A stretch of 64,000 nucleotides of DNA, from NCBI GenBank assembly GCA_977862235.1, contig OZ374557.1, positions 1 to 64,000 on the forward strand, read 5' to 3'. Both the position numbers and the translations under genes were made by a program. The notes under the pieces are model-generated. The model was not told where the DNA came from and did not search any database. It saw nothing but the letters and a program-made list of their open reading frames with translations. The DNA is from Dudresnaya verticillata. Lineage: Eukaryota. How positions within the stretch are numbered: position 1 is the stretch's first letter; the number at the start of each line of letters is the position of its first letter. Of the stretch, positions 1 through 64,000 are shown piece by piece.

Positions 1-1314
1 AAAACCCCTAAACCCCTAAACCCCTAAAACCCCTAAAACCCCTAAACCCCAAACCCCTAAAACCCCTAAAACCCCTAAACCCCTAAACCCCTAAACCCCT
101 AAAACCCCTAAACCCCTAAAACCCCTAAACCCCTAAAACCCCTAAACCCCTAAACCCCTAAACCCCTAAACCCCTAAACCCCTAAACCCCTAAACCCCTA
201 AACCCCTAAACCCCTAAACCCCTAAACCCCTAAACCCCTAAACCCCTAAACCCCTAAACCCCTAAACCCCTAAACCCCTAAACCCCTAAACCCCTAAACC
301 CCTAAACCCCTAAACCCCTAAACCCCTAAACCCCTAAACCCCTAAACCCCTAAACCCCTAAACCCCTAAACCCCTAAACCCCTAAACCCCTAAACCCCTA
401 AACCCCTAAACCCCTAAACCCCTAAACCCCTAAACCCCTAAACCCCTAAACCCCTAAACCCCTAAACCCCTAAACCCCTAAACCCCTAAACCCCTAAACC
501 CCTAAACCCCTAAACCCCTAAACCCCTAAACCCCTAAACCCCTAAACCCCTAAACCCCTAAACCCCTAAACCCCTAAACCCCTAAACCCCTAAACCCCTA
601 AACCCCTAAACCCCTAAACCCCTAAACCCCTAAACCCCTAAACCCCTAAACCCCTAAACCCCTAAACCCCTAAACCCCTAAACCCCTAAACCCCTAAACC
701 CCTAAACCCCTAAACCCCTAAACCCCTAAACCCCTAAACCCCTAAACCCCTAAACCCCTAAACCCCTAAACCCCTAAACCCCTAAACCCCTAAACCCCTA
801 AACCCCTAAACCCCTAAACCCCTAAACCCCTAAACCCCTAAAACCCCTAAACCCCTAAAACCCCTAAACCCCTAAACCCTAAACCCCTAAACCCCTAAAC
901 CCCTAAACCCCTAAACCCCTAAACCCCTAAACCCCTAAACCCCTAAACCCCTAAAACCCCTAAACCCCTAAACCCCTAAAACCCCTAAACCCCTAAACCC
1001 CTAAAACCCCTAAAACCCCTAAACCCCTAAAACCCCTAAACCCCTAAACCCCTAAACCCCTAAACCCCTAAACCCCTAAACCCCTAAACCCCTAAACCCC
1101 TAAAACCCCTAAACCCCTAAACCCCTAAAAACCCCTAAAACCCCTAAACCCCTAAACCCCTAAAACCCCTAAAACCCCTAAACCCCTAAACCCCTAAACC
1201 CCTAAACCCCTAAACCCCTAAAACCCCTAAACCCCTAAACCCCTAAACCCCTAAACCCCTAAACCCCTAAAAACCCCTAAACCCCTAAAACCCCTAAACC
1301 CCTAAACCCCTAAA
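1..1314 (-). repeat. Telomeric repeat array (CCCCTAAA)n, i.e. (TTTAGGGG)n on the G-strand
   Basis: Continuous 8-bp unit from base 1 with the C-rich strand 5', as expected at a left chromosome end. Homogeneous over ~140-840; A4/A5 variants at both extremes. Confidence 0.97.
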
Positions 1315-2613
1315 GCCGGTGACCGATTCGGGAAGTTTCCCGTTGTAGTACACTGGTTCGCCAGCACGGGTTCGAGGACCCTTACTTGATGCCGGCATTT
1401 TGCCTGCGTCACTGTGCGGAACTTCACTGCGCAGTCCCGTAGGGGCTCGGCTGTTTCTGGTCTTACCGGTAGTTGCACTTCCCGTGCTTGGTAGGTTTCC
1501 ATCGGATGACCTATTCCGCCGCGTTGGTTGGGTTGGGGCGGCGGGCTTCGGACGTTTCCCCGCAGCTTTTGCAATCGCTGGTGACTCTTCGCCCGGTGCC
1601 GGTCGCACCCCTTGACCTGATTGAGAGGATTTCGCAGCTGTAGCAGCAGCTGGGGCACTCGGCACGGCTTTCGGCGGCGCACTCGGGGCCGCTTTTGGCG
1701 GCGCATTCTGAGTCGCTTTTGGCGGAGCACTCGGGGCCGCTTTTGGCGGCGCATTCTGAGTCGCTTTTGGCGGAGCACTCGGGGCCGCTTTTGGCGGCGC
1801 ATTCTGAGCCGCTTTTGGCGGCGCACTCGGGGCCGCTTTTGCCGGCGCACTCGGGGCCGCTTTTGCCGGCCCGGGCGGAGCACTTGCGGTCCCTTTCGGC
1901 GGGGGTGAGGGGTGTACAGCTCCATCGGATTCGCAGACTTCTGACGAGCCCTTCTCCACAGAATCGCGGGTTGGTGGTTTTCGCGGTACTGGTTTGCGCG
2001 GTACAGGCGGACTTCTGCCTTCATCGCCTTTTGCCACGTTTCTTGGGAGTGCGGTGTTGGCACTACCCGCCTTTTGGGGAGGTTTCGATGTGGGATCACC
2101 ACCTCGTTTCTCGGCCCCTCCACCCGAGGACGCCTTCGTTCCCGGCTCCCCAGAATTTTTCTTGGGCTTCCCTGTCCTCTTACCCGCTACAGGAGGCGTC
2201 AGCGATGAATCATCCTGGCTGCAAGACTGCGGAGGGACCGTTGCAGTTGTCTCGCTCCGTAGTCGCGGGCCAATCGCCGATTCAGGTGCTTTCTTCAAAT
2301 TTGAAGAAGGCTTCCGTACAGACGGGGGGGAGTCACCTGCTATCCCCTCAGAAACCTCCTTCTGTGGTGGCGCCTTCGACCTTGCTTTAGAGCTGCCGTC
2401 AACAGTTCGGTCGCCTGCGGGAGGAGTAACAGTTGCGTCAGCTTCGCCTGCGGGAGGAGTAACAGTTGCGTCAGCTTCGCCTGTTGGAGGAGCAACAGTT
2501 GGGTCGGCTGCAGGAGGCACGGCGGTTACTCCTCGTGGCCGCCTACCACGGACAGCCGGCAGCTTCCCTCGAGTCTTCCCTCCAGCTCGTCCTCTCCTCG
2601 GACTGTTGGCCAT
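1294..2613 (-). CDS. Low-complexity Pro/Ala/Lys/Ser-rich hypothetical protein (439 aa), 3' end truncated by the telomere
   Basis: ATG at 2613 with a frame open for 1.3 kb. The last codons (F-R-G-L-G-V-stop) are telomere repeats. Internal repeats of 24/48 bp and 33 bp preserve the frame. Confidence 0.55.
   Translation of the reverse strand: MANSPRRGRAGGKTRGKLPAVRGRRPRGVTAVPPAADPTVAPPTGEADATVTPPAGEADATVTPPAGDRTVDGSSKARSKAPPQKEVSEGIAGDSPPSVRKPSSNLKKAPESAIGPRLRSETTATVPPQSCSQDDSSLTPPVAGKRTGKPKKNSGEPGTKASSGGGAEKRGGDPTSKPPQKAGSANTALPRNVAKGDEGRSPPVPRKPVPRKPPTRDSVEKGSSEVCESDGAVHPSPPPKGTASAPPGPAKAAPSAPAKAAPSAPPKAAQNAPPKAAPSAPPKATQNAPPKAAPSAPPKATQNAPPKAAPSAPPKAVPSAPAAATAAKSSQSGQGVRPAPGEESPAIAKAAGKRPKPAAPTQPTRRNRSSDGNLPSTGSATTGKTRNSRAPTGLRSEVPHSDAGKMPASSKGPRTRAGEPVYYNGKLPESVTGFRGLGV
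1667..1871. repeat. 24-bp (48-bp higher-order) coding minisatellite
   Basis: GCTTTTGGCGGCGCACTCGGGGCC / GCTTTTGGCGGCGCATTCTGAGTC units encoding APPKAAPS / APPKATQN on the minus strand. Confidence 0.9.
2401..2500. repeat. 33-bp coding tandem repeat
   Basis: AACAGTTGCGTCAGCTTCGCCTGCGGGAGGAGT units encoding GEADATVTPPA. Confidence 0.85.
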
Positions 2614-2630
2614 CCTTGTCGAGACTGGAG

Positions 2631-2823
2631 CCGGACAGCACCGTAAGATTACGACGCTATCCGGTTCTTGACGCGCGCGGCGGTGAGCCGTTAGCAGGAT
2701 GGCGCCGTAGGATTACGGTGCTATCCGGTTCTTGACGCGCGCGGCGGTGAGCCGTTCGCGGATACGGTTGCGGCGGTTAGGGCCTCGCGTCGGAGAGCAC
2801 CGTAATATTACGGTGCTATCCGG
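2631..2823. repeat. Cluster A: three 34-bp palindromes (2631-2664, 2695-2728, 2790-2823)
   Basis: Example: TCGGAGAGCACCGTAATATTACGGTGCTATCCGG. Central 4 bp are AGAT, GGAT and ATAT. The cluster begins 18 bp upstream of the ATG at 2613. Confidence 0.9.
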
Positions 2824-3480
2824 TTCTGAATCCGGATCGGATCCGGATCGGATCCGGATTCTCTGCGGCGAACGGTAGGATCGAGGGTGTGGCTTTCGCG
2901 GTGTTCGCACGCGGTTCGGGTAAGTAGTCGCGTCGCGGCGGCGCTGTCGGCAACGATAACTCTCGCGCCCGCACGCAACAGTGATGCGCTTGCGCCGTAG
3001 TGATGCGCTTTCGCCTCGGAGTGTGCGCGGGCGGACTGCGCGGGCGTTTTGCGCGCGGCGGAAGCAAGGTGGGGTGTAGCGTGCAAAGGTTGTGGCGGTG
3101 CGCGAGATGGGCGGGAAGGGCGTGCAGAGCAGTCTTTCGTGTTGCAGGGAGCCGGCGTTCGCGGTGTCGGATCGGGGAGGAGGGAGCGCGGCACTGCGAG
3201 AGTGTGCGAGTTGAGATGAGCGCGGGGCGTTGGGGTGGGCGAAGTCGCGGTGCAGTGGTTGAGAAAAGAGTCGGGGGGGCGGACAGTGCACGCTCGGCGC
3301 TCTTATGTTCCGCCCCAAACCGGCGTCGAGTGTCGTCGGTGATCTGGATTTTCAAAAGATCGCCTTTGCAGGACACGTGGGCTCCCCTCCGTGGCTGCTT
3401 TTTACTTTTTTGTATTTATGCGCCGCACTCCTTGCCGCCCTTGGCTACTTTTGGTCACCGGTTTCCGTTCCGTTACTCCC

Positions 3481-3675
3481 ACACATACCCGCACACACAC
3501 ACACCGCAACGCCCGCTTCCCCCGCAACACCCGCTTCCCCCGCAACACCCGCTTCCCCCGCAAAACAAACACACGCCACAACGCCCGCTTCCCCCGCAAC
3601 ACCCACACACACCCGCACAAAAACACACCACAACGCCCGCTTCCGCAGCAACACCCACACACACCCGCACGCACG
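3481..3675. repeat. CA-rich 18-bp tandem repeat
   Basis: CCGCAACACCCGCTTCCC units interspersed with (CA)n. Confidence 0.85.
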
Positions 3676-3681
3676 CTACCG

Positions 3682-4511
3682 CTGTGAATCTCCCGCGCGA
3701 GCTCATCTGCCACTGCGTCTGGGCACCCGCAATTCGTACAGAAGCGCTCACCGACGCAGAAGAAATAGCATCCCTTCAATCAGCACTGCTCAATCTCCCA
3801 TCATATGCTGTCCTGGTCTTTACAAGCAGGACCGGGATGGAGCAGGTTGGTCATCATGTACTTGAGCTGGCGAACCACGACTCGGAACTCTCTGCTCTCT
3901 TGTTGAAAGGCTCTGGTGTGCGCATAGCAGCGCTGGGTAGGGATGCAACTGCTGCCATTGACTGCCTTGGCGTCTCAGCCAACCTGGTCCCACTGACAGC
4001 TTCACCAAACGGACTGGTGCAATTTCCTGCGGCGGACGAGTCGTTGCGTGGTACATCAGTGCTATGCCCTGTACCGACAGTGAAAGGGATACCAGAGCCA
4101 CCGGTTGTACCTGAGCTTCTGAGCGCTCTGAATCAAAGTGGCTTTGACGTAACGACATTGCCGGCCTATGGAACCCGAGCAGTGAAACGCCAGGTGCTTC
4201 GCAGAGAATTGACAATGCTAGAAACTGGGGGGATTGACGCAGTCGCATTTTCCAGTGCCGGCGAAGCATACGCGCTTGCTACTGCTTTGACTGAACAGGA
4301 AAGGGCGAATTTCGTGGAGAGCGTTCGTGCAGGGGAGATAATACTGGCAGCGCATGGCCCGGTTACAGCACAAGGTGTCCGGGACGCTCTCGGTGACGTT
4401 GAAGTTAGCGTGAGCGCAGACGTTTCAAGCTTTGACGGACTGGTTAAAGTTTTAGTGCAGGCTTTCATGGAACGGGAACGCCAAAGCGGCCGTTTGGTCA
4501 TGCCAAGATAA
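3682..4511 (+). pseudogene. hemD: Uroporphyrinogen-III synthase (HemD/UROS)-like, apparently 5'-truncated
   Basis: Motifs VFTSRTG, IAALGRD, LVP..ASPNGLV, VLCPVPTVKGIPEPPVVP, AYGT, IDAVAFSSAGE, AAHGPVTA and SSFDGLV match cyanobacterial/plant-type HemD. The normal N-terminus is replaced by the CA-rich repeat. Confidence 0.8.
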
Positions 4512-6989
4512 AAGCCGATGACTGGGATGAGATCGAGGCTGAGTGACAAGATTGGGTCTATGCCAGTCAGAATTTATTGACATTTGCGTTAATGGCACGT
4601 TCGACGAGCCCACCGCGTCTTTGCAAATGGATGCCTTCAGGTGCCCTTCTATGGCAAAGGACTTGTAGCCAAATAGTGAAGGATGTAATGCGTGTGTATT
4701 AGGGCATCTGTCAGTTGCACCTTCAGATGCTTTTTGAATCCTCACAGGTCGTTTCCAGAGCGCGCACACTGACTCTACGTGTACTGTATGAATGCGACTG
4801 GCACTCAGAAGGCGAATCAAGCAGTAGGAAATTCAGAAAGCCGTTATTGAAGGGCATGAGAGAAAAGGGAACACTGCTTTCCAACTCGCACACAACTTTC
4901 CAGGGATCCGCACCGGCACCATCAACAGACCACCACAGCATTTCGGACAATTTCCATCCCCGTTGCACCGCATACCCACCAGAGAGGCTCCCGCCCATGC
5001 TCACCCAAGCGAACACATTGTCGCCCACGCCGACATCTGGCGGATTGGTGCCCAAGCTCGTGGCGGTGTGGGCTGCGTCGGACGGCACGTTCTCAGAAGC
5101 GGTAGATAGATTTCAGGTAGATATATCTACCCATCCATTCTACGGAGCTACTGTGTCTAAATCTGCTTCCGTAGAGAGCGTTTGCTTCATGTTGTGATGT
5201 GCAGCCAGGCCTTCAGAGGTGGTTTAGGGTATGTGGTTTCGGTAGAACTGCTGTTCTCATCTTGAATTTCTTTCCGTGTTGAGAATCGTCAGAGATTTGT
5301 GTGGCACGAAAGGCACCATTATCAATTCCAAAACCCCTATCTGCATCAAGGTTCGTCCTCGATAGAGACGGCTGGTCAACGGGGGAGATTGGCAAAAGGG
5401 CTGGTATCCAAGCTATATAGCACCTATCACAACTGCACCACAAAACGATTTGCGACTTGTTCTGAGTCCAGCTTCGGATAAGCGCTAGGTATGAGATGCC
5501 TTCGCTTTGGACCTGCATATTGGCACCAAAAAGGGTTCAGAACCTCGGGATTGTCAAAGCAGAGAACACTTCATTGAGTGCTTTGATTTTGACGCGGAGC
5601 ATTCACGGCAGAGCATTGCTGCAACTGCTGAAACACGGACTATGTATGACCGTAATTGCCTCTAGCATAGACGCAACTCTCTCCCTGCGCACTTCCATTC
5701 CACCCCTATTCACAAACAGAGTATCTGCCACATAAGGTAGAGATCTAAAACTCTCTTCCCATTTCCAGCGCGGCCTCCAATGCTACTTCCCGATCTCCTC
5801 CCATCGCCTTCGCCAATCCCCTTAGACAATCGGCCCTTGCCACAGTTTGATCCAGCGTTTGGGAATCTGACATGCTAAGATCATCATCTTCACCACCACC
5901 AGCTTCTGCGATAAACTCTTGGGAGTTCGGTAAAGAGTAACCCGTGCTGCCACATGACATATTGGAATGTCTTCAGGTACAATGCACTGGCTTATTTCAG
6001 GTTTCTCCTAACCGGCGCAACGCTCGACCAGTTTAGAAAGTACTAGTAGTCGGTTGCACATCATCTTCATATATTCCTACGGCACTTCGCAGCTCTTAGC
6101 GGCTGCTGCCGGGTCAACCTATCCGACGTCGAGGTAAAAAGCGCGCTGACGTTCGAGGAGGTGCATTTGACCCCACTCGCGAGGGACCGGACCAGCTATG
6201 CTTTTCATAAGCATGAAGGGGCGTTTAACCCGTTCTCAGGACTTGACACAACGACCAAGACCTCGAACATCATCGTCGGGAACAAGACTGCACTTTCTCG
6301 CGGGAAGGTGGATGTTAAGTACTACAACGTCAGGGAGAGCGCCGAGGTGTACTACCTGGTCCCGAGCCCCCATGCTGTGTATCGAATCGTCACCGCTGGT
6401 GACGCCAAGATTGTTCGATGAGGGTTGTAGATAGTTCGGAACAGCATGTTCCCACGCATCCTAAGCTGCTTGCATGAAGCAGCCAGAACTAAGTCGTTCT
6501 CGAGTTGGCTTTCTGCCGCTTCCTCATCCACTAAGCCACCACGTCTGCTCTGCAATCTCCATCTCCACCATGTAGTCCGCTTAGATTAGTACTCCGTGAT
6601 AGCGTCAGTGCATTGTTATCGATATAGCCTCGCCTCCGACATCGTTTATCCTCATGCATATACAAGTAGCGTTCTCGTCGCTCTCACGCACTCAACACTG
6701 CGCATACGATGCGAAAGTAGTGTTCGACGACAGTGCTGTGTAATAGAGTGCCATTTACAACTCTTTCCCGTGTGACAACCATATCTTAATGTCTCGATAT
6801 CTCGTGTTGGACTTCTGTTCCCAGAACAGACGTACGCTCTTTTCTTACTACAGTCCGCCGCACGTCTTGCAGCTGCTGCAGAGCTGCTTCTTCTTCCACA
6901 AGTTTCGCGCTTCGTTTGTTCGCTCGGCGCCCTTCACCATCTTATTTGCCGGTCTGCTCAGCCCTTGCTGACCGTGAGAGGGTAGTCGA

Positions 6990-7582
6990 CTGAAACAGGA
7001 AAGCGTCCGATGTGGAACTGGCTCTTTCCTGAAGCTGTATCAGGTGCTCCTTCTCACGACGCCCAAGAGCTATACCGCCACGTTCAAACTCGTGCTTGAG
7101 AAATCTCGCCATAACCACGTCCTCATCAGATAAGAATCTCGCACGATCGGCGGCGTTGCGCAGATTGCGTAGGTGATCGTCATACAGTCGATCTAGGGGA
7201 TCATATAGGGTGTAGTCCGCGATGAGCTCCTGCAGAACTGAAGAGACTTGCAGAAATGAGTCATCTGCTTGCTGGACAGACTCCAGGTTCGGGTGGACAT
7301 TGCGACACAGCTCTGCGGCATCCAAGACCGAACAGAGGCGGTCTGACAGGTCGTTGAAGAGCGCAACTGCGGATGAGCACGGATTCGATCCGCAAGCTGC
7401 AAGCAATCTGATACGCATGCAGAAGCTATCGGTCGCCAGTGCGATGCAGAGTGGAGCCCGGGCATGCCAACCTGTCCAGGACAATCCGGGCCTCGCTTCC
7501 CGACGATCCTTGGGAAGAAGTCAAATGACCGCGGCCTCCCAAGTGCAATCCTAGACAGAGTCTGGGCCTTCCTTCTAAGCAT
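6990..7582 (-). pseudogene. Mitochondrial intermediate peptidase (peptidase M3, MIP/Oct1) N-terminal fragment
   Basis: FNDLSDRLCSVLDAAELCRNVHP...LY..L...EFERGGIAL resembles the MIP N-terminus. Frameshifted near the start; no HEXXH catalytic region follows. Confidence 0.75.
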
Positions 7583-7733
7583 GGTGAGGATATCGACTGC
7601 AGGATACTGGTAAACCCATATCCGATCGCGTTGTTCGGCCAGAGGAGGCCCAGCTCGGAACTAACACTCCGTTTGGGCCTGCTGCGGAGTCGCTGCCAGT
7701 GTGGCAGCGCCTTCCCAGGAATATTGCCAAAAT

Positions 7734-8048
7734 ATACCAGCTCTTGTAGAAACGACGCTTGACCTCCTCAGAGATATGCTCGGCTCAAACGGTCGTCAGC
7801 GAACGCAGGTCGTATGGGATTTCAGTGAGGCCCACAACGCCGATGGCCACGACTGGTGGAGTTTCAATGACAGTCACAGCCTCGACAACCTCCTTCTTGT
7901 GCAGCTTGGAACCCGGCTTGTTAACATCGCGGACGATATGGGTCGTACCGGCCTTGTAGACCATGAAGGCGGTGATGTGGCACGGATTCTTGGGGTCATC
8001 CCTTGGAAAAGACTTGACCTTGCCGCGATGGCGAGCCGCGTGCTTCTG
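7734..8048 (-). pseudogene. RPL3: 60S ribosomal protein L3 fragment (not in the ORF track)
   Basis: Manual translation gives [64 protein letters not shown]...LRSLTTV*AEHISEEVKRRFYKSWY. The conserved Trp is TGA (7785-7787). Both ends are missing. Confidence 0.93.
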
Positions 8049-11000
8049 CGCTCGACGCCCCCGAGCTAGCGTTCTGCGTAATCAGCCTTCATTCGTTCAA
8101 TTGTCTCTGTGGGTTGCATTAGCACGGCTACCATTGCCATCTCCGGCGCGAAGATGGACGACACACGAACCAAATCCCGTTCGGTCAATTTCTGGCCAGC
8201 GTCGCTGGTCGGGCGCAGCACAACATCCAAGTAAAACAGCAGCGCAGCCGACTTGCTCTCGTTGGTCGACAGCGCCAGTTCCGGGTCGACCACGTCACAT
8301 TCCACACACGGAGACAAGCTTTTGGATACACAACTGGCGCGCTCTTTCGACACATTCAGGACATCACGCTACTGCACAGCCAAAACGGTCTGCATTGGCA
8401 TGTGGCAGGATCTTCTGATGCTCCCAGCGCGTGATCAACATAGCGGCGTGCGTAGTCAAAGATGCCGTCCAGATGCACAGCATCTGTGACGCAGAAGACA
8501 GGGCGTTGAGCTTAGTGCTAACCGCAACACCAGTTGTTTCATTGTCGATGTTATGAAGCAACCTATTGCGAAACGGGGGGGCGGGCTTGTCCGACCTGAG
8601 CAGGTGCTCAAGTCCAAAGTATGAAGTTCGCACCGGTCAGTAATTAACGCTCAGTATGAAACTGGGCATAGTCCCACACCCACCCAAATGCTAGCCATGG
8701 CCTTGGCTACCATTTCACATGCATGCTCGGAAAAAAGCACAGTATTGGTGCCTATCGGCTTGATTTTCCACTCTACTCGGTTCTTTGCGCCGTCTCCACC
8801 GTAAAGTCTTGACCCAAGTCAGTAATGCTGTCCGTTAGAGGTGCCAGGGATTCTTCGGTCTCTCACCGGTATCTGATTTGGTGTGAACTTGAGCATAGCG
8901 TCAACGTCGCGTGGTGGTCGGAGAGGCCCTGACAAGCCTAAATATGTAGTAGTTGAGCAGATTCCATAGAATGGTGAGCGACGGGTTCACACATGCCATG
9001 ATGGCATAATATCACAAACCATTACACTTTGCTTTTTGGCAAGACTCGTCAGGTCTATTCCAATCCACAGCTCTCTCTGAGGTGGCGAGAGCGGTGGAGA
9101 GGAAAGCTGGAACCGGGGCTCAAATTCCGCTCGGAGACTTTCCCAGCGAAGTGAAGTTATTGAAATGATGTCAAGCTGCTATGGGACCCTTGTCGCTAAA
9201 CGTCGTGTGCGTAATGGAACGAAACTGCAGTGCTTGCCCTTTCCTGCCAGCTACGTTTTTGCAGTCTCCGATGCCGAGACTCTCTATATTGGGAGTATCT
9301 GCAGCTGAGGTAGCAAGTGCGGACTCTAATGTGTTGTTAAGACAGTCAAGTTCAATCGACTTCGTCCATATCGCGTGCTCTTATGCGTTTTTGATCTCCT
9401 CATCGTGCGAAGCTTTGGTAATAACTTCGATTGAGAACGCACCGAGTGCGATACCGTCATTGCTTTGCCGACCGTCTTAACAACATGGCACTTTCATAGG
9501 AAATGTATGAAGTTCGCGCCGGTAATGAAGTTACACTCAAATCGCAATATAGTACCACACCCACACACACCCAACGGGCAGTCGCCGCTTCGACTACCCA
9601 ATTACAGGCAGAGTGCAACAATAGCGCAATACTGCTGTCTAGTTGCTTCATTTTTGTTCTACTCGATTGTTTGTGCCGTCTGGACCGATACGTCTTTGCC
9701 CACACCAGTTAGATTGTCCACTTGAGCTCCCACTGCTATCCCGGTCTTTCAATGGCGTTTTACCTCGTGCGAGCATGCCGACGCCGTCCCTTGCATCGAG
9801 GGACGCTTCGAATATAGTGTGGAATGATGGTGCGCTTTCGGGGTCTGCCAAGTGCGTTTCGATAATTCCAGAGTGCTGCGGGCTGTTGCAACGATGCGTT
9901 TTGCTACCACATATTCAGGACAGTACCTCTTCGGAAACCAAGTTTTCGCGCCTTCATGGCTTTCGTCCCAGGTGGTGCAAAACGTGAATGGTAGCCGTGC
10001 GTCAGAATTTTCTGACATGTGACGCTGGGTACAGCACCCAATATGTTCGTATTCAATGTCCAGCTCCTCTGGGTCTTTTGATGCAACAAAACCATAGCCT
10101 CGTGATCTTGGAGGAGTGACACGAGAGGGTATCCTTCTCAAGGCAACTCTGCAAGGAGATGCCGAAACTGACAAAAGTAGCACATAGGACTCTTTCTTGT
10201 TGATTCAGGCCGCGACAATACAGTCGTCACTACAACTTTCACAAGCTCATCTCCGCGCTTGCCCGTCGCTGACAGCAGGAGATGTGCTTTAAGCCATCGT
10301 TTGCGAGTCTCACTACATTACCACTCAGCGTATTGCCAAGAGGCTTGATATTGGTCTGATGCTCTGCCGGCTTCTCCGTTTCCCAGACCAACAAGTCTTT
10401 ATCTTCTGAAACCGCCTTTTCCTTGTCCACCCGACTGCGTATTCGAAACGTCAAGCCACTAACCACGATATCCAAAAACGAAATTGTAGCCTTGGAGGTG
10501 ATCCCCTTTTCAGCAAGCGCAGACTTGAGATCTATATAGAATTCTGCCTCTGCGTGGATATGGCAACTGGGTCGTCAGGCCATGCGCCGATGCTAGTATA
10601 TCCAATGGTTGCGTGAAACGGCTGCTTCCGTCAGGTCGAATAGGGTCTGCACCACACCATGCACCGCACCGTAAATGAGCCGACGTTGAGTAAACCCCAC
10701 GGATGCGTAGCGGAAGCCCCTCTGCTGATAGCAAAAGTTTTACGAGCTCGGCAATACGGCAATTCCTCTGTTCGAAGCAGGGTCATGTCCCCGGATGCCA
10801 GCGGCTGTATCGACGTTTCCAAGAATGACGCTCACGGGGCTAGGCACACCGAAGTACTTTCCAGAGGTGAAGCGGCACATTTGATTCAGCGTATAAAGCG
10901 CACCCTCACACGCAACAGAACGTGCAGTTCGCCAGTCTTTAAAGCGATGAAATCAATTCCTTGTGCCGACCCGCGTTGCACCCGATGCGCTGCCTCTTCG

Positions 11001-11841
11001 ATCGCGGCTCAGGAACGGTTTTTTGTGCGATCATGGCGCAGCACGCTACGTCTTTTCTTTTCCCCTCTCTTGCCGTTCTTTCAACATCACCTTCAGGGAT
11101 TAGCGGGCCAAACGACGGTCAGTGGGGTGATCCTGTCGGTGTAACCTTCGGTGAAGCGCTCAAATACTCGGAAGGGCGAGAAGAGACCGCGCTTTGCGGC
11201 ATACATCTGCGGCAGCGGAATGTTTGACGATACGGGGCGCATCAAGTGATGCCGGACGGGGTTCGGATACGGTGGTGGGGTGGTGAGGTGACAGTCGAGA
11301 GCACGGGCCAGCACAGTCAATCTCAAACTTTCAGGCAATTTCCCATCAAAATCTAGACTCACGTACACCCTAAATCCGTCGACGCAGTGCTCTCCGTCCA
11401 CGCATGGCGCTTCCAACCCTAGTTGATCATGGGACGCGCAACTGACAGCAGCAACCGCCGTACTTCTCGTCCAACTCCTCAGCCCCCGGCCCCTCGCACA
11501 CTCCCCATCGAACGAGCACGACTCCAACTTGAAGGTGGGTTTATGCTAGCTCGACTGCACACCTGCGTGCACAAGAAGCCACCCGACGTTAGCCGCCTCT
11601 ACCGTCGCCACCAAAAACCCTCATCCGTCGCGACAAGTTATGCCATTGCGATGCCCACACGGCGACCTTCTCCGCGCCAAAACTTCAACCCGAAACACCT
11701 CAAACACGTACTCGCCAAGATGCCACACGTGTACAGAGTGTACAGTTGGTACACTGTGCACAGAGTGTAGGGCGTGTACCCGTGGACACGTGTTGCAAGA
11801 AGCGCGTGCATTGCGATGCCTTCCCGCTCAATGAATTAATG

Positions 11842-12217
11842 TACGGTGCTCTCCAGTCGAATGCCGTCCCAGCTCCACATACTCTACACCCTCAAACCAG
11901 AGAGCACTGTAATTATACGGTCCTCTCCGCTCCAACGCGTTCCCAAATCCACATACTCTACACCCTCAAACCAGAGAGCACTGTAATTATACGGTCCTCT
12001 CCGCTCCAACGCGTTCCCAAATCTACATACTCTACACTTCTTCAACCGGATAGAACCGTAATTATACGGTGCTATCCGATCCAACACCGCCCTAGCTCTA
12101 CATACTCTACACTCTTCAACCGGATACCACCGTAATTATACGGTGCTATCCGCTCCAACGCCGCTCCAGCTCTACACGCTTAAACTGGAGAGCACCGTAA
12201 TTATACGGTGCTATCCG
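11842..12217. repeat. Cluster B: tandem array of ~65-75-bp units, each carrying the 34-bp palindrome
   Basis: Copies at 11897, 11971, 12046, 12120 and 12185, all with core ATTA, plus a half site at 11842. A degenerate copy lies at 12381-12414. Confidence 0.9.
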
Positions 12218-12675
12218 CTCCAACGCCGCCCCCGCTCTCCACACGCACTCCCCCCTCCTAGGCTCTACTTCACTAAAAGACGCTTCTACAACAGTTCAAG
12301 ATACAACGGAAGTCATCTTAAGTTTACAAGGGCTTCCGGTTCACCCGTACACTAATCTCGAGCACGTGGAGACAGGGCAACCAGCAACCCTCGTAAATTT
12401 ACGGTGGCTTCCGGACTAGCCCGATCTTCATCTACAAAAATACATTCAGGTAAGCTTCCGACTCTCTCCCCGCTAACACACGCATTCAACGATAATTCGC
12501 GAGCGATTGCGTTGCGCATATTACTAACATATTCTCGCACCCAGTCCGCTTCTCTACACGATATTCACGTCCCTTTCACTAGCACGCCTTGACCTGCATT
12601 ACTGCGATGTTGTTTCCTGATTTATTCTGAACTCAACTATACTTCCATTCCGTACCAATCTCCACGTCGCATGCG

Positions 12676-15600
12676 CTACAAATCAAACACTTCCACAGCA
12701 TACCGAGAGAACTCAAGAATGCCTGGGCACCACCCAGGCTTGTCCAACACAAGCTCCTCACAGAATGCCTTCAAACCCGAGCATCTCCTGAAACGTCGCA
12801 TCCCACAATGCGCAAGCATTTCCGTGCGCCTCTCCTCGTGGCTCCAAAACGCCATCGCTAGCTGTACGGGTCTGAAGAACGGGCAGCGTTCCGACGACCC
12901 ATACTCGTTCTGTCCTCTCCTCGGACTGCCGCTGCCTACATGGAGCTTCTTCGAACCAAACGTTCGAATCGAGCACTCCGAACAACCAGCGCTGAACACA
13001 CCGCCGCGTGCCTTCCAAGGCCGTACAGTGCACTGGGCTGCATCGTGCCCCCCGGACATGCACCGGATACACTGCCGAAAATAGCAGCTGCTCGAATGCT
13101 GGCTGTTCCGGCAGGCACGGATTGACACCTTGTCACCGGGCCTCGTACGACCAAAGCAAGGCGGACACACACCAGCCAGCTTGACGGCAAGATCCCGCAG
13201 TTCCTCAACTGCTTCGCCTGCTCCACTCGCCGTGCGAACTGCAGCCACCGCGCTATCCTCCGGGGTGCACTGCACAGTTTCTTCCGTCTGTCTCTGTCTC
13301 CCTGTATTTGCCGTTTGCTCGGTTATTCCACCACCAGCCTCATGCAAACTCCTTGCTGGACGTAAGGACGGGCTCTGCTGTGAAGAACCGGTGTCATCAG
13401 ATGACGACTCGTCCAATTCGTCAATTTTCGGCGATTCCGCTGCTTCCACTATCGGAGGAAGCCAAGCGCAGTAATCACAACACCGAATGTAAGATTCCGT
13501 CCTCTCCCACACACGTTTCCTGCAATCCGAAGGCTCCTCAGGGCATCCCAAATACTGCTCAAGTTCCTTGACACGACACTTTCTCGTGTCCTCGGCCCAC
13601 CGATGAAACCTTTTCAAGGCGATCAGTGACTCCGTGTCCTTCACGTTGGCGCGGTCTGCATACTCATGATGGTACAGTACACTAACGCTCCCTGGTTTCC
13701 CGTCCCGACCAACACGCCCACCCACTTGATACAGCTCCATTAGCGATCGGCTGCTCCCAACAATTATAGTCTGAGCCACGTCGGGGGCATCGATTCCTGT
13801 ACCAAATCCTTCCGTGGCCACCATTACACACACGGAGCGCTGTGCTGTCCCGTTTCGGCCCCATTCGGCCACACTGTTCCGCCGTGCTTCAACACTCATT
13901 CCACTGTGATACTTACATATTATAATATGCGCTGTTCCCGAGAACATTCTGCTCCGCTCGAGAAGTTCATGAGCTTGATCAGCCTCGCCCTTCGTAAGCA
14001 CACACACGAGAACTTTGCCGCCACCACGCACAATAAACGCTTCACTCACTGCATGGGTGACAGCGTGTCTGATACAGTGCCCCACTTCCTCGTCAGTCGT
14101 TTTCGAAAGCCGCTCCACGGTATACATTATGTTGTCCCGACGGAGGCTGCCACGAATCACCTTCGTATTCCCGACCACGGCTCCGTTACCAGCTATTATA
14201 CGGTTCTCCAAATGTGGCGGTGCAGTGGCCGTCATCATAATGATCGGTACCTGGACACCATCCGGCCTTGCGTGCCGCATGCGTAACATACAGTTGCGAT
14301 AGTGGGCACTCAGAACAACGATGTGAGCCTCATCAACAACAACACGCATCAACTTCCCTTCTCCGTACAGTTTCCTCAGCACCGAATTATACTTTCGACA
14401 GGACACGATCTCAGGAGACGCAAGGATTATACCTCTCGGCATCAAGCGCTTCTCAACTTCGTTGTTGTCCAAGTCTTCAATATCGACAACGGGCAGCCTG
14501 ATATCATCACATCGCAACTTGATCTCCTCCCGTAGTGATCGAAGGGGGCATATAAAAATAGTCACTCCTTGTTCACTTGAAGCGGGCCCGAAAACAACCG
14601 CGGTTTTCCCACCTCCTGTCCTCAGCACTATTAATGCATCACTCTCTTTGCGCAATACAAGTTCCATTGCCACCTTCTGTTCTTCGCTTTTGAACTCGGC
14701 ATCACGGTCCCCTACAGCGTGCGCAAGGCATTCCTGTACACGCCGTGCAATTGAAGCCTCACGCTCCGCTTTGCGAGCTTCGACTGTACGGTTATCCTTA
14801 TCAGAGCGGCGACGTGCTGCATCTGACGTGAGTTCATCACCCAATCCTATAATATTATCACTTTCCTTCTTCTCGGTGTGCCGCTTTTCGTCCTCGTAAG
14901 CCTTCTTTCTCTGCTCCGATTCCGAGATTGTCGCCAAACACTTCCTTAATAGATCAGCCATCTCTTCTCGACTCATCTCAGAAACATCGCGCCCATTCGG
15001 TCGGAGACCATGCCCATTGCCGTCCAACACCCGGGCGCCCCCACTTTCCCCACCTTTGCTGTCATCTTGCCCATTCCCCTTCGAACCATGTCTCTCTTCC
15101 CCTTCATTCAGCGCCTCCTGTCCTTGAAGCTTCTGTTTGCGTGCACGTGGTAGTACGGCTCCAGCCAGGTCTCCCGACATCGCTCTTTTCACACCCTTTC
15201 CGCCACCTCCAGTTCCCAATCCGGGACCACTGCGTCCATCAGCGCTCTCTACATCCCTTCCTTGCTCCTGCGACTCTCGTTCCTCTCCAATTCCCGTTTC
15301 TGGAGGCGGCCATACTTCCACGGCGTCTTCGACTTCGCTTGCTTGTCCCGCCGAATCACAATGTTTGGGAATCGGAAGGCACCGTAATCCTACGGTGCCA
15401 TCCGGTTCCGAGGTTTGTCTGGGAACATCCACGGCCGGACCGCACCGTAATCCTACGGCGCTCTCCGGTTTGGAGGCTTGCCTTGGAAAATCCACAGGCG
15501 AACAGCACCATAATCCTCCGGTACTCTCCGGCTCTGATGCACCTCTCGGAACAGCTGAATTTTCCGGAAGCGGCCGTAAAATTACGGCGCTCTCCGGTTT

Positions 15601-18393
15601 CGACAAGCTTCCTGTCCCGCTTCCGCTGGAGAAGAGTCTGCGTTTGACACCCGAAACGGTTCGCGCCTGCACAGCCCGACTCAATCGGGAACGCCCTTCT
15701 CCTTCTTCATCGCCACCCTGAAGTTTGTTCCAATCAAAGTTCTTGTCCAAGCCGCAATCTGCGAGCCAGCAGTCAGATACTTGCTTGAACTGCTTCATGT
15801 TCCGATCATCTACCTCACCGCCACCGGCAATGTTCGGTGCGCAAGCTCCATACAGAGTTCTCGCGATATGCACAGAGTGTGCTCCCTGCACCTGCATCAC
15901 ACTTCCAAGGTCTCCACTATTCAGCGCAGCAGCATCCGAATCTCCCTTGTTGAAACCATTCAATATCTTCACGACGTAACGGAACTTCTCGTCGGTATTG
16001 GCCTTGTCGGTCGCATATCCACCAAACCACTGTCGATGTTTCTCCGCCCCATATTCTTCAGGCAGACCAAACCTCTTCCACATGTTCCCCGCGAGCTGCA
16101 GGCACCCCGATCGTGCACTAGCTGTTGGCATGAGATAGTCCATTGCCCCATCTTCGTCGACCTCGGCCGCACGCCCTGACTCCCTGTTACTGACAAGTCG
16201 GGACAACGCTAGCCTGAACTCCATCCCAACGAGAATCGCCAATTTGACCAGGTTGCTCGTAACGACATCAGGATGCTTGCTAATGACACGCATTCTCCCC
16301 CTCTTCATGTTCCTTGTCTTGTCGTAACTTGGAATTACAGCAACTCGGGGGCCACCCGGGAGTTGAATCCCACGTGGTCCGCTGACCGTATTTCTCACGG
16401 CCAAGAACCCAAGCTCCGGACCGCGACAGACATTACCACCCGCTAGATGCAAACAGGCTACCACGAGTACATGGAACTTCCTTAGTTTCGATAGCATCGC
16501 CCTTGCGCGTTTCTCGAATGCTCGTTCGTCTAATGAATCCATCTTTCTCACCGCAGAATCGACGAGATCGCGGCATTCTCTGACAATCTCAGCATTCCGA
16601 TCATCTTCCATGAATCCATACGGAATGTCTTCCTTCCTAGTGTCGTCTACCATATTCGAGAGGCGTTTCTGAAAGTCCTTTGGCAGTTCTACCCCGCAGA
16701 GAATACCAGTTCGGTCGAACATTAGGCTCACCGCCTCCTTTTGCATCTTCTTCACACAAATACCAATTTCATCAGGGCTCATGTGAAGCCCCTCCACGTA
16801 CCCGCAGCACTTGCCCACGTGCTCAGGATCGTTACATGGAAGCCATGTGTTCCTGGAGTACTCTTCATTCCGAAACCGTCGAGCCTGCAAGCAAAGGGAC
16901 TGGAGAAAATGTATCCCTAAATTCCCGTCGGCTTGATGCCTCAACTCCACCCTGGCCAACTCCTCATCACAAGTACCCTCCTTCTCAACGCTACATATGT
17001 CGATGAAAGCGCAGCAAGAACTCGCATAGGCGAGTGCAGCAAGAAATGGAGACAGATCCCTGCCCTCAGAAAATGTAACCCCCCCTCCCGCACGCTTCAC
17101 ACAAAGACAGGTTGTTAGGACGTGAGCGGCACAGAAGTGGCTGCCTTCATCCACGCTCACCCTTTCATACAACAAAGCTCTCAGCAAAGCGTGCATCGCC
17201 ACTATACATTCAGACGGTCCCGTCGGACAGCGCCGTATTTTTACGGCGCCTTCCGGTTCTTCCTGAGTCTCTTCACGATACACCTCCATCACCTTCTCAC
17301 AGGCAGAGCGTAATTCTTCACTGGCGATGAGCTCCTCACCTTCCCGAGACGCATTAATCATGCGTAGAAGTGCTAACGCTCCACGAGACACGAAGGAGGC
17401 ATACCTCTTCTCGGACTGCCTCTCTACCCAGGCAAACTCGACCTTTTGGCTCCCCGTCGCACCAGGAGGTGCTCGAACAGCGAACATTACCCTGGACATC
17501 GTCATATTGGGCCTCTGTGAGCAGCGACGGCCATGCTGGAATACGGAAAGAACGGCTTCTGTCAGCCACTTCTTCAGCTCGACTTCATCTTGGTCAAAAA
17601 CCTTCTCTCCGCGCCAGGCATCTCCGCTCAACCTGGAAGCCTCCTCCATGCTGAGATGCAGCTGCTCGAGCTTCAAATCTGGCCTCGTGCAACTTGCAAA
17701 ACGTCCCATTCTCCTCACGTCCTTCTCTTCCGGCTCTTCCACCTTCATCCTTCCTTTCCTAGCCTCGCTCAACTCCTGCAATAGAAGCTGGACATGAGAT
17801 GAACCTTCCCCGCTTGCCCCGGCTTCTCTATTCCCGGTACACTCCGCTGCTCCGCCATCCTTTAGTAGAAACGTATTTCCTGTGCCAGTTCCCTTAAACA
17901 GCTTCTGGCACTTTACACCTCCGAGGCCCTTGATCTCCGCAAGACTTATGGAGTTTCCAGAAGAGTTATGTTCGGCGTCATAATGTTTCTTCAACGAGGG
18001 AGAAGACAAAGACAAGAACGAACATTGAGGGCAGGGAATGCACTCCATAACTCTTAAAAATGGAATCCTGCGCACGGCTCTTCGAGAAGAGCTTCGAACT
18101 GAGCTCCCAATGTACACATGGTAATCCTCTTCAGAAGCCGTGCGCACACAGGCCCTGTTGACGGTATTCCATGACTTGTACACTTCCTTCGATTCGATGC
18201 GGGTGACCCGTTTCGACGGCTGACACTTCTGCAAATGCCTGAACAGATTGTCCTGTCCTTGCACACCGAAGAATACGGCATGCTGGCATACGACGCACAG
18301 AAGCTCCGCGACCTCCGGAATAAGACGTAAGCCATATTCCTCGAGCTTCAACTCCGACTCCTGGACCCCATCACCCCCGTTAAGACCATTCAT
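12676..18393 (-). CDS. Telomere-linked RecQ-type helicase fused to Zn fingers and a tyrosine-recombinase-like domain (~1905 aa)
   Basis: First ATG is at 18393 (the ORF track starts at GTG 18402). Helicase motifs: TGGGKT (~14610), DEAH (14323-14334), TAT, YHSG, VATEGFGTGID, QVGGRVGRDG (~13710) and RQC-like CR...CCDYC. N-terminal CVVC..H..C and CPQC..H..H fingers. Central GGNVCRGPEL / YDK / KHR / GAHSVHIARTLY. Cys/His-rich C-terminus. The helicase call is firm; the recombinase call is motif-based. Confidence 0.88.
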   Translation of the reverse strand: MNGLNGGDGVQESELKLEEYGLRLIPEVAELLCVVCQHAVFFGVQGQDNLFRHLQKCQPSKRVTRIESKEVYKSWNTVNRACVRTASEEDYHVYIGSSVRSSSRRAVRRIPFLRVMECIPCPQCSFLSLSSPSLKKHYDAEHNSSGNSISLAEIKGLGGVKCQKLFKGTGTGNTFLLKDGGAAECTGNREAGASGEGSSHVQLLLQELSEARKGRMKVEEPEEKDVRRMGRFASCTRPDLKLEQLHLSMEEASRLSGDAWRGEKVFDQDEVELKKWLTEAVLSVFQHGRRCSQRPNMTMSRVMFAVRAPPGATGSQKVEFAWVERQSEKRYASFVSRGALALLRMINASREGEELIASEELRSACEKVMEVYREETQEEPEGAVKIRRCPTGPSECIVAMHALLRALLYERVSVDEGSHFCAAHVLTTCLCVKRAGGGVTFSEGRDLSPFLAALAYASSCCAFIDICSVEKEGTCDEELARVELRHQADGNLGIHFLQSLCLQARRFRNEEYSRNTWLPCNDPEHVGKCCGYVEGLHMSPDEIGICVKKMQKEAVSLMFDRTGILCGVELPKDFQKRLSNMVDDTRKEDIPYGFMEDDRNAEIVRECRDLVDSAVRKMDSLDERAFEKRARAMLSKLRKFHVLVVACLHLAGGNVCRGPELGFLAVRNTVSGPRGIQLPGGPRVAVIPSYDKTRNMKRGRMRVISKHPDVVTSNLVKLAILVGMEFRLALSRLVSNRESGRAAEVDEDGAMDYLMPTASARSGCLQLAGNMWKRFGLPEEYGAEKHRQWFGGYATDKANTDEKFRYVVKILNGFNKGDSDAAALNSGDLGSVMQVQGAHSVHIARTLYGACAPNIAGGGEVDDRNMKQFKQVSDCWLADCGLDKNFDWNKLQGGDEEGEGRSRLSRAVQARTVSGVKRRLFSSGSGTGSLSKPESAVILRPLPENSAVPRGASEPESTGGLWCCSPVDFPRQASKPESAVGLRCGPAVDVPRQTSEPDGTVGLRCLPIPKHCDSAGQASEVEDAVEVWPPPETGIGEERESQEQGRDVESADGRSGPGLGTGGGGKGVKRAMSGDLAGAVLPRARKQKLQGQEALNEGEERHGSKGNGQDDSKGGESGGARVLDGNGHGLRPNGRDVSEMSREEMADLLRKCLATISESEQRKKAYEDEKRHTEKKESDNIIGLGDELTSDAARRRSDKDNRTVEARKAEREASIARRVQECLAHAVGDRDAEFKSEEQKVAMELVLRKESDALIVLRTGGGKTAVVFGPASSEQGVTIFICPLRSLREEIKLRCDDIRLPVVDIEDLDNNEVEKRLMPRGIILASPEIVSCRKYNSVLRKLYGEGKLMRVVVDEAHIVVLSAHYRNCMLRMRHARPDGVQVPIIMMTATAPPHLENRIIAGNGAVVGNTKVIRGSLRRDNIMYTVERLSKTTDEEVGHCIRHAVTHAVSEAFIVRGGGKVLVCVLTKGEADQAHELLERSRMFSGTAHIIICKYHSGMSVEARRNSVAEWGRNGTAQRSVCVMVATEGFGTGIDAPDVAQTIIVGSSRSLMELYQVGGRVGRDGKPGSVSVLYHHEYADRANVKDTESLIALKRFHRWAEDTRKCRVKELEQYLGCPEEPSDCRKRVWERTESYIRCCDYCAWLPPIVEAAESPKIDELDESSSDDTGSSQQSPSLRPARSLHEAGGGITEQTANTGRQRQTEETVQCTPEDSAVAAVRTASGAGEAVEELRDLAVKLAGVCPPCFGRTRPGDKVSIRACRNSQHSSSCYFRQCIRCMSGGHDAAQCTVRPWKARGGVFSAGCSECSIRTFGSKKLHVGSGSPRRGQNEYGSSERCPFFRPVQLAMAFWSHEERRTEMLAHCGMRRFRRCSGLKAFCEELVLDKPGWCPGILEFSRYAVEVFDL
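15372..15597. repeat. Cluster C: four 34-bp palindromes in frame inside the helicase gene
   Basis: Copies at 15372, 15435, 15498 and 15564 (spacing 63/63/66), cores ATCC x3 and AAAT. They encode PESAVILR / PESTGGLW / PESAVGLR / PDGTVGLR. Confidence 0.88.
17223..17256. repeat. Single intragenic 34-bp palindrome
   Basis: TCGGACAGCGCCGTA-TTTT-TACGGCGCCTTCCGG, encoding PEGAVKIRRCP. Confidence 0.8.
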
Positions 18394-18487
18394 TCCGCGC
18401 ACAGCACCGCAATTGCACTACTTTCGATCTGAAACAAGAGGAACATGGGAATTTCAAGTCAGTACACAAGCATTTCTAAACGGCAAA

Positions 18488-18650
18488 CCGGACAGCACCG
18501 TAATATTACGGTGTTATCCGATTCACAGTCGCTTTCGATTTTCCTATCCGATAAGCTTCTGATTCACAGTCGCTCCCGATTCGGATGGCACCGTAACTTC
18601 ACACTGCGACTGTCAATCGGATAGCACCGTAATATTACGGTGCTGTCCGA
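18488..18650. repeat. Cluster D: two near-perfect 34-bp palindromes plus a half site upstream of the helicase ATG
   Basis: 18488-18521 and 18617-18650 (TCGGATAGCACCGTAATATTACGGTGCTGTCCGA); half site at 18581-18596. Confidence 0.9.
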
Positions 18651-18802
18651 CTTGGAAACGCCCGTATACGGCCATTACCGTTGACACCGCCACTCGAGTC
18701 ACTCCGGACAGTTGTGTAAGCGGTACCAAAAGAAATTCGCAATTACATACCGTTAATTGAAACCGAAGAGAAGTAATTAACTCAATTGCTTCGCCGCGGT
18801 GG

Positions 18803-18836
<34 letters not shown>

Positions 18837-18850
18837 TCGTCGTCGTCGCC
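18803..18850. repeat. (GTC)n microsatellite
   Basis: About 16 GTC/GCC triplets. Confidence 0.95.
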
Positions 18851-19398
18851 CTCGCGGATCCTTCAGAGGCAACGCTGAATCGCCTGTCGCCTGCACAAGT
18901 CCGCGTGTTAGCGCGCTTCTCGTACAGAGAGGATTGTCGGAGACCGTCGCAAGACGTTGCCGTAGTCCGGTTCGCAATCGCGCAAGCCACACTCACGTTT
19001 ACTCAGACTGCGCAATGGGTGAGGGGGGGCGGGTGATCGGTGGAACTGCGTCACATCAAGTAGATATTGGAACGATCATCTGGCCTTATTGGCGGGAATA
19101 CTGTTTCGGTTATTTCGGCGTTGATGATGTGTATTCCGTAACGGCTCCTCTCGTCAAATCTGAGATACAAAGATGTCTATTCTCACGAGACATTGCACCG
19201 TTCTCGTTGTAACACCGACGGCGTTGATGCTCCGGACATTGCACCGTTCTCCTTGTATCGCCAACGGCGTCGATGCTCCGGATTGACGAACAGAATGCTC
19301 ACTGATCCGATCCGTGATCCAAAGCCGGATCTGATCTTGACTGTCTTCAGAGCCGTTTGGCATTGTGAAAGGCGTTGTAGTTCTACAACGGAAGCTGC

Positions 19399-19431
19399 CG
19401 GGAAGGACCGTATTTGTACGGCGCCATCCGG
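19399..19431. repeat. Degenerate palindrome copy, the most centromere-proximal one seen
   Basis: CGGGAAGGACCGTA-TTTG-TACGGCGCCATCCGG. Confidence 0.65.
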
Positions 19432-19500
19432 ACTTTACCTGCTAACGACTCATCCTTCCATCCAGAGCCGGGTTCTTTTAGTATTGGTCCCCTTTCCCAT

Positions 19501-19640
19501 TCATCGGTCCCCTTTCCTTTTCCATCGGTCCCCTTTCCTTTTCCATCGGTCCCCTTTCCTTTTCCATCGGTCCCCTTTCCGATTCCATCCTTCCCTTTCC
19601 CATTCCATTGGGCCCTTTCCCATTCCATTGGGCCCTTTCC
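19501..19640. repeat. 21-bp pyrimidine-rich minisatellite
   Basis: TCCATCGGTCCCCTTTCCTTT x4, then CATTCCATTGGGCCCTTTCC x2. Confidence 0.9.
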
Positions 19641-19726
19641 TATTCCTTATCTCCCGTCCCTTTCCTATTCCGCTAACCCCTTTCCTACTCAATTTAATCT
19701 CTTTACTTGCATACTCTATACTTAGA

Positions 19727-20385
19727 TCCTGACACCAACCTCTGGCAGGAAGGTCGAACCGGCTTTTCCATCGTAGCCATTCTCCTCGTCTCTGGCATTC
19801 CAATAAACCGGAATTTCAGTTATATCAGGGGCTTTACTTTCCTATTCCATCCGGGAATCTATTTAGGCACACCTGTAAGGAGAGCTAATCAGGCAATCCC
19901 AATAAGGAGTGCTCTCACACGGCATCGGGGTGGTAGAGCTTAGTTCGTAGACGGAAGGGAAAACCTCGAGCGGCAACACTGGTAAGGAGTAAAGGGACGC
20001 AACAGGCAAGGGGGACGGTACAGTGCCAAGACAGCTACACTGGGACGGAGGTAAGCTGAATCCGTGCACGGGGCTGGCGAGGGGAAACCGCGAAGGAGTA
20101 TGAGGGTAAGGCTGAGGGTAAGTCACTTTGCCCAGGGTTGCGTGCCCGTTTACTGTAGGACTGGCGGTGGTCACCCATTAATATACTGGGAGATACGCCC
20201 CGCAGTCCGGTCCGTGTGGGACAGACCCCAATGGGTCTAGGCCACCAGGTGGGTCCGGCCCTACTGGTCCCGGTCACCGTTGCGGACATGCTCGGCATTC
20301 TCATTGGCCGGCTGACATTACGTACTGTACAGCATCATTACAATTACCTAATTGCAAATAAATCAACTACTTGGCTCCTATTGGT
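19727..20385 (-). mobile_element. Gypsy LTR-region fragment with PBS-like site, inverted homologue of ~25010-25690
   Basis: The reverse complement aligns by eye with 25012-25690. Minus-strand TGGTGTCAGGA at 19737-19727 resembles a tRNA-Leu primer-binding site. Confidence 0.65.
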
Positions 20386-20689
20386 GGTGCGCGCAGACTC
20401 CAGCAGGGCATACAGTGCTACTGTGTCAGTGCACTCCGCTTCGGCTTTTGGCGCCAGCTCACCGGTGCGCCGGTCGCGAGTCGGCTCAACCGTCGTCGGC
20501 ACTCCACAACGGCCGCTTTACCACATCTGGTTAAGGACGACGACGCAGGTTCCCTCTTCTACGACAAAGGAACTGGAGCTGAAGGCATGCGAACGCCGAA
20601 GAAAGAAGTATTATAAACGCTTCCTTTGAAGGTGCGCAACCCGACTGAAGTTACCCTCAAGCTCATGTCCGGGATGGCACGGTCCAAAG

Positions 20690-23600
20690 CAAGATCTCGC
20701 ACGTATCTCGACTGGCACCAAGTCCTTGGCCATGTCGGCTCGGAGCGACTTTTTTGCCGCGATCAAGAAGTGCAACGATGTTGCAATCAGGGATTGGAAG
20801 GATAGGACGGCGCTCGAATGCGTTGCTTCGAAGAAAATACTAGACGCGCGCCCGTCCGACCGACTTCAGAGAGAGACTTCAATCCGCTCTCACTAACCCA
20901 GAAAGATATAGCAGTGCCTGTCAATTCTCCGTCGATAAGAGGCAGCAGGTTCTTTGTCGTGTTCATGCAACATCGGTCCAGGCTCTGCACTGCGTTCTTT
21001 CTAAGTTCAAGGGATATATTTCTTGGAGCCCTCAAGTGGTACAAGGAAAGAATTAAAACAGAAGAACAGCATGTCGGTATTACCTTCTCTACCTGGATAA
21101 TGCCGGAGAACATACAAGCGCTCAAGTTTAAGAATTCGTTCAGGAACAAGGAATACTTATGCAGTATTCTCCAGCGTATGAAAGTCAGTCCAATGGTGTC
21201 GCAGAAAAGTGCAGCCAACACATCTGTAAGATGGCGCGTTCGATGATCTTCGGCGCAACCTTGCCCCCCAAGCTTTGGACAGAACCCGTATCCCATGCAT
21301 TCTGGCTTCGTAACCGTCTCTGTAACATAGACGTCAGGTCCAACGGACGTCTAGCTGCGCTGGTCGATCAGTCGCGCCCAGACCCTTCGAAGGGTGCTGG
21401 TAGCTGTGGTATTAGAGCGGTGGTGTCGGTCGTGCGCGCCATCGACGGTCGCGGATCGTACGGCACCGAAGCCTAAGCGCGCACGGGGCTGATCGTACGC
21501 GAGCGGCAGCGGACGGATCCCAGCATCCCCATCGTGGAGCGGCACGAAACCGACTGTCGGAAAGGAAAGGCGGGACCTAGACGGCTAAGGGAATGGGAAA
21601 TGCCATAGGGTGAGAGACTGGGAAAGAAGCCCAAATGAGAAAGGGGCAATCATGGCGTAGGCGGCCTTGTCCGTGTTTTCTATAGCCCAGAGTGGCGACT
21701 ACTAAATAGACTACAGTGCCCGCGGCGGCACTAACCCGAGAGCTGCAGCGGCGCGCCCCGATACGCGTCGACTCGTACGGGTAACAGTAACCCGGGGGCG
21801 GGCGTCGGCGAAACGGTCCACACGTACTCAGCGGCCCGACGCCGGAGTAAGCGCGCAAGGGTCACGCATTCAACGGCTCTACGCCGGAGTTCGTGCGCAC
21901 GGCGCGCGGGAAAGCGAGGCGTTCGACCGCCGCTTACACCAGACTGTACTGTACACTACACAAAAATGGACGTAGAAATTATACGGGAGTGTCAGTGTCA
22001 CACGCGTACATGTGTACGCGCGGGGGCCAAAGGGCGCTTCCTTACAGTTCAGCGGGGCTTCGGCGCCCCCAGCTCACAGCGTGCGTACAACGGTGCACAC
22101 GTGGCGCATCTGGTTTTACAGCTGCGTGGGCGTGGCACAGCTGGTTTTACAGCTATGCCACAGTCTTCCAAGTGCCGTCATCGATTATCCAGTCCCACTG
22201 ACCGTATGGTCAAGAGAGGTTCCCGACTTCTCTTTCGTTCTGCGCTATGCACAACGCGGCTATGCATACATATACCGTCCTAGTGCCATGATTCAGAAGA
22301 CGTTACTGCCCCGCGCCGATCTTTGCAACTTCGTTGGAATGCACAGTGACACTAGGCTGCACCGTGTATACTCCTCCGCAACCGAGAGGGTGAGGGAAAT
22401 CCGCGCCGCAGACTTCCATGTTATCGAAAATAGTGCAACGCTTCCTTCCTTCAACCAACTTATCGAAACTCTCAACGCGCAGCAAAGCCTCGAAGAAGAA
22501 GGACAGAATCACGAATTGGCGGATTCTTTCAAATACTCCTTCGCAACTGCGATGCATGTATTCTCCGCTGTTCTCACCGCTTTCAAGGCAAAGAAGAGAG
22601 ACAGACGCCCTCGAAGATCGTTCAAAGAAGCTCGTCATGACCGCAATTGGGCTCAAACCATCAACCGGGAGTACTATGCGCTACGTGACATGGGAACATG
22701 GGGGTATGTCCGCCTAACACACGACATGTGCCCCGCCCAATTTATATTGGACTTCTGACTGAAGGAGAGCCCAAGCCGACGTTGAAGTCATCCAAAAGGC
22801 CCATTATTGGCGGCGTGACGACAAGCAGCGATCGTTCGTCGACTTCGACCCGTTCAATTGGTATGCCCCAGTTGCTCGACATGAAAGCATCCAGCTCCTT
22901 CTTGCAGTCAAAGCGCACTTCAAACTCTTCATAGAAGGCGCTGACGTCATGAATGCTTACTTGCATGGAAGACGCGACGTGCCCATCATTATGAAGCAAC
23001 ACACGGACCGCTCCATCCAACAAGAGTACCCAGGCTACGCTTGCCAGGCTACGCTTGTCGACCACTCCGCTCTCTCTATGTCACAGTGCAAGCTGGGGAA
23101 ATATGGGGCGGCGTGTGGCACGATTTCTTTCTCCACGAAGGCTTCAAGCAGTCGACCTCTGACGCGCGAACGTATTTTCTTCGCCATCCGGGGACTATAT
23201 GGCGCCCATCGTCGTTTTCGAGGATATGGCGTTCGAAAGCAACTCTCAAGCCATCATTGACCACTTCAAGGCTCCGTTCGCTGCCACATTCAAGGTCAAG
23301 CTTCTTCGATATCCCCATTCGTTCATCGGCTGGCTGATGCGCTGCGATGCAAGTGGAATCTATGTCGACCAATCCAAGTACCTCACCGATCTGCTCGAAG
23401 AGAGTCATCTTCTTCATGTCAAGCCGTATCCGACTCGGTTTCCGTTGAATGATGACTTAACCGCGCTGCACAAATGTGACACCATGTTGAAAACGTCTGA
23501 GTACGCCCGATACCGTTCGCTCATTAGCGGCCTGCTATACCTTGCAGTGTGCACACGTCCTGACTTGTCCTCTGCGGCTGGTGTTCTGGCTCATCAAGTT

Positions 23601-24345
23601 CACGGCCCGGCTCAGAGCCGCTACGTACTCGCGAAGACATTGCTGTTGCCGTACGTCGCTTGGACGGACTAGTATTCCCTTAAGGTCCCCGTATCACGCA
23701 ACCGAAATATGGCGTTTTACTATGACGCGGACGGGGCAGGTTTCATGGAAATCAGATGGTATACGACAGGAATGGTTCGTTTATTTGCCGGTACCCCGGT
23801 AACTTGGACTTCAAAACACCAGAACCTTATTTCAATGTCTACAGCAGAAGCAATGTATGTTGCCTTGTCAACGTGCACAAAGACCATCACTTGGATGAGG
23901 CGAATATACCAAGAGTTCATGACTGGCGAACCCTGCTTGAACGAGCCAATCTTCGCTGGAACCAACATCATGATGGACAGTACCACCGCAATATCACTCG
24001 CCATGAAGAAAAATGTGACACAGAAATAAACATATTTCCCTGAAGATCCACCACGTTTGGGAACTTCCGGATCTTGGAAGAGTCTCGCTGAAGCATGTAC
24101 CCTTCGAGCACCAAGTCACGGATTTGCTGACAGAGGCGGTCAGCAAGGAGACGCTCCAGGAACTATGTGGAAAAATGAAACTAAATAATCACAATCAGTA
24201 AGTACCATCGTAAAGGGCCCACGAACTACTAACTATTTGTGCACGGAATTCCTCTCGATATCACCTTACGATTTATCTTCGTGCTGCAGCAACTTGGTCA
24301 CCACACAAACTAACGGAATACCAAGCCTGGGCACGAAGGACTGTA
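20690..24345 (+). mobile_element. Degenerate Ty1/copia retrotransposon (integrase-RT-RNase H), 5' part missing
   Basis: WHQVLGHVG pre-integrase motif; QSNGVAEK..ARSM..LPPKLW..WLRNRLPS; RT motifs EYYALRDMGTW, DVMNAYLHG and CTRPDLS; RNase H VTWTSKHQ..STAEAMYVA. Many frameshifts. Confidence 0.9.
21321..22162 (-). mobile_element. Solo LTR (842 bp) inserted in the copia integrase
   Basis: Ends TGTAACATAG...CTATGCCACA; target-site duplication GTCTC/GTCTT. Removing it restores WLRNRL-PSAVID. Similar to the LTR at 58278-59049. Confidence 0.88.
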
Positions 24346-25009
24346 GAGAACCGTTGCCAAGTGGCACTACAGGCTTACTAGCTTGAAGCTTTTGTTATGT
24401 AATTTAGAATTGTCAGCTCTACTCTAATCCAAGAAGATGTTCCGTTGCAGGAACAACTTCTTCCGTTGAAGACGTAACATCTTCAAGCCTGTCCCCGGAG
24501 ATAGATGTTTTGAACTACCATGTCCCCGGGGGTAGTTGTTCTGAGGGCATGGCGGTTTGGGCTACTGTAGAAGATACCGTTTACAAATAGAACAGCTACT
24601 TTATCCATACCGTTTAGAATCAGCAGTAGTGCTGTTCTTTATCAAACGCATAGAGTAGGCTCGGAGCTTTGGAGCAAGCGGCTCCGTAATAGAATATAAA
24701 AGCTCCGCCCTTTTCTCTCTCGAGGAAGAAAAGGGCAGAGGTCTTCGCATTGAGCACAAACAAGACAGCACCCAAAAAGTCAAGGAGTAAGTGTTTATAG
24801 GACGAGATAGAAGAAGCATTGAACGTGATCAGCGCGTGCAGCTCTAATAATTGATAATAATTGAGTCACCCGTGTGGTATAGCGAGAGAGGTCCCCGTCG
24901 GCGGAAATTGAGCTCCGAATCGGGATAAGTATCTGGGACAAGTGCAGTGCACCACCGCCGGGTGTTGCAGAAATTATACGATGCTTACGCCTCGCTGGAA
25001 CCTGCGGCG

Positions 25010-28000
25010 CTCACCAATCGGAACCAAGCAGTTGATTTATTTTAATTAGTTAATTGTAATCATGCTGTACGGTAAGTAGTATAATGCCGGCCAATAAGAA
25101 TGCCGAACATATCTGCAACGGTGACTGGAACCACCAGGGCCAGATCCACCTAGTGGACCAGAACCATCCGCGTCTGGCCCACACTGACCGGGCCGCGGGC
25201 CATACTGTACATTATATTAATGCGAGGCCATCGTGGACCCTGCAGTAAACGGGCCAGCAACCTGGGCAAATTCCTTTACCCTAAGCCTTACCCTTGTACT
25301 CCTTCACGGTTTCCCCGAGCTAGTCCCGTCCACGAATACCTCTATCTCCGTCTCGGTGTAACTGCCTCGGCCCTGTATCGTCCCCTTGTCCGTTGCTTCC
25401 CTTTACCCCTTACAGGTGTTGCCGCCCGCGTTACTCCCTTCAGTCTACGAACTAAGCTCTACTACACCGGTTTGGGGCGAACATTCCGTATTAGGATTGC
25501 TTGATCAGCTCTCCTTTCAGGTGTGCCTCTCACTACACCGCAACACATGTGACGCCCGAGTTGGAAATTTGTACATAAGCCCACGATTGACTAGCTTGTC
25601 TATCCGTGGTATCCTTTTCCCGACGCTTCCTTTCTCCACTGTGGGTTTCTGCTGCGAAAGGTTTTACCGGTGCCCGGAGGTAGGTGCCAGGGCACATGCA
25701 TAATATGTAAATTGTCCCCTTCGACAGGTGTGGAACAAGTTTGAAGTTTTTCAAAAATCCGCCTTGAAGGCGAAGAAGAAGTAGAGCGCACACGAACAGC
25801 GTAGATATTCACTCCTGCCAGACTGAAGAAGCCACTGGCCCAGCACACTACTTCCGCGCTAGGAAACGCAACGCGGTATGACGGTATTGTCCGTGGGCAG
25901 AGAATAGGCAAGGCTAGATCGCACGCTCCATTGTATCCGCAAGTCGCGCGCAGAAATTGAGCGTAGGCCTACCGATTGGACAAGAGGAGTAAATCGTATA
26001 GCTCTATGTTCTCACAGAACATGAGCCGTGTACGGAAGAAACTCGACGTCGAGATGTCGTCCCATACCTTCGATAGGACGGACCTTATTACCATCTTGGG
26101 ATTTCTCGCCAAGTTTCGTGACGGTTGCAATATTAACGGCATCTCCGAAGGGGTTACCGTTTGGTTCTTCGGATCTTTACTTAAAGGACAGGCCGAAGTC
26201 CTGGTACAGGCTAGACTTGCTGAAAGTGCCATGGCGGTTGATGTGGAGCAGGCTAAGACGCTCCGCTCATACTCCGAGACGGTGAACTTTCTACTGAGGA
26301 CGTACGCTACGGATGAAGTAATCGTTGAAGCCTATACATACATCAGAAACCTCAGGCAAACATCCCCCATGACGGAAGAGCACTTCTCTAACCAACTCTG
26401 GACAAAGTCTCTCCGTTGTAGCACAGTATTTTACAATCGGACATTGAAGTCTGTATTCGTCGAGGGACTCCTACCTGGCACGCATCAACAGATGAGAAAT
26501 TGTTTGGCCACGCATTCCCATCTGCACTATCAAGCGACTACCAAGCCATCACGCACTATGCGACTGGCTTGGGTTAATCCCATCGGGCAGCTCAACGTCA
26601 AACCGTTCCGGCACACGTCTTTTCCGGACGCCCTAAAGCTCTCCCGTCTAACGTGTTGTCGCTGGATCCCGTATTAGATTACAGTATGAACCATAAGGAG
26701 ATCTTTCCGTTACGGATGCTCAAGTGTTCGCCGTCGAAGGAGGCCACGATGCCGCTACGGGGACGAGTTCGGGGGTTACCTTTTCAACTCCGTACCCTTC
26801 ACCCTCGCAAAGCGTGTACCCTACGCCGCCCAGGATTCCGCGTGCGCAAGGTCACCCCTATGGTGGATTTCGCTCAGTTTCTGGCTCCCAGCAGCAACCG
26901 AGTCGCCGTTACGAACATAATTGTGAGGAAGCTCGATGAGAATAGCAGCAGCAAGCACCTCTGCTACGGGATGAGTGGGATCCTAGGATCCGACGCCTTT
27001 ACGGAAGTGGGGATCGCCGCATCTCAGTTTAATCAGAGCATTTCGTTTGCGCGTGGATAAACGAATCCGATCGGATTAAGCTCATGGAAGAGCGTGAAGG
27101 CAACTTCCAGCCGCACTACCCTGTAGGCCGCAGGCTTGTAGTGGAAACCAGTTTGATTCCGCAAGGGAATCGAGGCAGACAGCAAACGCCACCTCCGCAA
27201 CAGAATGCCCTATATTATCTCTGGAGGACCATGGCGGAATGGAACACGCAGAATGTCGCGAGGCCATGGAGGCGGATACGACTGTCGCACCCTTGATTTC
27301 GGAAAACTCAAAGGGGACGCGTAAGGGCGCCGCCATCCCCGCCTCATGGCACTGCACCTTTTGTCAGTGTGGACTCGCCCGGGGATCGGCGAGATACCGT
27401 TACGGAACTCCCATTGGCTTATCAGACCAATGGTCCTATCTGCTTTATGCAACATCAAAATTATAAGATGCAAATTACCGTGGGACGGACAGATGGCGTG
27501 ATGCTTCCTTTCATCTCCGTATTGGACTCTGGCGCTGGGCCGAATCTCATAAGTGCCAGGCGCATGCCGCGTCAATGGCTGCCTCTCATCCACCGAGCCC
27601 CCAGTCCTCGGCTGTAGGATGCGTCTAATTGCGCAATAGACCCTCTTGGTCAGATCCAACTTTTCGCCCGTATCAGAGAGCTCCGTACTCGTGTCCACTC
27701 TCTTGTGGTCGCGAGCTTGGCGGCTCCGTGCATTTTTGGAATTACCTTCATCGACCGATACGTGAATGCAATCCTACCCCCGTTACGGAAAGTTGTATTT
27801 CATCATTACCCTCCAGTATCTCATTTTTACCGAGCCAAAATTACGAAGACAGGTAGCGCCGCAACCCTACAGCCCCCATCCTTCTCCACCACTACGGCTT
27901 CTCAGAAAATCTGTCTAGAAAAATCTACCCTTATTCCCTCTATGACTCAAACCTCCGTAACGGTTAATACCCCTACGGGTGGGTTATGCTTTTTACGAAA

Positions 28001-30874
28001 CCATCCAAGCCGGCTTTCAAGCACCGTACGCTAATGGCTAGTGATATTATGGATGTTGTGCCCAACAAACCGTTTCGGATCTGGGTCTCTAGCGTTTATA
28101 AGAATCTGGTACGGTTGCCAAAACCTACTGTCGTGGGACTCGCTATTGCTCCCCCTGTCGCTATTTTACCGTTTTATGCCCCCATTTAAGGAGGGGAGGA
28201 ATTATTCATTCATTTGCTTCTAGCCCTACCTCCAAAAAGAACAGCAGTATCTCCCCCAACGACAATTAAATAAGCAAAAGCGTAACGGAAACTACAAATA
28301 CTACCGACTGGAAGTATCAAGTCCAGATCGGTACAGATTATGCATCGCTCCGTGCACGGATTTTGACTCAAGGAGTACGAGTAGATGTGGAGTGACGATC
28401 TTGGCAACATTTCAGCTGCCAAAAACTGCATCAAGTGGACTCCCGGAGCCAAGCCAGTATACCAAGCCCCATACCGTGCCGGACATAAGCAGTGTGAGCT
28501 CGGAAAGAATGAGATCGAGCGCATAATTTCCGTTAAGGTAATTGAACCAGCCTCTGCGGACGAGTCCTGTAGATTTTTTTCTCAAAAAGGACTGCACCAT
28601 GCGGTTCTGTGCCCACTATCCAACGCTCCATTCCGTAACGGTTAGGGACTCATATCCATTGCCCAGAATGGATGAATGCATATACGCCCTTTGCGAAGCT
28701 ACTCTATTCACCACCTTGGATTGCAATAGTGGATATTGGCAGTTCGAGATTCCGGAAGAGGAAGGGGAGAAAACTAACTTTACTAGACATTTTGGATTAT
28801 ATCGTTTTCAGAGAATGTCATTCGGATTGAATAATGCGCTGGCAACCTTCCAACGGGCCGTGGATATAATCCTTTCCTCGTCTAAATGGCAATTTGCCCT
28901 CGTCCTACCTAGACGATGTAATTGTCTACTCAAAGACAGTTAATGACCATTTCCACCGCCTGAAGGAAGTCCTGACGCTTTTGCAATCCGCTGGGTTGAC
29001 GTTGAAGTCTCAAATTGTGCCTTCTTCGGCGCGTCTGTACAGTACCTGGGGTATGTTATCCGTCCCAGAAGATTAGAAGTGGATAATGGGAATATCCCAT
29101 CCGTTAAGGTGGCGAAGCCACCGACTAACCAAACGGAGTTACGATCCTTCTTGGGAATGTGCAACGTGTATCGTCGCTTTGTGCCGAACTTTGCTCGGAT
29201 TTCAGTGCCGCTGAATAAGAAAACCGGTAAGGGTCTACGCTTTGAGTTTGGTATTTTATCCAATACAGAATATGAAGCCTTCGAAGAGTTGAAGAGGTGC
29301 CTCCTCTTTCCACGTATATTGGGTCTACCCCGACACGGATATAAGTACACGCTGGACACCAATGCTTGTGATCACCAAGTGGACGGCGTGTTATTACAGG
29401 AAAAACCGAACGGCGATCAACTCCCGGTTGGATATTGGAGCCGAAGCCTCACCGATGCGGAGAAAATTTGCACTATAACCGAGAAGGAATCTTTGGCGGA
29501 GGTCTGGAGCATTTTGACATTCCGGCCCTACCCTTACAGTGACACAAGTTTATTCTCTGAACGGATCACGATGCACTGCGATGGATCTTGAACCTCGCAG
29601 ACGCATCTGGCCACCTGACAAGGTGGAGACCCCGCTATTGGAATTTGAATTTGAGTTGCAATACCGTCCAGGGATTAGACACCAACTTGCAGATGGGATG
29701 TCGCGACTCCGAATGGATGGCGGTGACGACAGACCTTTGGACGAAGAGATCCCTTGCTTTGTCGCCGAAAATACCACCAACGGATTATATAAGCGTGGAG
29801 CTTACCTAACCGATTGGGCCACACCACGAGAAACCGTAACGGAAGATAACGTCATATGCGCTGTGGGGCCCGCTAGTGGAAGTGCATCCGCCTCCCATGA
29901 GAAGCCCGACGCAATACCGTCATGGTTTACTGTAACACAAGAAGCCGACGTGAAGGATGAGACGATTGCCAGAGAGGCGTTCCTCGAATCGCAAGCCCGA
30001 GACCCTTTCTGCTGTCTCAAAGCCGATGCGGTAGGATCCCCTGGATCACAGTTGGAATATGACCGTAACGGATTCTTGGTGCGCAGGTCCCAGTTGGATG
30101 GTGCCCTGCAAAAGGTGGTGCCAGTGGAGCTCCGTGGACGGGTCCTATATCTCTCACACCATACCGTGATGTCAGATCACCCTGGGGGAATTAAGATGTA
30201 TTATACCCTCCAGCAGGATTATTATTGGCCTCATATGGCCAATGATGTTGTTGAATCCGTTCGGACATGTCGCTCCTGTGCGAAGATGAAGGGAACCCGC
30301 TTTCGGAATCAAAGGTTTATGAAACTTTCCCCGCCAGCGGACCCTTGGCGTTTGTCGCTATCGCCATCCTCGGGTCATTGCCGAAAACAAAACGGGGATA
30401 CGTCTACGTTTTGGTAATTACAGATCGGTTCTCAAAGCTTACACGCTGTATTCCGTTACGGACTACAACAACCGTTCTGGTTGCTAACGCCTTTCTGGAC
30501 TGTTGCGTGCACGCCTATGGCGCACTCCAATTTGTCCTAACCGATAACGGACCGCAGTTTACTGCCAAGTTCGTTGATGCGCTATGCTCCCTACTCAGAG
30601 TCAGGCACCTACTTACAGCTGCCTACCATCAGCAAACAAATGGGCAAGCTGAGCGATTTAATAAGACAATCTCCCAACAATTGCGCCATTACGTCAAGGA
30701 TCATCACTCCGATTGCGATCTGTACCTGCAATCGTTAACGTATGCGTACAACATGCAGATACGCCGAATTACGGAAACGACGCCATTTTATTTGTTTCTG
30801 ATACGCCACCCATCGGATATTATTATACGAGGGGATCCTGTCGAGCATCAAGAATCCGTTACGGAAGGGCGTAT
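25010..30874 (+). mobile_element. Degenerate Ty3/gypsy retrotransposon (LTR region, gag, protease, RT, RNase H, integrase), 3'-truncated
   Basis: Gag at ~25976; protease LDSGAGPNLI; RT YPLPRMDECI, LDCNSGYWQ and YLDDV; RNase H LDTNAC..PVGYWSRSL; integrase HPG..YYWP..CRSC, LTDNGPQF and TNGQAERFN. Frameshifts and stops. Confidence 0.92.
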
Positions 30875-31723
30875 TGTAGTGCAGACATCCTGGACGAAAC
30901 ACGGCCGAGCAGTTCGGGCCTCGGTGGATAACGAAGCCTGAGGCGATGAATTGCCACACCTTAGGCGGTGATGGTAGAGCGGTTGACACTCCTTGGGCGG
31001 ACTGTAAACGCCCGAGGCGTAAAGGAATAAAAAAAGAGAACAAAAGAAAACATTCAACAACGGGGGCTGATTGTGGAAGCATGAGAGGTAGACGCGTGAG
31101 CCTTGAGGCCAGCGGGTAGGTACGCGTGGCGCGAAAAGTGGTAGTCCGGGCCAAAGCCGGCTTGCCAAGGATTATTCCAACGTCTCAAACGGATTATATA
31201 ATATACTACTACTACGATGCCGACAGCGGCGTGGACCAGGACGAGGTCCAAGCCACGCTGCGTCTGACAAGTCGGCGTAGGCATGTAGGCGCGTGCGCAC
31301 GGGTAATGGGTACCTCACAGGCGCGTGCGCGCAGAGGTGCGGGAGATCTGGATTCGGGTCCCGATCCGTGCCAGTGTTGCAGGCACGGGGCCATTACACT
31401 CGTGCGCCTGACATCACGGTGGATCGCGATGATTCATCTCGATGTACGATCCCGATCCGATCCGGACCCCGGCCGCGCTTACAGACGCGCGCCCTACACG
31501 CCGTTGATCTCCGTTTACAATCCGGATCTGCGGCACGCCGGACGTACAGCACCCAGGGTGCCATGCACACCCGCCTGAGGTTGCAGCGTCCGTACGCCGG
31601 AGGGACAGTTGTCAATAACGTGTTCGCGCGGAAGCGGTGATTGGGACGCTGGAGGCTGTTTCCCGTCGTTATCCTATAATGCACGCTCAGAGCGAAAAGC
31701 ACAGGTTCACCCCTGATACTACA
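30875..31723. mobile_element. LTR-like segment interrupting the plus-strand gypsy integrase
   Basis: Starts TGTAGTGCAGAC and ends TGATACTACA. Shares GGTAGAGCGG, a purine run and a CGGGTAA..TACC motif with the other LTRs. No target-site duplication. Confidence 0.5.
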
Positions 31724-31857
31724 CAAGCCTCTCCGAAAACGTTAATACGTCTTCCCACATCAGCCCAACTTCTTCGTTCCGTGTATGTGCGTTGCGAACT
31801 CTGGCTGTGCCGCGAGTTCTAACCTGTTGCGACGCTGCGCGTGCCAGCGTCGCTCCC

Positions 31858-33340
31858 CTGTCATTGGCGTTGTTTGGTCACCGTCATCGACGCATGATCA
31901 GTTTCCTTCTGCCTGTGGCGTTAGTGTCTCGACCCGTCATTGACGCATTCCATTTAGACTAGGCCCGTCGCGCCAAGTAAGTATCGTCATCAACGTACTT
32001 TTAGCCGGCGTAGTTGCTTAGTGATCGCCCAAGGCGTTCTCGTTTACCGTCATTAACGTTTTGTGTACGATCCTCGCTCGTGGCGTTATTACAGACCCGT
32101 CATTGGCGTACGATAATCTGAACCCGCCCGTCGCGTTAAGCAATCTCCGTCATCGACTTACGTTCGACTGGGACAGTTAGCTCAATCGTCGCCCCAGGCG
32201 TTCACGTGTACCGTTTTTGACGTTTTCCTGGACTTTGCCAGTGGCGTTAAGGTGTGAGCGTCTTTGACGTCATGTCTGCGTTTAACGGTATCCAGGTTGC
32301 AGCACCGTCATCGATGTCGCTTTTCCCGTCATAGGACGACTCGAACAGTTCGCTAGTAGCGGTGTACCCCATGGGCTCCGACAGTGATGGTGGTAGAACG
32401 TCCAAGACGGTTACCCACGTGGAGGGTAGCTACCTGCACCGGCGTAGTAGCCCCGCGGCGACGCGAATAAGTAATCGATAAATTTCGAAGGTATGCCGAA
32501 GCGCACCAATCAATGTCCAATTTTCAAACGGCGCAAAGCGCACCAATGAGCGCTCAATTTTTCTGTAAGGCGAAGCGCACCAATGGGCGTTCAATTTCCT
32601 GGCGCACAGATCCCGTGCCTGTAAGGCGGCACGCACCAATGACACGTCGGATTTTGTGCGGCACGGAGCATCGCCTACCAGAGGTGTCGTATGACCCCAT
32701 GCTCCCTCGCTGCCGGTGTGCCGTGTCGTGAATTGCCGGTGGCGGGCGTGAGCGTCAAAGACGGTATGGAAACCGCTAGTGCGTGTTGTTGTACGTTAAT
32801 GACGGCATTTTATCTCATGGTGCGGGTGGGGTCGGCCGAGAAACGTCTGTGACGATGAAGCGCGGCAGGATGCAGCTGTCCACATGCGTGGAAACGTCGA
32901 GGACGGTGAAAGGCGGAGTGCGCGAGTTACCGCGTGCCGGATAACGTCGATGACGGAGACGTCTTGCGCTACGCGGATGAATGTGAGTAACAAAACGTCA
33001 ATGAAGATACCAAACGCCGACGACGCTTCTAAATGGCACTGCTCGCGTTACCGCGAGACGGGGAACTTCTATAACGGTGAAATTAATGGTAGTTCGCGGG
33101 TGAACAAGTTCCCTGGAACGTCAATGACGATACGAAACCTCGATGACGATACGAAGCGGCCGTTGTAGATGAGAACGAGAATGAAAACGTCGATGATGAT
33201 ACGAAACGTCGATGACGACACGAAGCGGCCGTTGCGGGCGACCGCATTCCTGAAAACGTCGATGGCGATACGGAGTGGTACTACGTGGGGTACCGCGTGC
33301 AACAAAACGTCAATGGCGATTGCAAACGTCCATGACGATA
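31858..33340. repeat. Oppositely oriented arrays of a 14-bp motif CCGTCATYGACGTT
   Basis: About 10 forward copies (31858-32340) and about 14 reverse copies (32398-33340). GCGCACCAAT occurs four times in the centre. Confidence 0.7.
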
Positions 33341-35159
33341 CGAAGTGGTACTGCTCGGGTGTTGTACGATTCGGCGCTGCCATGTAGTCTCGTCTTCGAC
33401 GTCGATACCGTACGGTCCGGTAGTGCAAGATACCGGTGTCACAACCGGACCCTTTGATAAGCGACTCCAGCCGTAGCACGTGACCGATTAACGCCCCAGG
33501 CGCTGTGAGAGTGCGTTGGGGACGGCAATCGCAACATTCCGGTTGAGCGGGAGTTCAGGTTATATCTAGGAAGCCGCAATGCACCATACTTCTGTACCAC
33601 GGTTATGGTGACGTCGATCGCGTACGGCGTTGACGGGGGAACCTCGAAGTCTATGTAGTACGCCATAATGACCGCAACAGGGCGAGCGCCGACCGTGGGG
33701 ACACCCACGATTGCGCTTACCATGACGTTAATGACGGTTCAACTCGGTCCAACTGTGTACAATTATAACTGTACACGCAGCGTCTTGAGACGGGTTGTGC
33801 GTTAGCGCAATGGCGTAGTCGACAATCCATAGATTTGAGCGGATTTGACGGCAGAGCCGACTTCGCCCGTTGTCGGTTTCGGATTGCTCCGTCTTTGTTG
33901 ACATCGCCCTCTCCGCGCTGGACGTTGCAGCTGCTCCGCTTTCTTAACGGTCTCAAGACCCTTTTCCAGTCGCTCAGCGCTGGTTACGTAACGTAAAAGA
34001 CGCGTCTAACATCTCCAGGTCAATCCTTTGGCCTTACTCACCGTTTCATAACACATGCTGTTGACAGCGGCATGCGGCGCGCGGCGGCGTTTACTGGTTG
34101 GCGCGGGAATTCGTCCGCCTATAGTTCTTTGAGGACGTGAGTATCCGGAAGTTTGGTGTGGCGAGCTCGCTTCTCAGAGAAACCGGGGTCGGTGAGCACA
34201 CCCCAGCACCCTACTGTATCGCCCTCCGTCGATAACGTGTACCCGTGTTTTTTGTTCCGGCATCGTAGACGGATTCGAATGCCTTCTTGCTGTGATCCGA
34301 TTTGGACTCTTGTCTTCGCGCTTCCCCCACTCGCTTCCAGCGGTCGTTCCAGTCCTGTCGACACCATGCCATGTCGGCGACGTTTTGGGCGGACTCCCTC
34401 CGAGATGAATACGCTCTTGGCGGAGGTACAGTATCGAACCACTTGACGATGTGGGAGATCTCCACATTATCCCCATACGTGCGTGCCTCCGGCCGGCCGA
34501 TGGCGTATGTTCCCCCACGGTTGGCGTATGTCCTTCCCTGCGGTGTCCTTGACGCGTCTTGCGACCGGCATTGCCATTTATCGCGGGGAACTTCCCGGTC
34601 CACGAAGCGTACCCGACATAGCGATCTTCATGGGCGGAAGATCGCCTTGTGAACCGTATTAGGCGGTCGTTCGCCTTTGATGAGGGTTGCGTTCGCCTCA
34701 TGCGGGTTCGACCCTACCGCCTCTTGGTGATCATTTGACTCCTTGCGCTGGGCCGCCACTGGCGTTTGTGACCCGTCTCAACGGGCTCACCGGTACGGTC
34801 TTCCCGTGACGAGGCTCCTGCGGACCACGCTGTGTCGTTGCCCTCGGGCGCTGCCAAAGTATAACGGTCCCCGTTGAAACGGTTTCGAATGCTTTTTGTT
34901 CGGCTATCGTCGTAGACGGGGTGAGGCGACTTACTGTCGGGATATCCAGCAAAGCGGACTTGATCGGCCAACCCTCGATTGATTGGGTGGGGAGGGGTGT
35001 CCGTATTCGGACCCCCAGGGCCCCTGCCTATATTCGGTACGGCGTTCCCCGCTGGATCATCCGCTTGCTTGCTTCGTCAACGACGGTGCTTTCTGGGGCA
35101 GACCCCTCTTCCGGTGCGAAAATATTCATTGCCCAGAGCCTGTCGATGAATACGCCAAC

Positions 35160-38100
35160 ACGCGGTAGCGGGTAAGTATTTCGGACATCCACCGTTTTCA
35201 GACGTCAATATTCAACGCAAGAGCGGAGTGTCCCTTCTTTCTTTGAAGCGAAGACGACGGGTAACGCCAATGGAGATTGTGCTGCCTCGAGGAAACCGCT
35301 ACGCACCATTCGGTTGTAGTCGATCTTGTCGTTCCGCTTTTCAGCGATTCCCAACTCATCCTCCAGACTTATGCGACTTGGGAACACCGATGTGCGGTGG
35401 GGAAACGCCGTCGCGACGACTTGATGGCTGGATAACGCCTTTGGCGGGGTGCGAAGTTCGTCACCCAAATGCGAAGCGCTTTGAGCGGCTCCACTTGTGC
35501 GACACCGTTAGTAATGAGGACCCCTTTTCGCTTGTATAACGTCCCTGATGGTTGAATCATGACAACGCTGGCGCGCTCCGTCGTCACTGATATCCATTTC
35601 AAGGACTGTGGAGGGACGACGCCGCGTTCCATCATCCGAATCTTCGGCGACGTCCTTCCTCCGGCTGAGCCGTATTCTTGTTCTGGCGGCAGCGGTGGAT
35701 ACGAAGGTGGTCGGCTGGCCGGTCTTCGGGTGATGGGGACCCCGTTCCCATCATCCATTACCAACTCGCGGCTTCGCGGATAAATCGCTTCGACAAAGCG
35801 GCCGCAAAAGTGGCAGCCGAGTATAACTGGGACGGCTAGCCGTTCGCAAACAATAAACTCGAGTTGAGCAACTCGCCGTCCCAGACGAACGACCATTTAG
35901 TTGGCACCAAGCGTCCGAATTGCCCTGTTTATGGCGTCCGAAATGACGGGAAGGCTTTTCCGCACAATACGTGATCGCGTTTCGAGCGGTATGTCGCCAA
36001 TGCGAATGAAATTCGTACCAGCCCCCGTTTCGAGGACAGTTACCCATACGCGTCATGGTGCCCATTGCAGTGTACAAATCGGTATTCACTTTGTAATTAC
36101 GCTTGGCCATTAAGAGTAGCTCTCCTTGTACCTTGGAGGACTGGTACCGTCGCCATGGGCGCTTCAATGTCGTCTGTGACGATGCTAGCCGCCCTTGAGC
36201 ATTACCAACTTCTAGTCTCGGGCCTTACTTCCATGACAGCACCCGAGGAGTGAACGCCTCTTTGCGGTTTGAGACCGCAATGTCAGGAGTCGAAACATGG
36301 ACTAGATGTTTCGCCTCTGGCGGTGAGGGCGCTTCACAGCGATTCAATCCCGTCGGAAAACGTCCAGTTGCTTGCTTCATCGATACGCCTTGTGGAGATT
36401 GAGGTCATGCAACACGGTGATAAGCTACCCGTCCAGCGTGATTCTTGCAGAACCAGTACGCATCAGCTGGAACCGACGCCTTATCGGTATCAGCTAGACT
36501 CTCGTAATTGGGATTACCTCCAGGAACTCGCTCATGCGGAGGAAACACTCCGTTTCAACGTGACAGCGGTCGTAGCACTGATTGAAAATCCGCAGTCTTC
36601 GTCCATCTTGATGGGAAGGCCCGCGGTCTAACCATCCGGGCCTAGATCTCTGTGCAAGCGGGGTGTTCTTAGCAAGCGAGACGCTTGTCGCGGGTATTTT
36701 ACAACGTTCAATGGCGAATGCGGGGTCGTTTCGACCATCCTACTCGTCTTCGACGTAACCTTCCGTCCGCCCTGGTGACATCGGCGTCGATAATTGTCCG
36801 TCTCGCAGATACTGGTGCTCATTGGCGCACATCTCGAAACGACCTACATTGTCGTCCCGATGACTCGCGTCTCGGGGCTCGACGGAAGACTTCGCCAATA
36901 CGGTGTGTGATCCGGGCTTAGCGCTCTGACCACCTGGAGGCATATACTCGTCATCAGATGAGGAATCGTCACTCGACGAGTCCGAAGGTGACGAAGATGA
37001 CGATGATTCCCAACGTCTAGGACGGTTCTCTTGCCGCCTTTGACGTGTCTTGCGGCCGTCGCGCTTCTTGCGATCCCTACGCCGACGTCGACGGTCTTCA
37101 TCTGAGCTATCGTTTTCAAACGGTGGGCCATCGCGCCACTCGGCGGTTTTGAGTCGCTCCAAGCGGGTGGCCAAGCGGGCGAAAAGCTCCCAGATACTGG
37201 GGGTCCGAGCGGGTATGGTTAAACCCGCACCCCGCTCGTCAGTAGATGATCGAGGTCGGCGCGGAGCCCTTGAAGGGCCCTGTCGCGATCTTTGTCCAAC
37301 GTCTGAAAACGGATAAAGATTTCTCCGACACTGTCGTCTAGCATTTCGGCGAACCGAGCGAGTATCGCATCATCTTCAAGGACGCATACCTCTCGGATCC
37401 GTTCGTGTGGTATCGTCAAGTTGCTCACGCGAACCGCCACCGGTGACGCCGTTGGCGGTTGATGCGTGGGGATTGACCTGTTGGCCGATCCCCAAGCGCT
37501 TTGGCGTGGCGAATTCGGTTTAACCGGCGAACAAACGGCACTGCCATGGGGTGTGGGGCAATATGCCCCAGGTATAAGTGAATATATATAGTTCTGTTGC
37601 TGCGTCGTCCTTCCACCCATCGGCATAGCGGAACCAATAAACCGATTGGGCATATGGCGGGTCGAAGCAGATGAACTGCACCCCAATTGGTGCACCCCGT
37701 AGACGGAAAGGTTTGGCCAACAAGCGACTCACCTTCGCGGTATACCCAACTTCTCCATGGAATCGATACCACAACAAATCCGAAACGGTTGTGGTGCGCG
37801 CTTAGCAGTAGCTATGCACCCATCGGCTTTGCCACACAAACGCCCGCCGATTCGGAACGAAGCCAATACGCTGGTTTCCCTTGAACGGCTGCTCCGACAT
37901 GGCCTGATATCGTCGGGCTTCCAAAACGGTTGAGTAACCCTCGATGAAGTAAGACACCGTCATCGGTGGTGTCACCTTCGCCCGTTCCGCATCGGATCTC
38001 GTTGGGCGCCCTGCACAGTGATCGAAGTGGTGCCCTGGCCAGTATCCAGCTGGAGCTGGGCCCTCACCGCTTCGGTTTCGCGACATCGGCATCCAAGGGT

Positions 38101-38728
38101 TTGAGGCAGGCATGGCGCTTCGCACTGGCCCGCGCAACCGTTTCGGAGTACTGACAGACGGATGCGGGCTAGCCCCCATGCTCCGCACCGCCGTTGAGAC
38201 CGGGATCGAGGGCGTCCGTAGCTGAATACATGGCAGGTCTGCCAAGTTGAGTTCCTCGCCTCCACGTCGGACCTCATCCTCATCGGTCTTTATTAACGCT
38301 TCTCCGTCACGGTCGGCCGTTGCCTTCCTTGGCAGCACGGTGCTTGTGACGGTACGCGCAGCAAACCGATTCGGATCGTAGACCGACCAGCCGCGGCCCG
38401 CTGACGGTACACGCGAAGGCTCCGTCACGGCTGCACCCACGCGCTCACGTGTTATGGGCCGAGCCGCAGCCGCAGAGGAAGAAGCCTGCGCTTGAGTCGA
38501 AGCATCCATAACGGTAAGCGCGCCCGGCGCCCTTGTCGTCGCAGTAGCGCGGTCACGCCGTGTCGGTTGAAAGGGAGAGGGGGAGCGTTTGATCTTCTGC
38601 CTTGCCATGTTGGAAGAACGCTCACGAAGGAGAAGGGAAATTTGAGAGCGGTAACCGTATCGGCTGAGGGTGTGGGTGTGGAAGCGAGGGTAATCCGTGA
38701 CGGTGGGCGCACGAGGGCGTGGCGCCAT
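35160..38728 (-). mobile_element. Heavily decayed Ty3/gypsy fragment (leader or gag-like ORFs, protease region, start of RT)
   Basis: FIVCERLAVPVILGCHFC; QSPLALPVVFASKKEGTLRSCVEY*...TYPLPR, then truncated. Confidence 0.7.
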
Positions 38729-38970
38729 TTATGGAGGGGGGTCTGTGGTGCAGTGAGCCGTGGCGCGCCTGTGGTACGCCGACGACAAGCCAACCGTAAC
38801 GAATGATGCGGCAATACGCCACGTTGATGATCTGGAAACGTGGAACCGTGTCGGTGTTGTGCGCATTACTGTGCGCGGGTACGCACTGCTGTGCTGTAAG
38901 TGGAGCGCACCAACCGTAGCGGAGTTTTTGTAGTACTTATTCTTCAATTTTAGCGAGTATCTGTACAGTG

Positions 38971-39438
38971 TGTAGAGTAGTGAGCCAGCCAATGAGAATG
39001 CTGCGCTTGTCCGTGTCGGGGATTGGGACCAGCAGGGCCGATTACACGACGGGTCCAGACCCTTAGCGTCTGACCCACACGGACCGGACCGCTCGGTGCC
39101 ACCCTGGCTTGTATAGCAGGGCGGCACTGCAGCGGATCCTAAGGTAAACGGGCAAGCAACCCTTGAGCCTCAATCCCACTGTAGCTCTTTCCTTTACGGG
39201 TTTCCCCGCGCCGAGCCCGTTGCGGTCTACCAACACCACCGTTACGGAGTCCGTCTCGGCACTTCTACAACCCCCTTGTCTGTTGCTTCCCAATATCCGT
39301 TTTGGGTAGCCGTTCGCTGTTCTTCCTGTCGGTGCGAACTGCTCTACCACCCCGTGGAGGTAGCGTCGCTCTCGTCCCGTGAAGGAAAGTAAGGCCAGCT
39401 GTCCGTTACGGAAGTGCGTGAGTTTCCACTACACTACA
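38971..39438. mobile_element. Possible LTR (468 bp)
   Basis: TGTAGAGTAG...CTACACTACA, a 9/10 inverted terminal match. No clear target-site duplication. Confidence 0.35.
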
Positions 39439-40718
39439 GTGGGACGTTGAGTAAATCCCGGCAACCCGGTCCCAGACCTGAACCCCCTTTGCTAGTGCGT
39501 ACTTCTCGTTACCAACGAAGGCAACTGTAACTGCGCAGCTCCGCCCGCGCTTCCGCGTCAACCTACGTCCCAGACGCGTCTCTGTTTCTCTTTCTCCCTT
39601 TCTCTTTGCTGCTTTGTCTCTACCTTTACCACCCAGGGCGCTTACAGTCCGCCCTCTGCGCGTTTCCTTCGCTCTACGACACCCTCGCTACCAGCGTGCT
39701 ACCCACCGGGGTCAACTACCGCGAGGTGCTCCTCGGAGATGTTTCTCGTCTCTAGACGGTTTGAACCACAATCCCTCGGCCAACGTTCACGCACCCCATC
39801 CGCTGCGACGGTACGCCGCCCTCTTGAGGGGGCGGTATAGTGCAACGACCCTCGCAGCCCTGCACTGTTGATGAACGATGTCCCGTGTCACAAGTTTCAT
39901 AAGTAACACGTGTCATGCATGCGTCGCACCATCGGTGGCCACGTCGCCACGCACACACGTGCGTCACACGAGTTCATTCGCAACAGCTGTCCTCGGCCAT
40001 TTGGCTAGCCAGGGAGAGCTCTCCACCGTACGGACGTTTAGAAATGCATCAGCTTACGGTCGCCAATTGGCGTGCCTGACATTAGTGGCCCTATTGTAAG
40101 TTCTGTTCGGCTGCTTACAGGCCGCCGCCGTTGCGGGTGTAAGTAGTCTGCGGCTTGTGGTATAACGAAGTCCACGGTGACGCGGGGAAGTCTCACACTG
40201 TAAGGGATGGCCTCGGAGCCTAATGAATGGCCTCGTAGCCTAACGGAGAAACGAAAAGGGGTGGTAGCGTGGTAGAGCGGAGCGAGCAACACGAAGGACC
40301 CCGGTGTCAACGTATTCGTGTGCGGAAGGGAGAACTCGAGCGATCGATCACCGGGGATGACTCCGGGTGCGCGAGGCTATCGAAAGCGAGGCTCGACCGT
40401 ATCCGCGGTCACAAGACGAAGACACCGAACTCGAAGAAACAGGCGTTTACCGAAGACTCCGAGGTCCGGGCGCTAGTCGCTTACCGGAAACCCTCGGAGG
40501 TTGTGCCAGACGACTGGCTAAGTAATGCTACGTGAGCACGAATACACGTCAACGCGGGAGACGGTTCGTACGAATGATTCGTAACGGCCTCGGTGACAAC
40601 GAACGGTCGCCTCACGTATGGTGTCGGCTACGAAGTGCGCCAGCGATGCATACGGAGGTGCGCGTGTCTCGTGGGCCCCGGTGCATTTACGCACGGGAAA
40701 CAACGGGAAAGACACGAA

Positions 40719-40910
40719 GGTGTCAGCGATTTCGTATCGGGTGCGCACTGTAATGCGAATGCCATCGTGGCGCGCGCGATCACGAAGTCGGCTCGGAATT
40801 CGTCTGGAGGTGTCAGCGATTTCGCATCACGTGCGTGCTGTAATGCGAGTGCCATCGTGGCGCGCGCACAGTATGCGCACTGTAATACGTTTGCCATCGT
40901 GGCGTGCGCA
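40719..40910. repeat. ~90-bp imperfect tandem repeat
   Basis: GGTGTCAGCGATTTCG...CTGTAATGCGA.TGCCATCGTGGCGCGCGC twice, plus a partial third copy. Confidence 0.75.
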
Positions 40911-42399
40911 TTCACGGAGTCACTTCGAAATTCGTATTTCTCGATTATTTTCACGTAGACCACGGAGTCGTTTCGTGGACAGCGTCTACACCACACGGCC
41001 CCCTCCTCAAGAGCAAACGTCCCGGTCGCGGGTTACGGATTTACGAATTGGCGTGGCCTGCGTGCAAACGATGCAATACGAAGCGCAGAATTTCGATATG
41101 GTCCGACCGCGACAAACCGAGAGTTGCGAATCGCGATTGACTTGGACTTCGGAATCGGCGAAGACCTCGGGAATCACGGAGACAAAACGGATTCGAAATC
41201 GCAGCTTCGGTTCTCGAATGGCGGGGTCATCGAGACTTCGGAATTTCACGTGCACGGCCCTCTCCTCAAGACGAAGGCGTCCGCGCCAACGTGCTTGGGG
41301 GGTGGGGTGCGGATACGCGCTCCTCGGAGAGCTGTGCGGGTGTTGCGATGATCGCGCAGGGCAAGTCGCGTGAGCTCTGGGGCTGTCGTGGGGGAACTGC
41401 TTCGGGGGCCCATCGGTGCGGGCGGAACGTATCCGTATTGGGGCGCCGAGGCCATGCGAGAGGATTGCGCTTGGCGGCTACGAGGACTCCGTGGTCATTG
41501 CGAAGGCGCGTCGTAACAGGTGAGCTCCGTGTCGCAAGTGAGGCGCGGGTTTTGCGAAGTCGAAGTGCGCGTTGCGGGTGGCATCGGCCTCGAAGTATGA
41601 TGTCAGGCGCGTATGACAAGTTACGTATAGTTCACCGTGTCCGTCCGTCGCGGTGTCAGCTCCTGTAATGCGAGTGCCGCGTTGCAACCGGGTGCGCGCG
41701 GTGCGCCTTTGCGGATTTCACGAGGGGCGCTGAGTTGGGGCGGTGGTGGTCGACACCGCCCGACGGCGTGGAGCGCAACTTCGTGGGGGCATTGGCTTCG
41801 TGATCGCGTATAGTTGATGTGGTGGCGTGTTGTCTCCGAGGACCTCGGTGTCGTGCGGTGCGCGGCCGGGGAGTGGCGCGACGAACGCAATCCGGTGCGG
41901 GTCGAGCTAAGCGAAGACGGCGATCACGGAGCGTGCCGTGTCGAAGTCGACTTCGTGAATGTTGCGGGAAAGACTGCGGGTTGTCGCCAAGGGCTGCGTT
42001 GGCGTGGCATAGAAATTGCGCAGCTGCGGTAGCGTCATTTGCGGGGTGACGGTCGTCTGCTCCGAGGCATCCGTGTGTATCGGGGCAGTTGTCGTGCGAC
42101 GAAGACGCGTCGCGAAATACGGAGACGAGTATCACGAAGTTGGGGCACGAGAGGCGCGTAGCGGTATCGTGCAAACGTATGCTCCGGGGCAATCGAAATG
42201 AGCACTTTCATGATCAGCACGTGATGCAAGAACGTAGTGGGGTGCCGGGGCCGTTCGTGTGGTGAGCCTCGTGTGCCGCGCAACTCGAGTGGGCGTACGC
42301 GTTATTCGGGCTGCGGGGTGCGGATCACGAAGTCGGGGCCACGGAACAACTCGGGGTCCCAGTCGGAGAGCCATTCGTGGGCGAGTAGCACGGGATCAC

Positions 42400-45300
42400 G
42401 CGGGTCCGCTTGGCTTCGAAGCCTTGCGAAGTAGCGCGAAACGAGTTCTTCGGGTACGTGCGTACGAGGTTCTCACATAGGCTTCGCGTAGCCGTCCCAC
42501 TTGATACGAAACACGAATTTCCCGTCCTCGTCGGTCGAGTGATCGAGGATACGATCTACAACGTACTCGGGGCCTTCTTTGACCTTTTCCGCGATGTCTT
42601 CGGGTCGCGTTATCGATGGGCGCGAATTCGTAGGTGGTGGCGCGTAGATGCAGCGGTCCGCGGAGACGCGTTCAACGAGGCCCTGGCGATCGATTACGAG
42701 TGTACGCGTATCGTTGAAGAGCACTTTGTACGGCCCCTCCGCGGGGGATTTCAACTTCGGAAGTTTCGTTTTTCCATCGTGGGTATCGAGGAAGACGTAG
42801 TCTCCGGGTTTGACGCGACTCTTCGTGCGTCGGATGCGTTTTTCGAAGTCGCGCTTGTATCGGTTTTTCACACGTGTAGCGAAGTTCTCGCGGAGGTGAT
42901 TGAGACATCGAGTCGCTTAATGAAATTGCTTCGAATGCCCTCCGTGGGTTTCGGTCGGTGCTTTCGGGAGCGATGCTTGACGGTGAATTCGGGCGGCGGT
43001 CGCGATAAAACGGGATTGAACGGAGTTGTCTTCGTAGACCGATGAACGTGGCAATTGTACGAATACGTTAACGCGGAAACGTAGCGGTCCCAATCGTTTT
43101 GGTGGTCGTTCACGTAGTTACGAAGCATCGCGAGGATAGTCCAGTTATATCGTTCGTTTTGTCCATTCATTTGCGGATAATATGCGGAGGTGAACACGTT
43201 CGATAACCCGAGTAAGCGACAGACGCCCTGAAAGAACTTCGAAGTAAACTGTTTCCCGTTATCCGAGAGCACCGAGGCTGGCGGTCCATACTTGAATATC
43301 CAAACTTCGCAAAAAGCAACGACCACGTGATACGCGGTTGTTACTCGTAGTGTGGCCACCTGGGTCAACTTCGTAAAGCGATCCATAATCACGAGGATGA
43401 ACTTGCGTCCGTATTTCGTACGTGGCAACGGGCCGAAGATGTCAATCGCGACCGATTCGAGTGGGCGCGTAGCTGGGAAGAGCTTCAAGCGATGAAGGTT
43501 CCTTCGTAAGCGAATCCGATTTCGTGCGCAGTGCTTGCAACTTCGGACCGTAGATGCGATATCGACAGCCATGTAAGGCCATTAATACGTTTCACGAAGT
43601 GAGTAGAACATGCGATTCTGCCCCGGGTGGCCAGCGAGTAACGAATGGTGCGCTAGCGTAAGTAACCGGGGTCGGGGCGTTTCGGGCAATACGATTTGCG
43701 TTAACTTCGGAATTGTCGGATGCGTTCGTCGCAGGAGACCGTCTCCATCTTCGTGAAAGAGAGTATCCTTTGTTTTCGATTGTCGTGCTTGCACCGTTTG
43801 GCAGAACGAATCAATACGTTGTCCTTCGAGGATTTCGGATACCATAATCGGCACAGGTAGGTCCACGGGTTTCACGTCGGTGAGGTCACTCGGTTCGTCG
43901 TTGGGGTCAGTTCGATAAAGGTCAAACGGATCATCGTCATCGAGATCGGCCCATAAATCGCAGTCATCGTAGACATCCTTTTGTCCTGAGTATTCATCAC
44001 GTAGTTCTGCGTCGTGTTCGTGTTCGCAGCCTTCGTGGCACGTATGATTGTGGGGTTCGGAACCCGTGGTGACCGCCGTGGGTCGTGGCGTATTGCCTGC
44101 TCGGTGTACGCGTTTCGCGGGTGTAGTCTTTCGCGTAGATTCGTGGCGAATCGCTGTGGTCTTCGATTGACATTTGCGGGATCGCGTAGTAATGAGAACC
44201 GGGTCTCTTTCGTTTTCGGTGGTTTTCGTGATGTCGTTGCGGAAACATTCTTCGTTCTTCGCTGCGATTTGATCCGAGTCAAACGTAGGAACTTCGTCGT
44301 CGATTGCGGGTTGTTCGCGATGCGGAAGTAGCAAATCACGAGAGGGCATCGGGAATTTGGTGGACGCGACCGGGGCGATACAAGATTTCGAAGTCGAACT
44401 CGGCTAAGCGAAGCCTCCATCGCGTGAGTCGCCCGGACCAATTGGTAAGGCAAATAAGCCATCGGAGCGCATCGTGGTCCGTACGCTCGGTGAACCGGGT
44501 CCCTTCGATATACGGACGCAACAAAGTAACCGCCCATACGACTGCGTAGCATTCGCGCTCGGTTGCGGAGTAGTTCTTCTCGGCATCGTTTAACGAATAC
44601 GACCAGTAGCCCACGGGTTGGAATTCTTCGTTATCTTGCTCTTGTAGCAACGCGCATCCGAGTTGATACGCAGACACGTCCGTATCGATGATGTAGCGTT
44701 TCCCAAGTTGTGGTAGCCGGAGTATCGGGGGTGACACGAGCTTTCGTTTGAGCGGTTCGAATGCGGTAACCTGATCCTCCGTGGGATTCTCGTAGTCGGG
44801 ATCCGCGTCCTTTCGTGTCATGTTCGTCAACGGGCGCGCAATTTTCGCGAAGTCTTTCACGAATCTTCGGTATACGTTACACGCGCCGAGGAACGAACGG
44901 ACTTGCGTGAGTGTCTTCGGGAACTTCGTGTATCGGAATGCTTCGGAGCCCTTCTCACCCATACTCAGATTCCCCCGGGGAAATTACGTGTCCGAGATAG
45001 TCGACTCGCTTTCACAAAAGGAAGCTCTTCTTCATCTTGAGCGAAACCCCGGCGTTACGAAGTAGCGTGAGGACTTGATCGAGATGCGCGATGTGTTCAC
45101 GAAGATTCGCAGAGAAAACGATCACATCATCGAGGTAAACGAGACAGCACTGCCAATGGACTCCGGATAGAATGATGTCGAGTGCGCGTTGAAACGTAGC
45201 GGGCGCGTTTTCAATCCAAAGGGCATACGAAGATAACGATAAGTTCCGAGAAACGAAGTAGACGTAGTCCTATCGCGGTCTTCCGGGGCAACCGGAATCT

Positions 45301-48300
45301 TCCAGTACCCGCTGTTACAATTAAGTGTCGAGAAAATCGAAGCGTCTCCGAGTGAATCGATACAATATTCCACCCGGGGAAGTAGGTACGCGTCGGATAG
45401 CGTCTTCGTATTGAGCCTTCGGTAATCTACGCAAAAACGAAGTGTTCCGTCTTTCTTCGGTGCGAGGACTACGGGGGACGCCCACTGCGAGGTGGCTGGT
45501 TCGATTACTCCGGCTTCGAGCATACTGTCGATTTCGTTACGCACGATTTCACGTATTGCGGGCCCTTGACAGTAGGGAATCGAACGAATAGGTCGCGTCC
45601 CGGGTTGTAGATCGATCCGATGCTCCGTGGCTGCGATCGTTACTAGGTCTCCGTTCCACATCGATTCGTGCTTACGTAGCATCTCGAGGACCTCGTTTCG
45701 CATAGTTTCGTCGGGTATGTTCGAAAGGTCTACGCGTTCTTCCCAATAGCGGGAACTCGAATTGGCTTCTGCTGCTGCAGTCGCGGCGCCCTTCGGGAGC
45801 GGTTTTTCCTTCGTGGATACGGATTCTTCGGGTGACTTCGAGTCGTCGTGCTCACGTAGAGTAGAGATGTTAAGCACCTTGGCGAACGAATCTGCGACTT
45901 CGCGATCGGGTGTGAAAATAGCGAGCTGGTTTCGAGCTGCGTATCCGATGACGGTTCCCTTCGGTAGAGCTCGAGGCTTATCCGTGACGTTCGCCATCAA
46001 CACCGAAAACTCGCGATTCGGACTGACTTCGTGTATCCCGTTCGTTAACCGTACTCCGTGTCGGTGTTGTAACGAAGGCTTCGGTTCGATATGAATTAGT
46101 CCGAGTGCTTCCGAGATCACGGTGACTAGCTTCTGCGAATAAATCGGTATGGTCACGCGGCGGTTCAAACGAATGGTGCGGCTGTCGCGGTCCCAATCGT
46201 GGAGCTCGCGTTGATGTCGCTTCGATAGCGTTTTCTCGAATTTCTGCTTCGGATTCTTCGAATTAATTGCGGGCGAAGCCGATCCATCAATGCGATTGAT
46301 AATCGGAATCGTGCTTCCACTCTTCGTGATGAGCGTCCGTGGGCTGAGCTCGATGCTTCGTAAATGCGCGTCCATCCACGAAGTTCCGAGGAGAACGTCG
46401 ACTGCGAGTCTCTCCGCAACCACGAAGGGCACGCGGTATCGAACGTTCCCAAGGGGGACTTTCAGGTAAACGATACCATCGAGTCGCAACGGGGTGCGAT
46501 CAGCGGACGCGAGCCTCGGAGCTGATTCCATCGTGGACGCGTTCGCTTCCCAACCGGTGGGTAACGCAGCCCGGGCTATTAGATTGTAACCGGAACACGC
46601 ATCGACTTCAATCGTATGCGTCGTCATTACGGAGGCATCGAGGTCAATGGATCCAGTCACGAGGAAGATTTCCGAAGTCATCAAGCAAACGTATCCCTCG
46701 GTGGTAACTTCGGGTTCGATCTTCGAGATCGGTATCTTCTTCGAATTGCTTTCGCACGAAGCGTCTTTCGCGAGGACTAGACATCGCTTTCGGTCTCTTC
46801 GTCATGCAGCGCGCTTCCTTCGTATCGCAGCGGCTCTCGGAATCGGAATATGCGGAGTGTCTCGGGGAACGGATTCAGACGAAGTACGTGACACAATGGG
46901 CGTCTTCGCCTTTACTCGTTTTCCGAACTCGAACTAGAATCCGAATTACGAGCGTACGCGTTAAGAGGGGTGGTTGATCGATCACCTCTTCCGTTATTCG
47001 CGGATTCTTCGTAAGCCTCCGAGGGCAGGTTCGGGTGACTCGGCTCAATCGCGTCAACGTTTTCACGGACTGCGAGAACCGGTTGACGGCCCGGGGCCTG
47101 CGCGTGTCTCGGATTGCGGAGGACGGTCGGTGGTCCTCGACGCTCAAAGCTGACTTGACGCTGGGCTCTGTCCCTCGGGTAGCGCGTATCGCCTTGACGA
47201 AGATGTCCGTTTACGCGATTGTCACGCGATCCTCGGGAGTCTTGTCCACGGTGACCTCGATGGTCAACGGATGCGAACGAATTCCCTCTTGCGGCACCGC
47301 GATTCACGAAGTTATTACGCGTATACGGTCTCGTCTCGAGTTGATAGAGATAGTTCTGATACGCGCAGTAGAGTTGTTGCTCCTTCGTGAGATACGGACA
47401 CGAATACATCAGGTGACCGATTTTGCGACAGCACCAACACGGCCACGCATCCTGGTTCTTCGGGATCATCGAACGCGCCATCTCGATTTGCTCCGGGTTC
47501 ATCGGTGGGACACGCGCGGGTACGAAACGCTCGATGCGACTCGTGAGATCTAACGTATCGTCGACGGAGACCGTTGTCGAAGTAGTCGGTGTAGCGGGTG
47601 TGGACCCGGTTCCTGAACGAATCATCATCACGGTCATTTGCGGATCTTCGTTCATCGGGCACTCGAATTCACTCCCGGGAGTGTCGCAAGCTTCGATAAG
47701 CATCGTGCGTCCGGGCGCTTGGCGACTCTTCGGGTACGTAGGAGACACTCGGTTCTTCGAATCACGCGACTATTGGGCCGCGGGGTCACGTTGTTCGCGA
47801 GCTCGGCATGTCGTACCTTTGGCTTGCGCGATTCGTTGTACGCTCATGAAGTTCTTTTGCTGGGACAACGGTAAACGGCGAACCTGGTCGGCCACGATAG
47901 GATACGTAGTAGGTAGTAATCCACGAATAAACTGGTGCGTTAACGAAGAGTAATCGTAGACACCGGAGCAGACATCCGCGTAGCCTTGCAAACGAGTCGC
48001 GAACTCCATCTCGGTTTCATCAGACTTCTGCTTCGCGGTTATCACGCGATCGTGTGCGTCTGCGATTACGTCTTCCGTGAGAAATCGTTGTAGTAACACG
48101 TTCACGATCGCGGACCAGCAAACCGGGTTGCCCGTACGAACGCCTCCGAAGGCATAGTGTTGATACAGCTTGAGCGCGGTCTCATCGAGAAACCACGAAA
48201 TCGTAAGAACCGCTGCTCCTTCGGTGAGCCCGACTCCGTTCAACGCTTGTCGAATATCACGAAGAAATGCGAGAACCTTAATCGGATCGCGTCCCGTAAA

Positions 48301-49160
48301 CTTCTCGAGTCTCGGCATCATCGAACGCATGCCCGAAACGGTTTTCGACGTGTTACCTCGGAATACTTCGTGTTGGTTATCCCGGGGTGACGAATTCGTG
48401 AGTCGATACGATCGATAGCTTACGGCCCACGCGAATTCGGGAATGAGCGTCGGTATCGGTTCGACGCCCGGCTCGAGCGGTCCCCAGTGCCAGAACGATG
48501 ACACGGGTCCCGCGAGCAATAACGGATTTTCGATTACGGGTCCTCCGGGGGACATCGGTGGTTGAAGTGAAGCTCGGAATACTGCGGGGTTGATACGGGG
48601 GTTGTCGGAGGCATCGGTTGCCTGATGCGATAAGAGGGGCGGGGACTGATTCGGATGCGTGTTTTGCGGTAACGTAGATTGGACACCCAGGCCTTGCACG
48701 GGTTGAACTAGCGGTGAATTGCGGGGGTCAGGACGGGCTTCGGGACGATCTTCGCGACTTCGAGTCTTTTCCTTCGGTAACGCGGCGGACACGATGTCAT
48801 GAATAGCGTTCAACTGTTCCTCCGAGAATGCGTGCGAGCTGCGAACGGGAGGCGAGTGACTCGCCTTGCCCACGGGGGCGGATACGTTGCGCTCGAGCAC
48901 GAGAAACCAGTTGCTGACTCCCGAGACGAGATCCCGGAGACTCTCGAGTGAGTCTTCGATCCTACGGACCTTGCCAGCGCGGAGATTGTTGAACTGTTCG
49001 TGAACTCGATTGTGCGTATTACGGATTGAAAGCTTCGTGATAAAGTACGCGGTAGAAAGGGCATCGATGACCTCTTCGTAGAGTAACGTAGTTCTGAACC
49101 GGAGACGTCCTTCATCGAGAAGAGTCGATCGACGGTTATGTCCCGCCGACCACAACCGAT
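42400..49160 (-). mobile_element. Chromodomain-bearing Ty3/gypsy element A, inactive, 5' end missing
   Basis: Gag 49155-46912 with one TAG at 47770 and a CWCC..GH..C knuckle. Protease VDACSGYNLI; RT WASPVVLAPKKDGTLRFCVDYR; RNase H; integrase LSDNGKQF; chromodomain EYVVDRILDH..FRIKWDGY. Confidence 0.93.
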
Positions 49161-49199
49161 GCGCTCGACGCGCCGGCGGCGGCGAGCCTCTGGAGTGAC

Positions 49200-52100
49200 C
49201 AAAACGTACGCCGCGCCGCTGTGCTGGTACAGTTGGGTGAGGACTCGCCGCTGCGCACTCTTGCTGCCGCCTTTGCGGCCCATCTAGCGGGGATGCATGA
49301 AGATCTCGCCGCTGCGAACGCCATTGCCCTCCGCTACCGCACCGAGCGGGACAGGTTTGCGCACGATGCGCAACGACTGCAGGGAGAGCTGAGGCGCGCT
49401 GCCCGCTCGTCCCCAGTAGTTGGGTCCCTCGGCAAGCGGCACGAGAAGAGTGCCAGCCGCCCCCAACGCTGGCGCCGACGCAGCAGCCTATGCCGTCGTA
49501 TGCGCCAGCGCAGGCTGCGCAGCAACCGGTGCTGCCTTATGCCGTCGGGCCCGCTGGCCATATGCTCCCATGGGGGCCCTCCAGCTATACCCTGTCGATG
49601 GTGGTGCAGGGTGGTGGAGTCCTACAGCAGCCGGTCGCCGTTGCGCCCGTCCCCCGGGCTACGTGCTGCAGGGGTATGGTCCCCCAGTGGGCCAAGTGAG
49701 TCCTGCTGGGTTAGCGGCCGCTGCCGCTGGCGCCGCTGCGGTGTAACACGCGCCGGGTACCGCGGCGGGCGCTGCTGCGCCAACTCAGCCGCGCGATGCG
49801 GACGGGGTGACCGGCTATGACCCCCCCGCCCCTTGCTTTGCGTCGTCGACGACTGCTCAGCCGGAAGAGGGGGCCGGGGCAACGCTGCCCAATAATGCGA
49901 TCGACGCATAGAGTTCGCGGGCGCTGTGGCACCCAGCGATTTGAGCGCCGCTGCGACTTTTAGTCCAGTTACGCCGCTGCGTCTATAGACATGTTAAAAT
50001 GGAAGGGGGTGGGATATGGCTTCGGCCCGCGTCGATGCGAACTTCTTTTTGGCGGAAGCGTTCGCCGGCGCAGCAGCTCACCACGTCGGGCCGCTGCCCA
50101 CGGTGAGTGCTGCGCGCGTGCGCTGCTGCGCGCGCGCGCGCATCGAGCCCGCGTGCATCGCTACTGCGCTACGACAGCGGTCGTCTCGGCGCGGGGCTTG
50201 CGTGAGCCGCTGCTCAGGTGCAATAGGCAAGCGTGCCGATCCCATGTGGCTCCCCAGCGCCGCTGCGCGGCATGCCGCCTTGGCATGGGGAGACAACAGT
50301 GGTTGCCCTTGCGCACCCGTCTTGGGCGCCTGGTGCCACTGCGGCTAGCTTCGGCGAGGCCGCTGCATCGCACCCACTTGCCGGCGGCGCGCCGCTTCTA
50401 GCTACTCGATCAGCCGCTGCTGTTGCTCCCCGCTGGAAGACGGTTTGAGCCTGAATTATAGCCAATCGTTGGCTGCGGATTTTTCGCAACCCCTTTCATT
50501 GGCTGTTGCCTTCCGGCCCGCTGGCCTGGTTGGGTGTTTCCCGACCCCCGGCTACAGTACGTACTGTAGCCGGAACACTTTTCGCGCTCGATGCGCTGCG
50601 TGCGCCCCGCGCATAGGCGCATGCCAAAAGTGATGCTCGCTTTTGGAGTGCCGTTGCACATCGAGTGCAACGGCACTTCGGTGCACACGAGTGAGATGGC
50701 GATCGGGCCGCTGCCCTTTGTCCCACACCGCTTCGCTTCGGCAGTGACGCCCTTGGGCGCGCTCGACGCGCCCGCTCCGCACCCACGATGGTGTGACCCC
50801 TCCTCGCCCAGCAGCCGCTGCGGTTGGCGTGTTGGGTTGCACTGGCGTGAGCGAAGGTAGCGCCGCGTGCGCGGCGCTGGTTAGCGCCTTCGGTAGCCGC
50901 TGGTCAGCGCCCCTTGCCTTGCGTGCGTGAGGCGTCGACGCCTGTCATGCGCGAAGGCGAGGTGGCGGTTGTGTCTCATCGCCGCTTGCGAGTGCGTGGG
51001 ACCAGCCCGGGGTCGCTGCCCCAGGCTTGGTTGGCTGGCAGCCGCCCTGCGCGCATCGATGCGCCGGAATCAGTGTTATGCTGCCCCCTCTTGCGCTGCT
51101 GCCGCTGCCGCTGGCGCAAGGGTGACCTGTCTGGGCTCGTTGCCCAGTGCAGGGTAGGGTGAGGCATCGATTGCCTTCGCAAAAAGGGCAACGAATGCCT
51201 GCGCCCCCCCTCAAGCGCGAGGCGCCCCCGCAGAGGGGTTATAAGGAGGAGCGAACGGCTTCGAGCCTGTTGGTGTTTCGCCGCCGCTGCGATGAGAAGA
51301 AGTAGCTCACCATCTCCTCGGGGAGATGGGAACGAGGATCCCACGTCGGCTTGCGGTAGCCGGTCCACTTCACCTTGAACACGAGCGTGCCATCGTCGGC
51401 AATGCCGTGGTCAAGGACCTTATCCACCACGAACCGCGGGCCGTCGACGGCTTTGGACGCTAGTTCTTCAGTGGTGGGTAAGTATGCGCTGCGCTGCGCA
51501 GTATCCTCCCGCAGCGGCGGGGGACAGTAGACGGCGCGGTCCGCTGCGATGCGTTCGACCAAGACGCCTCTGTCGATAAACAGCGAGCGCTTGTCGTTAA
51601 GCAGCACGCGGTAGGGCCCGATCGCTGGGCTCTGGAGCTTCTTGGGTTTCTTAACCCCGTCGCTCGCGTCGATGAAGACGTAGTCTCCCGCTCGAATGCG
51701 GGAGTTGACTTTTCTGACACGCTTGTCGAAGTCGTTCTTATAACGCCGCTGCGTTTTGTCGAGAGCGCTCGATGCGCTTGCGAAGGCAGCGTCGAGCCGC
51801 TTGAGGAAGTCCGCGCGCACGTCCTCACTAGGTTTCGGTCTGGCTGCTGCCTTATGAAACTTAGTGAACTCCGGCGGCGGCCGGGACAGCACGAGGCTGA
51901 AGGGTGTCGTCCGCGTCGTGCGATGGACATGGCAGTTGTAGGAATACGTCAACGACGCTGCGTATCGATCCCAGTCGTCCTGGTGATCGTTGATGTAATT
52001 CCTCAACATGGCCATGACGGTCCGGTTGTAGCGCTCAATCTGACCGTTCTCCTACGGGTGGTAGGCGGACGTGAACACCTTGTTCAGTCCGAGGTAGCGG

Positions 52101-55100
52101 CACACTGCCTGAAAGAACTTAGAGGTGAATTGCTTCCCGTTGTCGGACAACAGAGACCTCGGTGGTCCATAGTGGAAGATCCACCTCTCACAGAACTCCA
52201 CTGCGACGTGGTACGCTGTGATGGTGCGCAGCGGCGCTACTTGAGTCAGCTTCGTGAAGCGATCCGTCATGACGAGCAGGAATCGCTTTCCTGACTTCGT
52301 CTTGGGCAGCGGCCCTAGGATATCGATCGCGAGCGACTCGAGCGGCCTCGTGGCCGGGAACAACTTCAACCGATGAAGGGACCTCCGCAAGATTATGCGG
52401 TTCCTGGCACAGTACCGACAGTTCCGAACTGTCATGGCTATGTCCGGTGACATTTGTGGTCAGTAGTAGCTCTCGCGGAGCGTGTAGAACATCCTGTTCT
52501 GGCCAGGGTGGCCAGCCAGGAGGGAGTGGTGCGCGAGCGTGAGAAGCCGCGGCTGTAGCGCTTCGGGCACCACTATTTTCTCCAACGAGGAGATGAAGGG
52601 GTGACGCTGGCACGAGAGCCCGTCCTCGTCCTCGAAGATGTGGCTATCCCGTCGACGAGATTGCCGTGCCAACACTGTTTGGCAAAAAGAATCGCGCCAC
52701 TGCGCATCCACCAATTCCTCGACGGTTATTGGTGAAGGGAGCTTCACCGGTTCGACCCGGGTGAGGTCCGTCGGCTCTTGGCTCGCGTCGATGCAGCCAA
52801 GGTCGAAGAGGTCGACGTCGTCGCAGTCGTCCCAGGCTTCGTCGTCGGCAAGCCCCGGTGGCGCGTCGCTGTCCGAGGGCTCCTTGGCTTTGCTTCCAGT
52901 GCCGCCCACTAGCAGCCGGTCGATCCGGCGCCTTCCGCGTCGACGCGTTGGCTTGGGACCGCGTGGTCAGCAAGACCGACGGTGCCCTGGGTTCGGTACT
53001 CGAGGCACCCTCCTTCTGGCGGTCGACCGCCGGGGGGTCATAGGTAGGGACGTCGTCGTCAACCTCCTCTTGCTGCCGTCGAGGCCTCACCAGGCGGGAC
53101 AGCGCGTCCGGCACCTGGTGTACCCTACCCGGGCGGTACTCGATCTGGAACTCGAATTCGGCGAGTCGTAACCGCCAGCGGGTGAGGCGACCGGACGAAT
53201 CGGTCAAGGACATAAGCCAGCGCAAGGTGTCATGGTCGGTTCGTACCGTGAACCGGGTCCCTTCGATGTAGGGACGCAGGGTTGTGATCGACCACACCAC
53301 TGCAAAGCACTGGCGCTCCGTGGCCGAGTAGTTTCGCTCCGCTGAGCTTAGTGAGTAAGACCAGTACCCAACGGGGTGTAACTGGCCGTCCTCTTGCCCC
53401 TGGAGCAGGGCACATCCGAGCTGGTACGCCGATGCGTCCGTGTCGAGGACGTACGGCTTGCCCTCGCGAGGGAGCCGTAGGATAGGAGGCGATAAGAGTG
53501 TCGCTCGCAGCGTCTCGAATGCCTCTAGCGTCGCTGCGCTTGGATTATCGAAATACACATCCGCATCCGCATCCTTGCGGGACATATCTGTCAGCGGACG
53601 AGCGATCTTCGCGAAGTTCCTGACGAAGCGGCGGTAAACGTTACACGCCCCGAGGAACGACCTCACCTTCGTTAGGGAGGTCGGGAACTGCGCATGGCGG
53701 AACGCGTCGATGCTTGTCTTCGCCATGCGTAGTTTCCCCGGCTCTATCACGTGATCGAGGTAATCCACGCGGGACTGGAAGAAGTGGCACTTCTTCAGCT
53801 TCAGGGACACTTGCGAAGCAGAGTCAGCACGCGGTCTAGGTGAACGACGTGCTCCGCGACCGACCGCGAGAATATGATCACATCATCGAGATAGATCAAA
53901 CAACACTGCCATCTAACTCCGCTGAGTATGATGTCCAGTGCACGCTGCAAAGTCGCAGGGGCGTTCTTCAGTCCGAAGGGCATCCGCAGGTAGCGGAACG
54001 TCCCTAGGAACGTCGTGAACGTGGTCTTATCCCTGTCAGCCGCTGCGACAGGGATTTTCCAGTACCCCGCGTTACAATCCAGCGTGGAGAAAATGGAAGC
54101 GTCGCCAAGACTGTCGATACAGTCATCCATGCATGGGAGTGGGTACGCATCGCTCAGGGTTTTGGTGTTAAGGCGTCGATAGTCCACACAAAACCTGAGC
54201 GTGCCATCCTCCTTGGGTGCCAGAACGACTGGCGATGCCCACTCCGACGTGGCGGGTTCGATTACCCCTGCACGCAGCATGGTCTCGACCTCGTTCCGTA
54301 CGAGCTTCCGCATAGCGGGGCCCTGTCGATAGGGCATTGAGCGAATCGGCCGCGTGCCGGGTTCCACGTCGATGTAGTGTTGCGTAGCGGCAATCGTGCC
54401 TAGCCTCCCATCCCACATGGACTGATGCTTCCGAAGCATGGCGAGGACTTCTTCGCGGGTGACCTTGTCTTCGATAGACGAAAGGTCCACCTGCGACTCC
54501 CAGTCCTCGATGGACTCTCTTTTCTCCGCCGCTGCGGTTGATTCCCCTTGGAGCTTTGTGGGCTCGGGGCCCCTCGCCATCGACGGCGAGACTGGGGGGT
54601 CGTTGCTCCCCTTACCCCTGGGCCGCTGCGCTTTGTGGGGAAGGGTGGTGATATTCATCACCCTCCCGAACTCTTCCGCGACGTCGCGGTCCGGGGTTAT
54701 CAGGGGGACTGGGTTGCGGACCGCATAGCCAACCACGGTACCCTTCGGTAGGGTCCAGGCTTTGTCCGTCCAGTTGGCCAAGATAACCCCGGAGGGTCGC
54801 CCCGACTCGATGTCGTGCACCCCGTTGGTCAGTCGCACGCCGTGGCGGAACTGCAACGAGGGTTTGGGCTCCGTGTGGATTAACCCACTAGCCCCCGACG
54901 TCACCGAGACGAGCCTCTGCGAGTAGGCTGGGACAACCACCTGCCTAGCGAGGCGTATGGTGTGGGTATCGTGATCCCAGTCGAGGAGCTCCCGCTGGTG
55001 CTTCTTCGACAAACCCTTCGATGGGTTCTTCGGCTGAGTTGCCGGACCGGTTCCCTCGCTAGGGTTCCTGCGGCTGAGGATGGGCACCGAGCCTCCTTTC

Positions 55101-58100
55101 CTCAGCGTCAGCCTTCTCGACTCGACGTCGATTCCGCCACGTGCGCGTTGATAAAATGCGTGCCTATCAGTACGTCGACCGCGAGCGTGTCGGCGACGAT
55201 GAAAGGCTCGCGGAACGTCGTGTTCCCCAACCTCATCGAGAGGTGGACGACGCCGGACAGACTCAGCGGAGTCTTGTCGGCGCCTGCCAGGCGTGGCGCG
55301 GAGTCGATCTCTGACGCGTTTTCCTCCCAGCCTGCGGGCAGGGCACCTCAAGCGATGATGTTGTACCCGGAGCCGGTGTCCACCGCGATGGTGTGGGGTA
55401 TCATAACCCGCGGGTCCGCACCGAGGGGCCCGGACACTCGGTAAATCTCGGAGGCCAGGAGGCACACGTACCCATCGGGGGTAGTGCCCGGCTCTGCGTC
55501 GATGCAGGGGGCCCCGGTACCCTCGCGTCGATCGTCGGGTACCGCCTGTTCCGCTGTCGGGGAGCTTCGCCCTTTCCGCCTGGCCTGTCGCTTGCGTCGA
55601 CGCCGCGGCGGCCAGGGTGGTTTGGTGCGCGTCGCCAACACGACGTCCCGGTGACCGGGACGTCGTTCGTGTCCTTCGAAGCGCCGCTGCGCTCGACGTG
55701 GGGGCTCGCTGCCCCCAACGCCGTCGAAGGTGAAAGGGACGGTGGGTCTGGTGTTGGACAAGACAGTGCGCGCGACCGCACCAGCGGCACCGCCTTTATT
55801 CTTTTTCCGGATCGACCGGGTCAGAATTATCCTCGAAATCCGAACTTTCGTGCTCGCTTCCGATTGGGTGTTTCGTAACCCCTGAGGCGCCTCGCGTCAA
55901 TCGCAGAGGCGTGTCAAAAAGGAGAGGGGAATCGCTGCCCTGCCCGCTGGCTGTCTCTCCCTTGTGCCGCGCGTCGAGCGCTTGCGGAAGCCACTCGTCG
56001 GCGGTGAGACCGGTGTGCTCCTGCACCGTCATAACTGCTCGGAGCAGTTCGCGGCGCCGGTCGGCCCTCGGAGGCGTCGATTCCTGAGGTTGACGGCCAG
56101 TGTGCTCGTCGAAGCCGACCCGCTTATCGCGCAACAGGAACCGCGGTGCGTCGCCTTGGCGGTACTCGCGGCGTGGGTCTCGACGATCCCCGCGGTACCC
56201 CTGCGGCTCTCCGCGGTACCTTGGTGCGCCCATGCGCTGCGGGGGACCTCTCGCGTGGAAGCGTCGGTCCCCACCCCGCGGCGCATCGTAGCGCCGTGCG
56301 GGGTTCCTTGTCCTTGCGCCCGCTGGCGCGCGCTCGTCGATGAGCTGTTGGAGCATATTGCGCGAATGCGGTTGCGTTTCCATTCGATGGTTGCAGTTCG
56401 CATACGCGCAGTACGTCTGCTGTTCCTTCGTGAGGTACGGGCACGAATACATTATGTGCCCGACCTCGCGGCAGAACCAGCAGATGTACCATCCCTGTCG
56501 ATCAGGGATGACTGCGCGTGCCATCGCCTCCTGCGTTAGAGTGAGCGGTGGTATGCGCTTGGGTAGGACCGCGTCGATGCGTCCTGTAATGTCGAGGGTC
56601 TCGACGGCCTCGGTCGACCCGGCTGTCGATAGCACCGGCGCGACCATCACGGGTTCGAACCCGTCGGCGTCGGGGTCCACCAGCATTGTGCTGTCGATAG
56701 CAACGTCCCCGCTGGGATAGCTTGGTGGGCCCTCGATGAGCAGTGTACGGCCGCTTGCCGAGCTCCCACCTGACCTGCCGCGCCCCGAGGTGTTCGTGGG
56801 CTGCGCTGCCTTTGCCGAATGGGCGCGGTAGGTTGTGCCCTCGCTATGGGCAATCCGACGAACGGTACTAAAATTGGTCTGTCCGACCATAGGCAGCTGC
56901 CTGACCTTCTCCGCCACTGCGGGTCTTGTCGTGGGCAGCAGGCCCCGAAGGAACTGATGCGTTAAGTTCTCATCGGAGTACACGCCAGCGCAGGCGTCCG
57001 CATACCCTTCGAGGCGAGTAGCGAACTCAAGCTCGGACTAGGCGTCCCTCTGCTTGGCGGTGGTCAGCCGGTCATGGGCATCTGCGATGACGTCGTCCGT
57101 GACGAACCTGTATTGACCACTGCGGCCCAGCAGGGTGGGGTGCCGCGCTGCGTTGTGCGCACCCCAGAGAACAGGTGACTCCAGTACACCTGCGACGCGG
57201 TTCCATCGAGGAACCAGGACACCACCCGCGCCGCTGCGCCTTCGGATAATCCAACGCCATTGAATGCTTGGCGTAGCTGTCGAAGCACACCAAGCAGGCG
57301 AATCGGCTCCTTGCCGTCGAACCGGTCGAGCCGGGGCATCAGGGCCTTCATGCGGCTGACAATCTTCGCAGTGTTGCTGCTGCACACCTGCTGTTGATTG
57401 TCCCGCTGATCGACGTCATCGAGACGGTAGGAACGGTAGTCAATCGCCTTAGCGAACTCTGGAACCAGCGTGGTTAAAGGCTCGATGCCTGCCATGAGCG
57501 GACCCCAATGTCAATAGGCAGAGACGGGCCCTCGTGCTGTCGGGGGGTCGGTCCCCCCTTTGTGTTTTCCTGTCGAGGGCTTGTTGGAGCAACCTGGGGT
57601 CGACCCCGTAGAACGGATTGGGGTCCCCACTCGGATGGTGCGACCCCGCCGCACTCCTCGGTGGAGATGGCGGTGGTGAAGGAAAGCGATGCCGAGCTCG
57701 TTGCTCGGCAAGTATGGCAGCGGCCAATTCTTGAACTGCACCCGCTGGTGACTGCGGTCGCGGAGGAGAGCGCTGCGCCGACGACGGGCCTGTAGCCCGC
57801 TGGCGTTGCCGCGTCGGCGCGCGCTCTATCAACTCAACGCGGCGGCGTAGCTCACCGAGGAGCCCCTGTGACCGGGTTATTCCGTCCTCGATGGACGCCA
57901 AAGGACCGCGTCGAAGCGTTTCCAGGTCTTGCTGGCCGTCGGCCTTAGCCACAGCTATCGAAGCTGTAAGGTGGTCGTACACCTCGGCTAGCGAGTCCAT
58001 GGTCTCCTCATACAGCAGCTGGAGGTCGGCCACCGACACCAGACTCCCGGGGAGGGCCTTTTGCAGCGCGGCCCTCCGCTCGAGCCTCACATCGTGTAGA

Positions 58101-59049
58101 GGAGTACCTGAGACGGCGATGGTACTCAGTATTGAGGTGCGACGCGTCGCGTCCTCAACTTTTCCGGCAGCGGCCGATGCGGCAGCGGCCGGGTCAGGAG
58201 GACTCGACATCCTTTACTTCGATCGCGTCGATACGAGAAGTACTTGGGTCTCGACGACTTCTAGGTCGGGAGACCAGTGTAGTATAGACGTCGGGTCGAT
58301 CCGACGTCTGATACTTGCTGGTCCGAAGCCGCCACACAGACCCGTCGATGAGTAGCTGTTGGGGTTGGTAGAGCGGTGTCGGTCGCGTGCGCCCCGCAGG
58401 TGTGGATCGACGGCGTCGATGCCGGAGCGCGCACGGGGCGTACCGTACGCGGGTAGGCAGCGGCCGGATCCCAGCGTCCCTGTCGAAGGGCGGCACGAAG
58501 CTGACGGAAAGGAAAAGGAAAGGGGAAAGCCTAGCGAGGCAAGGGGAAAAAGGAAACCACCCGCTGGCGTAAGGCAAAGGATCGAACCCGAAAAGGCTGG
58601 GGGCAAGCTTCAGCGCGAGCTGTTGCTTGCCCGGTTTACTGAGCCGTCGATGGCCGACGGTCTTAAATACCCTACACTATGTGCACTACGACTACTTCTA
58701 CAGTAGGTGAGCCCCACAACACCAACGCGGGAGGTGTGCGTGCGCGCGCCCATACATGTGTCGACACGTCCGGGTAACGGTTACCCGTTGGCGCGCGCGG
58801 GGCGTAACGGGCGGCGGCCCTCTCAACGGCTCAATTCCGGAGAGAGTCACAGGGGCGCGCCGTGTGCGGCACGGCGCGCGGCCGCTGCCGGCAGCAATGC
58901 GGTCGACTGCTACTAATTCAACGAAAAAACTAAGGGCACGCTGCCCAACCACGACTCGCCAGCGGGCGTCATCGCGTGTACCCTTACAGTGCCCGGCTGC
59001 CAGCATACCTTACAGCCGCTGCTGGTAGGGTGCTGACAGCTATACTCCA
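49200..59049 (-). mobile_element. Chromodomain-bearing Ty3/gypsy element B, inactive, 3' LTR not found
   Basis: Gag 58210-55796 (broken). Pol ~55460-51239 with VDTGSGYN, YLDD, DTDASAYQLG, HPGQNRM, LSDNGKQF and chromodomain FVVDKVLDH..FKVKWTGY. Related to element A. Confidence 0.93.
58278..59049 (-). mobile_element. 5' LTR of element B (772 bp)
   Basis: TGTAGTATAG...CTATACTCCA termini. PBS-like TGGTCTCCCGACC lies one base inside (58276 downward); gag ATG at 58210. Confidence 0.85.
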
Positions 59050-60544
59050 ATCAGCATCTGCTCGCAATCGCGAGCCGATACTGTCGACAGTAAACATCCA
59101 GCCATTGATGGCTTAACCCTGAAGCTCGCGCCTTCTCTAGGCGTCCACGGTACTTGATCTAAGTCTAGTGCCGTTGCTCGACCGTATGCCGCGTTTCTTT
59201 GATTGTCCGGTTACATATTGCCGTTTTGCCGTGTGTTTTGATCTAGTCCCTAAACGTCCGTACTCACACTATACGTGTTGCGACCTTGGTTGGTAAAATT
59301 CTACCAGTACCCACATGCGACGCTACTTCTCTGGGCTACCCGGTACAGGAGACCAAAAACGCCTTGATAGGCGACGCACTCCAGACGCCCGTAAGGTTAG
59401 ACGTACACCATAGCTCTTGATCGGTCTTGGGTTGCACTACAATCACGTCGCTACAAGTAATTAAAAAGTAGGATAAGGGACTATATATAGCCCAGTATGA
59501 GTGGTTCTTCCTGAATCTCGGAATATCACATAAGGGAATCTCTCGAAGGGGTCACTGTAAAATAAAGGAAAGAACCTTCCGGCTCCAACTACGTCTCCAA
59601 TCCATTGGCACACCCGCGCACTCGTCAACTGTGCCTGGTAACCCACCCATCCAGTTAACTGCCTTCAGTATCGTGCTTCCATTCAGGTTGCGTGCTTTTG
59701 TCTACCGTTTGGGTTACTCCAGCTCTACCACCGCTATCAGATACCCGCTCTGTGGCTAACTCATTGAGTGCACTTCGTGAGTACACAAGAGACGTAAAAG
59801 GCACTTCCTTACGTGCGATCGAGCAAGGTGGATTAGATTCGAACTTAGGCGATGCTACCATGGAAGGAAAACAGCGATCCTAATGTACCCTTCTTCCCTG
59901 GGGCGGTTTACTTCTCGAAGTGTCCTTTTTTGTGCCACACGTCGGTTACAGTAACCCTACTCATGGGCTTATTCCAATCCATTTCGGATCAGGCTGGCTG
60001 TGGCACGGAGCTGGGTCTCGACAAAAATGCCATTCTCATATTAACCTACTATTTCTTTTATTCCTATGCAGCACTCCTCTATACACCTCCCCCTTTCTCC
60101 CTCGTTCCCGTCCCTCTTTCACGTGTCCCCTGACATCCCTGTTATTTCCATAGTTCAGAGCACTGAGGGAGAACCTCTCGGCCTGTCGTTCATTGGTTCA
60201 GCATGTTTGTAAGGGCAGCCAACCATCAACCGACAGGTCGCAGGGCGGAGCCTTTAGGCTACAGAGGGTTCGTTGTTTTGTCAAAAAAGCCTTTTCGGTT
60301 TCTGCTACACTACAGCGCGCCCGTACCCCTCGCCCAAGATACTGATACGGCCCCTCTACGATTTCAGCCTATTTCTTTGCTGGCATTCAAGCATGCCGTC
60401 GTGATCGGGGGTGTCACTTGCGCTGATATTCCAGAGGTACCTCAAACGGAGAACTCTCATCCGAACAGACCTGGTTCAGTTCCCCGTCTCCAAACTTGGA
60501 AGCAAGGTGCGTAGCCGCGTTTTCGGGGGCTACTCTTCATTCCG

Positions 60545-61351
60545 ATGCCGAAGTTCACGACGGGTTCAAGTCACCAGAGTCGGCGTAGACTAATTATCGC
60601 TCCAGAGAGTCCTCCTGCAACGCCGCCAGTGAATTCGACAGGCTGGACTAGACATCACCAACACAATCTTGGACATACGTACCAACCGACAGGTCCGCGC
60701 GCCATAGTCCAACGCTCGAGCTTTGCTATCCACAACCCGACCGCAACTGTGAGCAGGAACTCGAGACCCACACCACGGTCTAGTGGTGCTGTCTCCACCG
60801 CATCCCACGGCCGCCGCTCGCCGCATCCAGGAGGTGTAGGAACTCCGGTTTTCAAGCTGGATGAGGAACTGCAGCACTCTTTCAGCCATCGTCGCCATAC
60901 ACATCGCCATCGGAGTAGAAAGTCCCAAAGCCTGAGGCGATCAGAGTCTATGGAGGCATTGCCGACAGAAGACGATGTACACCATGGCAGATATAGCGAG
61001 AGCGAGCCGAACAAGGTTTCCGGCTCGACTTTCGGCCAAGCGAGTTCCACACGTAGTCGTAACACTGTATCATCGTCGTCCCGATGTTCACTGGATATTC
61101 CGCGCCCGACTGGTTTAAGGGGACAAATGGCGTCGGCACCGATTAAGATTTCATCTCGGGCAAAGCAAGAGGAAGAGAGACGGAAACGTGCAGCTGCCGC
61201 CGCAAAAGCGAAGGCTATCGCCTCTTCGAACTCTAGGAATTCTAGGAATCCGTTTCGTACGAAGCGTGTGATGCACCCGAAACCGAAGTACGGTTTGCAT
61301 TACAGCTCATCAGAAGATTCGTTGGATGAAATTGCGACCAAACGACGTTAA
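60545..61351 (+). CDS. Hypothetical Ser/Arg/His-rich disordered protein (268 aa)
   Basis: ATG-to-TAA ORF in non-repetitive DNA; no recognisable domain. Confidence 0.55.
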   Translation: MPKFTTGSSHQSRRRLIIAPESPPATPPVNSTGWTRHHQHNLGHTYQPTGPRAIVQRSSFAIHNPTATVSRNSRPTPRSSGAVSTASHGRRSPHPGGVGTPVFKLDEELQHSFSHRRHTHRHRSRKSQSLRRSESMEALPTEDDVHHGRYSESEPNKVSGSTFGQASSTRSRNTVSSSSRCSLDIPRPTGLRGQMASAPIKISSRAKQEEERRKRAAAAAKAKAIASSNSRNSRNPFRTKRVMHPKPKYGLHYSSSEDSLDEIATKRR

Positions 61352-62367
61352 GAGCAATGCGAAGCTCAGAGGACGCTCTAAAGGGGTCTAGATGCTTCCC
61401 GGCTCAGTTCACCAAATTTCATGTTCGTTCTCGTGTGTAAATCGCTGCAACGCGTGCGAGAAGGGGCTTGCTTGGGTTGGTACAGAGCGTACTATTGCAT
61501 ACTCGCTGTTGCCGCTTGGGCAGGGCAGCATCTTCGGACTGCAGATGCCACCATCGGTGCGAAAGACGAAAACGTTTGAGTGCCACCGCAGGGGATACGG
61601 TTACGATCGAGGCTTTTCTTCATTTCGATGGAATAGATCAGTTGAGGGAGTACCGCCGAAGCACCACTTGTGCATCATGCAATTTCCGTCAAAATCAAGT
61701 TGTAGAACTGTCCGTTTTTTGCAATCTCTGTTGGAGCACGACGTTGCTATATGTTGCATCCTATTAAGGGAAGTTGAAATGATGGACTGTCTTGTAGTAC
61801 ACCGAACGAAGCGTGAACCGCCTTTGTTTTCATGGTACATGTATGCTTGTGAATTTTTACCCTGTATCAGTATCAGTTCAACACCGCTCGTACAAAAGGA
61901 GGACAACGCCGCGTGGGCAGCTACTCGGCACTGCGCATTGTACGAGGCCTCATAAACAGTCTGCAGTAGATCAGTGCAACTGCTACTGGGTGTTTAGTGG
62001 GCATCCGTTGTCTCCGTTGACCGTTTCGAAATCGTCTGTACGCTGTGACAACACTGATGGCTGTGGGTGGATACACGGCCTACACCGCCAGATTTAGAGT
62101 AGGCTAGACCATTTGCGAAGGCAGTCAGAAAGGGATGTGCGCAGGAAATAGTGTGGGTGAGACTTTCGGCCTGTAGAACTAGACGGGTAGAGTGCAGTCG
62201 CATTCGTTAAATACCACTCCACCACTGTACCACAAGTGGGGGGACCCCTTGGGCAAGGGCGACAACCCGTACGGTACCGTGCCAACTTGGCCTTAACTCG
62301 AAAACTCTTACTGCCTCCTTCGCAGCCCCCCCAAGGGTGTTCTGAACAACAATAATTTTTCAGGGGA

Positions 62368-64000
62368 ATGTTTCGCATTACCGTTTTCCTTCTGGTTCAT
62401 GCTTCGCTTTCACTTTCGTTTTCGACAAGCTGGCACCATGCCGCTCTAGGTCGTGTGCTGTGGGCGACCATTGTGCCGAGCTCTACGGATGCGCTGGTGA
62501 CGACACAAGCGGGTGTCGTAGCTCGTCTTTCGCTGGAGTCTGGCTCCTTGGTTTGGCTCAGTCCAATGCAGATGCGGATTCTTCGCGTGGCAAGATCCGC
62601 ATCTTTCCCGACGCTTGCAGTATTGCTTGAGAGTGGCCATGTCCGGGCAATATCGGTGGTAAATGGAAGTGTGTTGTGGACGCGCCGAGGATGCGATGTC
62701 TCCTCAAATGATGTCCAATTCGTTGTGTGGCCATGCACCCACGATGAGTCCAACGTGCTTGTGCATGCATGGACGGGGCTAGCTGTAACTTACAACGACG
62801 AAAACAGGACTAGGGAGAGTGTAGGTGTTTTGCAAGCAGAGCTGGAAACCGCCAACGGCGAACTCGCCTGGCGGTTTGCCGGGACAGTGTTGAGATCCGC
62901 CCCGGACGGTCGCTTGTGGGTAGATGGTGCTAACGGTGATGTGTGGGCACGGGAGGAAGGGCTGGCGCATCTGTTTGACGGTGCTTTTTACGAGTTCTCA
63001 GGTGAGTCGCTGTTCGTCGGATTGTCCACGCTTGGGTTACTGTACGGGCTCAACACGCAGAGAGGAGGGGAACTCCTGTGGAAGAATCATGTCGGAGAGA
63101 GACTCTGCGCTCTCGCCTCTGGCCACCGGGAGCTTGCTGTCGTCGTGTGCCGGCATGGCGAGGCCGGTAGCTTTGTCAAGGCAGTAAGCGTCGCGACGGG
63201 CGCTGGCATATTTGAGAAGGTCTTGTCCGGATTCCAGGCTGAGCAAGCTACCATTGATCGCAGGCAGAAGTGCGGGAGTGTTTGTGCTTACGTCGTGCTG
63301 GTGGATCGAGAGGGTTTCGAAAGGGGCATCGCGTTGCCGGGATGTGATGTCGTTCCGGATGGACAGGTCGACCGCGGCTGGCTGTCATACGGGGCTAGCG
63401 ACCACAAGGTGCACGGCTTGCCCACATGGAGCGGGAAGTGGGGTCTATCATTACCAAAACAAATTTTGGTTTCCACAGTCGCGGCGGATACGCGTCCATA
63501 CACTACAGGGAGGCATTTGCATGATCCCCCGGTGCGTGTGACAATGGGACGTGAACTCTGGCTCAAGTACGATGACGTAGATGTTCGTTTGGTGCTTTCA
63601 GAGGACAAAGAGAATATGCTGGTACACGCAATCCTATTGCATGCCCGAACAGGCTCAGTGCTGGACATTGCTACGCACTATAATGCCGTAGGTCCTGTTG
63701 CCGCTGTGAAGAGCAGTAATTGGTTTGTCTACAGCTTCTGGAGCACTCTTCTGCTGCACCAGGAAATCAACGTCATCGACCTGTACGAACCCCTCAATAA
63801 TATGCCTGCTATTCGCGATATGGTCCTTGGCATGGTTTGTTCAGCCGTCGGGCCTTTATCTGTGAACACTTTTTGTATGGGTACAGGCGTTTGTGGCGAG
63901 TTGCCCACGTGCATGTTGTCGACGTCTCGTTGGAATGGTAACGAGCTGAGGAGGCATCGAACTGAATCGGAAACACCCCTCAGGATGCCACGTATAATGA
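62368..64000 (+). CDS. EMC1: ER membrane protein complex subunit 1, running off the window (not in the ORF track)
   Basis: ATG at 62368 with a signal-peptide-like start. Motifs VTTQAGVVARLSLESGSLVW, VWAREEGLA, LYGLNTQRGGELLWK, LWLKY and RTGSV..H..AVGPV..VKSSNWFVYSFW..EINVIDLYE are all in one frame that reaches the window end. Confidence 0.85.
   Translation, partial: MFRITVFLLVHASLSLSFSTSWHHAALGRVLWATIVPSSTDALVTTQAGVVARLSLESGSLVWLSPMQMRILRVARSASFPTLAVLLESGHVRAISVVNGSVLWTRRGCDVSSNDVQFVVWPCTHDESNVLVHAWTGLAVTYNDENRTRESVGVLQAELETANGELAWRFAGTVLRSAPDGRLWVDGANGDVWAREEGLAHLFDGAFYEFSGESLFVGLSTLGLLYGLNTQRGGELLWKNHVGERLCALASGHRELAVVVCRHGEAGSFVKAVSVATGAGIFEKVLSGFQAEQATIDRRQKCGSVCAYVVLVDREGFERGIALPGCDVVPDGQVDRGWLSYGASDHKVHGLPTWSGKWGLSLPKQILVSTVAADTRPYTTGRHLHDPPVRVTMGRELWLKYDDVDVRLVLSEDKENMLVHAILLHARTGSVLDIATHYNAVGPVAAVKSSNWFVYSFWSTLLLHQEINVIDLYEPLNNMPAIRDMVLGMVCSAVGPLSVNTFCMGTGVCGELPTCMLSTSRWNGNELRRHRTESETPLRMPRIM

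Follow-up and report, generated by a model that had tools for sequence, protein, structure and literature searches.

Introduction

The locus at this chromosome end raises the question of whether the domain that precedes the RecQ core in a telomere-linked helicase (TLH) is a site-specific recombinase, and of which DNA sites such an enzyme would act on. The role of the conserved TLH domain and the spread of near-identical TLH regions over most chromosome ends in many fungi stand as open questions; the function is called unknown in the accessible part of PMC1635262. The accessible part of a preprint on Fusarium (bioRxiv 2024.02.27.582403) contains the word "recombinase" 0 times and gives no function for the domain, and our literature search found no report of a TLH recombinase acting on palindromes of the kind described below.

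A preliminary description of the window (the whole 64-kb stretch of DNA analysed here) proposed that the region between the N-terminal Zn fingers and the RecQ core carries the catalytic residues of a tyrosine recombinase, and that the gene is a self-mobilising recombinase or resolvase fused to a helicase at a probably algal chromosome end. The present analysis evaluates this proposal using residue conservation, structure prediction and the distribution of candidate DNA sites.

Results

The open reading frame encodes 1905 aa from its ATG without an internal stop and reads towards the telomere, its stop codon lying 11.4 kb from the end of the telomere array (Table 1). Residues are numbered here on this 1905-aa protein; the numbers in the preliminary description are higher by three because its 1908-aa track begins at a GTG three codons upstream. 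An assembly or translation artefact was rejected, because four full-length homologues align colinearly with the frame. There is no second copy of the gene within the 64-kb window. An EMC1-like ORF was also noted. The array of 161 telomere repeats marks this as a chromosome end. The host is probably a red alga, for which the support is indirect.

The protein has Zn fingers at the N-terminus, then a middle module and an intact RecQ core, as in fungal TLHs. Two N-terminal C2H2 fingers, of the forms CxxC..H and CxxC..H..H, line up with those of homologues; the corresponding Pfam match to OrsD/PF12013 is weak and below the cut-off in this protein (E 0.005), and it is above the cut-off in four of five homologues (P0002, P0004, P0006 and P0009). 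In the helicase core the DEAD (aa 1238-1395) and Helicase_C (aa 1455-1565) families match above the cut-off, the best PDB sequence matches are BLM (E 4e-23) and RECQL5 (E 5e-19), and helicase motifs 0-VI together with the Zn site are intact. Walker A and DExH motifs occur together in 62 of the 81 homologues that have more than 400 aa downstream of the module.

Table 1. Features of the chromosome end, the gene, its predicted protein and the palindromic sites. Conservation is given as the number of rows keeping the residue over the number of rows covering the position.
Feature	Positions	Strand	Remarks
Telomere array (AAACCCCT)n	2..1314	+	161 copies, 96% matches; T3-4AG4 on opposite strand; chromosome end
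Telomere-proximal cluster, 3 sites	2632..2822	.	Sites 2632, 2696, 2791; 2791 with self-complementary ATAT core
Site-free 9-kb block between two site clusters	2823..11841	.	HemD ORF, RPL3 fragment, weak Nrap-like fragments
Tandem array, 74/65-bp units, downstream of gene	11842..12413	.	6 sites: 11898, 11972, 12047, 12121, 12186, 12382
Telomere-linked helicase gene	12676..18393	-	Zn fingers, tyrosine-recombinase module (predicted), low-complexity linker, RecQ core, Cys/His-rich C-terminus
RecQ helicase core, aa 1234-1642	13468..14694	-	Motif 0, Walker A TGGGKT, DEAH, motifs III, V, VI, RQC-type Zn site
4 sites inside ORF	15373..15596	.	Non-conserved recombinase-helicase linker, aa ~933-1007; spacing 63-66 bp
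Tyrosine-recombinase catalytic domain (predicted), aa ~533-882	15748..16797	-	~110-aa helical insertion before R657
Y848, predicted nucleophile	15850..15852	-	128/128; aligns with XerD Y279 (weak hhalign)
H839, His/Trp-position residue	15877..15879	-	110/128, Arg in 15; aligns with XerD H270 (weak hhalign)
R787, second catalytic Arg candidate, without His at -3	16033..16035	-	132/136
K692, catalytic Lys candidate	16318..16320	-	148/149
R657, first catalytic Arg candidate (G-x-x-x-R-x-x-E motif)	16423..16425	-	148/151; aligns with XerD R148 (weak hhalign)
Core-binding-like helical domain (predicted), aa ~274-512	16858..17574	-	Cre, integron integrase and XerH align over 259-275 residues
1 site inside ORF	17224..17255	.	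Variable loop, aa 380-390
Two-Zn-finger N-terminal region	17965..18303	-	Pfam OrsD/PF12013-like, aa 31-143
2 ATAT-core sites	18489..18649	.	96 and 225 bp upstream of start codon; half-site between
Most centromere-proximal site	19399..19430	.	Adjoins 46-bp and 21-bp tandem arrays, 19189-19646

The five candidate catalytic residues are R657 (in GGNVCRGPEL), K692 (in YDK), R787 (in EKHR), and H839 and Y848, both of which lie in GAHSVHIARTLY with the Cre-like spacing of 9 residues to which the preliminary description had drawn attention. Their conservation was measured in an alignment of 152 homologous proteins (178 aligned rows) at 15-30% identity. All five are present, in order, in 106 of the 125 rows that span them, and their columns rank with the best conserved of the 660-aa module; on this alignment their conservation exceeds chance. 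Both features about which the preliminary description had been cautious are real. The His of HxxR is replaced by E784, and His is outside the five commonest residues at this position in the family (S/R/Q/N/L); the distance from R787 to H839 is 52 residues, compared with 23 in Cre and XerD. The HxxR His is the least strict position of the tyrosine-recombinase catalytic set, and an R-K-R-H-Y set that lacks it is typical of topoisomerase IB and protelomerases. R674, which is invariant (149/149 rows), might substitute for the missing His.

An AlphaFold (AF2) model of the module has a pLDDT of 86.4 and a pTM of 0.85. When it was searched (VIA) against 48,161 chains, ranks 1-14 were all recombinases or topoisomerase IB, and the first unrelated row had a Z of 6.1. 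The best match is XerA (Z 9.0, rmsd 3.7, 162 residues aligned), and the integron integrase (Z 8.3, 261 aligned) and Cre (Z 7.6, 259 aligned) also match; the alignments of these last two and of XerH begin at model residue 47-59 and take in both domains at rmsd 4.1-4.9, whereas that of topoisomerase IB (Z 6-7.6) does not begin until model residue ~287. When the catalytic domain was searched by itself, the same superfamily filled ranks 1-21, with XerA at Z 9.1. The best matches of the two models lie at Z 9.0-9.1 (rmsd 3.4-3.7, 144-162 aligned), and a Z of 8-9 is only moderately above the usual background best of the search (7-8). Non-catalytic proteins with the recombinase fold are matched as well (Ndc10 at Z 5.0, MrpR at Z 5.2-5.4). 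The secondary-structure placement of the catalytic residues fits the recombinase fold, although the region of Y848 has a pLDDT below 50 in the smaller model.

Foldseek on the PDB returned nothing at E <= 0.001 for either model, though its top rows for the catalytic domain are Cre. Among viral proteins, the closest structural match is to one of 620 aa from Feldmannia species virus (B5LWN9; E 0.0046, prob 1.0, TM 0.35), which may be the integrase of that virus. No Pfam recombinase family, and no DUF3435, Crypton-type or Telomere_res family, is among the matches listed for 51 proteins. A comparison by hhalign with a four-sequence recombinase profile is weak (P 0.007-0.11); against PDB sequences one family profile (A2) found no recombinase, and another (A4) found helicases in all 60 matches listed. 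The structural comparison proposed in the preliminary description yields a model whose leading neighbours are confined to the recombinase/topoisomerase IB superfamily, and a Foldseek result that is not significant. The module is predicted to be a two-domain tyrosine recombinase, with a core-binding domain of the Cre/integron type and a catalytic domain. The identification of a tyrosine-recombinase domain is supported by conservation and predicted fold, with the reservation that the HxxR His is absent family-wide; the extent first suggested, aa ~560-890, covers the catalytic part, but the core-binding domain reaches further upstream (aa ~275-510).

As judged by sequence comparison, the module is not special to this locus but is shared by a large family. 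A family search gave 4194 matches, including named fungal proteins, in which the module is the conserved middle domain; it is common to OrsD-helicase proteins of the fungi Sistotremastrum and Claviceps (P0015) and to the gene at a homologous locus, L003. In the tree, a clade of 8 sequences that includes the present protein (support 0.986) is separate from the named proteins of Claviceps and Sistotremastrum. Homologues were recovered only with the helicase region and a profile: a word-index search with aa 480-900 alone scored 0 of 4319 candidates. A tblastn search of the module against phages gave no match, and P0002 was not found in viral contigs.

In a matrix search, a lox-like palindrome of 32 bp recurs 17 times, within the gene and on either side of it; every copy lies between 2.6 and 19.4 kb, and the stretch of 19.5-64 kb contains none. 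Its arms are 13-14 bp long, with conservation extending to ~18 bp; arm positions are invariant, while the 4-bp core is variable, with at least 8 different cores among the 17 sites. Allowing up to 3 mismatches, the palindrome pattern gives 13 matches in the sequence and 0 in 100 shuffles, both matrix and pattern having been derived from the sites themselves. The centre of sites 2791, 18489 and 18618 is AATATT, which is self-complementary; most sites have asymmetric cores. The site-free block between the two clusters is possibly cargo, and relics of LTR retroelements start beyond ~19.9 kb. No transposase or other DNA-binding gene was found among the ORFs scanned in 1.3-19.5 kb, Rfam gave 0 matches over 1.3-21 kb, and the palindrome has 0 occurrences in viral contigs. 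The spacing of the sites is weakly in helical phase (p 0.047), a marginal post hoc value from 8 hand-collapsed spacings on which we do not rely.

A metagenome scan by helicase motifs returned mostly ordinary RecQs; the module was present in 4 of 86 loci, and the rest served as controls. With an unbiased detector, a palindrome recurs in 4 clusters at the present locus and in 4 at L003, and none of 40 ordinary-RecQ controls reaches 4. The intact homologue gene of L003 lies beside a CCCTAA telomere, and that of L091 has a compound palindrome of 71 bp on both sides, in inverted orientation (a distant inverted pair occurs in 1 of 40 controls). Each of these two intact loci has its own palindrome, different from the one described here. 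The detector found no recurrent palindrome at L024, L027 and L077, where the homologues are short or broken, and a single strong palindrome occurs also in 3 of 54 control loci. The new observations are the confinement of 17 palindromes to the surroundings of the gene, and the presence of different palindromes at two other intact homologue loci.

Discussion

The 17 palindromes are likely to be the target sites of the recombinase. Since the module likely cuts and rejoins DNA at these sites, the gene would spread and would swap subtelomeric DNA between chromosome ends; on balance we lean towards this explanation, by a modest measure. One recombinase subunit would bind each palindrome arm, and Y848 would form a 3'-phosphotyrosine near the variable core. 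If the flanking A/T or TA is counted with the core, the overlap would be 6-8 bp, which is the geometry of loxP, dif and FRT. Sites whose cores match would then exchange strands. The gene and the 9 kb of possible cargo lie between the ATAT sites at 2791 and at 18489/18618, which could therefore excise or invert ~16 kb; between chromosomes, recombination at these sites could swap the whole segment as far as the telomere. Unwinding or branch migration of the intermediate, or help in copying it, would come from the fused RecQ. The earlier suggestion that the gene is self-mobilising gains strength from these candidate sites, which had been overlooked, though self-mobilisation is still something that we infer.

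The gene resembles TLHs of fungi and Monosiga (M. oryzae TLH1, F. oxysporum TLH, S. pombe tlh1/2) in its two C2H2 fingers and in having a domain upstream of the RecQ core, and its middle module would, from its position, correspond to the published "TLH domain". Like the TLHs described in the accessible parts of bioRxiv 2024.02.27.582403 and PMC1635262, it is subtelomeric, with its 3' end towards the telomere and tandem arrays flanking it on both sides. According to the latter source, HAR-D of Magnaporthe contains, next to TLH, a conserved 23-bp imperfect palindrome among repeats; the palindrome of the present locus is longer and almost perfect, and it occurs 17 times. Unlike the fungal TLHs, the gene probably belongs to a red alga. 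Chlamydomonas RECQ3 and the RecQ in Academ (mentioned in a paper on Fanzor) were set aside as other systems.

With the Xer, Cre and integron recombinases (XerA 4a8e, XerD 1a0p, Cre 1kbu, integron integrase 2a3v, XerH 5jjv) the module shares its predicted two-domain fold, the order R..E, K, R, H-x8-Y, and candidate sites made of two inverted arms and a short core. It differs from them in its low identity (~10-16%), the missing HxxR His, the ~110-aa helical insertion, the long stretch from R787 to H839, the fusion to Zn fingers and RecQ, and the presence of many sites rather than two. Cryptons, Starship captains (DUF3435; PMC8092012) and phaeovirus integrases (PMC13236599) are likewise eukaryotic and hard to see by sequence, but the accessible parts of these sources do not describe them as RecQ-fused or subtelomere-confined. 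Type IB topoisomerases and protelomerases (TelK 2v6e, ResT) have the same catalytic fold family, but topoisomerase IB has no matching core-binding domain.

The case against site-specific recombination at the palindromes is that the structural Z scores of 8-9 are moderate, that Foldseek and Pfam are not significant and hhalign is weak, that the catalytic set lacks the first His, with topoisomerase IB close behind at Z 6.9-7.6, and that 17 sites, five of them in the gene, with so many cores, are unlike a clean two-site recombination element. The missing His and the scores of topoisomerase IB would also be accommodated by a domesticated telomere-maintenance enzyme, in which a nick-and-reseal swivel like that of topoisomerase IB, mounted on the RecQ helicase, clears recombination intermediates from chromosome ends by resolving or dissolving them, and the palindromes only load or regulate it. 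The intactness of the ORF and the induction of S. pombe tlh genes in telomerase-negative crisis, where they aid recovery (accessible part of bioRxiv 2024.02.27.582403), agree with such a role. We nevertheless regard it as unlikely, though deserving some weight: Cre, the integron integrase and XerH include the core-binding domain in their alignments and topoisomerase IB does not, the palindromes vary by locus, which is a better fit to element-specific sites than to housekeeping, and in Magnaporthe an individual chromosome end can do without its TLH region and many TLH copies are broken, as stated in the accessible part of PMC1635262. The palindromes may also be binding or loading sites only. 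An active recombinase whose true crossover lies elsewhere, with the palindromes serving as arrays to which the Zn fingers or core-binding domain bind cooperatively (in autoregulation, anti-silencing or as enhancer-type accessory sites) or belonging to another element, would explain the number of sites, their tandem arrays, their presence inside coding sequence, their differing cores and the weak helical phasing; red algal Plavaka transposons, in the accessible part of bioRxiv 2025.02.11.637652, have tandem inverted-repeat arrays beside a ParB-like gene. This is distinctly unlikely, given that two symmetrical arms around a core that is short, variable and AT-rich have the geometry of a recombinase site, that sites lie on both sides of the gene here and in L091, and that the ORFs scanned in 1.3-19.5 kb supply no other candidate binder.

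Two further explanations are more remote. The "resolvase" branch of the preliminary description corresponds to a protelomerase-like enzyme that makes a 6-nt staggered cut at perfect palindromes and seals hairpins, so that a linear element is set free or an eroded chromosome is given a cap. The AATATT centres resemble telRL-type sites, which have a 6-bp palindromic core within a larger inverted repeat (accessible part of PMC13236599), Borrelia ResT also unwinds DNA (accessible part of PMC5388405), and the R-K-R-H-Y set is compatible with this mechanism. It receives little support because TelK aligns at only Z 3.0 (rmsd 5.0), compared with 9.1 for XerA; the matches listed include no Telomere_res family, most cores are asymmetric, and the chromosome end consists of ordinary telomerase-type repeats, so that we consider hairpin resolution improbable. 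It is more improbable still that the likeness to recombinases is a common helical arrangement in a dead or non-recombinase domain whose conserved residues only bind DNA, as in Ndc10 or MrpR. The lack of a significant sequence, Pfam or Foldseek match and the appearance of those two proteins in the structure lists would fit such a domain, but Tyr is kept in every row that covers it and R, K and R in 97-99% of rows at 15-30% identity and in the correct order, and the recombinase superfamily occupies the top 14 and top 21 rows.

A broader proposal can be made, which we put forward tentatively and with slightly less than even confidence: TLHs would drive an undescribed class of eukaryotic mobile elements that crosses kingdoms, in which a fusion of Zn fingers, tyrosine recombinase and RecQ recombines lineage-specific lox-like palindromes, colonises chromosome ends and swaps terminal segments together with captured host genes. 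The algal copy could then, again with a little less than even assurance, represent an intact predicted enzyme together with its cognate site. A candidate active site and a candidate DNA site make both questions about TLHs directly testable. If the proposal is true, "telomere-linked helicases" would be self-spreading elements in a family that extends past fungi and choanoflagellates into algae; that family, which comprises more than 4000 clusters at 50% identity, would offer site-specific recombinases on a large and so far untapped scale, and the homogenisation of subtelomeres and the shuffling of their genes would be partly enzyme-directed, beyond passive recombination.

Domain layout and residue conservation of P0001

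P0001, the 1905-aa product of an uninterrupted ORF that reads towards the telomere, matches DEAD and Helicase_C in Pfam and, weakly, an OrsD Zn-finger region (aa 31-143), with no Pfam match between the OrsD region and DEAD; its PDB sequence matches are RecQ helicases, and every helicase motif sought is present. The arginine, lysine, arginine, histidine and tyrosine motifs of the preliminary description were found at R657, K692, R787, H839 and Y848 when numbered from the ATG, since the original count had begun at a GTG three codons upstream. Telomere-linked RecQ helicases (TLH) are described as combining C2H2 fingers, a 'TLH domain' of ~250 aa and RecQ, which is also the layout of P0001; we infer from this described layout that the middle region of P0001 (the module, aa ~228-890) contains the TLH domain. 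The 64-kb window holds no second copy of the gene.

A homologue search with the middle region alone gave no matches. With the helicase region 10 were obtained; the three best (33-38% identity) have the whole domain order in common with P0001, and two more distant ones, one from the fungus Sistotremastrum, carry OrsD. Across aa 228-890, six sequences at 18-27% identity have 13 invariant columns, including R657, K692, R787 and Y848. A profile search of 1.84 billion representatives yielded 4194 proteins at E <= 0.001, and conservation was counted in an alignment of 152 proteins comprising the best 150 of these matches and the earlier ones. The five proposed residues are kept in most or all of the rows covering them: Y848 in 128/128, K692 in 148/149, R657 in 148/151, R787 in 132/136 and, least of all, H839 in 110/128, with Arg instead in 15. 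The full set is found in 106 of the 125 spanning rows, and G653, E660, R674 and W876 are near-invariant too. The caveat that the first His of HxxR is absent was well founded, position -3 of R787 being variable in the family. In 149/149 rows Arg also occupies R674 (16372-16374, minus strand), a position that is not part of the classical catalytic set; this residue may stand in for the absent His.

Walker A and DExH motifs occur in 62 of the 81 homologues with >400 aa downstream. In a midpoint-rooted FastTree tree of 126 domains, P0001 falls in a clade of 8 sequences (0.986), and the named proteins of Claviceps and Sistotremastrum lie elsewhere in the tree.

Predicted fold of the module

An AlphaFold2 model of aa 228-890, built with 81 sequences, has a pLDDT of 86.4 and a pTM of 0.85. 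Of the structural comparison originally suggested, the Foldseek part gave nothing significant against PDB; in an exhaustive VIA structure search of 48,161 chains the recombinase superfamily came first: the top 14 chains are all recombinase or topoisomerase IB, and the first unrelated chain appears at Z 6.1. The matches include XerA (Z 9.0, rmsd 3.7, 162 aligned), Brujita integrase (Z 8.4), integron integrase (Z 8.3, 261 aligned, model residues 49-589), XerD (Z 8.2 and 7.8), Cre (Z 7.6, 259 aligned) and XerH (Z 7.4, 275 aligned), and the long alignments predict a domain of core-binding type around aa 275-510.

The catalytic part modelled alone (aa 628-890) has a pLDDT of 81, falling to <50 around Y848; its top 21 VIA rows belong to the same superfamily (XerA Z 9.1), and Foldseek places Cre structures first at a non-significant E of 0.16. 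With XerC, XerD, Cre and lambda Int, hhalign gives a weak alignment (P 0.007-0.11) that pairs R657 with XerD R148, H839 with XerD H270 and Y848 with XerD Y279, and no recombinase family is among the Pfam matches listed for 51 proteins. Each of these lines is moderate, and taken together with the invariant Tyr they make a recombinase fold of the module very probable.

Among viral models, the best structural match to the module, and the only noteworthy one, comes from Feldmannia species virus: protein B5LWN9 (620 aa, 'uncharacterized', BFVD row 1; E 0.0046, TM 0.35). B5LWN9 is possibly the phaeovirus integrase, which hints that the recombinases of phaeoviruses and of TLH may be linked.

Palindromic sites in the window and at homologue loci

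Candidate DNA sites, overlooked in the preliminary description, lie on both sides of the P0001 gene and within it. Each is a 32-bp palindrome whose arms, 14 bp each (CGGANAGCACCGTA and its complement), flank 4 variable bases, with weaker conservation continuing 3-4 bp beyond the arms. At up to 3 mismatches there are 13 in the window versus 0 in 100 shuffles, and a symmetric matrix built from these 13 finds 17 sites above the null maximum of 11.6, with none at 3.0-11.8 kb or at 19.5-64 kb. The core-adjacent GTA is invariant (26/26 half-sites), and the cores vary by cluster: downstream they read ATTA, in the linker ATCC, and at sites 2791, 18489 and 18618 the self-complementary ATAT. The in-gene sites at aa 380-390 and ~933-1007 lie in stretches that are absent or variable in homologues, and are therefore conserved as DNA rather than as protein. 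Adjoining site 2791 is a second, different near-perfect palindrome of GGATCC/GATCGG units (2828-2861).

Because pattern and matrix are circular, an unbiased detector of recurrent gapped palindromes was also used; it finds 4 clusters at 1.3-20 kb of the window versus 1 in each of two other parts. One homologue locus, L003 (1-16943), begins with a telomere, (CCCTAA)21, followed by an intact 1673-aa homologue and tandem arrays; unlike the P0001 gene, the homologue reads away from the telomere. The detector finds 4 clusters there of a different motif, GGGTCT-N3-AGACCC, with six copies at up to 1 mismatch, one within the gene. None of 40 ordinary-RecQ control loci (each at least 7 kb; maximum 3) and none of 60 Markov simulations of L003 reached 4 clusters.

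At another locus, the 7.5-kb contig L091, which was assigned to a Chlamydiota MAG but is possibly mis-binned and eukaryotic, two inverted copies of a 71-bp repeat (1148-1218 and 7307-7377; 82%, E 5e-14) flank the homologue gene. The repeat is itself a compound palindrome and occurs only twice in that MAG; gene and repeats together resemble a 6.2-kb element, single-copy in the MAG, whose terminal repeats are palindromic. A distant inverted pair was seen in 1/40 controls; a single strong palindrome is not rare (3/54 control loci). Every locus that combines an intact gene with at least 7 kb of DNA (3/3) thus carries an element-specific palindrome, each of different sequence, and the detector found no recurrent palindromes at three short or broken homologue loci. 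Likewise, the repeats associated with the helicase in Magnaporthe TLH regions include one that contains a conserved imperfect palindrome of 23 bp (PMC1635262).

Surroundings of the gene

Inward from the telomere lie a Pro/Ala-rich frame, a 9-kb site-free block, the downstream array, the P0001 gene, the upstream sites, and then LTR-retroelement relics and an EMC1-like ORF.

Features of the P0001 locus
Feature	Position	Strand	Details
Telomere array	2-1314		(AAACCCCT)n, at window start
Pro/Ala/Lys-rich frame	1294-2712	-	472 codons; 24- and 33-bp tandem repeats
Site cluster, telomere side	2632-2822		3 sites (matrix)
HemD (uroporphyrinogen-III synthase) domain	2985-4511	+	Site-free block; Pfam positions 14-230 of 231
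RPL3 N-terminal piece	7785-8081		Site-free block
Nrap-like pieces	9749-10574		Site-free block; weak
Sites just downstream of P0001 gene			6 (matrix)
P0001 ORF	12676-18393	-
Sites inside P0001 gene			5 (matrix)
Sites upstream of P0001 gene			3 (matrix)

The Pro/Ala/Lys-rich frame, which has no Pfam match, extends from the first site cluster directly into the telomere repeats, as if it had been cut and then healed through telomere addition. The HemD ORF is only 2 kb from the telomere. A further frame (6942-7520), without a Pfam match, presumably resembles mitochondrial intermediate peptidase, and the host-gene-like fragments at 6942-10574 are possibly captured cargo. Nested, broken Gypsy-like relics (gag, RT, RNase H, integrase, chromodomain) and Copia-like relics occupy 19865-58515, two related copies (43-47 kb and 52-56 kb) being ~69% identical. 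The window's telomere unit, T3-4AG4, is close to the TTTTTAGGGG reported for the red alga Bostrychia (bioRxiv 2025.02.11.637652). On this indirect ground a red algal host is probable; a direct attempt to place the host through the EMC1-like ORF gave no match.

Proposed mechanism and alternatives

P0001 is most likely, though with modest confidence, a site-specific recombinase-helicase acting on the palindromes; the fold is predicted, and catalysis, site use and mobility are what we infer from the observed ORF, conservation and sites. Strand exchange at two sites with like cores would either cut out or invert the gene together with its cargo or trade terminal segments between chromosomes, and the RecQ part would process or copy the intermediate. 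What speaks most against a plain Cre-like enzyme is that the first His is absent and that the sites are many and their cores mixed.

Topoisomerase IB is among the leading structural matches, and a domesticated enzyme that couples RecQ to a topoisomerase-IB-like swivel is conceivable but unlikely; the VIA alignments of topoisomerase IB leave the core-binding-type domain of the P0001 model uncovered. That the palindromes, numerous and mixed in core, serve as binding arrays only seems rather improbable. A hairpin resolvase is very doubtful, the protelomerase TelK reaching only Z 3.0 against the aa 628-890 model. Finally, a non-catalytic module is, with Y848 invariant, hardly credible.

The TLH family is already known, as are eukaryotic recombinase elements (Cryptons, Starships, phaeovirus integrases). 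In the full-text literature searched, largely outside subscription journals, no paper links TLH to tyrosine recombinases. To this the locus adds an intact, probably non-fungal, predicted enzyme together with a sharply defined candidate site.
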